From an uncultured Candidatus Bathyarchaeia archaeon (lineage in GTDB: Archaea; Thermoproteota; Bathyarchaeia; Bathyarchaeales; Bathycorpusculaceae), in the NCBI GenBank assembly GCA_964469615.1, contig CAYXZM010000031.1:20306-84305 (forward strand): DNA of 64,000 nt. The letters run 5' to 3'. Position 1 is the stretch's first letter. The number at the start of each line of letters is the position of its first letter. The notes beneath the pieces are model-generated. The model searched no databases. It was not told the DNA's origin and worked only from the letters and a program-made list of their open reading frames with translations. Made by a program: the position numbers and the translations under genes. Shown here one piece after another: positions 1 through 64,000 of the stretch.

Positions 1-215
1 CAGAAACTTGTGAACCGCAAGAGAAAATCATGCCAGAAGTCGATAAGGTTGCTGAACCGACAGAAGTTGCACCAGAAACTGTAGAAGCAGCAATAGAAGA
101 GCCAGAAGAAGAAATTGTTACAGTAAAAATGCTTGAAGATTCACTTATAGCTGAACAAGAAGTCGAGGACGCTCTCAAAAAGCGAAGCGAAAAGAAAAAG
201 CGCAAATTCTTCTAG
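1..215 (+). CDS. hypothetical acidic protein, C-terminal fragment (frame open to the window edge)
   Basis: Frame 3 is open from base 3. E/P/V-rich low-complexity sequence ends in a basic tail KKRSEKKKRKFF. No recognisable domain. Confidence 0.3.
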   Translation, partial: ETCEPQEKIMPEVDKVAEPTEVAPETVEAAIEEPEEEIVTVKMLEDSLIAEQEVEDALKKRSEKKKRKFF

Positions 216-346
216 ACATTGTGCAAAAGCTAATTAGCTTTTAGAAAGGATACTTGGAAAATTCATTTCATAGTATTTTTCTAGTTCGTAATCTGCATCT
301 TTCTGTTAGACTAGTCTCATGTTTTGTAGACAATTTTTTAGCTCTA

Positions 347-802
347 TTATATTAGGTTTTTTCTATGTAATATGAGTATGAGGAGTGTGGCTATCATGAA
401 TATTGGTGCTATTAGTATTGATGGGATTTCTGGTGTTATTGTTTCTGTGTAGCTGTCTGCTTTGAGGTAGTAAAAGCCTCCTTCAAGTGTGCTGTGTTCG
501 ATAGTTCCATAGATTGTGACGAATTCGCCTTCTTTAGGCATGGGCAATTCTGCAAAGCGTATTACAACAGGGATTATTTTTTCTAGCCAGAAGTCTTCGT
601 ACATATAAGTGCTTGGTATTATGTACATTGTTCCGTTGGTTCTTACCTTTTGTCCATAGAATTCTTCAATGTGAGTTGCTAAATAGTATGGGTCAACTGG
701 TGTGTATTCTGAATTATCTGAGGCTGAGGCTGAGGCTAATGTAGCTAGCGAGAATGTGAAGGTAAATACGATGAGACATGTGTATAGAATTTTATTTTTC
801 AT
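347..802 (-). CDS. hypothetical exported protein with signal peptide and C-terminal TM anchor
   Basis: N-terminus MKNKILYTCLIVFTFTFSLATLASASA looks like a signal peptide. C-terminus IPSILIAPIFMIATLLILIL is a hydrophobic anchor. No catalytic motif seen. Confidence 0.5.
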   Translation of the reverse strand: MKNKILYTCLIVFTFTFSLATLASASASDNSEYTPVDPYYLATHIEEFYGQKVRTNGTMYIIPSTYMYEDFWLEKIIPVVIRFAELPMPKEGEFVTIYGTIEHSTLEGGFYYLKADSYTETITPEIPSILIAPIFMIATLLILILHRKNLI

Positions 803-838
803 TCCTTCTCTCCATTATATTCTTATGATTTCAATTTA

Positions 839-1462
839 TTATGGTTTATGCTTCTGTGTAGAATACCGCTCGTTTTTCCAGACATCAGCATAGTCACTGT
901 AGCCACGTTTTTCCCAATACCCTAACTCCTTATTCACAGTGAACTTTATTTTTGTTATCCACATTGCACTTTTATATGCATACTTGTTCGGAACAACTAG
1001 GCGTAGTGGAAAGCCCATGCTTTCTTCGAGATATTCGCCATTTAGTTTTGTGGCTAAAAGCACATTGTCATGTGACAATTCTTCTATGCTCAGTGATGTG
1101 GTGTAGCCATCAGCGCATTTGAAAGTAACGTATTTTGCTGTCGGTTTAGGTTTAGCTATGCTTATTATGTGCTTGAATGGGATGCCATACCATCTATTGT
1201 TCAGGACGCTCCATCCTTCTACGCAGTGAAAATCGCTTATTGCTTCTATTGTTGGAAGCTTTTGTATGTCATTCCAACATAGCTTCAAGGGTTTTTCCAC
1301 TTCACCTTCTACGATTAGCGTGTATGTGTCTAGGTTGATTTTTGGAACGGTAGCATTTGGAATTGTGGGATGGTCTATTCCCCAGCGCAAATGCTGCTTT
1401 ATTGGAAACTGTCCAGGCGGCAACTTCTTGTCTTTCTCTTTTTTGGATGGCGTGGGATTCAC
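839..1462 (-). CDS. molybdopterin-dependent oxidoreductase, sulfite-oxidase-fold (YedY/MsrP-like) catalytic domain
   Basis: FHCVEGWSVLNNRWYGIPF and GFPLRLVVPNKYAYKSAMWITKI are characteristic of the Oxidored_molyb domain. About 200 aa, as in the short archaeal forms. Confidence 0.75.
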   Translation of the reverse strand: MNPTPSKKEKDKKLPPGQFPIKQHLRWGIDHPTIPNATVPKINLDTYTLIVEGEVEKPLKLCWNDIQKLPTIEAISDFHCVEGWSVLNNRWYGIPFKHIISIAKPKPTAKYVTFKCADGYTTSLSIEELSHDNVLLATKLNGEYLEESMGFPLRLVVPNKYAYKSAMWITKIKFTVNKELGYWEKRGYSDYADVWKNERYSTQKHKP

Positions 1463-1498
1463 CGTGATAGAAGGGTAAAATTTAAAAAATAAGTGTTG

Positions 1499-2356
1499 CT
1501 ATCTGCTCAAAAGCCATGAACCGTCGCATGCTGCAGTGTTTAATTGGCTTAAGCCTTCTCTGCATGTGCCAAATTTTATGTCATATTTCTTGGCTAATTT
1601 TGCCATGTTTTGCATTAGTTTAAAGCGCAAGTCTTTTGGCAAATATGTGTATGAGGCTATTTTTTCGCCTCTCTTAAAGTATAATAGCTTTAGTTTTTCT
1701 GTAGTCTGCGATGATACAACTTTGCTTAAGCGTTGCCAATTGTCTGGTTTAACCTTGTATGTTGATGCTGTTATATGTTTGATACCTATTGCTGTGAGGG
1801 TTTTGATTAGGGTTTCTGGATTGTCGTTTACGTATGGAATTATTGGGTCTATGCGGGCTGATACTGGAATGCCTTCTTCGATTAAGATTTTAGCGGTTTC
1901 TATGCGTTTTGTGGGTAGGGGAGCGTTTGGCTCCATTAATCTTGCAATATTGTCGTCTTCTGTTGTTATTGTTAATGCCACTGTAGCTGCTGTTCGCTTT
2001 AGAAGGTCTACATCTCTTGTGACCAAAGTAGATTTAGTGATTATCTGAATTCTGCAATTACTTACGGAGAGGATTTCTAAGCATTTGCGTGTTAAGCCAA
2101 GTTTTGCTTCAATATTAGGATAAGGGTCGGAAGAATTAGCTATCGAAACTATTTCGCCCCTTAGCCTTGAAGCTTCTCTACGTAGTTTTGAGATTAAATC
2201 TTTCTTTGGTCTGCAAGAATAGAATTTTGGGATATAGCTTGAAGCGTAGCAATAAAAGCAATTATGGTCGCAACCAGTGTAAGGGTTAAAGGTTAGCTTA
2301 GAGAGGCAAGTACAAAGTCTAGAATGCCAAGGGTCAAATGGCTTTATCAGACTCAA
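1499..2356 (-). CDS. radical SAM protein, SplB/DNA-photolyase-like (COG1533-type)
   Basis: CxxxCxxC cluster motif in GCDHNCFYCYASS near the N-terminus. Length about 285 aa with overall SplB-like layout. Confidence 0.75.
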   Translation of the reverse strand: MSLIKPFDPWHSRLCTCLSKLTFNPYTGCDHNCFYCYASSYIPKFYSCRPKKDLISKLRREASRLRGEIVSIANSSDPYPNIEAKLGLTRKCLEILSVSNCRIQIITKSTLVTRDVDLLKRTAATVALTITTEDDNIARLMEPNAPLPTKRIETAKILIEEGIPVSARIDPIIPYVNDNPETLIKTLTAIGIKHITASTYKVKPDNWQRLSKVVSSQTTEKLKLLYFKRGEKIASYTYLPKDLRFKLMQNMAKLAKKYDIKFGTCREGLSQLNTAACDGSWLLSR

Positions 2357-2558
2357 CGCATAATCCCAGACAATAATGAATTAAAAGAGCAAAGGTTAAC
2401 AAAAATTATTCGCTTGAAGTCATAATAATTGGATGCAGATTAAGCAATATCTCTAATAGAAAACAATTTAGAATAAAAAAATCCTTGTAGAAAACCTAAG
2501 GAGTAGGCTTCATATTGACTCCAAATTAAGCTTGAAATAATGTAAAAAAGCTAGATTC

Positions 2559-2945
2559 TCATATCCACTTTGTCTTAATCTCTTGAACAGCACTAATATG
2601 CGGATCATCTGAAAGACATATTGCCTTCAACACCAAAGCCGTAGCCGCAATCACACTATCAGCCAAACGCATCTTATACTTATGCCGAAGCTCAGCAGAA
2701 ACTCGCGCAATCTCCGCATCTACATTCACAACTCTAAAATCCTGCTCTAACAAATCCGTCCGCAACACGGCTGTTTCTCGCCCTTCACATCCAAGCGTTA
2801 ACCAATAAACCTCATGCAAAACAATAGCTGATACAAAGCGACCCTTATTCCGTCTAATCTCGTCCTTAGTCCGCCTCAAAACCCGTTGGTTGCCCGAATA
2901 ATAATGCTCAATAAAAAACCGAGTGTCAAAAACCACCTTAGACAT
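2559..2945 (-). CDS. vapC: PIN-domain ribonuclease toxin VapC
   Basis: PIN acidic residues in context: VVFDTRFF, LHEVYW, LADSVIAATA, LSDDPH. 128 aa. Its start overlaps the stop of the upstream antitoxin by 8 nt. Confidence 0.85.
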   Translation of the reverse strand: MSKVVFDTRFFIEHYYSGNQRVLRRTKDEIRRNKGRFVSAIVLHEVYWLTLGCEGRETAVLRTDLLEQDFRVVNVDAEIARVSAELRHKYKMRLADSVIAATALVLKAICLSDDPHISAVQEIKTKWI

Positions 2946-3192
2946 CCAAATCCCTTAATCTATCCAAAACACGCTTCATCTCATCAGGCGACGCAAAACG
3001 AGCCCCAGAACCAGCCAAATCAACCGTAGACTTCTTGGGTTTGAACAGAATCCCCTCAGCAGTCTCAATAACCTCTAACCGCGTACCCTCTTCAATGTTG
3101 TACTTCAAACGCAAATCAACAGGAATAGTCGTCTGCCCCTTCCGAGTTACTACCACCTCATATTCCAACTTTCTCACCGTACTACACATCAA
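2938..3192 (-). CDS. vapB: AbrB/SpoVT-family antitoxin VapB
   Basis: VVVTRKGQTTIPVDLRLKYNIEEGTRLEV is a swapped-hairpin AbrB/SpoVT motif. 84 aa. Overlaps vapC in the typical antitoxin-toxin order. Confidence 0.8.
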   Translation of the reverse strand: MMCSTVRKLEYEVVVTRKGQTTIPVDLRLKYNIEEGTRLEVIETAEGILFKPKKSTVDLAGSGARFASPDEMKRVLDRLRDLDV

Positions 3193-3463
3193 AAAGTACT
3201 ACATATAAACCTTACTACTGAAAAGCCGCAAGCAAGCCCAAAAACACTACCAAAAGTTCAATCTATTTATAGGGGATGGGCTAATGCGCAGAGCAACAGA
3301 AACCTATTACCAATTCTGTTGTTTGAACCTCTTTCTATGCTACGTATGCAATGTGTAACCATATTACCTAACTTGAGCAACTTTGCTTCACTTCTAAACA
3401 CACTTATTTCTGGGCAATTACTTTTATGTTTCAACCAAACTCTTTCTGCAAGGAGGCTTATTG

Positions 3464-4205
3464 TGAATTACGGACTTGCGTCAAAATATTACGATTTATT
3501 CGGTTCCAAAAATGACGTTGCCTTTTACAAAGAATTAGCGTTAAAACATGGAAAGAAAGCTTTGGAGCTTGGAGTAGGCACAGCAAGAGTTGCAATAGAA
3601 TTAGTCCGTGTAGGCGTTACTGTTTGGGGTATTGGCAATTCCAAATACATGCTTAACGTAGCAAAAGAAAAACTGGAAAGAGAAAAAGCTTCTGTTAGAA
3701 AACGTTTAATTCTGAAACTTGCTGATATGCGGAGTTTTAGGCTAAAAGAAAAATTTCCGCTTATTTACATTCCTTCTGCAACTTTTGAACACTGCATTTC
3801 AGAGAAGGACCAGAAAAAATGTTTAAACTGCATTCATAATACGCTCAAAAGCAAAGGTATATTAGCATTTGACTTGCCCAAGCTTGAACCAGAAAAACCA
3901 GAAAGTAGCTGGTGGATTGACAGAAAAGAAACAGGCGATAGTGGTGAGGTTGTTCGGACAATATTTTCGAGACGCACCCCCAAAACAAACATCGTATCTC
4001 TCAATTTCTTTTTGACGTTTATCAAAAAGGCAAACTGAAAGAAAGATATTATGAGTAAGGAGAAGCTCGACTGTTTTCTAAAGAGAATATAGAAAAACTA
4101 TTGAAAGAAGCATGCTTTAAAATTGATAAAATCTATGGAGATTTTGACAAATCTGCATATACTCTAAAAAGTCAAAGAATAATATTTGTCGCAAGCAGAA
4201 AGTAG
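3464..4205 (+). pseudogene. class I SAM-dependent methyltransferase, decayed (frameshift plus in-frame stop)
   Basis: MTase motif I is degenerate (ALELGVGTARVAIEL, WGIGNS instead of GxD). Reading shifts from frame 1 to frame 3 at the T5 run 4009-4013. Frame 3 continues FDVYQKGKLKERYYE, hits TAA at 4056-4058, then reads a typical MTase C-terminus LFSKENIEKLLKEACFKIDKIYGDFDKSAYTLKSQRIIFVASRK ending at 4205. The ORF-track N-terminal extension from 3319 looks non-coding, so GTG 3464 is the likely original start. Confidence 0.6.
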
Positions 4206-4222
4206 AATTGAAAACTAAATTT

Positions 4223-4705
4223 CTATTTCCTTCTCGGATATCTCTCAAGGTAATCCTCAATTCTTGGAAAAACTTCATGAACCCGTTCACGCCGTTTCTT
4301 CACATTTATGCTGTGCTGCAAAGCCGTAAACTCTTTTGGCTTGCTGAAACTTTCAACTTCGCCATCCACTCTTTTCCGTGAAATCTTTATACAATCATCC
4401 ACTATACAATTTAACACACAAGCACCACAATATATGCAAAGTTCTTCTATTATTCCAACCTCTCCAGCCTTCCAAAATAATGCATTGGTTGGACATGCCT
4501 TTATGCAAAGTTTGCATTCCACGCCCTTGCATGTTCTCTTATTAATCTCTATCTTTCCCTCAACAAAAAATTCTTTTACGCCAAAAGATGCGAGAAGCTC
4601 TTCTCTTTTTTTCCTTTTCTCCTTACTTGTTGTTTCTGTTAAAAGCTGAAATATGTCAACAGTTGAAGGCTTGCTAAGCTTATTTTCTTCAAGCATTCGC
4701 TTCAT
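4223..4705 (-). CDS. 4Fe-4S dicluster ferredoxin-domain protein
   Basis: Two cluster motifs, CKGVECKLCIKACP and CIYCGACVLNC, flanked by basic N- and C-terminal extensions. Confidence 0.7.
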   Translation of the reverse strand: MKRMLEENKLSKPSTVDIFQLLTETTSKEKRKKREELLASFGVKEFFVEGKIEINKRTCKGVECKLCIKACPTNALFWKAGEVGIIEELCIYCGACVLNCIVDDCIKISRKRVDGEVESFSKPKEFTALQHSINVKKRRERVHEVFPRIEDYLERYPRRK

Positions 4706-4842
4706 CCTATGTCAACTATCAGATTTGAAATTATAATGCTCATGAATTATAATTACTTATCCAAAATCCACAACCGTGGACTTTTAAGCGAGGTTTAATA
4801 ACCCCTCTAACGATTCATACTAGTTAATGGTTGGAATAATAA

Positions 4843-5022
4843 ATGTGCGAATTCACCATAATCCTTAACGGAAAAACAGTGTTCAAAGACGTAATCTACG
4901 CAAAGATGGAAAGCAACAACATAACTGTTAAAGACGTGCTCGGAAAAACCAAGGAGTTTAAAAACTGCAAAATCACAGAAGTTGATGTGAATTCTACACG
5001 CATGGTCCTATCAAGCATTTGA
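4843..5022 (+). CDS. cooT: CooT-family small nickel-binding protein (59 aa, below the ORF-track cut-off)
   Basis: My translation is MCEFTIILNGKTVFKDVIYAKMESNNITVKDVLGKTKEFKNCKITEVDVNSTRMVLSSI. The N-terminal MCE and the C-terminal I-x-E-V-D-x-N pattern resemble the CooT/PF10133 family. Confidence 0.55.
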   Translation: MCEFTIILNGKTVFKDVIYAKMESNNITVKDVLGKTKEFKNCKITEVDVNSTRMVLSSI

Positions 5023-5042
5023 GCATGACTAAAAGGCTAAGG

Positions 5043-5945
5043 TCAAAATCTAAACAGCAAAACAAGAAAACTGAAAACTAAACCAAATAATATTGGAAAC
5101 GGCAAGCCAGGAAACATTCCCTTCTTTTCCAACATTTTAAACGCCAAAAAGCATCCTAATAAAATGCCAACAATAGAAGCTAAACAAGGAACAATCCCAA
5201 AATAAATGAGCATGTGTCCGGAAAGCATTGAATAAAATGTCAAATCGCCTAAACCCATTTGAATATCCCTAAAAGAGAAACTCAAACCCCGAAACTGGTC
5301 TAAGCCAGCATGAGCTATTTTTCCAACTGGTCCATAATAAACAGCAAATGCGTCATAAACAGCCAGAAAACCCAAAATCAGCACCGTGCTCAAAGTGGGA
5401 ATCGAAACTCCTAAAAACGCTCCTAACGCTCCTCCAAAACATATAACAGCCAAATCGCAAAATCTGCCATAAACACGGAAAATTGCAAAATAAGCAATCA
5501 CCGCCATAGATGCTGATAAAATTAAAATTAGCGCCTCTACGTTAGGAATGGCAAATCTTGAAAATGCAGCGAATAGATAAATCATTGAAAGCATGAAAAC
5601 AGCAATTGTTAAAACAAACCCTGTAATCATTTTAATCATTTTATTACGTTTCATTTTTAAGAGCATATATAGTAATGAAGCACCCATTCCGACGAGGATA
5701 ACAAAATAGAATGCGTTGCCAAAAGATCCAATAGTGCTTTCTGGGAAAGGTGTAATAGAGTAAATCTTCATTGCAGACGTTAGAATCAGAAAGGCGCATC
5801 CCATCCCAAATAGCAAACTTGCCAAAATAGGTATTATATGCACAATTTCTGCCCTAAACTTTTCTTTCAAGTCTCTTCCCCTTCCTACCCACAATTGCTT
5901 CAACTTCCAAGTAGCACCTGTTACAGAAAAAGCTTTGTTTCTCAT
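5043..5945 (-). CDS. presenilin/signal-peptide-peptidase-like (A22) intramembrane aspartyl protease
   Basis: Polytopic membrane protein with the YD motif (LAVYDAFAVYYGP), the GxGD motif (MGLGDLTFYS) and a PAL-like PGLPFP. The track start at 5978 is a TTG inside a TATATTTTT box, and ATG 5945 lies about 28 nt downstream of that box, so it is probably a leaderless start. Confidence 0.75.
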   Translation of the reverse strand: MRNKAFSVTGATWKLKQLWVGRGRDLKEKFRAEIVHIIPILASLLFGMGCAFLILTSAMKIYSITPFPESTIGSFGNAFYFVILVGMGASLLYMLLKMKRNKMIKMITGFVLTIAVFMLSMIYLFAAFSRFAIPNVEALILILSASMAVIAYFAIFRVYGRFCDLAVICFGGALGAFLGVSIPTLSTVLILGFLAVYDAFAVYYGPVGKIAHAGLDQFRGLSFSFRDIQMGLGDLTFYSMLSGHMLIYFGIVPCLASIVGILLGCFLAFKMLEKKGMFPGLPFPILFGLVFSFLVLLFRF

Positions 5946-6408
5946 CGGTTTCGAAAATTGAATTAGAAAAATATACAATACAAAACTGATTAAAACAATG
6001 CCTCAACCCAAAAATGTGTTCAAACTAGTGCAAAACTTCTTTAGCGTTCCTTTCCACGAAAAATTCCATGTTAGAAGCCCTGTCGAGGAACTCTAGTTTA
6101 CGTCTTCACAAGTATATTAATTTAAATTTACAAGATATTTTGCCTCTCCAAAAAACCAAATTTTGTTTTCTCTCTTGGGCGACAAATTTTTGCGAGTCTG
6201 AAATAACTGGAAAAATGATGAAAAATACGCTAAAATTCAACATCAAGTCAAAATAAAAATCATTTAGTAAAATTGGTATGTTCCAGAAAACATAATCAAA
6301 CATCATGGTAAAACTAATTTTTCACGTAGCAAAACCTAGTTGAAAACCAACATGTAAGCCTATCCAACGCAGCTTTCCACCAAGCTTCACTTTTAGTTTA
6401 TTTTTGTG

Positions 6409-6524
6409 CGGGCCCGCGGGGATTTGAACCCCGGTTCTCCGGCTTTCTTCCATTTGATGTTGCCCGGAGGCTTACGCATCATTGTGTTGATTCGACGCCT
6501 TGATCCATACTGGGCTACGGGCCC
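6409..6524 (-). tRNA. tRNA gene with about 40 nt of intervening sequence; isotype and anticodon not resolved by eye
   Basis: Minus-strand read: acceptor GGGCCCG/CGGGCCC, D-arm GCCCAGTATGGATCAAGGC (A14, G18G19, A21), T-arm CGGGG-TTCAAAT-CCCCG, discriminator G. The gene is 116 nt against about 75 expected. No contiguous 5-7-5 anticodon arm with U33 exists, so intron(s), probably non-canonical, are needed. Confidence 0.75.
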
Positions 6525-6602
6525 TTTTTTCTTTAAATATAGTTTATCTGAATTAATTGTTTTGGTGTTTTCTACAAATAGCAGAAGAGCATAGTTGATC
6601 TG

Positions 6603-7790
6603 CTATCTGTGTGCGTCAATTAACTTTTCAGCATTTTGTATGAGCGCTTGCTTCTTGTCATTTGGTACTATTATGCTTGCTGCATACTGATGCCCATCTG
6701 CTAAACCAAAGCCTTCAGAAACTCTGTCCAAGAGATTAACGGCACCTAAAAATCTTCCATCATCAATCAGTCGATGCAAGGCCTTAGGTACGCGGACAGA
6801 AGCTTTGACATATTTCTCCATGAGCATTCCCCAGTTGGGAATTTTCTGCGGCACATCTACAAAACCCATTATGTATTTGTTGGGTTTTATTAGGCGAGTT
6901 TGATAGGATAAAAAGGAGCAGAATTGCCCTATCACCTTTGTCCCCATACCATCATAGGCATTTCCTGCATCAAACCATTGGATGTGTTCTGTTTCCTTCA
7001 GTCTTTCACGGTAAAGTCTTGCCAAGACCCGTCTATTAGCCTCTTTGCGTCTGAACTCCAGAACATTAACCTTTTCGTCCACTTCCTTGGTTACCCCTTC
7101 TAAACATGCGTTTATTCCAATTTCTGGTCCACCCTCATAATAGCCCACTGCACCCAAAATCTGAAGCTTTGAAAATAAGGCATTTAAGCGCATCTTTAAT
7201 TTGGCTATTTCAAAATTTTTACCCTTTTGTAGAATCATCCCATTTTTTAAGGCTTCATCCAAAATCAGATTGTTTAATCCAAAAAAGCCATCAGGAATTT
7301 CGCAACTTCCAACCAGAGCCAAATATCCCAAATCCCAATTTTTCTCGTTTAAAGCCTTTGCAAACAAGTAACAGCATGTGGCTCCAGAAAAATCTGTTTC
7401 GCCCTTAAATCCACAGTGTTCAAGGTTTAAATCCAATACTTTCGGGTCTTTGGATGGTTTTGGATCGTGATGATCCAATATTATAGTTAGGCTTCTGCTA
7501 TCATTATATTCTGATATCAGGTCTGCATGTGACGAGCCGATGTCCACATAAAAAATCGTTTGACCAGCCTTCGAATGTAGGTCTCTAATGACTTCTGTGT
7601 AAATTTTTTCCAAACAAAACGTTTTTGTTTTTATCCCTTCACGTTCTAACGCCTTCTTTGTTACTGCAGCGGAGCACAAGCCGTCTGCGTCATCATGATG
7701 AACTATTACTGCTTCCTTGGGCTTTATTGCCCTCAGTTGTAAGATGGCTTGCTTTGTTTTCTTTTCAAAATCAGCCAGTGCCATACACAT
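6603..7790 (-). CDS. DHH/DHHA1-family phosphoesterase (NrnA/RecJ-like)
   Basis: DHH motifs VIVHHDDADGLCS and ILDHHDP, plus a degenerate DHHA1 motif ADGHQYAAS near the C-terminus. Confidence 0.75.
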   Translation of the reverse strand: MCMALADFEKKTKQAILQLRAIKPKEAVIVHHDDADGLCSAAVTKKALEREGIKTKTFCLEKIYTEVIRDLHSKAGQTIFYVDIGSSHADLISEYNDSRSLTIILDHHDPKPSKDPKVLDLNLEHCGFKGETDFSGATCCYLFAKALNEKNWDLGYLALVGSCEIPDGFFGLNNLILDEALKNGMILQKGKNFEIAKLKMRLNALFSKLQILGAVGYYEGGPEIGINACLEGVTKEVDEKVNVLEFRRKEANRRVLARLYRERLKETEHIQWFDAGNAYDGMGTKVIGQFCSFLSYQTRLIKPNKYIMGFVDVPQKIPNWGMLMEKYVKASVRVPKALHRLIDDGRFLGAVNLLDRVSEGFGLADGHQYAASIIVPNDKKQALIQNAEKLIDAHR

Positions 7791-7796
7791 TGCCTC

Positions 7797-8330
7797 TTAA
7801 CTTATTGTTTTCAGAAGATCAGAACGTGTTATTATTCCAACTAATTCATTACCTCTTGTTACTAGCACTCCTTGATGTCTTTCAAGAAGTGAACGGATGT
7901 CATTAATTGGTGTTTCTTCAGAAACTGTTGGCAAAGGCGCGCCCATAACGTTTTTCACTTTTTCTTCTGCTATGTTTGTGCCAAGATTGCTGATGATGTC
8001 TTCCTCTGTTATCGTTCCAACGACCTTGTTTCTGTCTAGAATGGGCATTTGAGAAATGGCATGTCGCACCATAACTTCGCTTACCTTCAGAACACTATTG
8101 TTGGGTTTTGCAAAGAGCACACCTTCAGTCATAATGTCCTTGCACTTTATCTTTTTGCCCTCCATAATAACAGCCAAAATCTTGTTAATCGTCGAAAGCC
8201 TTGGGTCAACTTTTCCCATCTCTATTTTCGCTATGTGCGCTTGCGACACTTCAGCAAGTTCTGCTAGCCTCTTCTGGGTTAAACCAGCCTCTAACCTTAA
8301 CTTTTTAAGCGTTGAACCAGTTATTAACAA
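7797..8330 (-). CDS. XRE-type HTH plus tandem CBS-domain transcriptional regulator
   Basis: HTH: LKKLRLEAGLTQKRLAELAEVSQAHIAKIEMGK. Two CBS repeats follow (IMTEGVLFAKPN...ISQMPILDRNKVVGTITEEDI and VMGAPLPTVSEE...GVLVTRGNELVGIITRSDLL). The track start 8441 reads through a TATA box and overlaps metK, and TTG at 8330 lies about 28 nt downstream of TTATATTTTAAAATA. Confidence 0.75.
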   Translation of the reverse strand: MLITGSTLKKLRLEAGLTQKRLAELAEVSQAHIAKIEMGKVDPRLSTINKILAVIMEGKKIKCKDIMTEGVLFAKPNNSVLKVSEVMVRHAISQMPILDRNKVVGTITEEDIISNLGTNIAEEKVKNVMGAPLPTVSEETPINDIRSLLERHQGVLVTRGNELVGIITRSDLLKTIS

Positions 8331-8344
8331 AATATAACCACCAG

Positions 8345-8365
8345 TTATTTTAAAATATAAAATAA
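8345..8365. promoter_or_regulatory. AT-rich inverted repeat inside the back-to-back promoter region between the HTH-CBS regulator and metK
   Basis: TTATTTTA-N5-TAAAATAA is a perfect 8-nt inverted repeat that overlaps the presumed TATA box of the minus-strand gene. It sits in the 100-bp divergent spacer 8331-8430. Confidence 0.25.
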
Positions 8366-8430
8366 TACAGTAAAATATATATCTGTTGTTGTGCATACAC
8401 CATAAAACTTCATGAAAGGAAAGGCTTGTC

Positions 8431-9639
8431 ATGCGGAACATTATAGTGGAAGATTTAAAGCAGACTCCTTTGGAAAAACAGTGCCTAGAAATCGTTGAAA
8501 GAAAAGGTCTAGGGCATCCAGACTATATATGCGACGCAGTAATGGACCACATTTCCATACGTCTAAGTAAAGAATACATGGAAACGGCTGGCTCAATATT
8601 GCACCATAACGTTGACAAATCCTTGCTTGTCGCTGGAGAAGCGCAACCAAAATTTGGCGGAGGCGTTGTTAAACAACCAATGCTATTCGTATTCGGCGAT
8701 AGAGCAACATCAGAGTTTAACAACTTAAAAATAGACGTTGCCGAAATAGCCTTAAACGTAGCCAAACAATGGTTTAAGGAAAACATGCGCTTCGTAGACC
8801 CAGAAAAACATGTGAAATATCAAGTTGAACTAAAACCAGGCTCAGTGGGGCTTGTGGACATATTCAAAAGAGAAGGAAAAATTTTGGGTGCCAACGACAC
8901 TTCGGCTGCAGTAGGTTATGCACCTATGACCAGAACAGAAAAGATAGTTCTAGGAACCGAGCAATACCTAAACTCGAAAGAGTTTAAGCAACGCTTTCCA
9001 GAATCTGGCGAAGACATAAAAGTCATGGGTTTTAGAACCAATAATAGTTTAAACTTAACAGTTTCAATGGCATTTGTAGACCGCTTTGTAAACAGCGAGG
9101 AAGATTATTTCGAGAAGAAAACAAAAATCCTTGAAGAAATCAACAAATACGTTTCAGCAAATACAAATTTTGAAAATATTCATGTGCAGTTAAACACTTT
9201 GGATATGCGCGGAAGAGGCTTGGGAGGCGTATACCTAACGGTCTTGGGTACAAGCGCAGATAGCGGCGATTCTGGACAAGTTGGAAGAGGAAACCGCGTA
9301 AACGGCTTAATATCGCTTAATAGACCCTTCTGTTCAGAGGCTGCAGCAGGCAAAAATCCAATCAGTCACGTTGGAAAAATCTACAATGTTCTAACTTACA
9401 AAATAGCCCAGCATGTTTATGAAGAAGTGCCCGAAGTTGCAGAAGTCTACATTTGGCTACTTAGTAAGATAGGTAATCCCATAGATGCCCCAACTGTTGC
9501 TGCTGCGCAGGTGATAATGAAGGGAAATAACTCTTTAGAGAAAGTTAAACGCAAGATAGGTGAAGTGTTGGACTATAGACTTGAAAATATATATGAATTC
9601 TGCATGGAATTAGCTCAAGGGAAAATCAAAACATACTAA
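8431..9639 (+). CDS. metK: archaeal-type S-adenosylmethionine synthetase (methionine adenosyltransferase)
   Basis: About 400 aa with N-terminal [14 protein letters not shown] and [20 protein letters not shown], typical of the archaeal MAT family. Confidence 0.9.
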
Positions 9640-9791
9640 AAAGAAAGAAGTGAACACGGTTGTCCAATTATATGCTCAAAAAGTTGCTGAAGAATTAGCA
9701 AAATAGAGATTGAACTGATTTTGCACTGTAATATAAGGTGCAAAACTTTATCATCCAGTTCAATGCTAATCTGCCATGAGTTGGCTCTGAT

Positions 9792-10805
9792 ATGGATGCT
9801 TCAGAAGCGGCAAAAAATGCGTTACAATGCGTTTTAGAAGCGAAAGAAGGCGAAAGTTTAGTTATTTTCTGCGACTATGAAAAGCTGAAAATTGGCGAAG
9901 CTTTTGCAGTTGGCGCTTTAAGGCTTGGTCTCCAAACACGTTTAGTCAAGTTAAAGACAGAGGCGAAAGTTTTTCGAAAAGAAATTCCGCAAAATCTTTT
10001 AGAAATTTTGACAAAACAGAAACCAGATATTTACATCAATCTTCTGCGTGGAATACGCGAAGAAACGCCATTCAGAATTAAACTTATCAAAATGGAGACC
10101 CAAGACCATAAAACATGTTTGGGTCATTGTCCAGGTGTTACTTTAGATATGCTTACAGAAGGAGCATTAGCTTTAACAGTTGAAGAACATAGGAAAATGC
10201 AAAGCTTTGCTAGAAACCTCATACAGAGATTAAACAAAGCAATAAAAGTGGAAATTACGAATCCCGCAGGAACAGATGTTTCTTTCAATGTTGAGGGGAG
10301 ACCTTTCTTTACAGACACTATTATTGACTGGAAAACAATGAAGTGGATGAATCTTCCGACAGGAGAGGTGATAGTTGCTCCATTAGAAAACTCTCTCGAG
10401 GGCAAAGTAGTGTGCAACATGGCTGTGGGTGGAATAGGTCCAACAAAGTCTCCTGTTAAACTGGCGGTTCAGAAGGGTAAAGTGGAAGATTCTTTTTGTG
10501 ATGACATGCAAGTTCTAGAAAAAGTTAGGATGTCATTAAAAACTGATGAAGAGGCAAGTGTTGTTGGCGAGTTTGCTTTTGGAATAAACACGAAGGCAAG
10601 ATTTGTTGAAGAGTTTCTTGAAGCGGAGAAACAGATGGGTACGATCCACATAGCTTTCGGTAATAATTCAGACATGCCTGGTGGAAAGAACCAATCCCAA
10701 AATCATATGGATTTTCTAATTTCAAAACCTACAGTGAAAATTTTTGACAAAAATGGCTTATGCATGAATGTACTTGTAAATGGGGTTTTTCAACATTTAT
10801 GGTAG
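9792..10805 (+). CDS. M29-family (AmpS/aminopeptidase T-like) aminopeptidase
   Basis: Layout and motifs NLPTGEV, GTIHIAFGNN and NHMDF resemble thermophilic metalloprotease M29. Confidence 0.65.
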   Translation: MDASEAAKNALQCVLEAKEGESLVIFCDYEKLKIGEAFAVGALRLGLQTRLVKLKTEAKVFRKEIPQNLLEILTKQKPDIYINLLRGIREETPFRIKLIKMETQDHKTCLGHCPGVTLDMLTEGALALTVEEHRKMQSFARNLIQRLNKAIKVEITNPAGTDVSFNVEGRPFFTDTIIDWKTMKWMNLPTGEVIVAPLENSLEGKVVCNMAVGGIGPTKSPVKLAVQKGKVEDSFCDDMQVLEKVRMSLKTDEEASVVGEFAFGINTKARFVEEFLEAEKQMGTIHIAFGNNSDMPGGKNQSQNHMDFLISKPTVKIFDKNGLCMNVLVNGVFQHLW

Positions 10806-10967
10806 GTTCACATCATGAAACCCTATGCCATTTTGCATCAAAACTCGTTTCAAAATAGTCTTTTTGTTTGATATGATATTTTAAATTATTATTAAAAATC
10901 AGAATCCAGAATTGAATAGTCTTATTAATTCATTGCAACAACAAAAACAAAACAAGGTGCGAGCATC

Positions 10968-11372
10968 ATGGCATATCAGGAAGAGACACAAGAAAACATG
11001 CAAGGTGATGAAGAGGAAGGGTACATCGAAGACGTTCAAAATGAACAAGAAGTGGCAGAGGTGGGTATGCAAGAAAATTATGTGGCTAAAGAGGAACAGA
11101 TAAGAAAGAGAAATTGGATGCCAAACAATAGTGGAGAAAATAGAAGCAATTTCATTCATGGATTAGCCGTCGGTCTTGGGATTGGATGTATCGCAACTTT
11201 TGTCATAGTTTGGATTTCAGTGTTTTTCACTCCAAAATTGCCATCCGAAATCACATACGAAAACTTGCTTTCGATATTTGTCTACCCTCTCATTTATCTG
11301 CTGGCAGTAGGTTTAGTCGCATTAACAGCAGGCATTGTCAGGGAATACTACGCTATAAAAAACAAGCTCTAA
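10968..11372 (+). CDS. hypothetical membrane protein with acidic N-terminus and two TM helices
   Basis: E/Q-rich N-terminal 50 aa followed by two hydrophobic helices (GLAVGLGIGCIATFVIVWISVFF and VYPLIYLLAVGLVALTAGIV). Confidence 0.5.
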   Translation: MAYQEETQENMQGDEEEGYIEDVQNEQEVAEVGMQENYVAKEEQIRKRNWMPNNSGENRSNFIHGLAVGLGIGCIATFVIVWISVFFTPKLPSEITYENLLSIFVYPLIYLLAVGLVALTAGIVREYYAIKNKL

Positions 11373-11457
11373 ACACTAAATATCTTAAATCAAGGCTTTT
11401 TCTCAAACTATAATAGTTTAATAATTGAAAGTCTCTAGATTGTATTGTGAAAGCTTT

Positions 11458-12084
11458 ATGCCCTACACATTTAAACGACTTCTAGAAAAAATCTCAAGTG
11501 AGAAAACTCCAGGTCCATCACCCACATTCTCACTTTTTCATATGTTACATGCAATAGAAATAATAGCTAGAAAAACTATTGGGCGCAACAAGCTGGCTGA
11601 GAGTCTAAATGTGGGCAAAGGCGCGGTACGCACCATAATAAAAAGATTAAGAGATGCAGGCTTGGTTGCTGCATCAAAAGAAGGATGCACATTAACAGGT
11701 AAGGGCTTAAAACTGCTGAATGAGTATAAATCAATTTTAAGAAGAACAGAGATTGGAAAGAGTGAACTGACTCTCACAGATTACAATTCTGCAATTTTAA
11801 TCAAAAATAGCGGACATAAAATCAAATCAGGCGTCGAGCAACGCGATGCGGCGATAAAGGTGGGTGCAAAAGGAGCAACAACAATAATTTTCAAAGAAGG
11901 ACGCTTAATAATTCCAGCTGTGAGCAAAAACATGATTGAAGATTTTCCAAAAGCAGCAAATCAAATAGTCAGGCATCTGAAACCAGGGGAAAATGATGTG
12001 ATAGTGATTGGAAGTGGCAATAGCTTGGGAGAAGCGGAGTATGGCACATTGGCGGCAGCGTGGACGCTTCTGGATGATTGCTGA
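11458..12084 (+). CDS. winged-HTH protein, DUF4443-like putative regulator
   Basis: wHTH-like GRNKLAESLNVGKGAVRTIIKRLRDAGLV followed by an about 120-aa alpha/beta domain. ATG 11458 is preferred over the upstream TTG 11425. Confidence 0.45.
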   Translation: MPYTFKRLLEKISSEKTPGPSPTFSLFHMLHAIEIIARKTIGRNKLAESLNVGKGAVRTIIKRLRDAGLVAASKEGCTLTGKGLKLLNEYKSILRRTEIGKSELTLTDYNSAILIKNSGHKIKSGVEQRDAAIKVGAKGATTIIFKEGRLIIPAVSKNMIEDFPKAANQIVRHLKPGENDVIVIGSGNSLGEAEYGTLAAAWTLLDDC

Positions 12085-12108
12085 AATAGAATGATTATGG
12101 CTTTTTTA

Positions 12109-12870
12109 TTAGTAAGTGTATTTTTCTCCTTCATTTAGAATGCGCTCTAACGCCATGCTAAAGTTTATCATTCCATCATTCGTTTTGGCCGAGACTGGAA
12201 CTAGCAGAAACCTTAAGCCAAGTTTGTAAACTGCAAACATCATGTTTCTGCTTAGTAGACGCTTAGTTCCTTCAAGCTTTTGTTCAATTGAATATTCTAG
12301 AACCTTTGGGTTAACCGACCAATCCACGATTTTGTCAACTTCCTCTTTCGGAAGTAAGTCACATTTTGACAACAGATGTATTTGGGGTATAAGAAAACGA
12401 TTGTAGATTGCTGCAGAAAGGAAAATATTTGAAACATAATTAAGCGGATTCACCGAAAAAACCGCGTCGAATAAATAAACTATTGCTTTTGGTCTCTTCG
12501 TAAGCTCGCTAGCTATATATGGACCACTAGCTCTGAAGGCAAACAATTCCATCTGACCAGCAGTATCCACCAGCACAATGTCAGAGTTTAACTCTTCAAC
12601 TTCCCTTGAAATTTGCTCAACTTCATCCGCTATTAAATCAGCAGCCATTATCAACGCACCATTCGGACCTAAACCATACTTCTCCATCAAGTCGCCCACA
12701 TTTACATAATCACGAACATCCACATCTGGCGAGTATGGGAGCGTTAAAGCTCCTGGGTCAAGGTTTACCACTGCAACATCTTGTTTGGACATTTTTAGCC
12801 AGTCGCTAAAAGCCGCTGTTAGCAAAGATTTTCCAGAACCTGCAGTTCCTATTATGAAGACTATAAACAT
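12109..12870 (-). CDS. GPN-loop GTPase
   Basis: P-loop GTAGSGKS, the diagnostic GPN motif (LGPNGALI), and DTAGQME (G3). Confidence 0.85.
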   Translation of the reverse strand: MFIVFIIGTAGSGKSLLTAAFSDWLKMSKQDVAVVNLDPGALTLPYSPDVDVRDYVNVGDLMEKYGLGPNGALIMAADLIADEVEQISREVEELNSDIVLVDTAGQMELFAFRASGPYIASELTKRPKAIVYLFDAVFSVNPLNYVSNIFLSAAIYNRFLIPQIHLLSKCDLLPKEEVDKIVDWSVNPKVLEYSIEQKLEGTKRLLSRNMMFAVYKLGLRFLLVPVSAKTNDGMINFSMALERILNEGEKYTY

Positions 12871-12931
12871 TCTCTAACCATCCACAATCTTGACTGAAAT
12901 ATTCAAGTTCCATGTAAACTAAAAGTTTTTC

Positions 12932-14068
12932 TCAGACTTGAGGAATTTCAGGCGGTGGTGGCTCTTGAATTGCTGGACGAGATTGCTTAGATATGGCATA
13001 CAAGACTATGCCTACACAAACTAAAACCACAGTCATGCCCAATAAAACGACAAAGAAAATGGATAAGCTTGTTACAGTTTGAATTTGGCTGTCCGCACCA
13101 GCGTAATCTTCATTCCCAGACCAACTTGCGCGAATATAACAGATACCTGCCACATCTGCATTCCAAATATAAGCAAAATTTCCATCATTTGTTGTCGTAG
13201 TTTCGCCTAGAAGAATCCACGGAGAATTGTTCACTTTCAGGTAAATTTTAATGGTTTCATTTTGCAAATTCGGCGAAAGCTTTCCAGAAAAAGTAACAAT
13301 GCCTCCTTGAATAACAAATGGAGGCGAAACTGCAAGCGATACAGCTGAAGATAATAAAGTTGTATAGCTTGCAGAAACTTGCCCAAAAGTCGACGAGTCA
13401 GAATTCTCAAGAGTAATTACTTGCACAGGAGCATTTTTTAATTCGGCTGGACATTCGCCAACTCTCCATCCATTTTGCCAGTCTTGCCAATCTCCAGTCG
13501 TTTCTGCAATATAATATCGAATGTCATTGTAAGTCACATAGTATGCCTGCCCTCGTGCATCGTATGGCACATGTGAAAGGCTGACACCAATATTCATATG
13601 CGCTTTAGTTTCATAGTAAAGAAGTACAACATCGAGCCCACCTGCCTTTATGATTGAAGCTGCTATGTAAGAAAAGAGGTCGCAGTCTCCTTTATTTTCA
13701 ACAATTGTTTCCACGGGATATTTCGGCGGTGCAGTTATTTCATAGGGTATTTGATGCACAATCATTAATACCGCGTTCGCAAAATCCTCATCATCTGTGT
13801 AAATTTCCCAAAGCTTGTCAGCAATAGGTTTTAGAGCATATGACGTAACAAACTTGGCAAAATCATTATTCGAATTTAGCGTATGGCTTTTTTCACGATA
13901 GTAATCATAAAGCGATTGTTGAACCATCACATTCAGCCTATAATGTATTGAACCACCAGGTTGGTTCAGAATTTCGTAGGAGAAACTATAGCTTTCTGCG
14001 TGGCAGCATGGAATTAGATAAGAAAGAATAATCAAAATGGACAACAATAGAATTTTCGATTTTTTCAT
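12932..14068 (-). CDS. exported, C-terminally anchored protein with transglutaminase-like cysteine-protease core
   Basis: Signal peptide MKKSKILLLSILIILSYLIPCCHA. Putative Cys/His/Asp-like triad context: KGDCDLFSYIAASIIKAGG, AHMNIGV, YIAETTG. An Ig-like beta-rich C-terminal domain and a TM anchor follow. Confidence 0.55.
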   Translation of the reverse strand: MKKSKILLLSILIILSYLIPCCHAESYSFSYEILNQPGGSIHYRLNVMVQQSLYDYYREKSHTLNSNNDFAKFVTSYALKPIADKLWEIYTDDEDFANAVLMIVHQIPYEITAPPKYPVETIVENKGDCDLFSYIAASIIKAGGLDVVLLYYETKAHMNIGVSLSHVPYDARGQAYYVTYNDIRYYIAETTGDWQDWQNGWRVGECPAELKNAPVQVITLENSDSSTFGQVSASYTTLLSSAVSLAVSPPFVIQGGIVTFSGKLSPNLQNETIKIYLKVNNSPWILLGETTTTNDGNFAYIWNADVAGICYIRASWSGNEDYAGADSQIQTVTSLSIFFVVLLGMTVVLVCVGIVLYAISKQSRPAIQEPPPPEIPQV

Positions 14069-14136
14069 GCAAAGCTTTGTTGCGAGTATAATTTATGGCA
14101 TTTATGAATTGCTAATCAATATTTATAAACTACAGT

Positions 14137-14997
14137 TTAGGCAACTGCCTTTCTCTTTAGAAACTTGATTTTCCCACCAGTTTTCTCCATTAATTTAGAA
14201 AGCTGAATCACGGCGTTCTCTAAACGTTTCTTAGCAGTTTTTGAATCCATCGCCGTAGTTGAGAAGTGAAGTTCTATGTGCGGTTTCTTCTCTTCACCTT
14301 TCGGATGAGATTTTATGTAAACGTAAGGATTCTCACGCATTGCCTTATCGATTAAAGGAGCCAACGTAGACTCCATAATGTTATCGACATATACGCTTGT
14401 TTCAAAAAATACGGCTCCACCCACTTCTTTCCTAAGCAAATGCGTAATAGAACTTTCAAAAATAGCTTCCATTTCCGAAGGAACACCTGGCAACACTATA
14501 ATAAATGTCTGCGCAACTTTCGTCATCACACCTGGCGCAGTGCCGACTGGGTTGGGTAATGGTTCTGCCCTTTCAGGAAGCGTTGCCATTTTAACTCTAT
14601 GCGGTGTTAACTCAACTTCTTCCATTTTTCCTGCTTTGACATAGGCTTCATATTTTTCCTTTACCATTTCTAAAGCTTTTTCGTTAACTTTCAATTTGCG
14701 GTTTAGGGCTTTAGCAATTCCCTCTAAAGTCTTGTCATCAAAAGTTGGTCCTAATCCACCAGTTGTTATTATAAACCGTGGTTTTCGCTGCAAAGCTTCG
14801 TTTACTGCATTAGCAATTTCATCAATGTTATCGCCTACAATAGTTATTCGTTTCACAGATACGCCTAATGCTGTAGCTCGTTTAGCTATCCATAGAGCAT
14901 TTGTGTTTAGCGTCTTGCCTATTAGTAGTTCGTTGCCCACGCAAATTATTTCCATTTGTTTGTCCATATTTCTAAATGTCTCCAGCAGATTATCCAA
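14137..14997 (-). CDS. CinA-like / MoaB-MogA-fold molybdopterin-binding domain protein
   Basis: GNELLIGKTLNTNALWIAKR...FIITTGGLGPTFDDKT is the canonical CinA N-terminal (MoCF_biosynth) signature. Confidence 0.75.
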   Translation of the reverse strand: MDNLLETFRNMDKQMEIICVGNELLIGKTLNTNALWIAKRATALGVSVKRITIVGDNIDEIANAVNEALQRKPRFIITTGGLGPTFDDKTLEGIAKALNRKLKVNEKALEMVKEKYEAYVKAGKMEEVELTPHRVKMATLPERAEPLPNPVGTAPGVMTKVAQTFIIVLPGVPSEMEAIFESSITHLLRKEVGGAVFFETSVYVDNIMESTLAPLIDKAMRENPYVYIKSHPKGEEKKPHIELHFSTTAMDSKTAKKRLENAVIQLSKLMEKTGGKIKFLKRKAVA

Positions 14998-15064
14998 AAA
15001 TAGTGTTGGATTGCTCCTTTTATGCTGTTTGCTAATTTACCGTCTAAAAAGCTGGAGTACCGCT

Positions 15065-15271
15065 CTATTTTTTCTTGGTAAGCCACCATTTCAAATATTC
15101 TTTTTTACGCTTTTCTTGCTCATCTTCTTCGTTTTCAAATTTGGGTCTAAGTTTCTCTCTTAGTTCCATAAGCTCTTGCTGTGTTACAGAGAGCCCGCAG
15201 CTTTTACAGACATAGTGTTTAGTGGCTATCATGTATTGCATTTCGCCACCGCATTCAGGGCAATAGGGCAT
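15065..15271 (-). CDS. small zinc-ribbon protein
   Basis: CPECGG...CKSCG four-Cys ribbon followed by a K/E-rich helix. 68 aa. Confidence 0.6.
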   Translation of the reverse strand: MPYCPECGGEMQYMIATKHYVCKSCGLSVTQQELMELREKLRPKFENEEDEQEKRKKEYLKWWLTKKK

Positions 15272-15344
15272 TTTTAATCACTCTTACGTTTTAAAAGTGA
15301 ATACCTTTGAGAAATATGTTTCGCCTTCTATTGGTAAAAAACAT

Positions 15345-16466
15345 TTACGTAATGAAATTTGTTAACTTAGCCTCCCTAGCAAGTCTTGCAGCCTTCTCCA
15401 TTTCACCATTAGTAAGCCTTCGGCGTAATTCTGGAATCTCGTATGCCCGCCATTCTGGTCTATACTGAAACATCACATTAACCCTTGTTTCAGTCCCCAA
15501 ATTCTCAGCAATCCAATTTATGATAGGCTTTGTGCAGCATTCTAGATGATTTGGCAAGATTAATATGCGTATTATGAGCTCACCATGTTTTTTAGCGTCT
15601 AAATGATTACGTGTGCATACTTCCCAATATTCGGGTGCATCCGAAATTTTCTCAGAACATTCGCCTGGTCCATACTTAAAATCTAAAAGGTAAACGTCGG
15701 CAAATCCAGCTAAAAGTTGTGCTGTTTCTTGACTGTAATAGCTATTTGAATTCCAAACAACTGGAATGTTCACATTCACATGCTTGAAAATTTTAAGCCA
15801 TTGCTGAAGCCATGGAGTCGGTTCTCCACCAACGAGATTAGCATTTCTGCAACCATTTAAGCGTAAGTGCTCCACTTCTTTCGCTAGTTCTTCCGGTTTG
15901 TAAATTTCGCCATTTTCCGTCCATTGAGAAATTGTCCAATTTTGACAGTGCTTGCAGCGCATTGTACAGCCCATTGTGAATATAGTTCCAGATGGCACAA
16001 GTTCTGGTTCCTCGCCTACATGCTCAAAAATGCTTGAAACAGCTATCTTAGTGCCGCATCTGCAAAAACCTAATTCGCCCTTTAACCTATTAACAGCGCA
16101 TCGTCGAGTACAAAAATGACAGTTCGAAAGAATTCGATTTGCAATTTCTATTTTCAAATCAAGACAAGACTTCTCTGGAGCGGGCATTTCCTGCAATTTC
16201 TCATGTTCAACATCAATTTCTCTCTCAATGTTGTAAAATTCTTGCGTTAAGGCGGTATGCTTTTGCCAAAGTTCTTCTAAAGAATCGTGTTCACTGAAAT
16301 CTGCAGGAATTTTCTTGGCTATCATAAATTTTGCTAGCTTTTTATCTTTCATAACAGCAAAATATCTAGCTAAACTCTTCTGAACCCTCTTATCATTCAA
16401 CACAGCCAAAGCATCAGACCGCAAAAACTTCCACATGTCTACTCTAATAATAAATAGTGCAAACAC
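15345..16466 (-). CDS. radical SAM protein, PflX-like (pyruvate formate-lyase activase homologue, COG1313-type)
   Basis: Radical SAM motif CTMRCKHCQNW, preceded by CHFCTRRCAVNRLKGELGFC. The true start may be the internal MWKFL. Confidence 0.7.
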   Translation of the reverse strand: MFALFIIRVDMWKFLRSDALAVLNDKRVQKSLARYFAVMKDKKLAKFMIAKKIPADFSEHDSLEELWQKHTALTQEFYNIEREIDVEHEKLQEMPAPEKSCLDLKIEIANRILSNCHFCTRRCAVNRLKGELGFCRCGTKIAVSSIFEHVGEEPELVPSGTIFTMGCTMRCKHCQNWTISQWTENGEIYKPEELAKEVEHLRLNGCRNANLVGGEPTPWLQQWLKIFKHVNVNIPVVWNSNSYYSQETAQLLAGFADVYLLDFKYGPGECSEKISDAPEYWEVCTRNHLDAKKHGELIIRILILPNHLECCTKPIINWIAENLGTETRVNVMFQYRPEWRAYEIPELRRRLTNGEMEKAARLAREAKLTNFIT

Positions 16467-16580
16467 TGATTTATATGAAACTTTAACTAGACAAAAAAAA
16501 TTGACACCTACACAAAAGCATCGGCTTTAAATAGAGGCTAAAAAACTATTTCATGCACAAAGGCTTACAATAACTATAAA

Positions 16581-17642
16581 CTAAAACAGAGCATACGGAT
16601 AACTATACCCACTCGAATACAATTTACCTTTTATTGGTATTTCCCGCCCACACACTGGGCAACGCATGTCTTTAGCTAAATTCCACCTAGTAATCTCAAA
16701 GCTAAAACGTTTAATCAGCAACTCGTTGCAACTGGGACAGTAAGTATTTTCGGAAGGGTGTCCTGGCACGTTGCCTATGTAGACGTAGTTTAGTCCCTCA
16801 TTCTTTGCAACTGCATAAGCCTTCTCCAAAGTTTCAATTGGAGTGGAAGGAATTGTTGTCAATTGATAGTCGGGGTGAAAACGCAATAAATGAAAAGGCA
16901 CATCTTTGCCCAGATTATCTCTTATCCACGCAACAAGCTCTCTAATTTTATCAATCGAATCGCCTAATTTTGGTATAACCAAATTTGTAATTTCTATGTG
17001 GATGTCATTTCTTCTCATTTCCTTTAATGCCTCATAGATTGGTTCTACCGAAGGAACAGATGAAAAACTCTTATAGAAGCTTGGGTCTCCACCACTCTTA
17101 AAGTCCACAGTTGCAGCATCCAAATAAGGTGCTATAGTTTTCACTGCTTCTGGCGTCATATAACCATTTGTCACAAAAGTGTTAAAGAACCCAACTTGAC
17201 GAGCAAGCTCAGCAGTATCGTAGGCGTATTCAAAAAATATTGTCGGTTCTGTATACGTGTAACTTATACCTTGACAACCATTGTCTCTTGCAGCCTTAAC
17301 AACCTCTTCCGGAGGAAAATGCCTACCACCTATTTTCTTCTCTTGACTTATCATCCAGTTATCACAGAATTGACAGCGAAAATTGCAGCCAATCGTGGCA
17401 ATGGACATGACTAAGGCTCCTGGGTTGAAATGCGAAAGCGGTTTCTTTTCTATTGGGTCTACACATGCTGAAATTGCCTTAGCATAAACAAGCGAAAAAA
17501 GTGTTCCACCTTCATTTTTTCTAACTAAACAAAAGCCTGTTCCACTGTCATTTATAGTGCATCTTCTAGCGCATAGGTTGCACTTGACCTTTCCTTTCTC
17601 TAATTTTTCGTAGAGCATTGCTTCATGTAGTGAGGATGACAA
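16581..17642 (-). CDS. amrS: AmmeMemoRadiSam-system radical SAM enzyme
   Basis: CNLCARRCTINDSGTGFC, radical SAM motif CNFRCQFCDNW, and C-terminal zinc-ribbon Cys pairs (CPSC...CPVCG), as in the AmmeMemoRadiSam rSAM family. Confidence 0.75.
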   Translation of the reverse strand: MSSSLHEAMLYEKLEKGKVKCNLCARRCTINDSGTGFCLVRKNEGGTLFSLVYAKAISACVDPIEKKPLSHFNPGALVMSIATIGCNFRCQFCDNWMISQEKKIGGRHFPPEEVVKAARDNGCQGISYTYTEPTIFFEYAYDTAELARQVGFFNTFVTNGYMTPEAVKTIAPYLDAATVDFKSGGDPSFYKSFSSVPSVEPIYEALKEMRRNDIHIEITNLVIPKLGDSIDKIRELVAWIRDNLGKDVPFHLLRFHPDYQLTTIPSTPIETLEKAYAVAKNEGLNYVYIGNVPGHPSENTYCPSCNELLIKRFSFEITRWNLAKDMRCPVCGREIPIKGKLYSSGYSYPYALF

Positions 17643-17707
17643 ATAGCTCTCTCCTTCAACTTTTCAAGTTTTAATTCTTCAATGTAAATTTTTGCCTTTC
17701 TGTGTAG

Positions 17708-18325
17708 TTACATGTTTGGTGCAGAAGTAGATTCTCTCTTGATTTCGAAGACGAATGGTGGAGCAGATGTTTTCACATCCAATTCTATGCCAAATAAGCT
17801 TTCCAAAAAACCAGCCCAAATATCAGTCTCGCTTATGAAGGGTGTTTTAATTAGGATATATTTATCTTTCAAGTAAAAGTCTCCAAATCCTTGCACTCTC
17901 AAGCGTTTAAACACTTCTTGCCATTTTTCACGATTTGTTGTCTGAATGTTAAGGGTTGCCTCCATGGAAACTTTTGCGGCTTCACCCATTTTTCTGCCCA
18001 TTTCACGCCATTTTTCCTGAGGAATGTACTGAATAAGAGTGTTAACAAGTTCTAGGTTTACGAATGCTATACGGCTGATGCCGCAATAATATTCGCCTGG
18101 AAAACGCCAATCATAAATCATCATGCTTCTGTAAACGTCAAGCATTTTCGAGATAAGGGGTTTTATGCCAGGCTCTTTTCCCTCTCGAATCAGAGAGTCG
18201 ATAAATTCTCTTTCCTCTTTTTCTAGAATAATTGTTGTCCTTTTGGCTGATTCTTCATCTTTCTTTATTATTTCTTCAAGTTTTTTCGCTTTATTTTCTT
18301 GCATAATAGTTATATCTGCCAGCAT
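17708..18325 (-). CDS. hypothetical protein, possible RHH (CopG-like) N-terminus plus V4R-like ligand-binding domain
   Basis: ILEKEEREFIDSLIREGKEPGIKPLISKMLDVY resembles a ribbon-helix-helix. The C-terminal GFGDFYLKDKYILIKTPF...GFLESLFG resembles V4R domains. Weak, by eye only. Confidence 0.35.
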   Translation of the reverse strand: MLADITIMQENKAKKLEEIIKKDEESAKRTTIILEKEEREFIDSLIREGKEPGIKPLISKMLDVYRSMMIYDWRFPGEYYCGISRIAFVNLELVNTLIQYIPQEKWREMGRKMGEAAKVSMEATLNIQTTNREKWQEVFKRLRVQGFGDFYLKDKYILIKTPFISETDIWAGFLESLFGIELDVKTSAPPFVFEIKRESTSAPNM

Positions 18326-18470
18326 ATTTTATATGCTTTTCTAATCAGTCACTCAAAACCGAACAATTTTTAACACAGTAAATCAAAATAATAATTGCCG
18401 ATGAAGAACTATCTAAGCTGAAAAGATGATGCTCCCTGGGGTATCTGAGGCAAACCCACTTCTCTTTCAG

Positions 18471-18710
18471 CTAAGAAATAACACCTTTCTTAATCAGATA
18501 CAATAAGAGTACCAAACCAACTATGAAAAGGGCAAAACCAGAACCCATGGAAATAAAATATTCAACATCCAAAACTTTTAACAACACAAGAACCGCATAG
18601 GTTGGCCCAGCAAAAATCAGAAAAACCGTTACTATTATTAAAAGTGTTCTCCGAAATTTAGAACCTATATTCAACGAGGTTTTTCCACTCTTTTGCTCCT
18701 TTTCACTCAT
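18471..18710 (-). CDS. small membrane protein (2 TM)
   Basis: 79 aa with two clear hydrophobic helices after a basic N-terminus. Confidence 0.45.
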   Translation of the reverse strand: MSEKEQKSGKTSLNIGSKFRRTLLIIVTVFLIFAGPTYAVLVLLKVLDVEYFISMGSGFALFIVGLVLLLYLIKKGVIS

Positions 18711-18750
18711 ACATTACACCTTATTAATCACTCAAAATAAGTGTTTTCTC

Positions 18751-19395
18751 TTATAACCCTTCCTTTACCTCATTACCAAGAGCTTTCATAAGAAATTTAA
18801 AGACCGTAAAGCCCGCGCCTCGGTCTGCTCTCAAGCCCGTTGTTGCGCCGAGCAAGCATATGCCCTCTAAGTTGCGTTCTTTTGCAAGTCCCAACATTAG
18901 GCCTGTGGCTCCGACAATTCTCCCTCTACTGTACATTACTGCACCTTTTTCCATAAACTCGAGAGCAAGCCTAGGCGAAGTTGCAGCTATATACACTTGC
19001 GTTTTCTCCTCTGTCATTGGAGCCCCACCAATAGTTACGATGAAGCTGCATCTATTCTTTTCAACAAAATCCAATATTTCGCTGCAGAGCGTATAATGTG
19101 CAATAACATCATCAAAGGAAGGTTGTGTGTCTCCAGTCATTATTATAAAATCGTTTTTCTCCATGGACGCTGCATAAAACTCGTAATGGGGCATATGGCA
19201 AATTCCTTTAGAACTAACAGAAACATAATCTGGAAAAGAAGGCGAATACAATTCAGCAAAAGGTTTAGCTCCACAAAACTTTATCAAAAGATGAACAGCA
19301 ATTTTCCCAACATTACCAAACCCTGGGAGTCCCTGTACAAATATTGGTTTCTCCAATGTAGGCTCGAAAATTTGAATGAACTGTGGCTTATCCAT
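18751..19395 (-). CDS. PAC2-family proteasome assembly chaperone
   Basis: GLPGFGNVGKIAVHLL near the N-terminus and an about 210-aa length match PAC2/ATP-grasp-like chaperones. Confidence 0.7.
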   Translation of the reverse strand: MDKPQFIQIFEPTLEKPIFVQGLPGFGNVGKIAVHLLIKFCGAKPFAELYSPSFPDYVSVSSKGICHMPHYEFYAASMEKNDFIIMTGDTQPSFDDVIAHYTLCSEILDFVEKNRCSFIVTIGGAPMTEEKTQVYIAATSPRLALEFMEKGAVMYSRGRIVGATGLMLGLAKERNLEGICLLGATTGLRADRGAGFTVFKFLMKALGNEVKEGL

Positions 19396-19522
19396 TGTTT
19401 TGCTGCACCAACCACGATAACAATAGCCAAATACAAAAATGTTTTCACAACAATTTAAATAGGTTAATAAGCAATGTATCCTAAAAAGACTTTTAAGAAA
19501 GCCTAGGATTCAGCAATAACAC

Positions 19523-19601
19523 AGCGGGGTGGGGTAGCCAGGATTAACCCGCTGGGCTCATAACCCAGAGATCAGTAGTTCAAATCTACTCCCCGCTACC
19601 A
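19523..19601 (+). tRNA. initiator tRNA-Met (CAT) with genomically encoded CCA
   Basis: AGCGGGG...CCCCGCT gives the A1:U72 pair. The anticodon arm CTGGG-CTCATAA-CCCAG has three G:C pairs next to the loop. T-arm is AGTAG-TTCAAAT-CTACT, and the 3' end is ACCA. Confidence 0.9.
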
Positions 19602-19673
19602 TAAATTCTTGCACATCAAGTACGGTAGATAAGCTGAAAACAAGTTACTATAAAAATTGGAGGAAGTGTTATT

Positions 19674-19916
19674 TTAGCTTATTTTATAGTTTTGTCCTGA
19701 AATGAAGATTTGGGCGCGCTCTTCTTCGTTGTAGATTGTTTCTCCGTTTATTACTAAAATTTCGGCTTCTAATAATGATTTTAATAGCTTTTCTTCAAAT
19801 ATTTTCTGCTGCAGGTTTTCCTTGACTTCTTTTAATATCTTTAATTTTTCGTTATTGGAAATTTCTAGGAGGTTTATAGATTTGTGTTTTTTCCGATTTA
19901 GGGTCATGCTAATCAT
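19674..19916 (-). CDS. hypothetical small coiled-coil protein
   Basis: 80 aa, K/E/L-rich heptad-like sequence with no motif. Coding status is uncertain. Confidence 0.3.
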   Translation of the reverse strand: MISMTLNRKKHKSINLLEISNNEKLKILKEVKENLQQKIFEEKLLKSLLEAEILVINGETIYNEEERAQIFISGQNYKIS

Positions 19917-20118
19917 CTTTAGAAATAAAGTCGTGTATCGTAATAAACCATTCTTTCGGATGTCAAAATATATCAGAAAAAGATATATGTTTTGAGTTAT
20001 TTAAAACCATTTTTTAGATACTTAAAAGCATACACTTAGACTATAGAATTAAATTCCACAAACTTCTTATTCTCAAATGCTCTAACTATTTACTGTCTAT
20101 TTAAGAGAGGAGAGAGAA

Positions 20119-21465
20119 ATGAAAAAAACAGCACTATTAGTGATTATGCTTCTTTCAATGCTCATATTTGCAGTACCCTCAAAGGTGAAAACTGAGACAA
20201 CTTCCATATCGTTGGCATATGATATAACACCTTTCAAAGAAGAATTCATAGATTCGGCGAACCTAGAAGCATTAGGTGAGTCTCTACCACCTGGTCAAAC
20301 ACCGTTCTGGGTCGACATAGTTGACGCAGAATACTATAATGGCGGCGATGGTGTTTATGTAGCAGTCTTAGACACAGGATTACTATCAGCTTGGACAACT
20401 TTCTTCACGGATCCAGTCACTGGCTACACGCCTATAAAATCAGAGTGGGGCAAAGGTTTCACGCATGACGTTTGGTGGAATGGTACTGATTTTGAGTGGG
20501 GTCCGCTTCGAGATGATAGAGGCTTCATTACGAAAGCTTTTGAAGGCTCAGGCCACGGCACACACGTAACAAGCACAATTGTTGGCTATCGCTTCCGTAC
20601 AGCCACAGCAGACTTCTTTGTACGAGGAGTTGCGCCAAAAGCAAAAATAATTCCAGTGCTTGTCTTAGATGCTTGGGAAGTCCCCTATCCAGGAGGAGCC
20701 GCCCGCTTTACCGGCGGCACATGGGAGATGGTCTCAGCAGGCATTCGTTATGTTGCTGATCTAGCCGAAAGCGAGGGCGTCAAAATAATAATCAACATGA
20801 GCCTCGGAGGCTCTAGCCCAAGTTCAATGATAGAAGAAGCCATAAACTATGCGATAAGCAAAGGCGTGATAGTAGTGGCATCCGCAGGTAACACGGGAGA
20901 AGCTGGCATGGGTTGGCCAGGCGCATATCCACAAGTCATATCTGCTGCTGCAGGCGGCTGGACAGAACAATGGATAACAAGGCCACCGCAAACAAGATGG
21001 TGGCTTAATGATGTTCCTGAAAGACTTAACACTAAAGACTATTGGGGAAACAACTGGCAAATGTACCTTGAAGAGTTTAGCTCCAGAGCAAATCCAGATT
21101 TAGGACAATCATGGAAAGACTTAGATGTCTGCACGCCAGGAGCATCAGTAGTCGGACCCTACAAGAGCTATTTCAGCACTACAGTTGGCTACTACTACTT
21201 ATGGGGTACAAGCATGGCGGCGCCACATGTGTCTGGGATTGCAGCGATAGTGGCTGAGCAATATCCAGAACTGAACCAAAATAGAATGGAATGGATTCTG
21301 AAAAAAGCATCTGTGCGACTTCCACTAGCATCAGATGGTGCTTACATACTTGATCCATGGGGCTTCTGGTACTATAAATGGAACGATCATGATTATGGTT
21401 CAGGCTGGTTGCAAGCAGACGAAGCAATCTTCGTTGCCAACGTCCATGCAAACAGATTGAAGTAA
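20119..21465 (+). CDS. secreted subtilisin-like serine protease (S8)
   Basis: Signal peptide, then the catalytic triad in context: VAVLDTGL (Asp), GHGTHVTSTI (His), GTSMAAPHVSG (Ser). Confidence 0.9.
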   Translation: MKKTALLVIMLLSMLIFAVPSKVKTETTSISLAYDITPFKEEFIDSANLEALGESLPPGQTPFWVDIVDAEYYNGGDGVYVAVLDTGLLSAWTTFFTDPVTGYTPIKSEWGKGFTHDVWWNGTDFEWGPLRDDRGFITKAFEGSGHGTHVTSTIVGYRFRTATADFFVRGVAPKAKIIPVLVLDAWEVPYPGGAARFTGGTWEMVSAGIRYVADLAESEGVKIIINMSLGGSSPSSMIEEAINYAISKGVIVVASAGNTGEAGMGWPGAYPQVISAAAGGWTEQWITRPPQTRWWLNDVPERLNTKDYWGNNWQMYLEEFSSRANPDLGQSWKDLDVCTPGASVVGPYKSYFSTTVGYYYLWGTSMAAPHVSGIAAIVAEQYPELNQNRMEWILKKASVRLPLASDGAYILDPWGFWYYKWNDHDYGSGWLQADEAIFVANVHANRLK

Positions 21466-21670
21466 ATTCGAAAGCGTACAAGAAATATATTTCCTCCACT
21501 TTCCCTCTTTTTCTTAAATAAAATTGAGAATTTGCCTAAGATTGAAGCTTTTCATCTACCATTTTTCAGATATGACTAACGTTATAGAAAATCTCCTTTG
21601 TTTAATGAAACAATAAATGATTTAAATCTGATAGGAAAAAGAATTGTAATGTTAAAAAGGTAAGACCGCT

Positions 21671-23191
21671 ATGCATAAAGATGCTGTCGGAAGCACATTA
21701 TTTTCAGTCACCATCAATCCCATTCTCAAATCCTTAATAGGTCTCCTTGACAAAGAATGCCAAAAGGATGGAAACCTGCTTTTAAATTCTTTAAAAGATT
21801 TTTTAGATGAGCCAGTTGCTTTGTGCTCTGCATGCCAGCATATAAATCGCAATTTAGCTAGACCCTTGTATGAAATTGGAAGTCGTGTTCTGCGTGTAGA
21901 TAGAGAATTCATGCGCAGCCAATTTCTGAACAAACAATTTGGGGAGGCATGGCTAAGAGGATTCGGTTTAATGATGAAAGGCGTGGAAAAATATGGTGTG
22001 CGAGTGCCCTTTACTCCTGCAGGACCTTTTGAAATTGTTTGGAATTTTACTTATCAATGTAATTTAAGATGCAAACACTGCTATGAAAATGCCGGCCATA
22101 AGCGCCCAGAATTGTCAACAGATGAAGCCAAACAAGTTTTAGACAAACTTTCGAAAATAGCTGGCATAGGCTTACCTGCCCTATCCTTCAGTGGTGGCGA
22201 ACCGCTTTCAAGAAAAGATTTTTTTGAAATTGCATCTTACGCCAAGAAACGTGTAGGCTATGTAAGCATAGCATCAAACGGAACTCTCATTACCAAAGAT
22301 AATGCAAAGCGAATAAAAGATGCAAGAATAGATTATGTGGAAATAAGTATTGACGGGGCAACGCCACAAGTGCATGATGAGTTTAGGGGTATATCTGGAG
22401 CGTTTGAAAGAGCAATTGAAGGTGTCAGAAACAGTATTGATGAAGGAATAGACACTTGCATAGCAACTGTATTACATAGAGATAACTTGTCTGAACTGAA
22501 TAAGCTCATAGAACTTGCAAAACAATTGAACGTAAGATACATGCATTTCAACTACATTCCTACAGGAAGAGCGTTGGACCATGTTGAATTAGATTTAACT
22601 CCTGACGAGAGGTATCATGTACTTCAAACAATCGGAAAAGAGATAATTGGACTTTATTTACAAGCAAAAGAGGAAGAACTAAAATTTGGAAAGACAACCA
22701 TAAATGTTGACAGATTTTTCAGTACATGCCCTCAATACGCATCAGTGACGAAGGAGCTTTCGCATGCATATGGCGAGAGATTTTTGGTTGAAGCTCACTA
22801 TGCAGCGAAAAAAGGCGTAGAAAACGCTGCAAACTTTTTAGGAGGATGCGGGGCTGGTAGACTTTACTGCTGTCTTGAACCTAATGGAGACATTAAACCA
22901 TGTGTTTTCTTCCCAACAAACAAAGAAACGATTTTGGGTAACATATTGAGAGACAGTTTTGAAGATGTTTGGGACAACCATTTGCTCTTTTGGAAACTTC
23001 GGACAAGAGAAGACCTCGAAGTTTATACGGTGAATGGGAAACAAGTAGGTTGCGGAAACTGCCCAGAAAAGTACATTTGTGGAGGCTGCCGAGCAAGAGC
23101 ATACAGCTACTTTAATGGAAATGTTAATTCACCAGATATAGGATGCATTCACAATAAACCTCTTTGGGAAAAACTAATAAAGAGAAAATAG
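21671..23191 (+). CDS. radical SAM/SPASM-domain enzyme with an about 110-aa N-terminal extension
   Basis: Radical SAM motif CNLRCKHCYE. The C-terminal auxiliary-cluster Cys pattern (CGAGRLYCCLEPNGDIKPC ... CGNCPEKYICGGCRARAY) is typical of SPASM. The N-terminal extension has additional Cys (CQ..., CSACQH). Confidence 0.8.
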   Translation: MHKDAVGSTLFSVTINPILKSLIGLLDKECQKDGNLLLNSLKDFLDEPVALCSACQHINRNLARPLYEIGSRVLRVDREFMRSQFLNKQFGEAWLRGFGLMMKGVEKYGVRVPFTPAGPFEIVWNFTYQCNLRCKHCYENAGHKRPELSTDEAKQVLDKLSKIAGIGLPALSFSGGEPLSRKDFFEIASYAKKRVGYVSIASNGTLITKDNAKRIKDARIDYVEISIDGATPQVHDEFRGISGAFERAIEGVRNSIDEGIDTCIATVLHRDNLSELNKLIELAKQLNVRYMHFNYIPTGRALDHVELDLTPDERYHVLQTIGKEIIGLYLQAKEEELKFGKTTINVDRFFSTCPQYASVTKELSHAYGERFLVEAHYAAKKGVENAANFLGGCGAGRLYCCLEPNGDIKPCVFFPTNKETILGNILRDSFEDVWDNHLLFWKLRTREDLEVYTVNGKQVGCGNCPEKYICGGCRARAYSYFNGNVNSPDIGCIHNKPLWEKLIKRK

Positions 23192-23223
23192 CTGTACAGA
23201 ACTAAGCCTAAGATTTCAAAATG

Positions 23224-23421
23224 CTAAGCTTTCCCTTTTTCCTCTTTGCCGAAGTATGTTGTCCATTTAAGTTTGCGAGCATCTCTCCCAAAGTTCAAAG
23301 AGCTTTTCCTGCATTTGCTTGAACAAAACCACAAGATTGAACCATCATTTCTAACATACATCACGCCTGTGCCGCCTGGAAATTCGTTGCCGCAAAATGA
23401 ACATTTTCTAGGTTTAGGCAA
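23224..23421 (-). CDS. rpl24e: 50S ribosomal protein L24e
   Basis: [40 protein letters not shown] is the canonical L24e zinc-ribbon. Confidence 0.95.
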
Positions 23422-23454
23422 AAATAATCCCCCTGGAAATCATTTGAATTTAAG

Positions 23455-23688
23455 CTATCTAGTGATTTTTTTTGCTTCTCTTTCAGTCTCTCTAAGCATC
23501 AAAACATCTTGAACACGGATAGGTCCCTTAACATTTCTTGTTATTATTCGACCTTTATCTCTTCCCTCTAAAATGCGTACTCTAACTTGTATGATTTCAC
23601 CAGTTACACCAGTATGCCCTATAATTTGAATTACTTCTGCAGGAGTAAGTTCCTCTCTTGCTGCCTCTTTTTCTTCTTTGCTCATCAC
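23455..23688 (-). CDS. rps28e: 30S ribosomal protein S28e
   Basis: [57 protein letters not shown]. Confidence 0.95.
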
Positions 23689-24074
23689 TTTGTTCCTCTT
23701 TTCAATTGCTCAATTCTGGCGATTATCTCTTTGATTAATCCTGCTGCATCTCCTTCTTTTGCTATGCATACAGAGGCTGCTGGAACATCGATGCCTACGG
23801 CGTTGCCTATTTTTTCTTTACTTGGGACGAATACATATGGGATTTTTCTTTCCTCGCATAAGAGTGGCAAATGGGCTACAACTTCTGGGGGATCAACATC
23901 TTCTGCTATAATGACCAGTTTTGCTTGACCTCTTTCGACAGCTTTAGTTGTTTCATTTGTGCCTTTTCTAACTGTCCCTGTTTTTGCTGCTATCTGCAGG
24001 GCTTCATAGGCTGCGTCTGTGATTTCTTTTGAGACCTCAAATTTTACATAAAATGGTTTGGACATTAGCCTCAC
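23685..24074 (-). CDS. rpl7ae: 50S ribosomal protein L7Ae (K-turn binding)
   Basis: [46 protein letters not shown]. Sits in the conserved L7Ae-S28e-L24e gene order. Confidence 0.95.
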
Positions 24075-24590
24075 CCATCAAATGCACAGTTTTATCAACA
24101 TTACTTGTTTATGAAGGTTTCGTCTCTGCTTATGTGAAGTTTGTTTTTGATTGTTGTGTGTATATTGTTTCTAGCTCCTATATTTAAAATCAAATATGTT
24201 TGGCTAGTCATTTAGGTATTAAGAATAGAGTATGTAAGAGATATTGCAGACTTGATGCGGGGTCCCAATCTCATTATTATAAGCGCCATCTAGAAGCGAC
24301 CAAATATTTCTGTTTTTTAGTGTTTTTTCTAAATAATAGCTAATTCGATTTCGGCACATCCTCTTGTGCTTCAATTAGTTAAAACGCCTCGTTTTTTACC
24401 TATAGTTTGTTATGTTGGTATGGATAAATAGGATTCAGACTAAAATAAGGCTCTAAAAGTCTTCTCAATAAAACGATAATAATCTTGTAGCAAATAACTT
24501 TATATACTGTTCTCTTCGTTTTTGTTGCCCAGTTTCGTTGAATACGCATCTTTTAAAAAATAGTTCTCGAAGATAACTATCTTACTTATG

Positions 24591-24785
24591 TTACCTATTT
24601 ATTGTGGTTAAGACTTTAACTTGCTTAGCTTTTCTTTGCATTTTTGCAGTTTTTATTTTCGCTTTATCCAGAATGTTTCTTGCAGCCTTTTTTGCGTCAA
24701 TCCTTGTTTGATACTCTCCTTGCAATTCAATCCATGGCAATGTTTCATCAATCTTTATCCATACTGCATACAAATTTGTCACCAT
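24591..24785 (-). CDS. hypothetical small basic protein
   Basis: 64-aa ORF in an otherwise non-coding stretch with no motif. Coding status is uncertain. Confidence 0.3.
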   Translation of the reverse strand: MVTNLYAVWIKIDETLPWIELQGEYQTRIDAKKAARNILDKAKIKTAKMQRKAKQVKVLTTINR

Positions 24786-25173
24786 TTTTCAATCGGAGTT
24801 TAAGTTCAAGTTATTAAAACGGTTATGAATTCTGAATATGAATTTGCCAAAATTTTGCTTGGAAACCTATTTAAGCAGTTTTGTATCACTCTTTACGATT
24901 TAGGAGTAAATACCTAATAAAAGTTACGAGCTCGCATAGAAGAGCTCTGTTGAAGGGGTGCCTATGGATGAATGGAGACGATGGAAGTGTAGAAGGCGAA
25001 TGCGATGAAGTCAACCAACAGCCTACACCATATTGCCAAAAATACTCTGCAATCAACAATAGCATTAGTAACACCAATCTCTTCTGCTACTTTTAAGACA
25101 GACATGCTAAAAACTCGTTATAAGATATTCTCTTCGCAATGTCTATTCCCTTTTAAAAGGAGGTAATGCGCCT

Positions 25174-26382
25174 ATGACAACAGCCCTAAATCTGGACACC
25201 TTCTCAAAATCACTCAAAGAAACCATGATTGCGTTTTCTTTTAATATCGGCGGATTACTTGCTGGCTTCATAATTGCCTCGCAACTAGGCGTCTTTAGCC
25301 TTTCACCTTGGACAATAGCATTATATCCAGCTATAGTAAGCGCAAAAGGCGTTATAGGCGGCTTGCTTAGCGGACGCCTAAGCACAGCTTTACACATCGG
25401 CACTATTCATCCGAGATTTGCCAAGAACACATCAAGCTTCTATCAGTTATGCGAAGCTATAGTAGTCGTAACGTTCGCAACCAGTGTAGTAATGAGTCTA
25501 TTTTCTATGGTTTTTGGTCTTCTTTTTTGGGGAATATTCCTTGTGGACTTTCCTTCAATTCTAGTTGTTATTATGTCAACAATGACTTTAGGGCTGTCCA
25601 TCACCATGATTAACATTAGCGTAGCATTCACTACTTTTAAGAAAGGACTAGACCCTGATGTTATTGTCTACCCTATAATGTCTAGCGTGGCCGATATAAT
25701 CATAACATTTTACTATGCTTTAGTGCTTAACCTATTCTTTTTCTTCAACTTCGGCGTTCACACACTTGTGGCTATTTGTCTGATACATATTTTTCTACTA
25801 ATTCACATTGTAACCCACAACACTCACGAGAAGGAATTCGTCAAAACCATAAGAGAATCAATATTAACAATGTTTTTTGTGGCTTTTGTTGTCAATATTA
25901 CTGGAACCGTTATGAAAAGAATAAGCTTGCTTATTGAAGAAAGGAGAGAGATCTATACGGTTTACCCTGCACTGATTGACATGATGGGTGACGTAGGCTC
26001 TATTGTCGGCTCTACTACCACCACAAAACTTGCTTTAGGTCTACTTAAGCCAACTTTCTCCTCTCTTTGGAATCATTCAATACAAATTTTTTCCGTTTGG
26101 TTTGCCTCCATAATCTATTTCGTTCTTTTCGGCTTTTTGTCGCTATTCATAAACGGTATATTTTCGCCATTCAAGTTTCTTTCCCTTGTTTCTGTATTGT
26201 TGATGGCAAACATAATCGCCTTAACCGTGATAATCTTAATTTCCTATGGCATTTCTATTCAAACCTTCAAAAGAGGCTTAGACCCAGACAATTTTGTAAT
26301 CCCTATTATAAGCTCCTTTGCTGACAGTATGACAACAATCGCTTTATTTGTTGCATTGACTTTAGCAGGCTTATTAGCATAG
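25174..26382 (+). CDS. MgtE-family divalent-cation transporter with duplicated TM module and no cytosolic N/CBS domains
   Basis: Two copies of the MgtE membrane-domain signature: KKGLDPDVIVYPIMSSVADIIITF and KRGLDPDNFVIPIISSFADSMTTI. The whole protein is hydrophobic. Confidence 0.8.
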   Translation: MTTALNLDTFSKSLKETMIAFSFNIGGLLAGFIIASQLGVFSLSPWTIALYPAIVSAKGVIGGLLSGRLSTALHIGTIHPRFAKNTSSFYQLCEAIVVVTFATSVVMSLFSMVFGLLFWGIFLVDFPSILVVIMSTMTLGLSITMINISVAFTTFKKGLDPDVIVYPIMSSVADIIITFYYALVLNLFFFFNFGVHTLVAICLIHIFLLIHIVTHNTHEKEFVKTIRESILTMFFVAFVVNITGTVMKRISLLIEERREIYTVYPALIDMMGDVGSIVGSTTTTKLALGLLKPTFSSLWNHSIQIFSVWFASIIYFVLFGFLSLFINGIFSPFKFLSLVSVLLMANIIALTVIILISYGISIQTFKRGLDPDNFVIPIISSFADSMTTIALFVALTLAGLLA

Positions 26383-26437
26383 GATAGGGTTAAAATATTT
26401 CTTACTCTATATTCTCCCTCGGAGAGAAATTCCTAAA

Positions 26438-27049
26438 ATGCATCTTCGTTTCGAAAAAATAGAATATAAGCCTATACCCGTTAGAGAACTGCTATTGGAG
26501 ATAAAGAATCTTTCCGAGCTAATGATAGACCTAGCTTATTCAGCTGCTTTGTTCAATGATAAAGAACTTGCTGAAGATATTTTGGAACTTGAAATTCGCG
26601 TGGACACATTAGCGTATCTTCTGGAACTTGAGATTCTGGTGGCTGCTAGAGATGTTGAGGATGCTCAAGCATTAACAGGAGTTTCTCAAGTAGCGTCTGC
26701 TGCTGACAAAATCTCAGATGCCGCTGCAGACATCGCAGCGATAGTTACGCAAAACATTGGTGTACACCCAATCGTAAGCGAAATTTTCGAGAAAGTTGAG
26801 GAGCGTCTAACACGAGCTAAAGTTAGTGAGACTTCAATACTTGTTGACAAAAGCATAGGTGAACTTGATCTAGTAGCAAGAATGGGCGTTGACATAATTG
26901 CTATTCGCCGAAATAAAGACTGGATAATAAATCCAAAAGAAATGGAACAGATTAAAGGCAATGATTGCCTTATTGCTCGTGGGGCATCTCTAGGTATTAA
27001 AAAATTTAAAGAACTTTCTGAGGGGAAGAAGCAGAAACTGGAGGATTAG
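26438..27049 (+). CDS. PhoU-like helical domain plus TrkA-C (RCK_C) domain regulatory protein
   Basis: N-terminal helical repeat (MIDLAYSAALFNDKELAEDILELE...ADKISDAAADIA). The C-terminal beta domain ...GELDLVARMGVDIIAIRRNKDWIINPKEMEQIKGNDCLIARG is typical of RCK_C. Confidence 0.7.
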   Translation: MHLRFEKIEYKPIPVRELLLEIKNLSELMIDLAYSAALFNDKELAEDILELEIRVDTLAYLLELEILVAARDVEDAQALTGVSQVASAADKISDAAADIAAIVTQNIGVHPIVSEIFEKVEERLTRAKVSETSILVDKSIGELDLVARMGVDIIAIRRNKDWIINPKEMEQIKGNDCLIARGASLGIKKFKELSEGKKQKLED

Positions 27050-27050
27050 A

Positions 27051-27629
27051 ATGACACAGAAACAACAGACACGATTTGAAGAAATTGTTCAACGATTTGT
27101 CGAGCTTAAAGATACTTCTGAGCTAATGATGGACTTGGCTTACTCTTCATTATTGTTGAATAGTAAAGAATTAGCCGAAGAAGTGCAAAAACTTGAGGAA
27201 TATATGGATAAAGCACATACAAATTTTGAATTACAAGTCTTATCAAGCAAATTTAAGAAAGAGGAAGCCAAAGGTTTCCTTGGATTAATAAGGTTGGGTG
27301 TAGTAACAGAAAAAATAGCAGATGCCGCAGCCGAAATAGCTGAAGTAGTTTTAAGAGGGATAGAACCCCATCCAGTATTGAAACTTGCTATAAAAGAAGC
27401 TGAAGAAACTGTTACTTATGTGCATGTAACTAAAAATTCTCCATTGGCAAATAAGACCCTTCGTGAGGTTCGAATTCCTGAAGAGACAGGCATGTGGGTT
27501 CTCGCCATAAGAAGAGACGGCAAATGTGTAAGACCTAAACCCGAATCAAAGATTGAAGTGGGTGACGTTTTAATTGCTTCTGGTTATGCAGAGGGGGAAG
27601 AGGACCTTAAGAAATTAGCGTCTCCATAA
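27051..27629 (+). CDS. PhoU-like plus TrkA-C (RCK_C) regulatory protein, paralogue of the preceding gene
   Basis: Same architecture (MMDLAYSSLLLNSKELAEEVQKLE ... REVRIPEETGMWVLAIRRDGKCVRPKPESKIEVGDVLIASG). Its start is 1 nt after the upstream stop. Confidence 0.7.
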   Translation: MTQKQQTRFEEIVQRFVELKDTSELMMDLAYSSLLLNSKELAEEVQKLEEYMDKAHTNFELQVLSSKFKKEEAKGFLGLIRLGVVTEKIADAAAEIAEVVLRGIEPHPVLKLAIKEAEETVTYVHVTKNSPLANKTLREVRIPEETGMWVLAIRRDGKCVRPKPESKIEVGDVLIASGYAEGEEDLKKLASP

Positions 27630-27726
27630 TTTTGTTCATTGTGTTTGTCTTTACTTAGGATACTTATTTTAGATTCATTAACACTATAAACTCGGAATCC
27701 GATTTTATAGAGAAGGAGGGTTAACT

Positions 27727-28128
27727 ATCGCAAAAAAGAAAGAGGCAACAACAGAAGGTCAGACTTTTACGTGTTCTAACCCATCTTGTGGAAGAGTTTT
27801 CCCTACTCCAGTAAAAGCCAAAAATTTAGCTTTAAAAAATGCAGCATCTTATGATGCTTGTCCGTACTGCTTGACTGAAATCGTGCTAGAAGAAAAAGCA
27901 TCCACAGAGATGAAGAGGGAGCAAAAATTAGAGATAAGAGAAATAGAAATCAAAGAATCAAGTGTTCTTAATATCGCGGATAAATCGGCTCAAATAAACA
28001 CTAAGACGCAGAAATGCGTGCATCACTTTGGATATTTAAGTACACGGTCATCTAAGGAGAAGATACCAGAAGAATGTATGATGTGCGAAAACATAGTGCA
28101 ATGTATGCTTAGAAACGTAACTGGTTAA
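27727..28128 (+). CDS. zinc-ribbon protein with C-terminal CxHxFGYL...C-x2-C-x5-C motif; start codon uncertain (no canonical start before the first ribbon)
   Basis: The frame is open from 27691. It encodes TFTCSNPSCGRVF...ACPYC (four-Cys ribbon) and later KCVHHFGYLSTRSSKEKIPEECMMCENIVQC. GGAGGG at 27714-27719 is followed by ATC at 27727. The first ATG/GTG/TTG in frame is TTG 27871, which would cut off the ribbon. Confidence 0.55.
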   Translation: MAKKKEATTEGQTFTCSNPSCGRVFPTPVKAKNLALKNAASYDACPYCLTEIVLEEKASTEMKREQKLEIREIEIKESSVLNIADKSAQINTKTQKCVHHFGYLSTRSSKEKIPEECMMCENIVQCMLRNVTG

Positions 28129-28262
28129 GTTGGTCATCTATGATACGCACATGCCTTTTTAATCTTTCAGAGGCGCTTCCAGAGATTGGATAGGAGACAA
28201 TGTAGTTGTCAACAACTTTGCAAAAGAGACCACCAAGCGCAATTACTTCAGCTACTTCACAA

Positions 28263-28580
28263 ATGAAGACATTAAATGCTGAAACTGTAACAGCCATAGC
28301 AACGGGTTTTCTCAAGAGAATAGGAAACAAAGGAGGCTTAAAACCAAAAAGGGTTTCTTTAGAAGAAGGCATCTACACTGTTGAAGTAGAAATGAAGAAA
28401 CTTACTGCAATTGTCCGAGTCGACGCAGAAACCCATGAAATTAAAGAATATGAAATTCAAACAAAAAGTGAGGAAGCTCCTTTCATTTCAATTTCTCCCA
28501 AAATCATACCGATAATGTTCGTGATCTCTTCTGCTGCTTTTGTAGCCTTCCATTTTGTTTTTAAAATGCTTGGATTATAA
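28263..28580 (+). CDS. hypothetical protein with PepSY-like beta segment and C-terminal TM anchor
   Basis: YTVEVEMKKLTAIVRVDAETHEIKEYEIQ followed by the hydrophobic IIPIMFVISSAAFVAFHFVF. ATG 28263 is preferred over TTG 28206. Confidence 0.4.
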   Translation: MKTLNAETVTAIATGFLKRIGNKGGLKPKRVSLEEGIYTVEVEMKKLTAIVRVDAETHEIKEYEIQTKSEEAPFISISPKIIPIMFVISSAAFVAFHFVFKMLGL

Positions 28581-28631
28581 GACATCATATTCACTAAATT
28601 TAAGAAAAAAGTGTCAAAAAAAATGTTATTT

Positions 28632-28964
28632 CTAGCTTTTCTTTTTTCGTTCTGGTTTCTTCTCTTCTTCAGTCTCCATGGTCGTTTCTTCAGAAGGTTT
28701 TTCCTCAGTTGTTTCTTCAATTTTCCCTGTAATCTCTTCTATCGGTTTTGGTGGGGGTGTCGTTGCCATAGTCCAGCCTATCCATGCACCTATAGCCAAT
28801 ATTGCAATGAATGCTAGGAATACAGGAATTGCAATGAGCCAGAATGGAATTGTCCAGTCGAGCGGGTTTCCTCCTAGGTAGAATAGTCCTATAGTGTATA
28901 ACACGCCTATTATTACACAAACTAGAAATATTATTCCGCCAATGACTTGGTCTTTACTAGCCAT
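28632..28964 (-). CDS. small membrane protein (2-3 TM) with acidic/basic C-terminal tail
   Basis: GGIIFLVCVIIGVLYTIGLFYL and FWLIAIPVFLAFIAILAIGAWIGW helices, then a PPPKP linker and an E/K-rich tail. Confidence 0.5.
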   Translation of the reverse strand: MASKDQVIGGIIFLVCVIIGVLYTIGLFYLGGNPLDWTIPFWLIAIPVFLAFIAILAIGAWIGWTMATTPPPKPIEEITGKIEETTEEKPSEETTMETEEEKKPERKKKS

Positions 28965-29037
28965 TTATACATCACCATATGTAAGCCATGTTTCTCTCTT
29001 TAACTTTAAAAAGCTTACCGTGGTTTTGGCTTTATTG

Positions 29038-30321
29038 CTATGTTGTTCCCATCTCCCACGTCGCTAAATACTTCTTTTGTTCCTTGGTTAATTCATCTAT
29101 CTTAATTTTCATTGCACTAAGTTTTAGCCTTGCAACAGTTTCATCTATTTCTTTTGGCACTGGGTAAACCTTTGGCGGCATTTTCTCATTTTTGGCTATA
29201 TATTCTGCGCAAAGAGCTTGATTTGCAAATGACATGTCCATAACCTCTGCTGGATGCCCCTCTGCAGATGCAAGATTCACGAGTCTTCCTTCAGCCAGAA
29301 GATACAGTTTTCTTCCATCTTTGAACTTATATTCGTCGAGGTTTGATCTAATATTTCTTTTTGAAACTGAAAGTTCTTCCAAATCTTTTATGCAGATCTC
29401 CACATTGAAGTGTCCGCTATTGGCTAGTATTGCACCATCTTTCATTTTTTGCATATGTTCCTTTCTTAAGACATTTATGTCACCTGTTGTTGTTACGAAT
29501 ATATCGCCTATTGTTGAGGCTTCGGCTATTGGCATTACGCGGAATCCATTCATTGCTGCTTCTAGTGCCTTTAACGGGTTGACTTCTGTAACTATAACGT
29601 TTGCTCCCATTCCTTGTGCTCTCATTGCTACCCCTCTTCCGCACCATCCATAACCGCAGACCACGAAGTTTTTACCTGCTAAAAGAATGTTTGTTGTCCT
29701 TAGAATTCCATCTATTGTGCTTTGACCTGTTCCATATCGGTTGTCAAACAAGTATTTCGTGTAAGTATCATTAACAGCCACTATTGCATATTTGAGTGCT
29801 CTATCTTTTTCCATGGCTCTAAGCCTTTGGACTCCTGTTGTCGTTTCTTCTGTTCCTCCTAAAATGTTAGGCAATACGTCTGTCCTTTTGCTATGAATTG
29901 CTCCAACAAGGTCTGCTCCATCATCAAGGGTTATCACCGGCTTATGGTCAATCACTCTTTCAACGCACCAATAGTACTCCTCTGTTGATTGTCCTCTCCA
30001 AGCAAAGACATGGACGCCTCTTTCAGCTAGGGCTGCGGCTACTTCGTCTTGTGTTGAAAGTGGGTTAGAACCGCATAATGCTACTTTTGCTCCACCAGCA
30101 AGAAAAACATCAACTAGTACAGCGGTTTCTTTCGTTACATGTAGACATGCGCCTAGAGCTAGCCCTTCTAGAGGTTTTTGTTTTTCAAACCTTTTTTTTA
30201 TTTGGTTTAAAACTGGCATATGCTCAGAAGCCCATTCTGCCTGTAAATTTCCCTTCGAAGCCAGTGAGGGATCCTTTATTTTGTAGTTTTCCATTTCAAT
30301 TTCCCCTTCTTTTATGCTCAT
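29038..30321 (-). CDS. ahcY: adenosylhomocysteinase-family hydrolase (SAH or S-inosylhomocysteine hydrolase)
   Basis: Full-length match to the AhcY pattern: [61 protein letters not shown]. Confidence 0.95.
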
Positions 30322-30335
30322 TTAACCTAACTATT

Positions 30336-31697
30336 TTAACGTTGGCGTTCTAACTTGCTGAGAAGATTGCTTTTGACTTTTTCCACTTCATCCATGACTT
30401 TTTCTGTATTTAATGTTGTCATCTTCCTTTTTTCCATAACTATTTTGCCGTTTATTATTACAGTTTCAACATCAGAAGCCTTTGCAACGTAAACCAAATG
30501 ACTTATTTCACTGAATAATGGACAAAAATGCGGCATTTTAGGATTGATTATAGCTAAATCAGCCTTCTTTCCAACATCTATCGAGCCTATTTCATTTTCC
30601 CAAGATAATGCTTTTGCGCCCTCAATTGTAGCCATTTCCAAAACTTGCTCTGCAGGCATTAAAGTTGGGTTTCTGTTCATTCCTTTATGAAGAATAGCTG
30701 CTGTTTTCATAGTTTCGAACATGTTTGCCGTATTGTTTGAACATGGGCTATCTGTTCCAAGCGAAACTGTTATGCCTTCTTTTAACATTTTGGGAACGGG
30801 ACTTATGCCAGAAGCAAGTTTGAGATTTGAAATCGGATTATGTGAAACCTTCACATTCTTCTTTTTCATGATTCGTATGTCTCTATCTGTTAAAGCCACA
30901 CAATGTGCCGCAATTACTTGCTCGTCTAAAACGCCTAAAGAATCTAAGTATGCCATGATTCCATTCTCTAGTTGTATGTTAAATGCTTTCCGAATTTTTT
31001 TCAGTTCATCGTCAGTTTCCGCCACATGAGTATGGCAAATTATTGGCGCTTCCTTAGAACCATATTTTTCGTTTAATTCCTTTCGTACCTCCACTAGCTC
31101 TTTCATATATTCTGGGTCCACCGTATATGGTGCATGAGGGTCTACACTGATGTGAATCAATCCATCAATCTTGGTGTGCCAATTCTTAGCCAAATCTTGA
31201 AGAGCTTGTTTGTCTTTCTCTTTTCTCCATGAAAAGCAAACATGACCAATTACTCCTCTCAAACCAGCGTCTGCAAATGCTTTAGCCTCATTTTCATTAG
31301 GCAGATAATGGTACATTGTGTTGGCAGTTGTTGTTCCGCCCATTATAGATTCTACGGCTGTTAACAAGGCTCCAACATAAATATCATGAGCTGACATGTG
31401 CTTTTCTATGGGCCAAATCCATTTTTCAAGCCATTCTTGGAGTGGTAAATCGTCTGCATATCCTCTTAGCAGACTCATTGCAGCATGCTGATGCGTGTTT
31501 ATAAAACCTGGTATCACAATTTTGCCTTTTGCATCTATTTTTTCATAACCTCTTCCATACTTTCTCTTTAGGTCGCTAGTTTTTCCTATGTCTATTATGT
31601 CTCTATCTTCTATTGCAATTGCGCCATGACGAATTATCTTTCTATCATGCATGGTTAAGATTGTTCCGTCTTGAATGAGAATATCCATTTTAATCAC
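30336..31697 (-). CDS. mtaD: amidohydrolase, 5'-methylthioadenosine/S-adenosylhomocysteine deaminase-like
   Basis: FINTHQHAAMSLLRGYADDLPLQEWL, HTHVAETDDE and GTDSPCSNN (metal ligands of the MtaD/DadD/guanine deaminase clade). Confidence 0.85.
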   Translation of the reverse strand: MIKMDILIQDGTILTMHDRKIIRHGAIAIEDRDIIDIGKTSDLKRKYGRGYEKIDAKGKIVIPGFINTHQHAAMSLLRGYADDLPLQEWLEKWIWPIEKHMSAHDIYVGALLTAVESIMGGTTTANTMYHYLPNENEAKAFADAGLRGVIGHVCFSWRKEKDKQALQDLAKNWHTKIDGLIHISVDPHAPYTVDPEYMKELVEVRKELNEKYGSKEAPIICHTHVAETDDELKKIRKAFNIQLENGIMAYLDSLGVLDEQVIAAHCVALTDRDIRIMKKKNVKVSHNPISNLKLASGISPVPKMLKEGITVSLGTDSPCSNNTANMFETMKTAAILHKGMNRNPTLMPAEQVLEMATIEGAKALSWENEIGSIDVGKKADLAIINPKMPHFCPLFSEISHLVYVAKASDVETVIINGKIVMEKRKMTTLNTEKVMDEVEKVKSNLLSKLERQR

Positions 31698-31803
31698 TAT
31701 TGAAACGTTACAGATGTCAAATAGCGTACTACTTAAGTTTTTAAGTTGCCTTCGCTTTAAGCCTATATCTGCATCAAAAAAATAATTATGTGGGTGGAAT
31801 TGG

Positions 31804-32946
31804 ATGGCAACAAAGAAAAAAAGCGGCTTTCTAGATCCTTCTGAAAATGCTTTGCGTGAATATCTTTCTTCATTGTGTAAGGCAGAGGTGGAAATCTGTG
31901 GTGTTTGGAGGCTTGGATGCGAGAACCTGATTTCAAAAGATTTAAAGGGTTTTGGTTATGGCATTCCCTACGTCATCGAATTTCGCGTTAATGATAAAAT
32001 TAAAAAAGTTGTTCTTGAGACTATGCGTCCAGAAGGCTTTGGACATGACAATTTTGCTGATCGCGCTCAAGTTCTTCTTTGGCAGCATTCAGCATTTAAT
32101 AAGTTGCCTAAGCATGTATCCTCTATAGATGTGGGCGCATTTACGACAGATAACGAGAAAATCAAGTCTATGGGTGATTGCTGTGAATTTTTTATCTTAA
32201 CTGAACTTATAGACGGCAAGCTTTACCATGTTGATCTTGATCGTATTAAGGAGACCGAAACTCTAAATGAATTGGATGAAAAGCGATGCTTAGCCTTATC
32301 AGACTATCTTGTCGAAATTCATAAAGTAAAGCATGATGCTCAATGGCTTTATGTTAGACGTGCCAGAGAGCTTATTGGACATGGTGAATGCATGATGGGT
32401 TTGCTTGATAGTTATCCACCTAATCTTGATTTTGTTAATGAGTCGAACTTGATTGATATTGAACGAGATTGCGTTGTTTGGCGTTGGCGACTTAAACGTA
32501 AAGTCCATAGGCTTAGTCAAGTGCATGGTGATTTTCATCCGTGGAATGTGATGTTTCGTGAGGGAACAGACTTCACAGTTTTAGATCGTAGTAGAGGCGA
32601 ATGGGGTGAACCTGCAGATGATGTCGCTGCGATGACGATTAATTATCTTTTCTATTCAGTACAGAAATATGGAGAATTAAAAGGGGTCTTTGAACGCTTG
32701 TTTACACTCTTTTGGGATAACTACTTGCAGAAGACTAATGACTGGGAAATGTTGGAAGTTATTCAACCTTATTATGCTTGGCGCGGTTTAGTTGTAGCAT
32801 CTCCCATCTGGTATCCAAGTCTCAACAAGCGTGTTCGAGTTAAGCTTCTCAACTTCGTGAAAAACGTTCTGCACTTTGAAACATTTGACTTAAAACACGT
32901 AAATATGTACTTTAGTGACACTTCAGATTTAAGCATGAAAACCTAA
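31804..32946 (+). CDS. APH/choline-kinase-family phosphotransferase
   Basis: Catalytic loop VHGDFHPWNVMF and downstream DRSRGEWGEPADD, on a kinase-like fold. Substrate is unknown. Confidence 0.7.
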   Translation: MATKKKSGFLDPSENALREYLSSLCKAEVEICGVWRLGCENLISKDLKGFGYGIPYVIEFRVNDKIKKVVLETMRPEGFGHDNFADRAQVLLWQHSAFNKLPKHVSSIDVGAFTTDNEKIKSMGDCCEFFILTELIDGKLYHVDLDRIKETETLNELDEKRCLALSDYLVEIHKVKHDAQWLYVRRARELIGHGECMMGLLDSYPPNLDFVNESNLIDIERDCVVWRWRLKRKVHRLSQVHGDFHPWNVMFREGTDFTVLDRSRGEWGEPADDVAAMTINYLFYSVQKYGELKGVFERLFTLFWDNYLQKTNDWEMLEVIQPYYAWRGLVVASPIWYPSLNKRVRVKLLNFVKNVLHFETFDLKHVNMYFSDTSDLSMKT

Positions 32947-33325
32947 ATAAATAGGATTTCAACAAATCTTGCTATCTGCGAGGTTCATATTTGGACGTAA
33001 AATCTGTTGGAGATTTGAAGAGGATGCTTAGGAAGATGGGCTACTCAGATAAGGCAGTGAAAGAAATTTTGAAATGGTATGAGCAAAACAATGCCTAATT
33101 ATGAGAACATTAAGAAGCAATCTACTCGAGGAGTCCTATTAGGTTTTAGCCTCAAATTTACCCATTCATTGAAGCATGCTTATGAACACTTTTATAATGT
33201 GGGCAATTGTTCACTTCGGATAGAAGATTATCAGAACCAAATTACAGCAGTAAGCGCGCATACAGAAAAGTAAAGTCTGCAAACGAATATCATATATCGT
33301 TCTTTGTTACGAGGGTATAAATAGG

Positions 33326-33880
33326 ATGAGTCAAATGGATGGTTGGTGTGTTTGGGTTACAGGTTTACCAGGAAGTGGCAAATCTGTTGTTTCTGAAGCC
33401 TTGCTCAGTCTTCTTCTTAAGAGAAACATCCATGCCCAGCTATTATCCTCTGATGCCTTGCGCAAGATTTTGACACCTAAACCTACTTATTCAATTGAAG
33501 AACGCAACATAGTCTATGCTACACTTGTTTACATTGCTAAACTGCTAACCCTTAATGGCATAAACGTTGTGATTGATGCGACAGGTAACTTGAGATGTTA
33601 CAGAGAAAATGCTAGAATGCAGATTCCACGATTCCTAGAAGCCTACTTAGAGTGCCCTTTGAAAATTTGTGCTGAACGTGAAGCAAAAAGAAAAAAAACC
33701 TACTTAGCGCCAAAGCAGATCTACGCCAAAGCACAAGAAGGAAAGGCGCCAACAGTGCCAGGTATTGGGCAACCATATGAACCATCATTAAAACCCGAAG
33801 TGACAATAGACACAACACAACACACGCCAGAACAAGCAGCTGAAAAAATTCTTCAAAAACTACTTGAAAAGTTTGGTTAG
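33326..33880 (+). CDS. P-loop kinase, adenylylsulfate kinase (CysC)-like
   Basis: Walker A VTGLPGSGKSVV, LSSDALRKIL (analogous to DGDxxR), and an about 180-aa length. Confidence 0.6.
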   Translation: MSQMDGWCVWVTGLPGSGKSVVSEALLSLLLKRNIHAQLLSSDALRKILTPKPTYSIEERNIVYATLVYIAKLLTLNGINVVIDATGNLRCYRENARMQIPRFLEAYLECPLKICAEREAKRKKTYLAPKQIYAKAQEGKAPTVPGIGQPYEPSLKPEVTIDTTQHTPEQAAEKILQKLLEKFG

Positions 33881-33884
33881 CTCC

Positions 33885-34628
33885 TTATCTTTTACGCGCG
33901 CGCATAACATAGTAATCCGGGAAAACTCCTCCTTGATTTATGAATTTTTGCCAAATCTTTTCAACTGCTTTTTGAAATGCTGCCCTAAGGTCTTCGTCAT
34001 CTATTTTACTGATTAAATCTGGCATTATTTCTCTCCATTCTTCCATTACCTCTTTTGAAAGTGGTTCACCTTCAAAACGTTGTAACTCTATATCCTTGAA
34101 CCCAATCAGTCTAGCGACAAACTCTAACTCTTCTGGATATATCTCCGTATAATGTTCACCATCAACAAGCTCAGCTATAGCCTTATAGGTTTGCCAACGC
34201 TTCACTTGAGCTTCTTCTTGAGGCTTTGACACTTTGGAAAGAGGATACTCATCATCGATTACTAGCCAACCGTTCTTTCTCAGAGTTCTGTAAAATTCTG
34301 CTAATGCCCTTACAGCTTTAAGTGGTCTATCGTTTACAGCGCAAATAGTGGCATGGCACACGATTAGATCAACAGAATCGCTTTTAATCTGCGGCATATC
34401 AGTGAGATCCGCCTCCACAAATTCAACAAATTTTGCAAGCACGCCTAATTTTCGCTTTGCATTAGGAAACGTTTCTGGATCGTTGTCAATGCTAATGATT
34501 TTTCCATCCCCAACTTCTTTCAGCTTAGTTGCCAACCAGTAAGTGGTATTCGCCGCGCCTGTGCCAGCATCCATGATGACTAACCCGCGAAGATTAATTC
34601 CTCTTAACATGAAATCTTGAGAGCTCAT
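33885..34628 (-). CDS. class I SAM-dependent methyltransferase
   Basis: Motif I VIMDAGTGAANTTYWLA, acidic motif II ISIDND, and DLIVCHATI (motif III/IV). Confidence 0.75.
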   Translation of the reverse strand: MSSQDFMLRGINLRGLVIMDAGTGAANTTYWLATKLKEVGDGKIISIDNDPETFPNAKRKLGVLAKFVEFVEADLTDMPQIKSDSVDLIVCHATICAVNDRPLKAVRALAEFYRTLRKNGWLVIDDEYPLSKVSKPQEEAQVKRWQTYKAIAELVDGEHYTEIYPEELEFVARLIGFKDIELQRFEGEPLSKEVMEEWREIMPDLISKIDDEDLRAAFQKAVEKIWQKFINQGGVFPDYYVMRARKR

Positions 34629-34789
34629 GGCTGATCCCTTTGAACAATTTCTTCTAAAATGTGAAATGACTTTTATTAGGTTTTAACGCATGGCAATTCA
34701 GAATTATAAGTAGGCTAGCACCCTTGAAATTGAAGAATATATAAATCAATCGCTTTACTTTCTAAGATACGCACAGAAGGTGTTTATTA

Positions 34790-35257
34790 GTGAGTGTGAA
34801 TCCGCAAAATTTGGCTGGCTATTGCGGCTTATACTGTGGTGCCTGCGGAATATGCCAAGGAAAAATAAGGCAAGCAGTAGAAAACTTGCGAAAAATAATA
34901 GGCTACTACGGATTTGACAAAATCACTTCTGAATTGGCAAAATGGGAACCAGCGTTCCAACATTACAAGGAATTCGAAAATGTTCTTGATGGTCTTATCA
35001 AAATTTTTGGCGAATGCCCAGGATGCATAGCAGGAGGCGGTGATCCAAATTGTTTGGTTCGAGAATGTTGCAAACAAAAGAATTATGTAAGTTGCGTGCA
35101 ATGCACTGATATGGAGACTTGTGAAAAACTGGAAAACTATTCTTGGGCTAAAAGGGAGTTGCAGAAAATCAAATCTATAGGCATTGATAAGTGGGTTGCG
35201 GAGATGCAGAAGAAAGTGGACGCTGGCTATTGCAGTTTAGACGAAGCAATCAAGTAG
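34790..35257 (+). CDS. DUF3795-like Cys-rich protein
   Basis: N-terminal CGLYCGACGICQG and later CPGCIAGGGDPNCLVRECC...CVQC, as in the DUF3795 family. Confidence 0.65.
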   Translation: MSVNPQNLAGYCGLYCGACGICQGKIRQAVENLRKIIGYYGFDKITSELAKWEPAFQHYKEFENVLDGLIKIFGECPGCIAGGGDPNCLVRECCKQKNYVSCVQCTDMETCEKLENYSWAKRELQKIKSIGIDKWVAEMQKKVDAGYCSLDEAIK

Positions 35258-35284
35258 ATTCGATAGAAAAAATGTGTGAATGTC

Positions 35285-36106
35285 TTGCCTGAATTACCAG
35301 AGATAACAATAATTGCCAAGCAGATGAGCAAGGAAATCAGAGGGAAACGCATTGCAGACATTGAATCCTTGCAGCCTAAAAATTTGAATATACCATTCGT
35401 AGAGTTTTTGGGCAAATCTAAAGGAAAAATAGTTGCTAACGTTTCAAGTAAAGGAAAATGGTTATTCATAAAACTTGAACCTGCTTATTACATGCTCATA
35501 AACTTGGGAATGGGCGCAGAAATACTCTATTTTAATCCTGATCAAAAACTTCCAGAGAAATATCAGTTCAAACTGACTTTTTCAGATAAAACAAGTTTTA
35601 CAATACATTTCTGGTGGTTCGGCTACATTCATCTCGTTCTAGAAAATGCCTTAAATAAGCATAAAATGACTGCTCAACTTGGAATATCGCCAATAGATGC
35701 CAAGTTCACTCTGCAATGTTTCAACGAATTATTAGCCAATAAAAAGGTGGGAATAAAGAACTTTTTGCTAAACCAGAAAAATATTGCAGGCATCGGAAAC
35801 GTTTATGTTCAAGATATTTTGTTCAAATCTAGACTGCATCCAAACCGAAAAATCTCAACACTTTCTAAGAAAGAGATAGGCAATCTATACAATGCAATAA
35901 TAGACGTATTAAACCATAGCATCAGCTTAGGTGGATTAGCCTATGAAAGAGACTTTTATGGACAAAGAGGAAGGCTCACGATAAACAAATTTCTTGTAGG
36001 CTACAAAACAGGAAAACCTTGCCCAGAATGTAATACGCCCATAAAGAAAATAAGGACTGGAGGCACACACTCTTATATCTGTCCAAAATGTCAATTGTTA
36101 AGATGA
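35285..36106 (+). CDS. Fpg/Nei-family DNA glycosylase/AP lyase
   Basis: TTG 35285 gives M-PELPEITI, with the catalytic N-terminal Pro after Met removal. H2TH region IAGIGNVYVQDILFKSRLHP and C-terminal zinc finger CPECNTPIKKIRTGGTHSYICPKCQ. Confidence 0.85.
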   Translation: MPELPEITIIAKQMSKEIRGKRIADIESLQPKNLNIPFVEFLGKSKGKIVANVSSKGKWLFIKLEPAYYMLINLGMGAEILYFNPDQKLPEKYQFKLTFSDKTSFTIHFWWFGYIHLVLENALNKHKMTAQLGISPIDAKFTLQCFNELLANKKVGIKNFLLNQKNIAGIGNVYVQDILFKSRLHPNRKISTLSKKEIGNLYNAIIDVLNHSISLGGLAYERDFYGQRGRLTINKFLVGYKTGKPCPECNTPIKKIRTGGTHSYICPKCQLLR

Positions 36107-36425
36107 CCTTTCATTTTCACTAGAGTGAACATGGACTAGAGTGTATTATATGTGACATGTGACTTATGAGTTAACAGGTGGCGGAAATTAGAAGAAAATT
36201 AGAAGATATGGAGGTGCAGGAGTTATGTGATGAAACCCTATTAAGCCTTGCCCAAGCTTTAAATGTGATGTTTTCCTGCACCACGCTTAAAATTGAGAAA
36301 AGTTATAGAAAAGTTTTATGGAACATTGTTTCATAAAAAATTATATTTGTGGATATTAGGATGGACGAATCAACTTTTAAATTGATGGTATACATAAAAA
36401 ATTGCGCACATGTCATAACGTTGGC

Positions 36426-37058
36426 TCAAGACAAGATTGGATTAGCTGGATTTTTAATATATTTCAAAACAGTGTCAGCTTGTTCCTTTGAGATTCGTTT
36501 AGATTGAAGCAGATGAGTAACCATTTCGGAAATTTTTGCTAAAGCATGAACCTTATAGCCTAAATTGTCTAGGTTCTCTCTGCCACCTTGCTCTCTATCC
36601 ACTACAACTATCACATGTTTGACATGAGCACCAAACTCTTCCAAAGGCTTTATTCCTTCCAGCTTAGATAATCCTTCACTAATGACATCATCAAAAAAAA
36701 CTATGCTTTCATCTTTGGCGATTTTTGCGCCAACAATTCTACCTGTTACTCCATAGGCTTTCTCTTCTTTTCTTACTACGACACATGGCAACTTCACCTT
36801 GCAAGCTATGCTTGGCAAAATGAGAGCACCTTTCAACTCAATGGAAGCCAGCTTATCTATCATATCAAAACTCATAATTCTTTTTATTTCTTCGGCAACC
36901 ATATCTACGATGAGACCAAAATCTTGTGGAGAAGATAGTAAGCTTGCTATATCAATGTAGTATGGACTAAGAGAACCCGACTTAATTTTAAAACTGCCAA
37001 ATTTTAGACAGCCAGAACTAAAAAGTGCATTTGCAACCAAAGATTTCGTATTCGACAC
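36426..37058 (-). CDS. pyrE: orotate phosphoribosyltransferase
   Basis: LKFGSFKIKSGSLSPYYIDI and the PRPP-binding loop IVFFDDVISEGLS. Confidence 0.8.
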   Translation of the reverse strand: MSNTKSLVANALFSSGCLKFGSFKIKSGSLSPYYIDIASLLSSPQDFGLIVDMVAEEIKRIMSFDMIDKLASIELKGALILPSIACKVKLPCVVVRKEEKAYGVTGRIVGAKIAKDESIVFFDDVISEGLSKLEGIKPLEEFGAHVKHVIVVVDREQGGRENLDNLGYKVHALAKISEMVTHLLQSKRISKEQADTVLKYIKNPANPILS

Positions 37059-37154
37059 TTTGAATCCTCAAAATAAGTATGCTCTTGAAAATTTAACATT
37101 TACCAGCCGTAAAGAAGGAAGGCTGAAGCAGCAGAGCCCAAGCTTATATGCTTT

Positions 37155-37412
37155 TTATCCGAGTTTCTTTGTTGTTAGAAGCGATTTTTCGGCTGTAGAT
37201 GTACAGAAAAGCAAATCATCGATGGTAGCAATGAACGTTGCAAGTTTGCCTTTATTTTTTATCGTTGTAACCACTTTCTTGTGGTCACTTATAGTTTTGA
37301 TAGATAAACCTCTTGGTGTCTTGTAATTATCTGGCGAAACCGCTTCAGCGATAGCCTTTGCAATTTCAGTTTCATCATATTCCAATATAATTTCAGCTTC
37401 CAATTTTTTCAC
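37155..37412 (-). CDS. pcc1: KEOPS complex subunit Pcc1-like
   Basis: 85 aa. MKKLEAEIILEYDETEIAKAIAEAVSPDN... follows the Pcc1/CTAG pattern. Overlaps the upstream RecJ-like gene by 20 nt. Confidence 0.6.
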   Translation of the reverse strand: MKKLEAEIILEYDETEIAKAIAEAVSPDNYKTPRGLSIKTISDHKKVVTTIKNKGKLATFIATIDDLLFCTSTAEKSLLTTKKLG

Positions 37413-38853
37413 CCCTCACCTGTCTTCCCACCAGCTCGTCCACAATTTCGATGAACGAAGCGATTTTTTCTTGTGGAACCTGCGCCCCTGCAGCTATGTT
37501 GTGCCCCCCGCCACCTCCTTGACATTTTTTAGCAGCTACTTCCATAATACTTCCTAGATTTACTCCTTTGTTGGTCATAATGTCAATGGTTCTTGCAGAA
37601 AATTTCGCTATCCCCTCTCCTTCCACATTAGCATACGCAATCAGCGGTTTTTCAGGATTTGGAAGACTTGTCGAAAGTATGGAGGAAATCGCTCCTATTA
37701 TCTTGTCATCCATGAAATTTTCGCCATAAACCACATATATGTTATCTAATTCCTTCATTCTTTCAGGTTTCTCCATAATCCATCCAAGATACTTGTTAAT
37801 TGTCCGTCTATACTCTTCTAAAACCTTGTTTGCCTCTTCAAGAACTGCGCCCCTATCACCCATAGAGATAGCAACGCCTAAGCTTGGTTTATCCATTCGT
37901 CCAGTTGCATTCAACAAAACAGCAAATTCTCTTGCGTCTCTCAGCGGGGTCCAAGATTCTTCACGATTTAAAATGTAAATATGGCCAATAAGATTTGCAA
38001 CTTCATAATACAAACCTTTAGACAATAAATAATCAGCAAGCGCAGAGCACAAACGTTTCTTCTCATCTTCAGACAAATCTCTCAACGCCCGCCACTTATC
38101 ATCATGTCTTGTTTTTATGCCTACACTTGCCAAGAAAGCAACACTTTTGTCTTCTTCTCCACTTATGCCTGGAATAAACGGATTAGTCGTAGAAGCTAAT
38201 GTTCTATGAATCGGGCGTGTTTCCCTACCGAAAAATATAAGGTCCTTTTCCACAGTAAGAAGCCCGGTGTTTATTGCATCTTCAACTATCTTTCCATTTA
38301 ATCCTCCAAGCATTCGCTGGTCATATTTGTCTTGTAAATCTCCAAGAGCCCCCACTACCGCAATTGGCGCTAAATCGACATTGGTTTGATCAATGGCTTT
38401 AGCTACAAAGTATGCAACACCAGAACCGCTTATGTCTCGTGCCCCGTCTATTCCATGTAAATGCGGATTTACATGTATATGATTGATCGAGTTTTCGCCT
38501 ATAATTTGGTGGTGATCCAAGATTACAATTTTGAAATCCGCAAGTTTCTCTTTTAGTAAATCAATATAACCGCTACCGAAATCAGTGAAAATTATCAGTT
38601 GCGGTTTGTCGGAAAGGATTTCGCTTACAATTTTTTCATCAACCCATTGGGTTATCCTAATTCTAAAACGAGCATCAAGCCTAAACAAGGCTTTTCCAAT
38701 AATTCCTCCAGCTGCAACTCCATCAGCATCCAAATGCGAAAAAACATGAATAAAGCCGTCTCTCTTTGCAGTTTCCAGAATTGCTTTTGCAGCTTGTTCT
38801 GCTAAATTTAAAAAGTCTGCGATGCGATTCTTGTCTAAAGCCATAGCAACCAC
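37393..38853 (-). CDS. archaeal RecJ/Cdc45-like DHH-DHHA1 nuclease
   Basis: DHH motifs SHLDADGVAAGG and ILDHHQ, and DHHA1 motif GGGGHNIAAGAQV. Located between the S15 and Pcc1 genes. Confidence 0.8.
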   Translation of the reverse strand: MVAMALDKNRIADFLNLAEQAAKAILETAKRDGFIHVFSHLDADGVAAGGIIGKALFRLDARFRIRITQWVDEKIVSEILSDKPQLIIFTDFGSGYIDLLKEKLADFKIVILDHHQIIGENSINHIHVNPHLHGIDGARDISGSGVAYFVAKAIDQTNVDLAPIAVVGALGDLQDKYDQRMLGGLNGKIVEDAINTGLLTVEKDLIFFGRETRPIHRTLASTTNPFIPGISGEEDKSVAFLASVGIKTRHDDKWRALRDLSEDEKKRLCSALADYLLSKGLYYEVANLIGHIYILNREESWTPLRDAREFAVLLNATGRMDKPSLGVAISMGDRGAVLEEANKVLEEYRRTINKYLGWIMEKPERMKELDNIYVVYGENFMDDKIIGAISSILSTSLPNPEKPLIAYANVEGEGIAKFSARTIDIMTNKGVNLGSIMEVAAKKCQGGGGGHNIAAGAQVPQEKIASFIEIVDELVGRQVRGEKIGS

Positions 38854-38950
38854 ATTAGGCTAAGAAAATAAGTTATTTAAAGATTTAAAATAAACGTTAT
38901 ACATGATTTTATTCAAAACACAATTTTAGGAATAGAAAATTCAGAAGAAA

Positions 38951-39391
38951 CTAGGTTAAAGAAGCTATCTTGGGCTCATATTTCCAGTTCGGCGGCAAAA
39001 GACCTTCACGCTTGTAATATCTTGCAAGCTTGTGAATTTTTGCCTCTATAATTTGAAGCGCCCTTTTATTGTGCAGATCTTTCCTATTTTTCTCAAGATG
39101 CACAGCGAGGCTTTCAGCCTTTTTGAGCAAATATCCAATATCCTCTGGTATTGATGGCTTAAGCTGGGCATCCTCAAGTATTTTTGTTATTGTTTTTCCA
39201 GTGATTGGCTTCACTAAAGGAATGGCATGTTGATCTCTTAAAATCGTTCCTATGCGGCTCGGCGAATTTCCTTCCTTTGCTAGTTTGATGACAAGAGCTT
39301 CCACTTCTTCTGGTTGATATTTACACCATGTGGGAGGACGCTTCGCCACGGGTCTTATTTGATGTGATTTTCCCTTTTCTTTTTTAGGCAT
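38951..39391 (-). CDS. rps15: 30S ribosomal protein S15 (uS15/S13e-type)
   Basis: WCKYQPEEVEALVIKLAKEGNSPSRIGTILRDQHAIPLVK plus the C-terminal S15 helix LHNKRALQIIEAKIHKLARYY. Confidence 0.95.
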   Translation of the reverse strand: MPKKEKGKSHQIRPVAKRPPTWCKYQPEEVEALVIKLAKEGNSPSRIGTILRDQHAIPLVKPITGKTITKILEDAQLKPSIPEDIGYLLKKAESLAVHLEKNRKDLHNKRALQIIEAKIHKLARYYKREGLLPPNWKYEPKIASLT

Positions 39392-39500
39392 TTTTAGATC
39401 ACTTAAACTCTGTATGAGCGAAGGAAAACAGATATTTAAGAATATTGTTCTTTTCGAGAATATGTTTCTACTTCATCTAAATCTCCTAAGAACCGCCACA

Positions 39501-40097
39501 TTATCGTCCAACTTGACTTTTATACCATGCTGCGAACTTGTTCAGAGCCTTTGCACGGTGCGAATACCTATTTTTCTCTGCTATGCTCATTTCTGCAAAC
39601 GTCTTATTGCTATTTCTGGGCTTGAAAATTGGGTCGAAACCAAAACCATGTCTATTGTTATTTCTCCTTTCTTCTCTTGTTATCTCTCCAAAGACTTCAC
39701 CCTTAAAGCATATTGGCAATTTAAAACCTGCAGAATAATAGGCCACCACTGAACAAAACCTCGCTTCTCTATTTTCGCTGTTTTCCATAAGTTGCAATAA
39801 GCCTCTATTGCCTATAGTTTTATAAACATATGCGGCATAAGGTCCGGGAAATCCATTTAATGCTTCCACAAATAATCCAGCATCTTCAACTATGATTGGC
39901 AAATTACAGTTTTTAAAAGCCTCTATAACGCTTGCTTTTGCAATTTCCTCTAGGCTCTCGCTTTGGATTTCGGAGGTTTTAACTCTAAGCATGCCTACAG
40001 CTATTTTGTATTCGGCTAATACTACGCGCACTTCGTTAAACTTGTTAACATTGTCCGTGGCAAAGAATACGACTCTTCCCTTTAGTGGAAAACCCAT
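39501..40097 (-). CDS. non-canonical purine NTP pyrophosphatase (HAM1/RdgB/ITPase)
   Basis: FATDNVNKFNEV, EDAGLFVEALNGFPGPYAAY, GFGFDPIF and SHRAKA. Confidence 0.85.
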   Translation of the reverse strand: MGFPLKGRVVFFATDNVNKFNEVRVVLAEYKIAVGMLRVKTSEIQSESLEEIAKASVIEAFKNCNLPIIVEDAGLFVEALNGFPGPYAAYVYKTIGNRGLLQLMENSENREARFCSVVAYYSAGFKLPICFKGEVFGEITREERRNNNRHGFGFDPIFKPRNSNKTFAEMSIAEKNRYSHRAKALNKFAAWYKSQVGR

Positions 40098-40103
40098 GTC
40101 GCT

Positions 40104-40505
40104 TCACTGCTTTCTCTTAGCCCCTTTAGCTGAGACACTAAAGTATTTTTCCCAGTCTATCTGCACTATTTCTAGAATGTTGCTATCTAAGTCCATGAAG
40201 GTTGCTTGCTTTCCACCCCAAGGTTCATCATGCAGTTCTTTGATGAATTTTACTCCCTTCCTCTGCAGTTCACTATAAGTCTTCTCTATATCATCTACAA
40301 GAAACTCGACTGAAGGTGATAAGAGGCTTACTTTTTGTCCTTGAAAAAATTTTGGAATTAATCCAATTTCTACGCCGCCACATTCGAAGCCAACATAACT
40401 TGAGTATTCATACTTCTTGTCCAAGCCCAAAGTTTTTTCATAAAATTCTGCAGCTTTTTCCAAGTCTGAGACATAGAATGTGACGCACCAAACTGTCTTA
40501 ATCAT
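40104..40505 (-). CDS. VOC-family (glyoxalase/bleomycin-resistance fold) protein
   Basis: FYVSDLEKAAEFYEKTLGL and DLDSNILEIVQ, on a paired beta-alpha-beta-beta-beta module of about 130 aa. Confidence 0.75.
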   Translation of the reverse strand: MIKTVWCVTFYVSDLEKAAEFYEKTLGLDKKYEYSSYVGFECGGVEIGLIPKFFQGQKVSLLSPSVEFLVDDIEKTYSELQRKGVKFIKELHDEPWGGKQATFMDLDSNILEIVQIDWEKYFSVSAKGAKRKQ

Positions 40506-41167
40506 GCATGTTCACCTTTTCTTTCTGTGACATACCTTCCTCTTCTCTCTATCTCCTTTATCTTATCTAAAACGTTTTTTACGGTTTCAGTTCCTAAAAC
40601 CTTAGAGTATCCCTTAATCACAGCTTTGAAACATTCCTCAGTAAACCTAAAATGAGTGCTCTGCAGTGCTCTTTTCATAAGATGCAAGTCAACACCTCTA
40701 GCCTCTAATTCCCTTGATTTCTCACCAAGACCAAAATCCACGAAGAAAATTTTTCCTTCAGAATTTAGAATCATGTTTGATGTGGTTAAATCACCGTGGA
40801 TTATTCCATGTTCATGAAGCTTGCCTATCAATTCACCAATTTGGATGCATAAATCTTGTCTCATGTTTTCGTTTGCTTCACTTAACAATTTCTTCACTTG
40901 TTTTCCTTCAATAAACTCCATAATTATCGTAGCATTTTTTATGTTAATCAGAAAAATTATCGGCGTTGGCACTCCAGCTTTTTTTGCTTCATGCATTAAT
41001 TGCGGTTCATGAATGGTTCTGTATGTTCTTATTTGCTTATCTAACCTTGATGGGCGATACTTTTTTGGCAATCTTTTCTTCATTATCACTTTTCTTCCAT
41101 GCCACTCTGCAAGGTAAAGGCAGGCTTCTGCGCCCTTCTTGATTAAAAGCGGCTCTGTTTTATCCAT
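40502..41167 (-). CDS. bud32: KEOPS subunit Bud32 (Kae1-associated atypical kinase)
   Basis: IKKGAEACLY, the catalytic loop IIHGDLTTSNMIL, and FVDFGLG. Overlaps kae1 by 25 nt. Confidence 0.85.
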   Translation of the reverse strand: MDKTEPLLIKKGAEACLYLAEWHGRKVIMKKRLPKKYRPSRLDKQIRTYRTIHEPQLMHEAKKAGVPTPIIFLINIKNATIIMEFIEGKQVKKLLSEANENMRQDLCIQIGELIGKLHEHGIIHGDLTTSNMILNSEGKIFFVDFGLGEKSRELEARGVDLHLMKRALQSTHFRFTEECFKAVIKGYSKVLGTETVKNVLDKIKEIERRGRYVTERKGEHA

Positions 41168-42195
41168 GGAACTTCAACCTCATCAAGGCGCCATCTTAGC
41201 TTTACAAAACTTTTTTCGATGGGCGTAATCATGCCATGCTTGTAGGCTAATATCCCAGTCCATGCAATCATCGCGCCGTTATCAATTGCAAATTCGCTTG
41301 GCACAACACAGAATTTGGCGCCATGCTCCTTCGCAATAGCCTTAATCATGGCTTGCAGTCTTTTGTTGGCTGCAACTCCTCCAGTTAGCAAGACTTCCTT
41401 TTTCTCTGTGTGCGCCAAAGCTCTTTCCGTGACTTCTGTAACCATAGAAAATGCTGTCTCTTGAAGGCTATAACATAAATCCTCAAGTTTATACTCCTTT
41501 TTTTTAAGCATGTTGATCGCAGCAGTTAGCAAACCGCTAAAAGAGGTATCCATACCCTTAACCGTGTAAGGCATAGAAATCAGTTTTTTTCCCCTTCCAG
41601 CAAGCTTCTCAACAATAGCTCCAAACGGTAAACCTACTTTTTGACATAGTTCTGCTTCTCTCGCAAAAACATCTAAACAGTTTCCAAGAGCAATATCAAG
41701 CGTCTCGCCAAAAACTCTATAGCGCCCAGAATCAAAAGCTGCAACGATGGTGTTGCCACCAGAAACATAAAGTGTTATCGGGTCCTTTGCACCAGTTTTC
41801 AGTTTCCCTATCTCAATATGCGCTACACAATGGTTTACTCCTACAAGCGGAACTTTAAGATGAGAGGCTAGAGCGCGGGCAATTGTAGCGCCTGTGCGGA
41901 GACATGGACCCAAACCAGGACCTTGAGAAAATGCTATGACCGATAGATTTTGTGGCTTTATTTCAGATTTTGTAAAGGCTTCTTCTAGAATTTTGCTAGC
42001 TATTTCTGCGTGATGTCTTGCTGCTTCTCTTGGGTGGATTCCGCCTTTTTCAGGCACGTAAGCACTTATTATATTTGCTAGTATTTCACCGTTGAATGTT
42101 GATATTCCGATACTAAAGTCGTCTGCCGTGGATTCAATTCCTAAGCAGTAGGCTTTGCTCGTCTTATTTCCTTTCATTCTATTGTCCTTCAACAT
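41143..42195 (-). CDS. kae1: tRNA N6-adenosine threonylcarbamoyltransferase Kae1
   Basis: CLGIESTADDFSIGI, GPGLGPCLRTG, VGVNHCVAHI and AIDNGAMIAW. The start may be an internal Met. Confidence 0.9.
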   Translation of the reverse strand: MLKDNRMKGNKTSKAYCLGIESTADDFSIGISTFNGEILANIISAYVPEKGGIHPREAARHHAEIASKILEEAFTKSEIKPQNLSVIAFSQGPGLGPCLRTGATIARALASHLKVPLVGVNHCVAHIEIGKLKTGAKDPITLYVSGGNTIVAAFDSGRYRVFGETLDIALGNCLDVFAREAELCQKVGLPFGAIVEKLAGRGKKLISMPYTVKGMDTSFSGLLTAAINMLKKKEYKLEDLCYSLQETAFSMVTEVTERALAHTEKKEVLLTGGVAANKRLQAMIKAIAKEHGAKFCVVPSEFAIDNGAMIAWTGILAYKHGMITPIEKSFVKLRWRLDEVEVPWIKQSRF

Positions 42196-42265
42196 TAGCT
42201 TTTACAACTTTAAACATACAACTTTTTATTTAAAAAGCGCGCTTATATCAATATAGAAGATCTGA

Positions 42266-42655
42266 GTGCCGAGGAAAATGTCTAAACGCAACGATTTAGA
42301 ACAAAAAGCATTGCAATATATAATAAACACTGGGTTTGAAGGAATTCTTCAATCTGACTTGTGGCGAAAGCTCGGGGCAAGTAGCAGAGAAGGTTCTAGA
42401 ATAGCCTTAAAACTGGAAGATAAAAAGCTTATCCGTAGAGAGAAAGAACTCTGCGATGGAAGATGGACTTATAGACTTTACCCAAAGAGGCTTCCCGCAA
42501 GAATAGATTCGATAGCGGATGTTCCATGCCTAATGTGTCCAGACAACCCTAGATGCGACCCATCAAGCGCAATTTCGCCCCAAAATTGCGAAAAACTTAC
42601 AGAGTGGCTCCTGTCCAAATCTCAAAATGAGTCAGACACTATGGGTGACAGCTAA
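42266..42655 (+). CDS. winged-helix protein with C-terminal 4-Cys motif, possible TFE-beta/RPC34-like factor
   Basis: The wH-like ILQSDLWRKLGASSREGSRIALKLEDKKLIRRE is followed by CLMCPDNPRC...NC (C-x2-C-x5-C-x11-C). Assignment to TFE-beta is by architecture only. Confidence 0.4.
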   Translation: MPRKMSKRNDLEQKALQYIINTGFEGILQSDLWRKLGASSREGSRIALKLEDKKLIRREKELCDGRWTYRLYPKRLPARIDSIADVPCLMCPDNPRCDPSSAISPQNCEKLTEWLLSKSQNESDTMGDS

Positions 42656-42657
42656 TT

Positions 42658-43275
42658 TTGCCAAAAGCATGGATTCAGGAAAGGAAAAGAGATTATTATT
42701 ATAGAAAAGCAAAGGAGGAAAAATACCGTTCTAGGGCTGCGTACAAGCTTTTTCAAGCAATAGAGAAACATCATTTTATCCAAAGAGGCAATGTTATTGT
42801 GGATTTAGGTGCCGCACCAGGTGGCTGGGTTCAAGCGGCTAGAAAAATTGTTGGAAACAAGGGTTTTGTTCTAGGAGTTGACTTAAAGCCTATAGAACCT
42901 TTTCCACAAAGTAATGTCAAAACAATAATAGGCGACATAAGTGAGCAGGAAACCATTACAGAGATTTTAAGTATGCTTCCCAAGAAAGCAGATGTGGTGA
43001 TTTCAGATGCTTCACCAAACATTTCTGGAATATGGGAAGTTGACCATGCACGCCAAATAGACTTGGCACACCAATCATTAATGATAGCCTTGAAAACTCT
43101 TAGACCTTTTGGGAATTTTTTTGTAAAGGTCTTTCAAGGAGACATGCTTGACAGTTTTATAAAGAAAATGAAAGAGCATTTTAGAATTGTAAAGGTGATT
43201 AAACCCAAGGCGAGCAGAGCTAAAAGTTCAGAAATATTCATTTTAGGTATACACTTGAAGAGAGTGGCTGATTAG
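42658..43275 (+). CDS. rlmE: 23S rRNA 2'-O-ribose methyltransferase RlmE/FtsJ
   Basis: YRSRAAYKL, VVDLGAAPGGW, VISDASPNISG and FVKVFQG. Confidence 0.85.
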   Translation: MPKAWIQERKRDYYYRKAKEEKYRSRAAYKLFQAIEKHHFIQRGNVIVDLGAAPGGWVQAARKIVGNKGFVLGVDLKPIEPFPQSNVKTIIGDISEQETITEILSMLPKKADVVISDASPNISGIWEVDHARQIDLAHQSLMIALKTLRPFGNFFVKVFQGDMLDSFIKKMKEHFRIVKVIKPKASRAKSSEIFILGIHLKRVAD

Positions 43276-43318
43276 ACGGCAAAGCTATATTCTTATTTCA
43301 TTATTTTATAGATGCAAG

Positions 43319-44023
43319 GTGAATCATATGGATATTATCGCTGCTGACTCTTCTGCAGCCATACTTAATGACAAGTTTGAACCTTTATCGATTGTTGCAG
43401 TCGCATCTGTATTGGTTAACCCACCTTATAGAGAACCCACAACTTGCTTAGCAGAAGCAATTTTTGCAGACGCAGCAAATGGACATGAAGTTATAGTGCA
43501 TGAAGCAGAACTTTGCCAAGCTTTGCTCGAAAAGGTAAAAGCCGATTATGTGCATCTTGACATGTCATTAGGAGCACTTCCACTCGAACAGTTATCTCCG
43601 ATTCAATTCTCAAATTTAAGAATCTCCTCAAAAGCAAAACGCCATCTCCTGAAAATTCTTCCACGATTAAGGAAAATCGCTAACGAAATCACTCTAAAAT
43701 ATGGTGTTGAAGTTATCGCGATAGGAAAAGAAAGCGTTCCAGTAAGAATTGCAGAATTAACTTCTGGCGCATATGCAATACTATATGCAAGCGAAAAAGC
43801 CGTAAAAGAGAAGCAAACAATTCTGCTGGGTTTACCTTCAAAATGTCAGCCAAGAATTGCAGAAAAAAGAGTATATCTATACTCTCTCATCGGTTCAGAA
43901 CATGATGTTAGAGGCTATGCAGAAGACACAAAAGAGATTCTGAAAAAAGTTGAAATAAGCGAGATGTTAAACCCATGTGCCAGAGGTTTTAGAACACTAA
44001 AAATCATTCCTTTAAAAAGGTGA
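43319..44023 (+). CDS. hypothetical protein (possibly DUF4152-like)
   Basis: 234-aa soluble protein with no motif I can name. Its stop overlaps the start of the CPBP protease gene (ATGA). Confidence 0.35.
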   Translation: MNHMDIIAADSSAAILNDKFEPLSIVAVASVLVNPPYREPTTCLAEAIFADAANGHEVIVHEAELCQALLEKVKADYVHLDMSLGALPLEQLSPIQFSNLRISSKAKRHLLKILPRLRKIANEITLKYGVEVIAIGKESVPVRIAELTSGAYAILYASEKAVKEKQTILLGLPSKCQPRIAEKRVYLYSLIGSEHDVRGYAEDTKEILKKVEISEMLNPCARGFRTLKIIPLKR

Positions 44024-44694
44024 TTTACATGCAGGAAAAGAACACTATTTCTCCATTTGTAGCCATTTTGGCTGTCGTAGCAAGTTTCTTACTTGCTTCC
44101 TTCCTTGGGGCAATTATTTACGTGTTATTTGGATATGCTTTTGCCCAGATATCTGTGGAACTTCTTTTGATTGCTGTCCCACTCGGCTATATGCTCTACA
44201 AGAGAGTTAGTGTTAGAAATTATATAAGGTTGGAGATGAAATCTAGAACTATTCTTTTGGGTGTCGTTTTAGGAGGTTTTCTCTTTTTGTTCAACGTAGC
44301 TATCTCTAACGTACTGTTGAGAATTACTGGACCAAGTGAAGTTGTTGAACAAAGTAATGAATTGATTGCGGGATTGAGTAGTTCTTCGCAAGGTTTGCTC
44401 TTAGCAATCGTTGCTTTGTCTTTGGCAGGTATTTGCGAAGAGTTTACCTTTAGAGGTTTCTTGCAGACAGCGATTAATAGCAAATATTCTCTTCGAACCG
44501 CTTTGTTCGTTTCATCTCTACTTTTTGCTATCCTTCTTCATCCTGATCCACGAGCATTTTATACCATCTCAGCTTTCTTGATAGGACTAGTATTGGGATA
44601 CTTTTATTATCATTGGCGTTCGTATGTCGTCTGTGCTGCGGCTCATGCAACCATGAATCTAATAGTGCTAGCAATAATACTTCTTCTCGTATAG
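44020..44694 (+). CDS. CPBP-family (CAAX/Abi) intramembrane glutamic endopeptidase
   Basis: Motif 1 EEFTFRGFL and motif 3 AHATMN, in a polytopic membrane protein. Confidence 0.75.
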   Translation: MIYMQEKNTISPFVAILAVVASFLLASFLGAIIYVLFGYAFAQISVELLLIAVPLGYMLYKRVSVRNYIRLEMKSRTILLGVVLGGFLFLFNVAISNVLLRITGPSEVVEQSNELIAGLSSSSQGLLLAIVALSLAGICEEFTFRGFLQTAINSKYSLRTALFVSSLLFAILLHPDPRAFYTISAFLIGLVLGYFYYHWRSYVVCAAAHATMNLIVLAIILLLV

Positions 44695-44750
44695 TTATCT
44701 TCTGCCAATGTTTGGCTAGAGTCAGTTTCTGCAATGTTAAGCAATTTATA

Positions 44751-45617
44751 TCAACCTTTGTTTATCTTTGTGATTTCAAGGCTTATGTCGAGTGTCCTTG
44801 GGCTGTCTGTTATTTCACCTAAACTTACAATATCAACTCCTGTAGAAGCAAACGCTATTACATTTCTTATTGTTATCCCACCACTGGCCTCTAACAAAAC
44901 TTTTCCAAATAAACCAGACTTTTTAAGTAATTTAATCGCCTCTGCAATTTGTTTTGGAGAAAAATTATCCAACATAACTATGTCTACTCCAGCCTTGGCT
45001 GCAGCTAAAACATCCTTAACTTCAGTTATTTCAACTTCGATTTTTTTGCTAAAAGAAACGTTTTCTCTAACTCTTTTAATCGCTTCTTCAACGCTCCCGA
45101 CAACTGCAATGTGGTTATCTTTTATCAAAACCATATCATCCAAATGAAGCCTATGTGTATCACCACCACCTATCAAAACCGCCTTTTTATCAAAATAGAG
45201 CAGACCAGGCGCTGTTTTTCGTGTACAAGCAACTTTTGTTTTAAGCCTTGCCTTTTGAATTTTCTCCACTAATTCTCTTGTGGTTGTTGCAATACCACTC
45301 ATACGAGAAAGAAGGTTTAGAACTGTCCGTTCAACAGAAAGTATTGTTCGCACATCCCCAAAAATTTTCATCAAAACTTGTTTCGATTTCATTTTTTCTC
45401 CATCTGCAACTAAAGCCTCAACCTTAAGCCCAAGACTTTCTAAAAGAACAGTTGCCTCCTCAATTCCTGCGGCAATTCCAGATTCCTTACATATTACTTT
45501 TGACTCTGCAATACAGTTTTCTGGAACTGTTAAAGCAGTTGTTAGGTCTCCCTGCCCTAAGTCTTCATTCAGCATTTTTCGAAGTTTTTCCTCCAAAATT
45601 TTGCGAGGCAAGAACAT
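44751..45617 (-). CDS. nadC: nicotinate-nucleotide pyrophosphorylase (carboxylating), QPRTase
   Basis: DLGQGDLTT, TRKTAPGLL, GGGDTHRLHLDD, IMLDN, and ASGGIT near the C-terminus. Confidence 0.9.
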   Translation of the reverse strand: MFLPRKILEEKLRKMLNEDLGQGDLTTALTVPENCIAESKVICKESGIAAGIEEATVLLESLGLKVEALVADGEKMKSKQVLMKIFGDVRTILSVERTVLNLLSRMSGIATTTRELVEKIQKARLKTKVACTRKTAPGLLYFDKKAVLIGGGDTHRLHLDDMVLIKDNHIAVVGSVEEAIKRVRENVSFSKKIEVEITEVKDVLAAAKAGVDIVMLDNFSPKQIAEAIKLLKKSGLFGKVLLEASGGITIRNVIAFASTGVDIVSLGEITDSPRTLDISLEITKINKG

Positions 45618-45655
45618 GATATTTACTCTTTGAACTTTTGACTTAAAATACTTGC

Positions 45656-46831
45656 TTATTCTTCACGGCTTTCAATTATTATTTTAACGGCGTTTTCCAG
45701 TCCATCATATTGTAGGACCTCTTTCTGAACCTCTTTAAGTCTTTCATGAAGTTTTATCTCTAAGATTTGCTGAACACTTTTGAGGAGTTTTTCTTTGTTT
45801 AACTCTTCTTGTTGAATAATTTTCGCGACGCCAAGTTTTTCAGCTTGCTTTGCATTACTTAGTTGTTCTGTATGACCCGGTGTGGGCACAAGTGTCATGG
45901 GTTTGCCATAAGATAGGCACTGCGTTATAGTTCCGTGTCCAGCGCGTCCTACGACTAAATCACAAGCTTTTAAATATTCAAAACGGTTTGGAATCCACCC
46001 ATAAATTGTTACATTACCATAGTGCGTAGGCTTATAGTCTGCATTAGGATAGCCAAGTGAAATAACTACTTGATAATCTTCTGGAAACTTTAGCAGAATT
46101 CTCCTCAATATTCCTATTAAAAATGCCTTCTCTTTGACTGGACCGCTTATAGGTGCAAAAATGACTAGTTTATCATCTCGTAATCCTAGTTTTTTACGCA
46201 ATTCATTTTCAGTTGGCAATTCGTTAGGATGCGTCGGCAATATTGGTCCTATCAATTTCACATTTTTCTTATATGATTTTGGAATGTTGAGATTTCCCGC
46301 ACATATCGTGTATGGTTTTGGAAAGTCTGGTATTAAGACAGTGTTTCCGCTGGTCCACATTTTTCCAATGGTTGTAAGAGTTATAGAATCCGCAAATTTT
46401 GCCAAGTTCAGAAAACGTTTTTTCCGTGGAATTATAACTTGAAACTGGTTTAAAATGCAAATTCTCGGAATTCCTAAAATCCTCGCTGCTAATATAGGAG
46501 AGATACGGGAGTCTGAAACAACAATATCTGGTCTAAAATTTTCAATTGTTTGGATTTCTGCATTAAGTTGCTTTAAAAAGGTAAAAGAAGCAAAAAAAGG
46601 ACCCGGGTCGACTACTGTTTGTGCAAAATCTACAGTTCCGTCTGGTTTGACTTGAAAACCGATGGGTGGAGCTTCAAAAAGAGAAAATTTTTCTTGTTTA
46701 ACATAGCTTAAGCCTTCGCGGTAGGTGGAAAATAGTACATTAACCCTTTTCTCTACAAGTTTCTTGGCTATGGGGATACATCGTCCAACATGTCCTAAGC
46801 CGATGCCACATGGGGCAAAATAAACCCTCAT
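45656..46831 (-). CDS. GT-B glycosyltransferase (family 1/28, MurG/UDP-glycosyltransferase-like)
   Basis: N-terminal CGIGLGHVGRC and the C-terminal nucleotide-sugar motif GRAGHGTITQCLSYGKPMTLVPTPGHTEQLSNA. Confidence 0.75.
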   Translation of the reverse strand: MRVYFAPCGIGLGHVGRCIPIAKKLVEKRVNVLFSTYREGLSYVKQEKFSLFEAPPIGFQVKPDGTVDFAQTVVDPGPFFASFTFLKQLNAEIQTIENFRPDIVVSDSRISPILAARILGIPRICILNQFQVIIPRKKRFLNLAKFADSITLTTIGKMWTSGNTVLIPDFPKPYTICAGNLNIPKSYKKNVKLIGPILPTHPNELPTENELRKKLGLRDDKLVIFAPISGPVKEKAFLIGILRRILLKFPEDYQVVISLGYPNADYKPTHYGNVTIYGWIPNRFEYLKACDLVVGRAGHGTITQCLSYGKPMTLVPTPGHTEQLSNAKQAEKLGVAKIIQQEELNKEKLLKSVQQILEIKLHERLKEVQKEVLQYDGLENAVKIIIESREE

Positions 46832-46838
46832 AGAACTC

Positions 46839-47462
46839 TTACCCGCTAAGGACTTTTCGCTTTACTGCGCCTCTCGGTTTCTCTTCTTCAAAAATTATGG
46901 CTTGAAACTTGTAAATTTTTGTGCCATTTAAAAGCCAGTTATCTGGAGGCAGACCAGCCTTAATGCAGCATTGGCACAAAAATTCCTCTTCATTCCATTT
47001 ACATTCAACCGGCACTTGAGGCAGAAGCAAGCCTTTATACACGCCTCTCTCAACGATTAATCCGTCTTTTCCTACTTTGATTTTTTCTGGATATTCACTT
47101 GATTTTTTGGCTTCAACTTGTTGCGGTGGTGTTAACACACTTACTTCAAAAACTACATTGTCAAGTTCATTTAAGGAAAGTGGATAGAAGCGTGGGTCTT
47201 GGGTTGCTGAGCTTATAGCGGATTCAACAACTGCTTCAGCTAATGGTGTAATAGGATAGGGATATCCAATGCATCCTCTCAGTTCTTTTTCTTTGTCTGT
47301 TATGATGTTTATTGTAACGAAGACACCGCAGAGTTGCAAGAGTTTTTTGGGAATGTTGCTTGGAACATTAATTCTCCTCTTATTCTCCAGATATTCTTTC
47401 ACTGCTTTACGAGCAAGCTCAACTAAAAATTTTCCTTCCTCCAAGCTTAATTCAAACGACAA
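46839..47462 (-). CDS. AMMECR1-domain protein
   Basis: LRGCIGYPYP and DPRF, with an about 200-aa length, are characteristic of AMMECR1. Confidence 0.85.
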   Translation of the reverse strand: MSFELSLEEGKFLVELARKAVKEYLENKRRINVPSNIPKKLLQLCGVFVTINIITDKEKELRGCIGYPYPITPLAEAVVESAISSATQDPRFYPLSLNELDNVVFEVSVLTPPQQVEAKKSSEYPEKIKVGKDGLIVERGVYKGLLLPQVPVECKWNEEEFLCQCCIKAGLPPDNWLLNGTKIYKFQAIIFEEEKPRGAVKRKVLSG

Positions 47463-47540
47463 TTTATGTTCTCCACCACTCTACACAGTAACAGTTTGTA
47501 ATGAAGCGATTAATGTTTAAAATTTTTACGAAGGTTTGTT

Positions 47541-48170
47541 TTAGAATTTTATTGACTCTTCCTTTATTCCATCCTTTGTTATCAGCAGAAAATCTATACC
47601 ATCACCGCTCATTATGTCTCTACTTATGGCAGATTTTATTGATCTGGTAACCAAGTCTTTTGCTTCTTCCATGGTTAAATCTTCTCTATAGCCTTCCTCA
47701 AGTACTCCCATGGCTATTTCTGTACCAGAACCTACAGCAGCATACTTGTCAGGTATCACTGAGCCTAAGATGTCAAGTACATAAAGCGATGCTCCTTCAT
47801 CATCTATTCCGCCGACAATCGTCTGAGTTATCAATGGCGCTAATCGACGTGTGAAGAGCAGGTTTGACATAAGTTTCGCTGCTGATCTGACAGAAATTGA
47901 TCTACCCACATCTAAGCCAAACAAGTTCGCATAGGCTTCCATTTCTCTCACTAAGATTTGCATGTCAGAGACAAGCCCAGCACATGCTGCTCCAATGTGA
48001 TCAGTTATTTGAAAAACCTTCTTGCCACCCTTACTAACAACAAGGTATCCATAAGAAACACGTTTTTCAGAGGCTAAAATAACGCCTTCCTTGCACACCA
48101 CACCGACAGTTGTTGCACCTGGAATCCAGAGGTATCCAGCTTGTTGACTTTGTTTTTCCATGTGATTCAC
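47541..48170 (-). CDS. psmB: proteasome beta subunit
   Basis: Propeptide followed by TTVGVVCKEGVILASEKR (N-terminal Thr nucleophile context), and later GSGTEIAMG. Confidence 0.9.
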   Translation of the reverse strand: MNHMEKQSQQAGYLWIPGATTVGVVCKEGVILASEKRVSYGYLVVSKGGKKVFQITDHIGAACAGLVSDMQILVREMEAYANLFGLDVGRSISVRSAAKLMSNLLFTRRLAPLITQTIVGGIDDEGASLYVLDILGSVIPDKYAAVGSGTEIAMGVLEEGYREDLTMEEAKDLVTRSIKSAISRDIMSGDGIDFLLITKDGIKEESIKF

Positions 48171-48221
48171 CTTTCTTTCGTGATATACGCAAGCAACCTA
48201 TTAAACTTAATCATGAAGCAC

Positions 48222-49499
48222 CTAGATTTCAATAGTTGTAATGCCTAAAAAATCATTCAGCATTTTCAACTTGTCTCTGTAATCACCATAAATCATAACA
48301 TGATGGTTTCCTGATGTTTTATGAATGAATTCTTTGGGATTTTTGATTTTCACTTTAACTTTCACTCTGCAATATTCATCTGAGTCTGTGCAATCTACAA
48401 TGCTTCCTCTTGCGAGCACCATGTTCTTCAAATCGCCACTTAGACGACAAATCGTGACCCTTTTGCCTACTTCCATTTTTACAAACGCCGTCACACTGCC
48501 AGTGAATTTTTCTTTATGATAGTGTCTTAACGTGTAAGGCGCTGGTTTTGCATGATACCCTTTCATCTTTTTTGGGCATACGCAGTGACTGATGATTAAT
48601 GTTTTGTCGGTTGTGTCAATAAAGGTGTTGTCCATGAAGCAAGGCTTATTAGCAATATAATTGAGCATAATCATCGATAACAGAGAGATAATGTCAGCTT
48701 CACAAGCAGAAGGTATTCCTTCATCCCTCAAGTTGGTATAGGCAAAGCAAGGAACTGGTAACGGACTCTCACCATAAGCCATAGTTATAGCTTGAGCATT
48801 TTTTTCTTTCAAAAGGTTCTTCATAACAAGGTATAATTTTGCAACAACAATCAAGTCTTTTTCTTCTGGTTCTACAATTTTTTCAGCGTTCTTCATCCAG
48901 TTTTTTACTAAAGTTTTAGCATTCTCTGTCTTAGTTTTTTCCCATCTTTTTATTACATCTACACTTTCTACGTATTCTAGCTCTATTCCAAATTTTTCTT
49001 TGATAGCTTCGCGACCACCAGAAATTCTGCAAAGAAATTTTTCCCAGTGGGGAAAGTCTGCGTTTAGAATCAGTATCTTTGTTTGCTCCAACTTTTTCTT
49101 TGCCGATATAACTTCCAAATAGTTGTTTAAGTCATGGTAATCGATGGCAACCCATGTTTTTTCTCTTGGATAAATATATTCTAAAGCGTCTAGTGGGTTG
49201 TTGACCATTCCTTCTACGTTGAAAAGGATTATGGGAAAATTAAGCTTTGATATATTAACTATGCAGTTGCCCAGACCTAGGTGAGGCTTGTATAGGAGAA
49301 TTGTGTCAGCTTTTGCTAAGTGTTCTTTTAAGAGTTTAATATCCTCTTCTTCATTGATAACAATGCCCTTTAATATTTCAACATCCACATTCAAGTTTTT
49401 CTTAAGCTGTTTAAGCTTTTCATCCATAAAATTCTCAGCAATTTGCCCTTTCCTGCAGACCAAAACTGGAAGGATTCTAAGCTTTAATTGAGGATGCAT
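48222..49499 (-). CDS. L-fucose/L-arabinose isomerase-family-like protein (COG2407-like)
   Basis: GIPSACEADIISLL, ISHCVC and SGNHHVMIYGDYRDKL resemble the FucI-like family C-terminal half. By eye only. Confidence 0.5.
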   Translation of the reverse strand: MHPQLKLRILPVLVCRKGQIAENFMDEKLKQLKKNLNVDVEILKGIVINEEEDIKLLKEHLAKADTILLYKPHLGLGNCIVNISKLNFPIILFNVEGMVNNPLDALEYIYPREKTWVAIDYHDLNNYLEVISAKKKLEQTKILILNADFPHWEKFLCRISGGREAIKEKFGIELEYVESVDVIKRWEKTKTENAKTLVKNWMKNAEKIVEPEEKDLIVVAKLYLVMKNLLKEKNAQAITMAYGESPLPVPCFAYTNLRDEGIPSACEADIISLLSMIMLNYIANKPCFMDNTFIDTTDKTLIISHCVCPKKMKGYHAKPAPYTLRHYHKEKFTGSVTAFVKMEVGKRVTICRLSGDLKNMVLARGSIVDCTDSDEYCRVKVKVKIKNPKEFIHKTSGNHHVMIYGDYRDKLKMLNDFLGITTIEI

Positions 49500-50184
49500 T
49501 TCGTTTTTCCTTCTTTTTTTGGTAATATTCCTCTAAGCTACCTTTCCAATTTTTGTATTTATATTCTGGTAGTTTCTTCACACGACATACTGGTTTGGCT
49601 ATTATCTCTTTAACCTCAAATTCGCTAAAGAAATCCCCACTATATGTGGATTTCACAAGGAGAGCTGTGTCTAATCCTTTATATGTACCGGCACATGCTA
49701 TGATTTCTTCACTTTCATCGACTTCTCCAGCGTCTGTTGCCATGATAGCCGCTTCTATTGCTATTTTTGTGCCTGCTCCGAACACTTCTAATGTCTTGTC
49801 AATAATTGCTTCAGGGGTTGGATAGTCCCAATTGATTGTTCGGGAGGGGGGAGCAAATGGTCTGATGCTTTGAACAATTTTCACTCCATTTTCTTCAAGC
49901 TTTTTCGAGTGTTCAGCATATTCTTTCCGCTTTAGTCCTATAGGAATTTTGCCTTTTGGTCCCCATGTTGTGGCAGGATAATGAGTTACAACAATGATGT
50001 GGATGTTTGTTCCCTTGAGCATGCTGAGGGCTTTTAGTGCGCTTCTTCCAGTTTCTGAGGCAATAACTACTTTGTTTATGTTTGTCTCTTCGCATCGCAA
50101 TTTGACAGCATTTAACAGTTTTTCAGTGTTTACTTCGCCACAATACTTGAAATATATTATTGTTCTTTCGATTTCTCCCGTCAT
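49477..50184 (-). CDS. pyruvate-kinase C-terminal (alpha/beta) domain-like protein
   Basis: An about 235-aa alpha/beta protein (VVIASETGRSALKAL...IIVVTH) resembling stand-alone PK_C-like proteins. Overlaps the downstream FucI-like gene by 23 nt. Confidence 0.45.
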   Translation of the reverse strand: MTGEIERTIIYFKYCGEVNTEKLLNAVKLRCEETNINKVVIASETGRSALKALSMLKGTNIHIIVVTHYPATTWGPKGKIPIGLKRKEYAEHSKKLEENGVKIVQSIRPFAPPSRTINWDYPTPEAIIDKTLEVFGAGTKIAIEAAIMATDAGEVDESEEIIACAGTYKGLDTALLVKSTYSGDFFSEFEVKEIIAKPVCRVKKLPEYKYKNWKGSLEEYYQKKKEKRNASSIKA

Positions 50185-50246
50185 TTTTATCCCATAGAGC
50201 TAAATACATTGGTATTCCTATAACGTTTTTCGGGGTTGAGTATAAG

Positions 50247-50855
50247 ATGATAAGTCTTTACACAAAGAATTTGGAAGGTGTCTGGTATGGAGTTGCCCAT
50301 CAAGGAGAAAAAATTTTTGCTACAACGTTTGCTTCAAGCGAAAAGAGGGCTTTACAAGGCTTGTTAAGAAGCATTCCTTTCAATGTTCAGTTTCAGCATT
50401 CGAAAGAGGCTTCTGCCTTTGCTGGACGTGTTTTAAAGGCTTTGAAGAATGTTTATGAGGGAAAAAGTGTTTCACAAAATTTCTCATTGGTAACGGAGCA
50501 CTTATCAAGCTATACGCGAATTATTTTAGAAATAACCCGTCGAATTCCCTTGGGATATGTGTCTTCATATGGCGCGATTGCTAAAGCTGTTGGTGGAAGC
50601 CCTAGAGCTGTTGGCGGTGTTATGGCTTCGAATCCCTTCGCTCCAATTGTTCCATGTCACAGAGTGGTTAGTTCAGATTTTACTTTGGGAGGTTATGGAG
50701 GCGGGTATGGTGAAGGCTTGAAAGTGAAGCTTGCCTTCCTGAAACGCGAAAAGCAAGGTTACACTTCTAACCGAGAAATTTCAGTGAATGACAAAAAATT
50801 GCAAGTGTTTCCAGTAGAGCTTGTTTTAAAAAGGGTAGAAAAGGGTAAATGTTAA
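50247..50855 (+). CDS. ogt: methylated-DNA-protein-cysteine methyltransferase (Ogt/MGMT)
   Basis: Active site IVPCHRVV and the HTH-like SYGAIAKAVGGSPRAVG. The track start 50160 lies antisense within the neighbouring gene, so ATG 50247 (MISLYTKN) is preferred. Confidence 0.8.
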   Translation: MISLYTKNLEGVWYGVAHQGEKIFATTFASSEKRALQGLLRSIPFNVQFQHSKEASAFAGRVLKALKNVYEGKSVSQNFSLVTEHLSSYTRIILEITRRIPLGYVSSYGAIAKAVGGSPRAVGGVMASNPFAPIVPCHRVVSSDFTLGGYGGGYGEGLKVKLAFLKREKQGYTSNREISVNDKKLQVFPVELVLKRVEKGKC

Positions 50856-50893
50856 TTCTGTTAGCATGTATTAGCATACACGAGAGGATTTAG

Positions 50894-51418
50894 ATGGATA
50901 CACGGGGGCTTTTTGTAGGTAGGTTTCAACCCTTTCATTCAGGACATCTTGGAGCGATAAAAGATATTTTGAAAGAAGTTAAAGAACTTGTAATCGTTAT
51001 CGGTAGTGCTCAATACAGCCATAACATTAATAACCCATTCACTGCAGGCGAAAGGTTGACTATGATTCGTAAGGCTCTGGATGAAGCAAACATAGATTGT
51101 TCTCGGGTTTGGGTTGTACCCGTGCCTGACGTGCATTTACATATGATGTGGGTTTCCGCTGTTGAGGGTTATACACCATCTTTTAATGTTGTTTATTCAA
51201 ATGAGCCGTTAACATGTAGGCTTTTCATGGAAGCAGGATACAAAGTCAAAGCAATTCGTTTTCATGAACGGAAACTTTACTCTTCAACCAAGATACGAGA
51301 AAGAATGCTTAAGGATGAGAGTTGGGAGAAGCTTGTTCCAAAAAGTGTGGCTGCATTTATCAAAGAAATCGACGGTGTTAATAGGCTTAGAGACTTGAAT
51401 AAGAGTGATAAAGCATAA
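50894..51418 (+). CDS. nadM: archaeal nicotinamide-nucleotide adenylyltransferase
   Basis: GLFVGRFQPFHSGHL ((H/T)xGH motif) and SSTKIR, with an about 170-aa length. Confidence 0.85.
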   Translation: MDTRGLFVGRFQPFHSGHLGAIKDILKEVKELVIVIGSAQYSHNINNPFTAGERLTMIRKALDEANIDCSRVWVVPVPDVHLHMMWVSAVEGYTPSFNVVYSNEPLTCRLFMEAGYKVKAIRFHERKLYSSTKIRERMLKDESWEKLVPKSVAAFIKEIDGVNRLRDLNKSDKA

Positions 51419-51821
51419 TTTTCCAATAAACCATGCTGAAAGAATTAATTCTACTATTGGTGTAGTATGATAACATTCAACATGAAGCTAAAAATTCCTC
51501 TTTGTGTAGGTTATTAACAAACGCAATTAGGACTGTTCAGAGTATAAACGTGATAATTTTGGAATGGTTGGTGGTGTTCCAACAATCCATTCTTCCAATT
51601 TTTGGTGTTTACTGAGGTCTAGAACAGCAATTTTTAACTATTTTCCGTGCTTCCTTTAAAACCCTTGAGGGTTATGCCTTAAAAAAAAACAACGTAATGC
51701 TATATTTTGGGTATATTAGAGATTTTGCGAATGACATTTCATCGTAAGGTTAAATAGTTGATTTAAGGCTAAAGTTAGAAGGCAAAAAAGCAGATTATGA
51801 GCAATTGTCGCGTGTGAAAAA

Positions 51822-53111
51822 ATGTTGGATATTAAACTCATTCGCGAAAATTCAGAGTTAGTAAAAAACAATTTAATGAAGAGAGGCAATCCTGAAAACT
51901 TGAAGATGCTTGAAGAACTGATTGATTATGACAAAAAATGGCGGCTGCATTTAACAAAGTTGAATGAACTTCGCCATGAAAGAAGACTAATAACAATGGA
52001 AATTGCAGCGTTAAAAAAGAAGGGAAAAGAAGCTAATAAAGAACTTTCAAAGGCAAAAGCCATCGATACAAAGATTGCAATGTTGGAAAAGCAAGTCAAT
52101 GAATGTGAAGAGAAAGTGCATTATTATCTTATGCGCTTGCCCAATCTACTGCATGAATCAGTTCCGATAGGCAAAGATGAAAACGATAATGTTCCCATTA
52201 AAACTTGGGGGGAAATTCCCAAATTTAGCTTTACACCCAAAGACCACATAGATTTAGCCTTGAGCCTAGACATTATGGATATTGAAAGGGCTGGAAAAAT
52301 TGCTGGTGCAAGATTCTTTTACTTGAAAAGCGAAGGCGTTTTGCTTGACATGTCTCTGATGAGTTTTGCAGTGGAAGAAATGATTAAAAAAGGCTACAAA
52401 CCAGTTGAACCACCTTTTCTTATGAGACGGAAACCCTATGAAGGTGTCATAGCCCTAAGCGATTTCGAAGATGTATTGTACAAAATAGAAAAAGAAGATC
52501 TTTATTTAATTGCAACTTCGGAGCATCCTATGGCAGCTATGTTTATGGATGAAGTGTTCAAGGCTGATGATTTACCACTCAAGCTTGTAGGCGTAAGCAC
52601 AAATTTTAGGAAGGAAGCTGGAGCACATGGGAAAGACACGCGTGGAATCTTTCGAACACACCAATTTAACAAAATTGAACAATTTATTTTCTGCAAACCT
52701 GAGGATTCGTGGAAAATGCATGAAGAGCTCATAGAGAATGCTGAAGCCCTTGTTCAAAAACTAGGCTTGCCATATCGGGTTGTTAATGTTTGTACGGGTG
52801 ACATTGGAACGGTTGCTGCCAAAAAATATGACGTAGAGGCATGGATGCCAGCGCAAAATGCGTATAAAGAAATAATTTCATGTAGTAACTGCATAGAGTA
52901 TCAAGCCAGAAGATTAAACATAAAATACAGAGAAAAAGAAGGTGAAGCTCCTAAGGGATTTGTGCATACATTGAATTCTACAGCATTAGCTACTGGCAGA
53001 ACAATTGTTGCAATATTAGAGAATTACCAGCAAGAAGATGGTTCTGTTGTAGTTCCTGATGTCTTGCGAAAATACATGGGTGGCATTGAGAAAATGAAGC
53101 CGAAACGGTAA
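51822..53111 (+). CDS. serS: seryl-tRNA synthetase
   Basis: N-terminal coiled-coil arm. Class II motifs FRKEAGAHGKDTRGIFRTHQFNKIEQF and GFVHTLNSTALATGRTIVAILENYQ. Confidence 0.95.
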   Translation: MLDIKLIRENSELVKNNLMKRGNPENLKMLEELIDYDKKWRLHLTKLNELRHERRLITMEIAALKKKGKEANKELSKAKAIDTKIAMLEKQVNECEEKVHYYLMRLPNLLHESVPIGKDENDNVPIKTWGEIPKFSFTPKDHIDLALSLDIMDIERAGKIAGARFFYLKSEGVLLDMSLMSFAVEEMIKKGYKPVEPPFLMRRKPYEGVIALSDFEDVLYKIEKEDLYLIATSEHPMAAMFMDEVFKADDLPLKLVGVSTNFRKEAGAHGKDTRGIFRTHQFNKIEQFIFCKPEDSWKMHEELIENAEALVQKLGLPYRVVNVCTGDIGTVAAKKYDVEAWMPAQNAYKEIISCSNCIEYQARRLNIKYREKEGEAPKGFVHTLNSTALATGRTIVAILENYQQEDGSVVVPDVLRKYMGGIEKMKPKR

Positions 53112-53161
53112 AACTTTTAATACTTTGATGCAGATTTTCAAGCTACATTTGGAGGATTAAA

Positions 53162-53770
53162 GTGTCTTCAAAAACAAAGCGTGTAAGAGATAAGTGGAGA
53201 AGCAAATCATGGTACACAGTCGTAGCCCCATCCTATTTCGGGAATGTCGAGTTAGGAGCTGTGCCAGCCGATGAGCCAGAGAAAATTATTGGGAGAGTGG
53301 TTGATGCAACACTGTATGATGTTACAAATGATTTTGCGCATCAATACTTGAAAATGTATTTCCAAATAACAGAAATTGATGGCAAAACTGCTAAAACTAC
53401 TTTTAAGGGGCATGAATACTCCCGTGATTATCTGCGAAGTCTAGTTAGAAGACGAACAACAAAAGTTGATGGACTTTTTAATTTAACTACAAAAGACGGA
53501 TACAAACTGCGGGTTGCTATATCAGCTTTTTCGCTTTCTAGAATTAGAACATCACAAGAGAAAGAAATACGCGCTATTATGGAAAGAATTATTAAAGAAA
53601 AGGCTTCAGCTCTAACGCTGGATCAATTGGCACAAGAAATAGTTCTTGGAAAAATAGCGTCTGATATTTATAACGAAGCCAAAAAAATAGCTCCATTACG
53701 ACATGTCGGTATTAGAAAATCCAAGCTAGTAACGCAATTGGCACAACTCTCAGCGCAAAAGGCGGGATAA
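53162..53770 (+). CDS. rps3ae: 30S ribosomal protein S3Ae (eS1)
   Basis: DKWRSKSWYTVVAPSYFG and FKGHEYSRDYLRSLVRRRTTKVD. Confidence 0.95.
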   Translation: MSSKTKRVRDKWRSKSWYTVVAPSYFGNVELGAVPADEPEKIIGRVVDATLYDVTNDFAHQYLKMYFQITEIDGKTAKTTFKGHEYSRDYLRSLVRRRTTKVDGLFNLTTKDGYKLRVAISAFSLSRIRTSQEKEIRAIMERIIKEKASALTLDQLAQEIVLGKIASDIYNEAKKIAPLRHVGIRKSKLVTQLAQLSAQKAG

Positions 53771-54316
53771 ATTGCTTTTTAAAAGATTGTCAGCGTATTC
53801 ATAACCTTTTTCAAAAGCTATCAAATTCAATTCTTCTGTTCCTTTTGGTATATTCGCCTTAACTGATTCTTTGACAGCGTCTTTATCCAATATTTTTGTG
53901 ATGGCAACAAAGGCTCCCAACATCACTATGTTCGCAACAATTTTTCTCCCAAGCTCTTCTGCAATCTTTGTGGCAGGTATCCTAAAAACTCTAACGCTTG
54001 TTAAATCTTTTTCATTAGGAATCATGTCCGGGTCCATGATAATTATCCCATCCGCTTTAACATCTTCTGCATAGTCATTGTAGGCATGTTGAGACATCAC
54101 AATCAATATGTCTGGTTCAACCACTTTAGGAAAATCTATTTCCTCTTCGGATATTACAACTTCAGACTTACATGCCCCACCTCTTGACTCTGGACCGTAA
54201 GACTGTGTTTGAACAGCGCTTTTTCCACTGTAAATACAAGCAGCCGCAGCCGTTATTATTCCAGATCTAATTATTCCCTGCCCGCCGAAACCCGCAAATC
54301 TAATTTCAATCCGCAT
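53750..54316 (-). CDS. 2-oxoacid:ferredoxin oxidoreductase, gamma subunit
   Basis: MRIEIRFAGFGGQGII...SYGPESRGGA is the canonical gamma-subunit signature. ATG 54316 lies 7 nt after the beta stop. The 3' end overlaps rps3ae convergently by 21 nt. Confidence 0.85.
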   Translation of the reverse strand: MRIEIRFAGFGGQGIIRSGIITAAAACIYSGKSAVQTQSYGPESRGGACKSEVVISEEEIDFPKVVEPDILIVMSQHAYNDYAEDVKADGIIIMDPDMIPNEKDLTSVRVFRIPATKIAEELGRKIVANIVMLGAFVAITKILDKDAVKESVKANIPKGTEELNLIAFEKGYEYADNLLKSNLSRLLR

Positions 54317-54323
54317 GTCAGAC

Positions 54324-55163
54324 TCACCATTCCACTGTTTTCTCGTTAATCTGAGCCAATTTCTCATGGAAGAATTTTTCGTAGCTTACCCTTTTAATAT
54401 TCACAAATTCGCCCACAACAATTCTCTCTGAATTGATCTCTGCCTTTGACGGATCAGAAAAGTTCTCTATCACAGAAGCTCTTTTAAACCAGTCCATCAT
54501 TTCCAGTCCAGTTCGCATTTTGTTGTTCCTACCAAAAATTTCGGGGCAAGGTGAAACTACCTCGATGAAGCAAAAGCCTTCTTTTTCCAGCATCCTCTTA
54601 ATAGACTGTGTTAATCTTCGCACATGCAATGTTGTCCATCTGGCCACATAAGTTGCACCAGAAGCAGCTGCCAAATGAACGAGGTTAAACGGATGCTCAA
54701 TATTGCCATAGGGTGTGGTAGTTGTTAATGATTCAAGAGGTGTTGTAGGACCTTGCTGGCCGCCTGTCATTCCATAGTTGAAGTTGTTTGCGCATATTAC
54801 TTTGATTCCTATGTTTCTTCGGGCTGCATGTATGAAGTGATTGCCTCCTATTGCGAAAAGGTCGCCGTCTCCGCTTATGACGACTACTTCTAATTCTGGA
54901 TTTGCCAATTTCACTCCTGTGGCGAAGGGGATTGCTCTTCCATGTGTGGTGTGGAAGGAATCTGCGTTTGTGTATCCTGCTGTGCGCCCAATACAACCTA
55001 TACCTGAAACAACCACTAATTTATCTAAATCTTTTTGCAACTCATCTAGTGCGTGAACGAAGCAATTCAGCACAACGCCATTACCACAACCGGAACACCA
55101 AATATGAGGAATCATTGCGGAACGCAAATATTTCGAAAGAGGATGCACAATTTCCTGAACCAT
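54324..55163 (-). CDS. 2-oxoacid:ferredoxin oxidoreductase, beta (TPP-binding) subunit
   Basis: WCSGCGNG, VVSGIGC, GDGDLFAIGGNHFIHAARRN, NNFNYGMTGGQ. Confidence 0.9.
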   Translation of the reverse strand: MVQEIVHPLSKYLRSAMIPHIWCSGCGNGVVLNCFVHALDELQKDLDKLVVVSGIGCIGRTAGYTNADSFHTTHGRAIPFATGVKLANPELEVVVISGDGDLFAIGGNHFIHAARRNIGIKVICANNFNYGMTGGQQGPTTPLESLTTTTPYGNIEHPFNLVHLAAASGATYVARWTTLHVRRLTQSIKRMLEKEGFCFIEVVSPCPEIFGRNNKMRTGLEMMDWFKRASVIENFSDPSKAEINSERIVVGEFVNIKRVSYEKFFHEKLAQINEKTVEW

Positions 55164-56314
55164 TACACGTTCCTCCTGATCAACTCAAAAATCTCCTTCG
55201 GAGTATGCGGATCTTCACCCAACTTCGAAAGAAAAGCCACAGGAGTTGTTTTGGCGGCTCTTTCAACTTCGCGAACCATCTGTCCACAATTCATTTCTGG
55301 AACAACTATTGCCTTCGCTTCCTTCGCCACTTTCGCGACAATTCTTTCTGGGAAAGGCCAAAGCGTGATTAAGCGCAACAGTCCTGCTTTTATTCCAGTT
55401 TCTCTTGCTTTCTTTACTGCGCTTAAAGCAGCTCTTGCAACTATTCCATAGGCAACAACTGCAACATCTGCGTCTTCAAGCATCACTCCTTCAACCTTTA
55501 TAATTTTATCCTCATTTGTGCTTATTTTTTCACAAAGTCTTCTGACAAGTCTAGACTGAACCTCTGAACTTTGTGTTCTTGGATAACCATGCTCGTCATG
55601 AGTTAAGCCTGTGGCATGAAAACGATATCCCTCGCCAAAACAAGCCATCGAAGGAACTAAATCATCATCTGGCATGAAAGGACTATATCTACTAGGTGAA
55701 ACCTTTGGTTTTTTGCGATTTACTATTCTTATTTCTGATGCAGGAGGTATTACAACTTTTTCCCACATGTGCGCTACGATTTCATCTCCCATAAGCAGCG
55801 TTGGGACCCTGTAAGTTTCAGACAAATTGAACGCTTCAATTGTTAAGCTGAACATTTCTTGCACTGAGGAAGGTGACAATGCGATAATGGCATAATCTCC
55901 ATGAGAACCCCATTTCGCCTGCATTACATCTTGTTGCCCTGGCAATGTAGGCTGTCCAGTGCTAGGTCCTCCACGCATAATATCAACTATGACGCATGGA
56001 GTTTCTGTCATTGCAGCCAATCCTATGTTCTCTTGCATGAGACTAAAACCAGGTCCAGAAGTTGCTGTCATAGCTTTCAAGCCAGCATATGAAGCACCGA
56101 TTACTGCAGCCATAGATGCGATTTCGTCTTCCATTTGAATGTAGATTCCGCCAAATTCTGGCATTCTTTGGGATAGATGTTCAGCGATTTCTGTTGCAGG
56201 TGTTATTGGATACCCTGCGAAAAATCTGCAGCCACCAGCTATTGCTCCTTCTGCACATGCAATATCTCCACTCAAAAAGTGTGCACCAGCAGGAAGTGTT
56301 CCTTTTTTAATCAA
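55163..56314 (-). CDS. 2-oxoacid:ferredoxin oxidoreductase, alpha subunit
   Basis: GDIACAEGAIAGGCRFFAGYPITPATEI, ATSGPGFSLMQE, MRGGPSTGQPT. The TTG start overlaps the delta stop. Confidence 0.9.
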   Translation of the reverse strand: MIKKGTLPAGAHFLSGDIACAEGAIAGGCRFFAGYPITPATEIAEHLSQRMPEFGGIYIQMEDEIASMAAVIGASYAGLKAMTATSGPGFSLMQENIGLAAMTETPCVIVDIMRGGPSTGQPTLPGQQDVMQAKWGSHGDYAIIALSPSSVQEMFSLTIEAFNLSETYRVPTLLMGDEIVAHMWEKVVIPPASEIRIVNRKKPKVSPSRYSPFMPDDDLVPSMACFGEGYRFHATGLTHDEHGYPRTQSSEVQSRLVRRLCEKISTNEDKIIKVEGVMLEDADVAVVAYGIVARAALSAVKKARETGIKAGLLRLITLWPFPERIVAKVAKEAKAIVVPEMNCGQMVREVERAAKTTPVAFLSKLGEDPHTPKEIFELIRRNV

Positions 56315-56594
56315 GCTTCACATTCCTCCTTACATGGCTTTTCAAAGACAAAAATTGCGAAGTCCGGACAGACTGCAGTACAAAAACCGCATATAATACA
56401 TTTGCTTTCATCCACAATTTTTGGAGGATGAACTCCTCTTGCATTTATTTCCTGTGATTCTTCAAGAACCTTTTTTGGGCAGTATCGAATGCAGAAACCG
56501 CACCTTTACACTGGTCCTTAATTATGTGAATTTCAGCCTTAGGTTGTTTTATCTTTTTGCTTTCAAGTGGGGGATGCATGATTCTTTCAGGCAT
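56311..56594 (-). pseudogene. 2-oxoacid:ferredoxin oxidoreductase delta (2x[4Fe-4S] ferredoxin) subunit, interrupted by a 1-nt frameshift
   Basis: My translation is MPERIMHPPLESKKIKQPKAEIHIIKDQCKG, then a shift, then CGFCIRYCPKKVLEESQEINARGVHPPKIVDESKCIICGFCTAVCPDFAIFVFEKPCKEECEA. The sequence reads AAAGGTGCGGTTTCTGC where AAAGGTTGCGGTTTCTGC is expected, so one T is missing at about 56501/56502. The span is 284 nt, not a multiple of 3. Confidence 0.75.
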
Positions 56595-56595
56595 A

Positions 56596-59028
56596 TTAAC
56601 TTCCCTCTAACGCTTTCTCAAAAGATTCTTTAGCCTTACCTATTTCTTCTGGCTTAACTTTGTCCACTATTGCCTGCATTTCCAGAATTTTTGAAGCAAA
56701 CCTTTCACCTTCTGCCGCCGAAGCCCACAACAACTGTAGCCTATTCTTGTCTAATCCGCTTTGCTCCATCTTCTTCCATAAACGTTCCACACGCTTCTGT
56801 GTATGATAATTAGCATTTATGTAATGACAATCTCCTGGGTGACAACCAGCCACCAAAACTGCTGCTGCACCTCTTGCAAAGGCTCTTTCAACGAATTTTG
56901 TGGCCACACGTCCAGAACACATGGTTCTAATTATGCGCACGTTTGGCGGATACTGCATTCTACTGACTCCTGCAAAATCCGCGCCAGCGTAAGCGCACCA
57001 ATTACAGCAGAAAGCGACAATCTTCTTATCTGCGTCATGTTCTGTAACAGCATCTATCTGCGCAATAATTTGTTCATCAGTGAAGTGATTCTGCGTTAAA
57101 GCGCCGAAAGAACATTCCGCTGCACACGTTCCACATCCACCGCATGCAGCCTCTATTATCTCAACCCGCTTCAATTCCTTATTCAATGTTATGGCATTAT
57201 AAGGACAGACCTTCGTACAAAGCCCACATAATTTGCACTTTTCAATATAAGAAATCGGTGTGATGGCTTCAACAGTTACCTTTCCTTTAGCCATCAAAAT
57301 CCCAGCTCGAGCTGCAGCTGCGCTTGCCTGTGTTACGCTGTCTTTTATATCTTTAGGCGCCTCAGCGCAGCCAGCAAAGAATATTCCGCCTGTAGCAGCG
57401 TCAACTGGTCTCAGTTTTGGATGTGCCTCCATAAAGAACCCGTCTTGTGTCCTAGAAAGCGTTAACAAGCGCTGTATTATCTCGCTATCTTTTCGCGGCT
57501 CCAGACCTATGGAGAGAATTGCCATATCTGTGTTTATTTTGTACATTTCCTTTAGCAAAGTGTTCTCTCCAACAAGCCATAGGTTATGAGTTTTCCTATC
57601 CTCAATTATTTCTGCTGGAAGCCCTCGAATGAATATGACACCTTCTTTTCTCGCTCTTTTGTAAAGGTCTTCAAAACCCTTCCCATAAGCTCGTATATCC
57701 ACATAAAAAACGTAAATTTCAGTTTCGGGCCAATGTTCTTTAATTAGCAAGCTATCTTTTATCGTATTCATACAGCAGACATTGCTACAGTATAGTCTTC
57801 CATTTCTATCTGAGCGTGAACCAACACATTGGATAAAGGCTACACGCTTCGGGATTTGCATGTCGCTAGGTCTTATGAGATGTCCACCTGAAGGGCCGCC
57901 TGCATTGATTAGTCTTTCGAATTCAAGTGAAGTTATTACGTTTGGATATTTGCCATAGCCATATTGTGGCAGTGTTGAGGGGTCGAATACATCTGCGCCT
58001 GTTGCTACAATTATTGTGCCTACTTCAAGCTCGACAGTTTCGGTTTTCATTTCGAAATTTATGGCTTGTCGCTCACAAGCTTTAATACATTTGTCGCAGA
58101 CTATTATGCCTTCCTTGTTGAGACATAAGTTCATGTCTATTGTATATGTTGATGGAACTGCTTGCGCAAATGGTGTGTAAATTGCATGTCTTATGGCCAA
58201 TCCTACATCAAATTCGTTTGGAGCAATAATTGGACAAACCTTTGTGCATTCGCCACAAGCAGAACAGTCTTTTGTAACATATCTTGGCTTTTTCAATATT
58301 TTGACATGAAAATTGCCTATATATCCCTTAACTTCTGTAACTTCACTTTGAGTTAGCAACTCAATATTTGGATGATGCCCAACGTCAGACATTTTAGGTG
58401 CAAGAATGCAGATTGAACAGTCCATTGTTGGAAAAGTTTTGTCTATTCGCGCCATCATTCCCCCGATGCTCGGTTCTTTCTCAACCAAATACACTTTATA
58501 GCCAGTATCAGCCAAATCCAAGGCTGCTTGAATACCAGCCACGCCGCCACCTATAATCAAGGCTTTTCGAATTATCGGTACTTCAATTTCTTCTGCAGGC
58601 TGAAGCAATGCTGCCTTCGCAACAGCCATTTTCACAAGGTTTTTAGCCTTTTCTGTTGCCGCCTTTCGGTCATGTAAATGAACCCAACTACACTGTTCAC
58701 GTATGTTAGCCATTTCGAAAAGGTACTTGTTTACTCCAGCTTCTTCGCATGCTTTTCTGAAAGTGGGTTCATGAAGACGCGGTGAGCACGATGCAACGAC
58801 TATACGGTTGAGCTTTTGTTCTTTTATGTCATTTTTTATCTGTTCTTGCCCTTGGTCTGAACACGTGTATCGGTTGTCTCTGGCTAAAACCACATGGGGA
58901 AGAGTTGCGGCGAATTTTGCAGTTTCTTCACAATCTACAGAACCAGCAATATTTAGACCACAATGGCAAACGTAAACTCCGATGCGGATTTCTTCGCATT
59001 TAGGTTCTAGCTCTTTCTTCTTCGCCAT
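56596..59028 (-). CDS. hdrA: heterodisulfide reductase subunit A-like flavoprotein fused to an MvhD-like C-terminal domain
   Basis: HdrA N-domain IGVYVCHCGLNI, FAD motif IIGGGVAGIQAALDLA, and several ferredoxin motifs (CSACGECTKVCP, CDKCIKACE, CKLCGLCTKVCP, CGGCGTCAAEC). The MvhD signature follows: VAFCCNWCAYAGADFAGVSRMQYPPNVRIIRTMCSGRV...VAGCHPGDCHY. Confidence 0.85.
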   Translation of the reverse strand: MAKKKELEPKCEEIRIGVYVCHCGLNIAGSVDCEETAKFAATLPHVVLARDNRYTCSDQGQEQIKNDIKEQKLNRIVVASCSPRLHEPTFRKACEEAGVNKYLFEMANIREQCSWVHLHDRKAATEKAKNLVKMAVAKAALLQPAEEIEVPIIRKALIIGGGVAGIQAALDLADTGYKVYLVEKEPSIGGMMARIDKTFPTMDCSICILAPKMSDVGHHPNIELLTQSEVTEVKGYIGNFHVKILKKPRYVTKDCSACGECTKVCPIIAPNEFDVGLAIRHAIYTPFAQAVPSTYTIDMNLCLNKEGIIVCDKCIKACERQAINFEMKTETVELEVGTIIVATGADVFDPSTLPQYGYGKYPNVITSLEFERLINAGGPSGGHLIRPSDMQIPKRVAFIQCVGSRSDRNGRLYCSNVCCMNTIKDSLLIKEHWPETEIYVFYVDIRAYGKGFEDLYKRARKEGVIFIRGLPAEIIEDRKTHNLWLVGENTLLKEMYKINTDMAILSIGLEPRKDSEIIQRLLTLSRTQDGFFMEAHPKLRPVDAATGGIFFAGCAEAPKDIKDSVTQASAAAARAGILMAKGKVTVEAITPISYIEKCKLCGLCTKVCPYNAITLNKELKRVEIIEAACGGCGTCAAECSFGALTQNHFTDEQIIAQIDAVTEHDADKKIVAFCCNWCAYAGADFAGVSRMQYPPNVRIIRTMCSGRVATKFVERAFARGAAAVLVAGCHPGDCHYINANYHTQKRVERLWKKMEQSGLDKNRLQLLWASAAEGERFASKILEMQAIVDKVKPEEIGKAKESFEKALEGS

Positions 59029-59032
59029 CGCC

Positions 59033-60502
59033 TTATCCTCCTAGATGCTCTAAATAACTTTCAATAGATGCAGCAGCTCGCTTTCCAGCTAGAATCGCTT
59101 CAATAACTGTTGCTGGTCCTGTTGCCACGTCACCGCCTGCAAAAACACCCTGCAGACTTGTTTCCATGGTTATTGGGTTAACCCAGACTGTGCCATCATC
59201 ATTCAATTCAATTTCCTTCGGCAAAAATTCTAGGTCTGGGACTTCGCCTATTGCGAGAATAACCATATCCGCCTTTCGCGTGAACTCTGATCCTTCAATT
59301 GGCATCGGTTTTCTTCTTCCAGTTTCGTCTGGCTCGCCTAATTGCATTTGAATACATTCGATGTCAGTTACCCTTCCTTTTTCTCCAAGAATCGTTTTAG
59401 GTGCGACTAATAATTCGATTTTCACGCCTTCGTTTTCAGCTTCCTTAATGTCCCATGGATTTGCAGGCATTTCCTCTTTTGATCTGCGATATAATATGGT
59501 AACTTCTTTTGCTCCAAGTGCCAAAGCAGTTTTTGCAGAGTCAATGGCTACGTTTCCACCGCCAATTACAATAACATTTTTTCCAACTTCCATTTTTTCT
59601 CCGCAATTTGTGCTCCATAAAAAGTTGAGAGCGTGAATAACGCCCTCCAGATCTCCGCCTTCAATTTTCAACTTTTGGCTTTTATGAGCACCAACACCAA
59701 TAAAAATCGCTCTATAGCCTTCTTTCCATAAATCTCCAAAATTTAGGTCATTGCCAACTGTTACGCTGGTTTTTACTTCAACACCCAAATCTTTAATGAA
59801 CTGAATCTGCTTAGTTAAAACCCGTTTCGGTAAGCGATATTCAGGTATACATTTCCTTAGCATTCCACCAAGTTCATGAAGGGCTTCAAAAATTGTGACA
59901 TTGTGCCCCTTCCTGGCTAGTTCATATGCAACTGTAAGCCCAGCCGGTCCAGAGCCTATTACAGCAATTTTTTCACCAGAAAACTTTGCTGCTTTTTTTC
60001 TCTTTTTTGTTTTCATTTGGTCTTTCAGCATTTTTTCAGTTTCCGCTAATATCTTACCAATATTCAATGTGGCACGTTCTGGATGAAAACAAACTAACAT
60101 TGTTACAAGAGGTAGAGGAATGTTTTCTACAATCTTAGAGAGAGCTTTTTTAAAAGGCTCTGTATATCCGTATATCGCTGCTTTTTTTCGCATAAAAAGG
60201 AAAATTTCAGGCAGTCTTAAAGCTTGTGGGCAACGTTTGTAGCAGCGATAACACCAAGCGCAAAGCCAAAGCTCTTCTGAAGTTAAAGCTTCTTTTGGAT
60301 TTAAAAAGATTTTTTCCAGAAAACTCCTTGGATTGTAATCTTTTCCAAGTAACTCTGCTACCGAACAACTGGCTGTGCAGATGCCACATTCATAGCAGTA
60401 TTTGAGTTTTTCAACGTCAAGAAGTCTCTTAATGTCTTCCTTGGAAATTATGGGCTTTGCAGTTTCCAAGTGGTGAGCCCTCTGTAGTTTTGGGGTTCTC
60501 AC
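59033..60502 (-). CDS. HdrC-like 2x[4Fe-4S] domain fused to a GltD/NfnB/SudA-like NAD(P)H-dependent FAD oxidoreductase
   Basis: The N-terminus CYECGICTASC...YNPR...LWLCAWCYRCYKRCP is HdrC-like. Then IAVIGSGPAGLTVAYELARKG, GGMLRKCIPEYRLPK, VIVIGGGNVAIDSAKTA and VFAGGDVATG (GltD-type). GGAGGA lies 8 nt before the hdrA ATG, inside this gene's end. Confidence 0.8.
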   Translation of the reverse strand: MRTPKLQRAHHLETAKPIISKEDIKRLLDVEKLKYCYECGICTASCSVAELLGKDYNPRSFLEKIFLNPKEALTSEELWLCAWCYRCYKRCPQALRLPEIFLFMRKKAAIYGYTEPFKKALSKIVENIPLPLVTMLVCFHPERATLNIGKILAETEKMLKDQMKTKKRKKAAKFSGEKIAVIGSGPAGLTVAYELARKGHNVTIFEALHELGGMLRKCIPEYRLPKRVLTKQIQFIKDLGVEVKTSVTVGNDLNFGDLWKEGYRAIFIGVGAHKSQKLKIEGGDLEGVIHALNFLWSTNCGEKMEVGKNVIVIGGGNVAIDSAKTALALGAKEVTILYRRSKEEMPANPWDIKEAENEGVKIELLVAPKTILGEKGRVTDIECIQMQLGEPDETGRRKPMPIEGSEFTRKADMVILAIGEVPDLEFLPKEIELNDDGTVWVNPITMETSLQGVFAGGDVATGPATVIEAILAGKRAAASIESYLEHLGG

Positions 60503-60544
60503 AAATATAAAGGTTTACAAACGTAAAGGTTTTGACCACTCATA

Positions 60545-60574
60545 AAAAATGTGTGAAGGCTCAAACACATTTTT
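60545..60574. promoter_or_regulatory. perfect 10-bp inverted repeat in the divergent promoter region upstream of the hdr/oxidoreductase operon
   Basis: AAAAATGTGT-N10-ACACATTTTT. It sits in the 105-117 nt spacer between the minus-strand gene starting at 60502 and the plus-strand gene starting at 60608/60620. Confidence 0.3.
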
Positions 60575-60619
60575 ATTAATCTAGAAACAATAAAAGAAAA
60601 TCAAAAGGTGAAGAATAAA

Positions 60620-61651
60620 ATGCGGAAAGTGAAGATTATTTTATACGGAGTTGGCGCCGTTGGCAACCTAATTGCAAAGTTTTTGCTAAAAAAAGAAGGA
60701 ATAGAAATCGTTGGAGCAATCGACATAGCTAAGGACAAGGTTGGTAAAGATTTAGGTGAAGTTTTAGGCATAAACAAAAAGCTCGGAATAAAAGTCACTG
60801 CAAACGCTACAGCTTTGCTTTCAAAAGTGAAGGCAGACATCGCTATCCATGCAACCTCTTCTTTCCTTAAAGATACATTTCCGCAAATAACCACAATCAT
60901 AAAGCACGGCATAAAAGTGATATCTACATGTGAGGAACTGACGTATCCATACTATACTGCACCTAAACTTGCAAAAGAACTTGACATTCGAGCCAAAAAA
61001 TATAAGACATCAGTTTTGGGCACAGGCATAAACCCTGGTTTTCTAATGGATACGCTTGTCATAACGCTTACTACGGTTTGCCAAAAAATAGAAAAAATCC
61101 ATGCGATTAGAGTGATGGATGCTGCTACAAGGCGGGTGCCTTTTCAGAAGAAGATAGGCGCTGGATTAACAGTTGAAGAATTCAAGCAAAAAATCAGAAG
61201 GAAAGAGATTACAGGGCATGTTGGGCTTGAGCAATCCGTCGCAATGATTGCTGATGCTTTAGCATGGAAACTTGACAAGATAATAGCTGAATCTGTTGAG
61301 CCAGTGATTGCCAGCAAAACTGTTAGAAGCAGAGACATAAAGGTGGAAACTGGAAAAGTAGCAGGTTTGAGGCAAGAGGCAAAAGGTATTATGAAGAATA
61401 AAGAGGTTATAGTTCTTGATTTTCAAGCATACATTGGTGCTGAAGAAGAATCTGATGCCATAACAATTGAGGGCGTTCCAAGCATCAGGCAAAAGATTCA
61501 GCCATGTGTTCACGGCGACATAGGCACAGTAGCGATGGTTGTTAACTCGATACCTAAAGTGATTAAGGCGCCACATGGCTTGTTAACAATGAAGGATTTG
61601 CCAATTCCATCAGCAGCAATAGAAGATATGAGTAAATATATTTCTTCTTAG
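60620..61651 (+). CDS. NAD(P)-binding DapB-like dehydrogenase (2,4-diaminopentanoate dehydrogenase / amine dehydrogenase-like)
   Basis: Rossmann N-terminus KVKIILYGVGAVGNLIAKFLL, DapB-like GTGINPGF, and an about 345-aa length. Confidence 0.55.
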   Translation: MRKVKIILYGVGAVGNLIAKFLLKKEGIEIVGAIDIAKDKVGKDLGEVLGINKKLGIKVTANATALLSKVKADIAIHATSSFLKDTFPQITTIIKHGIKVISTCEELTYPYYTAPKLAKELDIRAKKYKTSVLGTGINPGFLMDTLVITLTTVCQKIEKIHAIRVMDAATRRVPFQKKIGAGLTVEEFKQKIRRKEITGHVGLEQSVAMIADALAWKLDKIIAESVEPVIASKTVRSRDIKVETGKVAGLRQEAKGIMKNKEVIVLDFQAYIGAEEESDAITIEGVPSIRQKIQPCVHGDIGTVAMVVNSIPKVIKAPHGLLTMKDLPIPSAAIEDMSKYISS

Positions 61652-61673
61652 TCTGTTTTTACTATTGTATGGG

Positions 61674-62453
61674 ATGGATTTGAAGATCCGAATCGACGTA
61701 AACTGCGATTTAGGCGAAAGCTATGGAGAATTTAAAGTTGGAAACGACGAGAAAATAATGCCTCACATAACCTCAGCAAATATTGCTTGTGGTTTCCATG
61801 CTGGAGACCCTATGACAATAGCACAGACAATAAGCCTTGCTAAAAAGCATCATGTTGCAGTTGGAGCGCATCCAAGTTATCCAGACCTTATAGGTTTTGG
61901 AAGAAGAGAGATGCAACTAACAGATGTTGAAGTCAAGAACTACATAATTTATCAAGTAAGCGCCGTTCAAGGATTCGCGAAAGCAGCCAATCTTGTCCTT
62001 CAGCATGTAAAACCCCACGGTGCACTATATAACATGGCCGTGAAGGATGAAAAACTTTCCAACGCTATCGTTGGAGCGATAAAAACAATAGACAGTGGCC
62101 TAATAGTTTTTGCACCCCCGAACTCGGCTTTAGCAAAAGTCGCCGCTAAGAATGGTTTACGTGTGGCATACGAATTCTTTGCTGACAGAGCCTACAATCC
62201 AGATGGAAGTCTAGTATCGAGAAACGAAAAAAATGCCGTAATTCAAGAAACGAAGAAAGTTATTGAAAGAACAATCAATGTGGTTCAAGATGGAACAGTT
62301 TTAGCCGCTAATAGAGAAACAGTAAAGCTTGGCAAAGTGCACACCCTCTGTGTGCACGGTGACACACCAAACGCTGTAGAACTGGCAAAAAATTTGAAGA
62401 AGAAATTAATTGAGAACGGCTTTGATGTTAAATCTGTAGGCGACTTTATCTAG
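61674..62453 (+). CDS. pxpA: 5-oxoprolinase subunit A (LamB/YcsF family)
   Basis: IDVNCDLGESYG, ANIACGFHAGDP, GAHPSYPD and VKPHGALYN. Confidence 0.85.
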   Translation: MDLKIRIDVNCDLGESYGEFKVGNDEKIMPHITSANIACGFHAGDPMTIAQTISLAKKHHVAVGAHPSYPDLIGFGRREMQLTDVEVKNYIIYQVSAVQGFAKAANLVLQHVKPHGALYNMAVKDEKLSNAIVGAIKTIDSGLIVFAPPNSALAKVAAKNGLRVAYEFFADRAYNPDGSLVSRNEKNAVIQETKKVIERTINVVQDGTVLAANRETVKLGKVHTLCVHGDTPNAVELAKNLKKKLIENGFDVKSVGDFI

Positions 62454-62470
62454 CAATTTTGGGCTTTAAT

Positions 62471-63208
62471 ATGAAAATCAGACCCTATGCGTCAGCCAGA
62501 TACTTGCCTTTCGGCGATAGTGCACTGCTTGTAGAATTTGGTGATACAATAAGTTTAGAGGTAAATAGCAAGGTTATCGCTCTAAATGAAGCAATCCAAA
62601 AGACTGAAATTCTGGGAATTGAAGAACTAGTTCCAACTTATCGTTCATTACTTATTCGTTATAACGCATTGAAAACTACATATGAGCAGCTATTGTTTCA
62701 CATAAAAAACCTTGAGAGAACTTTAAGCAAGATAAGTATAGAGAAAGTGGGCAAGAAAATCACTATTCCCGTAGCTTACGGAGGCGAGTATGGACCAGAT
62801 CTAAGCTACGTGGCGGAATTTCATAGACTATCAGAAAAGCAAGTTATCAAACTACATTCTGAAAGAGAATATAGGGTTTACATGATCGGTTTTGTCGCTG
62901 GCTTTCCCTATTTAGGAGAGGTCCCAAAAGAAATTGCAACACCACGGCTTGAAACACCACGACTTAAAGTGCCGGCAGGTTCGGTTGGAATAGCCGAAAA
63001 TCAGACAGGCATATACCCATGTGAGGCACCTGGTGGATGGAGAATAATAGGTAGAACACCCTTTAAACTGTTTAACCCACTACAACAACCGCCTGCACTA
63101 CTGAAACCAGGAGACAGAATTAAGTTTAAGCCAATCTCAAAAAGTGAATTTGAAACAATCAAAGAAACTGTGTCGAAGAACGTTTATTCGCATTTTTCTG
63201 AGGAATAG
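62471..63208 (+). CDS. pxpB: 5-oxoprolinase subunit B (KipI / allophanate hydrolase subunit 1-like)
   Basis: GDSALLVEFGD, VPTYRSLLIRY, GFVAGFPYLG and GIAENQTGIYP. Confidence 0.85.
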   Translation: MKIRPYASARYLPFGDSALLVEFGDTISLEVNSKVIALNEAIQKTEILGIEELVPTYRSLLIRYNALKTTYEQLLFHIKNLERTLSKISIEKVGKKITIPVAYGGEYGPDLSYVAEFHRLSEKQVIKLHSEREYRVYMIGFVAGFPYLGEVPKEIATPRLETPRLKVPAGSVGIAENQTGIYPCEAPGGWRIIGRTPFKLFNPLQQPPALLKPGDRIKFKPISKSEFETIKETVSKNVYSHFSEE

Positions 63209-63210
63209 AA

Positions 63211-64000
63211 ATGCGAGTTTTTCATGTTCTTAAACCAGGATTCTTCTCGACGGTTCAAGATTTAGGAAGATTTGGCTATCTAAGATATGGGGTTCCAATT
63301 TCTGGCGCTATGGATACCTTTTCCTTTATTACAGCAAACCTCTTGGTTGCAAACAGTCCTGATAATGCATGCCTTGAAATAACCCTGATAGGTCCAGAAT
63401 TACAAGCATTAACAAAAACGCAAATAGCCATAACAGGCGGAGTTGCTTTTCCAAAGATTAATGGTCAAAGCGTTCCCATGTGGCAGACATTAGAAGTACA
63501 GGAAGGCGACGTAATCTCTTTTGGAAAAATGGAGAATGGATGCCGCGCTTACATTTCAATAAGAGGAGGGATAAACACGCCAATTGTGCTTGGAAGTAGA
63601 TCAACATATGTGCGCGGCGGATTCGGGGGAATATGTGGCAGGCAATTGAAAACTGGAGATACAATTGAAGGGTTCGATGCTCCATCTTTGCAAACGCGGT
63701 TCTCGACACCAGAAGAGCTTGTACCACAATTAAGTGATCATTTTGCAGTGCATGTTGTATTGGGACCACAGTATGATATGTTCATGAAGAAAGGAATACG
63801 AACTTTTCTCTCAAACTCTTATGAGGTTACATTAGAAGCTGATAGAATGGGATATAGGCTTGAAGGACCAATGATTGAGCATAAGGCTAAGGCAGATATT
63901 ATCTCAGATGCTCTCTTGCCAGGTGCTGTTCAGGTTCCAAAAAGTGGAAAGCCTATTATCATAATGAGGGATGCTCAGACAACAGGCGGGTATCCAAAAA
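63211..64000 (+). CDS. pxpC: 5-oxoprolinase subunit C (KipA / allophanate hydrolase subunit 2-like), 5' part running off the window
   Basis: My translation starts MRVFHVLKPGFFSTVQDLGRFGYLRYGVPISGAMD...ACLEITLIGPEL, typical of the CT_C_D family. Not in the ORF track because it has no stop inside the window. Confidence 0.85.
   Translation, partial: MRVFHVLKPGFFSTVQDLGRFGYLRYGVPISGAMDTFSFITANLLVANSPDNACLEITLIGPELQALTKTQIAITGGVAFPKINGQSVPMWQTLEVQEGDVISFGKMENGCRAYISIRGGINTPIVLGSRSTYVRGGFGGICGRQLKTGDTIEGFDAPSLQTRFSTPEELVPQLSDHFAVHVVLGPQYDMFMKKGIRTFLSNSYEVTLEADRMGYRLEGPMIEHKAKADIISDALLPGAVQVPKSGKPIIIMRDAQTTGGYPK

Follow-up and report, generated by a model that had tools for sequence, protein, structure and literature searches.

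Does a gene cluster that joins an HdrA-MvhD fusion and an NfnB-like flavoprotein to a 2-oxoacid:ferredoxin oxidoreductase (OFOR), and that contains no HdrB, specify one electron-transfer system, and if so, what takes the place of the heterodisulfide? The cluster lies in a 64,000-nucleotide stretch of DNA from a member of the Bathyarchaeia, called here, at its full length, the window. It consists of six co-directional open reading frames on the minus strand, at 59033-60502, 56596-59028, 56311-56594, 55163-56314, 54324-55163, and 53750-54367, the last of which is given below with a later start. The operon and its upstream neighborhood contain the following features.

59033..60502, minus strand: gene 1, NfnB/NfnL/GltD-type FAD and NADP(H) subunit (Pfam, NCBIfam, and PDB matches, AlphaFold)
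56596..59028, minus strand: gene 2, HdrA-MvhD fusion of the HdrA2 type (NCBIfam, Pfam, and PDB matches)
56311..56594, minus strand: gene 3, OFOR delta, 2x[4Fe-4S], frameshifted in the window (three-frame reading, relatives, NCBIfam)
55163..56314, minus strand: gene 4, OFOR alpha, KGOR/Oor type, TTG start, overlapping the delta stop (Pfam POR_N, PFOR_II; NCBIfam PRK08659)
54324..55163, minus strand: gene 5, OFOR beta, TPP and one [4Fe-4S] (Pfam TPP_enzyme_C; NCBIfam PRK09628)
53750..54316, minus strand: gene 6, OFOR gamma, start ATG 54316 (Pfam POR; NCBIfam PRK08537; relatives)
60470..60607, no strand: divergent intergenic region between gene 1 and an amine-dehydrogenase-like gene (sequence reading)
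60608-61651, plus strand: 2,4-diaminopentanoate-dehydrogenase-like NAD(P) amine dehydrogenase (Pfam DAP_DH_C/DapB_N)
61665-62453, plus strand: 5-oxoprolinase subunit PxpA (Pfam LamB_YcsF)
62459-63208, plus strand: 5-oxoprolinase subunit PxpB (Pfam CT_C_D)

The ORF coordinates and the sequence agree with the original prediction of a six-gene, minus-strand set whose junctions either overlap or span 1-7 nt, and Pfam, NCBIfam, and matches to solved structures agree with the domain content assigned to it. The gene 1 stop lies 4 nt from the gene 2 ATG, with GGAGGA at the end of gene 1, and the gene 2 TAA is separated from the delta ATG by 1 nt. Delta and alpha overlap as TTGA, alpha and beta overlap by 1 nt, and beta is followed by gamma after 7 nt, given the gamma start at ATG 54316. 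The internal genes are preceded by Shine-Dalgarno-like GGAGG/GAGGG. Upstream, a TATA-like TTTATATT at 60504-60511, about 38 nt before TTG 60469, marks a region that may serve as the operon promoter. At the other end, the 3' end of gamma overlaps a convergent S3Ae gene by 21 nt.

Gene 1 had been described as a fusion of HdrC to GltD. The domains themselves are there: gene 1 matches Pfam models Pyr_redox_2 and Fer4_8/9/17 and NCBIfam models PRK12771, gltA, and HdrC, and its N-terminal helical 2x[4Fe-4S] domain carries HdrC-type motifs (C36xxC39xxC42xxxC46 and C81xxC84xxC87xxxC91P). Residues 30-114 align to HdrC (5odc_C, E 5e-16), and a PDB sequence match to NfnL (5jca_L) reaches E 4e-76. When superposed on that structure, the AlphaFold model (pLDDT 83) aligns over 429 columns, with TM 0.69/0.71 and 39% identity. 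The novelty of the fusion was overstated, because a helical domain with two [4Fe-4S] clusters stands at the N-terminus of all NfnB/GltD proteins; gene 1 is better called an NfnB/NfnL-type protein in which this domain bears HdrC-type motifs. Across 23 homologues, both the FAD motif GSGPAG and the nucleotide site GGGNVA...YRRS..EMPA are invariant; GxGxxA is treated as an NADP signature in PMC12054007. With this invariant site, and with the near full-length superposition of the predicted fold on NfnL, the earlier proposal that NAD(P)H is one partner is reasonable. The start codon was placed at GTG 60502, which directly follows the TATA-like TTTATATT. Homologues, mostly 478 aa long, have their first residue at the position of TTG 60469, and that TTG, giving a 478 aa protein, is most likely the true start. 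Some relatives have annotated N-terminal extensions, which are translations of the same conserved upstream DNA ('LYVCKPLYLW'). In public annotation, gene 1 is an 'FAD-dependent oxidoreductase' or 'glutamate synthase beta subunit-like'.

Gene 2 comprises a thioredoxin-reductase-like FAD domain, N-terminal, inserted, and C-terminal ferredoxin domains with conserved Cys motifs, and a C-terminal MvhD [2Fe-2S] domain. Residues 12-661 match residues 2-649 of the bifurcating HdrA 5odc_A (E 1e-252), a full-length HdrA match, and residues 667-793 match MvhD (5odc_D, E 5e-42); Pfam FlpD covers residues 670-790 (1e-48). The HdrA2 model NF040770 scores 1267 bits against a cutoff of 1100, and public annotation names the protein 'CoB-CoM heterodisulfide reductase HdrA2'. 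The HdrA-MvhD call is thus correct as a domain assignment, although the fusion belongs to the known HdrA2 class (NCBIfam; PMC5296606) and is not something new. Among relatives, gene 2 identity is 84-93%.

The remaining genes supply all four OFOR subunits. Delta runs 284 nt from ATG 56594 to TGA 56311 and, contrary to the prediction of an intact ORF, lacks one base between 56503 and 56502 (GGC TGC read as GG-TGC); the gap falls within the first CxxCxxCxxxCP motif. The missing C is present in L166 and L165, two public contigs that share 99.93% identity with the window, and both encode an intact delta of 94 aa; delta is also intact in all 46 of the more distant relatives (91-97 aa in relatives). 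The repaired reading matches NCBIfam OGOR_delta and OorD. Alpha scores 583 bits against PRK08659 (cutoff 411) and matches 1yd7_A (labelled 2-keto acid:ferredoxin oxidoreductase subunit alpha; the organism we take to belong to the Thermococcales) at E 5e-135 and 8ys5_A (labelled 2-oxoglutarate synthase subunit alpha; presumably Helicobacter OorDABC) at E 2e-81. Beta contains a GDGD...NN motif and matches 8ys5_C (labelled 2-oxoglutarate ferredoxin oxidoreductase subunit beta) at E 8e-66. Gamma scores 253 bits against PRK08537 (cutoff 235). We place its start at ATG 54316 because gamma in relatives is 181 aa long and the PRK08537 alignment begins at residue 18. The best OFOR matches are of the 2-oxoglutarate type (8ys5, OGOR_delta, PRK09628), with beta and delta scoring below curated cutoffs, and 2-oxoglutarate is the likeliest candidate substrate.

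Loss of the arrangement in relatives, or fusions created by misassembly, would have undone the prediction; neither was found. All six genes occur in the same order in every one of the 41 related contigs that extend far enough downstream (gene 1 identity 63-82%), and also in four NCBI Bathyarchaeia assemblies, while the fusion proteins recur in well over 100 independent contigs. Median junctions, over 46-71 loci, are 4 nt for gene 1 to gene 2, 2 nt for gene 2 to delta, 2 nt for delta to alpha, and -1 nt for alpha to beta; the gene 2-delta spacing is 1-3 nt in 48 of 50 loci. Three loci (L109, L119, and L132) retain the linkage with a clearly more divergent OFOR (alpha 69-71%, gamma 53-59%), and two (L132 and L157) keep the operon where the upstream neighbor is absent. 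The 120 closest alpha homologues (at least 83% identity) are all Bathyarchaeia proteins, and each such locus read has genes 1 and 2 upstream. The flanks are syntenic as well: S3Ae is present in 38 of 39 related loci; among 69 relatives with room, the amine-dehydrogenase-like gene is adjacent and divergent in 50 and PxpA is present in 41; and L166 and L167 share the window's layout of that gene, PxpA, and PxpB. Since the relatives also form one archaeal class, part of the conservation may reflect inheritance and not selection.

Away from these relatives, 40 of 80 distant loci have a gene 1-like protein paired with HdrA(-MvhD) but no OFOR, and NfnB-like proteins paired with HdrA(-MvhD) in the absence of HdrB are widespread among bacteria and common in other phyla. 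A paralogous Bathyarchaeia cluster (L003), encoding counterparts of genes 1 and 2 followed by a polyferredoxin, is likewise without an OFOR. A pair of this type can therefore work without an OFOR. On the sequences compared, a KGOR-type oxidoreductase is joined to the NfnB-like/HdrA pair only in Bathyarchaeia, and only the OFOR partner is new.

The claim that HdrB is missing stands for the operon, the window, and the surroundings of these fusions in relatives. A regex search of six-frame ORFs of at least 60 aa and a Pfam scan of 46 ORFs found no CCG domain (HdrB), [NiFe] hydrogenase, or formate dehydrogenase in the window, and none of the three lies consistently near the operon in relatives; over 86 related loci (1.0 Mb), the CCG regex gave four scattered matches. 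The catalytic HdrB of an HdrABC complex, which has two CCG domains and is encoded with HdrA and HdrC or recruited to them, was not found in the window. The claim cannot be extended genome-wide, because a complete Bathy-6 genome encodes HdrB (2745) and HdrC (2744) far from a fused HdrA+MvhD (2887) (PMC11697101 supplement). That HdrA+MvhD adjoins a polyferredoxin (MvhB), so it probably belongs to the paralogous cluster and not to the six-gene operon. The six operon genes and scanned neighbors also have none of the domains of an NfnA/NfnS partner (PyrK-like FAD and [2Fe-2S]), and the operon has no ferredoxin gene.

We propose, tentatively and with somewhat less than even confidence, that the six genes are a single conserved Bathyarchaeia operon coupling a KGOR/Oor-type OFOR to a two-protein redox module, in which 2-oxoacid electrons would reach HdrA and then NADP+ by way of gene 1, and possibly ferredoxin by bifurcation. 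In a path modelled on the solved wiring of MvhAGD-HdrABC, TPP-dependent oxidation of the 2-oxoacid would release electrons through the two [4Fe-4S] clusters of delta to the MvhD [2Fe-2S] domain of gene 2 and on to the HdrA FAD. One arm would continue through the HdrC-type clusters at the gene 1 N-terminus and the gene 1 FAD to NADP+, which would take the role of HdrB and the heterodisulfide of methanogens. In the other arm, if HdrA still bifurcates, the inserted ferredoxin domain would pass electrons on to ferredoxin. Overall, the reaction would read 2 2-oxoacid + 2 CoA + NADP+ + 2 Fd(ox) -> 2 acyl-CoA + 2 CO2 + NADPH + 2 Fd(red); the NADPH:ferredoxin split would be fixed, and ferredoxin could reach very low potential. 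We infer a physical complex, its docking order, NADP in preference to NAD, the direction, and bifurcation.

The close adjacency of delta to the MvhD-encoding end of gene 2 counts in favor of the proposed coupling, as do the linkage and junction spacing kept in relatives, the Shine-Dalgarno-like sequences, and the HdrA, MvhD, HdrC-type, and NfnL-like features of genes 1 and 2. Established potentials are about -320 mV for NAD(P)+ and near -500 mV for a 2-oxoacid donor, and the coupling is thermodynamically fitting because NAD(P)+ on the HdrC arm is sensible only if the donor lies near -500 mV, as a 2-oxoacid does. The need for coupling is not evident, since oxidation of a 2-oxoacid suffices to reduce NADP+ as well as ferredoxin, with no bifurcation involved. 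Also counted against coupling are the korDABG-type gene order, which is the ordinary order of stand-alone OFORs, the frameshift in the window's delta, and the HdrB and HdrC encoded elsewhere in the complete Bathy-6 genome. That the products form an HdrA-based bifurcating complex with a 2-oxoacid donor, splitting OFOR electrons of about -500 mV at the HdrA flavin between NADP+ and a ferredoxin far below its usual potential, with the HdrC-type/NfnB-like subunit replacing HdrB, we regard as possible but less likely than not.

The operon might instead merely balance the expression of separate enzymes, an ordinary KGOR reducing free ferredoxin and a soluble, Nfn-like ferredoxin:NADP+ oxidoreductase made of genes 1 and 2 recycling that ferredoxin to NADPH. 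We take this as a serious possibility, if a doubtful one. The pairs that lack an OFOR, in distant loci and in the paralogous cluster, would be expected of it, as would the standard delta-alpha-beta-gamma order, the close matches to PDB structures that carry the labels of stand-alone 2-keto acid or 2-oxoglutarate oxidoreductases, and the retention of delta, the usual ferredoxin-docking subunit. It fits less well with an operon that has no ferredoxin gene, with a gene 2-delta spacing typical for subunits made in fixed ratio, and with an alpha whose closest homologues are exclusively Bathyarchaeial and, wherever the locus was read, preceded by genes 1 and 2; nor does a simple ferredoxin:NADP+ reductase need a complete six-cluster HdrA plus MvhD.

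Two further explanations are, in our judgment, each improbable. Gene 2 could recruit HdrBC from elsewhere and act as a disulfide reductase on a heterodisulfide-like high-potential acceptor, with the OFOR or NADPH as donor. In M. acetivorans, hdrA2 lies apart from hdrB2C2 in the genome. There HdrA2 works with HdrB2C2, the subunits having been produced individually (PMC5296606); gene 2 passes the HdrA2 model; and the Bathy-6 genome places HdrB and HdrC far from its HdrA+MvhD. However, the HdrC-type domain of gene 1, translationally coupled just upstream of gene 2, would fill the HdrC site, no CCG protein recurs near the operon in the 86 related loci (1.0 Mb), and the Bathy-6 fusion is probably the paralogous one. 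Alternatively, the assembly could run anabolically, confurcating NADPH (at gene 1) and reduced ferredoxin (at HdrA) so that succinyl-CoA is reductively carboxylated to 2-oxoglutarate, from which glutamate would be made. Methanogens whose reductive TCA branches are incomplete use KGOR-type enzymes as 2-oxoglutarate synthases, HdrA complexes are in principle reversible, and the 5-oxoprolinase genes nearby are glutamate-related. Yet with NADPH at -320 to -380 mV, ferredoxin would have to lie far below -600 mV to reach a couple at about -500 mV, which is unfavorable unless CO2 is high and product is removed, and 5-oxoprolinase makes glutamate, so that glutamate catabolism towards 2-oxoglutarate fits at least equally well.

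The proposed coupling can be set beside several known systems. With MvhAGD-HdrABC of methanogens (e.g. Methanothermococcus/Methanothermobacter wolfeii, PDB 5ODC), the operon shares HdrA, the MvhD [2Fe-2S] domain, and an HdrC-type two-cluster module; unlike it, the operon lacks HdrB (CCG, non-cubane clusters), the MvhAG hydrogenase, and the heterodisulfide site, has MvhD fused to HdrA and the HdrC-type domain fused to an NADP(H) flavoprotein, and carries OFOR genes in place of hydrogenase genes. The paralogous Bathyarchaeia cluster pairs its HdrA-MvhD fusion with polyferredoxin, as Methanosarcina likewise does. HdrA2B2C2 of Methanosarcina acetivorans (PMC5296606) contains the same fusion class as gene 2, whereas the operon has an NfnB-like subunit and an OFOR instead of HdrB2C2 and does not imply F420H2 or CoM-S-S-CoB. 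Gene 1 resembles NfnSL/NfnAB, the NADH-dependent ferredoxin:NADP+ oxidoreductase (NfnL 5JCA, NfnB 4YLF), in having the fold of NfnL along about 430 residues, both the FAD and the NADPH motifs, and an N-terminal helical two-cluster domain. Its partner, however, is HdrA and not NfnS/NfnA, and it has two complete HdrC-like CxxCxxCxxxC(P) sets, with the 'CPx5Cx2C' stretch of NfnL reduced to a single Cys (VCFHPER).

Associations of HdrA with GltD/NfnB have already been described as fusions (PMC2702500, PMC9012536, PMC12054007). In HdrL of Desulfobacterium autotrophicum (PMC2702500), HdrA9-11 of ANME-1 (PMC9012536), and 'type III HdrA' (PMC12054007), which are as biochemically uncharacterised as the operon, an NAD(P)H-reactive GltD/NfnB flavin is wired to HdrA by fusion with HdrA itself or insertion into it, in the archaeal cases into the inserted ferredoxin domain, and these proteins accompany HdrBC, MvhADG, or other HdrA copies. 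In the operon, by contrast, the NfnB-like part is a separate protein with an HdrC-type domain, and an OFOR is in the cluster. The four-subunit 2-oxoglutarate:ferredoxin oxidoreductases (Thermococcales KGOR, Helicobacter OorDABC) have the same delta-alpha-beta-gamma set and order; they are stand-alone and use free ferredoxin, whereas the operon's OFOR is linked to HdrA/NfnB-type genes. We know of no such enzyme encoded behind HdrA/NfnB-type genes. In phenylglyoxylate:NAD+ oxidoreductase (PadEFGHI) and the 2-oxoglutarate:NADP+ oxidoreductase of Azoarcus evansii, an extra flavoprotein passes electrons from an OFOR core to NAD(P)+. These enzymes are a precedent for an OFOR with an NAD(P)+-linked flavoprotein subunit, and NCBIfam Pad models are among the matches to operon proteins. 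Their extra subunit is a simple FAD/NAD module; they are not known to have HdrA, MvhD, or HdrC-type parts, and to our knowledge bifurcation has been proposed for neither. Our literature search found no description of the six-gene operon.

Bathyarchaeia rank among the most abundant archaea of anoxic sediments and have to balance ferredoxin with NAD(P)H, mostly without Rnf or the classical bifurcating hydrogenases (PMC7886697, PMC11697101). Reconstructions of their metabolism give the OFOR and the Hdr components as separate entries, and it has apparently not been noted that one strictly conserved operon holds both. HdrA is known to partner with H2, formate, F420H2, and NADH/methylene-THF; if the parts described here work together, a 2-oxoacid oxidoreductase would join them, with NADP+ standing in for the heterodisulfide. 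Either of these two results would change models of Bathyarchaeia redox metabolism and widen the known range of flavin-based bifurcation. The operon suggests a so far undescribed division of 2-oxoacid electrons between NADP(H) and ferredoxin. On a modest reading, an operon-encoded route from 2-oxoacids to NADPH would fill a gap in metabolic maps of Bathyarchaeia; were the bifurcating reading true, these archaea would conserve energy normally lost in making NADPH from 2-oxoacids.

Six open reading frames follow one another on the minus strand at 53750-60502: gene 1, of NfnB/GltD type with HdrC-type clusters; gene 2, an HdrA-MvhD fusion (HdrA2); and genes 3-6, the delta, alpha, beta and gamma subunits of a 2-oxoacid:ferredoxin oxidoreductase (OFOR). 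The tight junctions that had been claimed were all found again when re-read in the sequence. The gene 1 stop and the gene 2 ATG lie 4 nt apart, with GGAGGA at the end of gene 1; the gene 2 TAA and the delta ATG are 1 nt apart; delta and alpha overlap at TTGA, alpha and beta by 1 nt; and beta is separated from gamma by 7 nt, counted from an internal ATG at 54316, which is the start seen in relatives and gives a gamma subunit of 181 aa. The gene 1 start at GTG 60502, by comparison, is probably over-long, as its homologues, mostly 478 aa, start where TTG 60469 lies. A TATA-like TTTATATT, spotted by eye, stands at 60504-60511, immediately ahead of the GTG; a scan for sigma-70 promoters and terminators was set aside because the host is an archaeon. 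The DNA around the TATA-like box is conserved, well enough that several homologue entries, P0003 and P0058 among them, read it as extra N-terminal protein sequence, 'NLYVCKPLYLW'. Gene models of 489-516 aa probably start too far upstream; the 478-aa form is likely to be the right one.

Not all six frames are open, a detail that the original prediction missed. Delta (284 nt, ATG 56594 to TGA 56311) is frameshifted in the window sequence, with its first 31 codons in one frame and the remainder in another, and the break falls within the first CxxCxxCxxxCP motif. Alignment with two nearly identical contigs shows that one C is absent between 56503 and 56502 on the minus strand, where GGC TGC reads GG-TGC. 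These contigs, L166 (ENA ERZ27245602 k141_73299) and L165 (JGI Ga0129301_1000847), are 99.93% identical to the window and encode an intact delta of 94 aa; against L166, the window shows 8 substitutions and the delta gap over 12,968 nt. Delta is also intact in 46/46 more distant relatives, at 91-97 aa and with the motif DQCKGCG[FY]C. The frameshift is therefore specific to the window sequence, which rules out a programmed frameshift or a pseudogene as a lineage trait, and the deletion either arose in assembly or is a variant of rare occurrence.

A metagenome contig scan with gene 1 supplied 80 orthologue loci at 63-82% identity, and the nearest homologues are named Bathyarchaeia, Bathyarchaeota or Bathycorpusculaceae. 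Of the loci that extend at least 6.4 kb downstream, 41/41 carry gene 1, gene 2, delta, alpha, beta and gamma in this order, all on one strand. The arrangement recurs, with Pfam-annotated genes, in NCBI assemblies, three reached through gene 1 homologues and one through a gene 2 homologue. The spacing at the junctions is kept as well.

Junction spacing in relatives (negative values are overlaps)
Gene 1 to gene 2: median 4 nt, 71 loci
Gene 2 to delta: median 2 nt, 50 loci
Delta to alpha: median 2 nt (-4 in 13 loci), 49 loci
Alpha to beta: median -1 nt, 46 loci

The most conserved protein of the operon is HdrA-MvhD, at 84-93% identity, against 63-82% for gene 1. At three loci (L109, L119 and L132) the OFOR subunits have diverged markedly further, yet the linkage is kept. 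The operon of the original prediction is thus real and strongly conserved, apart from the delta frameshift peculiar to the window and the probable over-extension of gene 1. One HdrA-MvhD homologue, P0244, is 92% identical and lies on a 4.3-kb contig labelled 'Acidobacteriota bacterium' at NCBI; since the other close homologues are all from Bathyarchaeia, that contig is probably mis-binned.

The flanks are also largely syntenic, so part of this conservation reflects common ancestry within one class. The convergent gene beside gamma, S3Ae, is downstream in 38/39 loci; on the other side, 50/69 relatives have an amine-dehydrogenase-like gene adjacent to the operon and divergent from it, and PxpA is present in 41/69. 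In the window this upstream series (60608-63208, plus strand) comprises an NAD(P) amine dehydrogenase resembling 2,4-diaminopentanoate dehydrogenase, followed by the 5-oxoprolinase genes pxpA and pxpB; it runs on in L166 (3024-6577) with pxpC and then MoaE, PhoU-like and metallophosphoesterase genes. The upstream genes hint at a link of glutamate or pyroglutamate with 2-oxoglutarate; the arrangement may be plain synteny. Elsewhere in the window are four radical-SAM proteins (1499-2356, 15345-16466, 16581-17642 and 21671-23191), one of which, with a SPASM domain, adjoins a subtilase-like peptidase (20119-21465) in what may be a peptide-maturation locus unrelated to the operon.

Gene 2 is, as proposed, a complete HdrA fused to MvhD. 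Residues 12-661 align to the bifurcating HdrA of crystal structure 5ODC_A (E 1e-252) with the cysteine motifs conserved, residues 667-793 match MvhD (5ODC_D, E 5e-42), and the protein scores 1267 bits on the NCBI HdrA2 model, whose cutoff is 1100. The assignment of genes 3-6 to a four-subunit OFOR likewise held. PDB 1YD7, whose entry is named 2-keto acid:ferredoxin oxidoreductase subunit alpha, matches alpha at E 5e-135; 8YS5, named 2-oxoglutarate synthase/ferredoxin oxidoreductase, matches alpha at E 2e-81 and beta at E 8e-66; and alpha and gamma score above curated NCBIfam cutoffs. The subunits are of the 2-oxoglutarate-type (KGOR/Oor) lineage; judged by these matches, 2-oxoglutarate would be the likely substrate.

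Gene 1 had been read as HdrC fused to GltD. The HdrC-type motifs and the flavin and nucleotide sites stand: the N-terminal domain contains two complete CxxCxxCxxxC motifs and aligns to HdrC residues 28-110 (E 5e-16), and an FAD site is accompanied by a nucleotide site, GGGNVA...YRRS..EMPA, that is invariant in 23 homologues. Almost the whole of its AlphaFold model (mean pLDDT 83), however, can be superposed on Pyrococcus furiosus NfnL, with 429 columns aligned, TM 0.69/0.71 and 39% identity, so gene 1 is not an unprecedented fusion and the idea of a novel one was downgraded. As modeled, it has the NfnB/NfnL architecture, in which the customary N-terminal two-cluster helical domain bears HdrC-type motifs. 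The arginine pair of the YRR motif in GltD/NfnB proteins is associated with NADP(H). Together with the GxGxxA signature, assigned to NADP by a published rule (PMC12054007), this motif points to NADP(H) as the cofactor.

The claim that the window lacks HdrB, hydrogenase and formate dehydrogenase was upheld. A pattern search of window ORFs of at least 60 aa found neither the CCG-domain motif, the hallmark of HdrB, nor the [NiFe] large-subunit motif, and none of 46 window ORFs scanned with Pfam matched a family for CCG, hydrogenase or formate dehydrogenase. Nor does HdrB consistently accompany the operon elsewhere: 86 related loci totalling 1.0 Mb gave only four scattered CCG matches, in a regular-expression search that did recover, as a positive control, HdrB-like ORFs beside HdrA in deltaproteobacterial loci. 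A paralogous Bathyarchaeia cluster, at L003 1123-6038 and likewise in L001 and L002, has a 322-aa polyferredoxin instead of an OFOR. Its order in L003 is a gene 1 paralogue (56% identity), a gene 2 paralogue (71%) and the polyferredoxin; across L001-L003, the HdrA-MvhD protein is 71-81% identical to gene 2. A similar pairing, of hdrA2 with a polyferredoxin, occurs in Methanosarcina. In a complete Bathy-6 genome, the fused HdrA+MvhD gene adjoins a polyferredoxin gene, MvhB (PMC11697101), and so probably represents this paralogous type. HdrB and HdrC are listed there at a distance from the fused gene (PMC11697101 supplement), so genome-wide absence of HdrB cannot be claimed; our searches covered the window and related loci.

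Beyond close relatives, a genome contig scan aligned with gene 1 gave, among the matches listed, only paralogues at 36-57% identity. It was unusable as a source of orthologue synteny; its 80 gene 1-like loci, from Desulfobacterota, Chloroflexota, Bathyarchaeia and others, served as a distant survey.

Features within 6 kb of a gene 1-like gene in the 80 distant loci, among the matches listed
HdrA-like gene: 40/80
MvhD-like sequence: 31/80
CCG motif: 10/80
OFOR: 1/80 (L046)

By these counts, modules that pair an NfnB-like protein with HdrA(+MvhD) and lack HdrB are widespread; the OFOR partner is a peculiarity of Bathyarchaeia. At L046 (7226-12301), on a deltaproteobacterial contig (RBG_16_49_23), OFOR alpha, beta and gamma directly precede a 460-aa NfnB/GltD-like gene, and no HdrA-like sequence was detected at that locus; here an OFOR may be connected to an NADP(H) subunit independently and in a simpler way. 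HdrA-MvhD fusions are already known as HdrA2 (PMC5296606). HdrA-GltD/NfnB fusions are known as HdrL (PMC2702500), the HdrA-NfnB proteins of ANME-1 (PMC9012536) and type III HdrA (PMC12054007), all biochemically uncharacterised for NAD(P)H. All parts of the operon come from known families, and the pairing of HdrA with NfnB is a known idea. Full-text literature searches turned up no report of an HdrA-NfnB module in whose operon an OFOR is encoded, and the strictly conserved attachment of the OFOR, with NADP(H) replacing HdrB, appears to be undescribed.

In MvhAGD-HdrABC, as Wagner et al. 2017 are reported in PMC5861303, electrons reach HdrA through MvhD and leave through HdrC to a high-potential acceptor and through an inserted ferredoxin domain to ferredoxin. 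Here the HdrC-type clusters are covalently joined to an NADP(H) flavin, so that NADP+/NADPH would take the place of HdrB and heterodisulfide. With NADP+ (about -320 mV) as the high-potential partner, the donor must be considerably more negative than about -410 mV, which suits a 2-oxoacid/acyl-CoA couple near -500 mV and hardly suits H2, F420H2 or formate. Directly after the MvhD-encoding end of gene 2 comes the OFOR delta gene. From the HdrA wiring, the donor potentials and this adjacency we infer that the OFOR would feed electrons to MvhD and then HdrA, which would pass them through gene 1 to NADP+ and, if bifurcation is retained, also to ferredoxin at very low potential. The NAD(P)H-linked module wired to an OFOR is a reasonable but only partly supported reading, established in its parts and conjectural in its steps.

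The main rival is that KGOR and a ferredoxin:NADP+ reductase are two separate enzymes, merely co-expressed and linked by free ferredoxin, and modules of the gene 1-gene 2 type do stand alone elsewhere. It is less likely that an unlinked HdrBC, such as the Bathy-6 listing would allow, completes the HdrA complex, or that the operon runs reductively and synthesises 2-oxoglutarate. The operon offers a directly testable hypothesis of redox balancing for a class of archaea that is abundant worldwide and poorly represented in culture.
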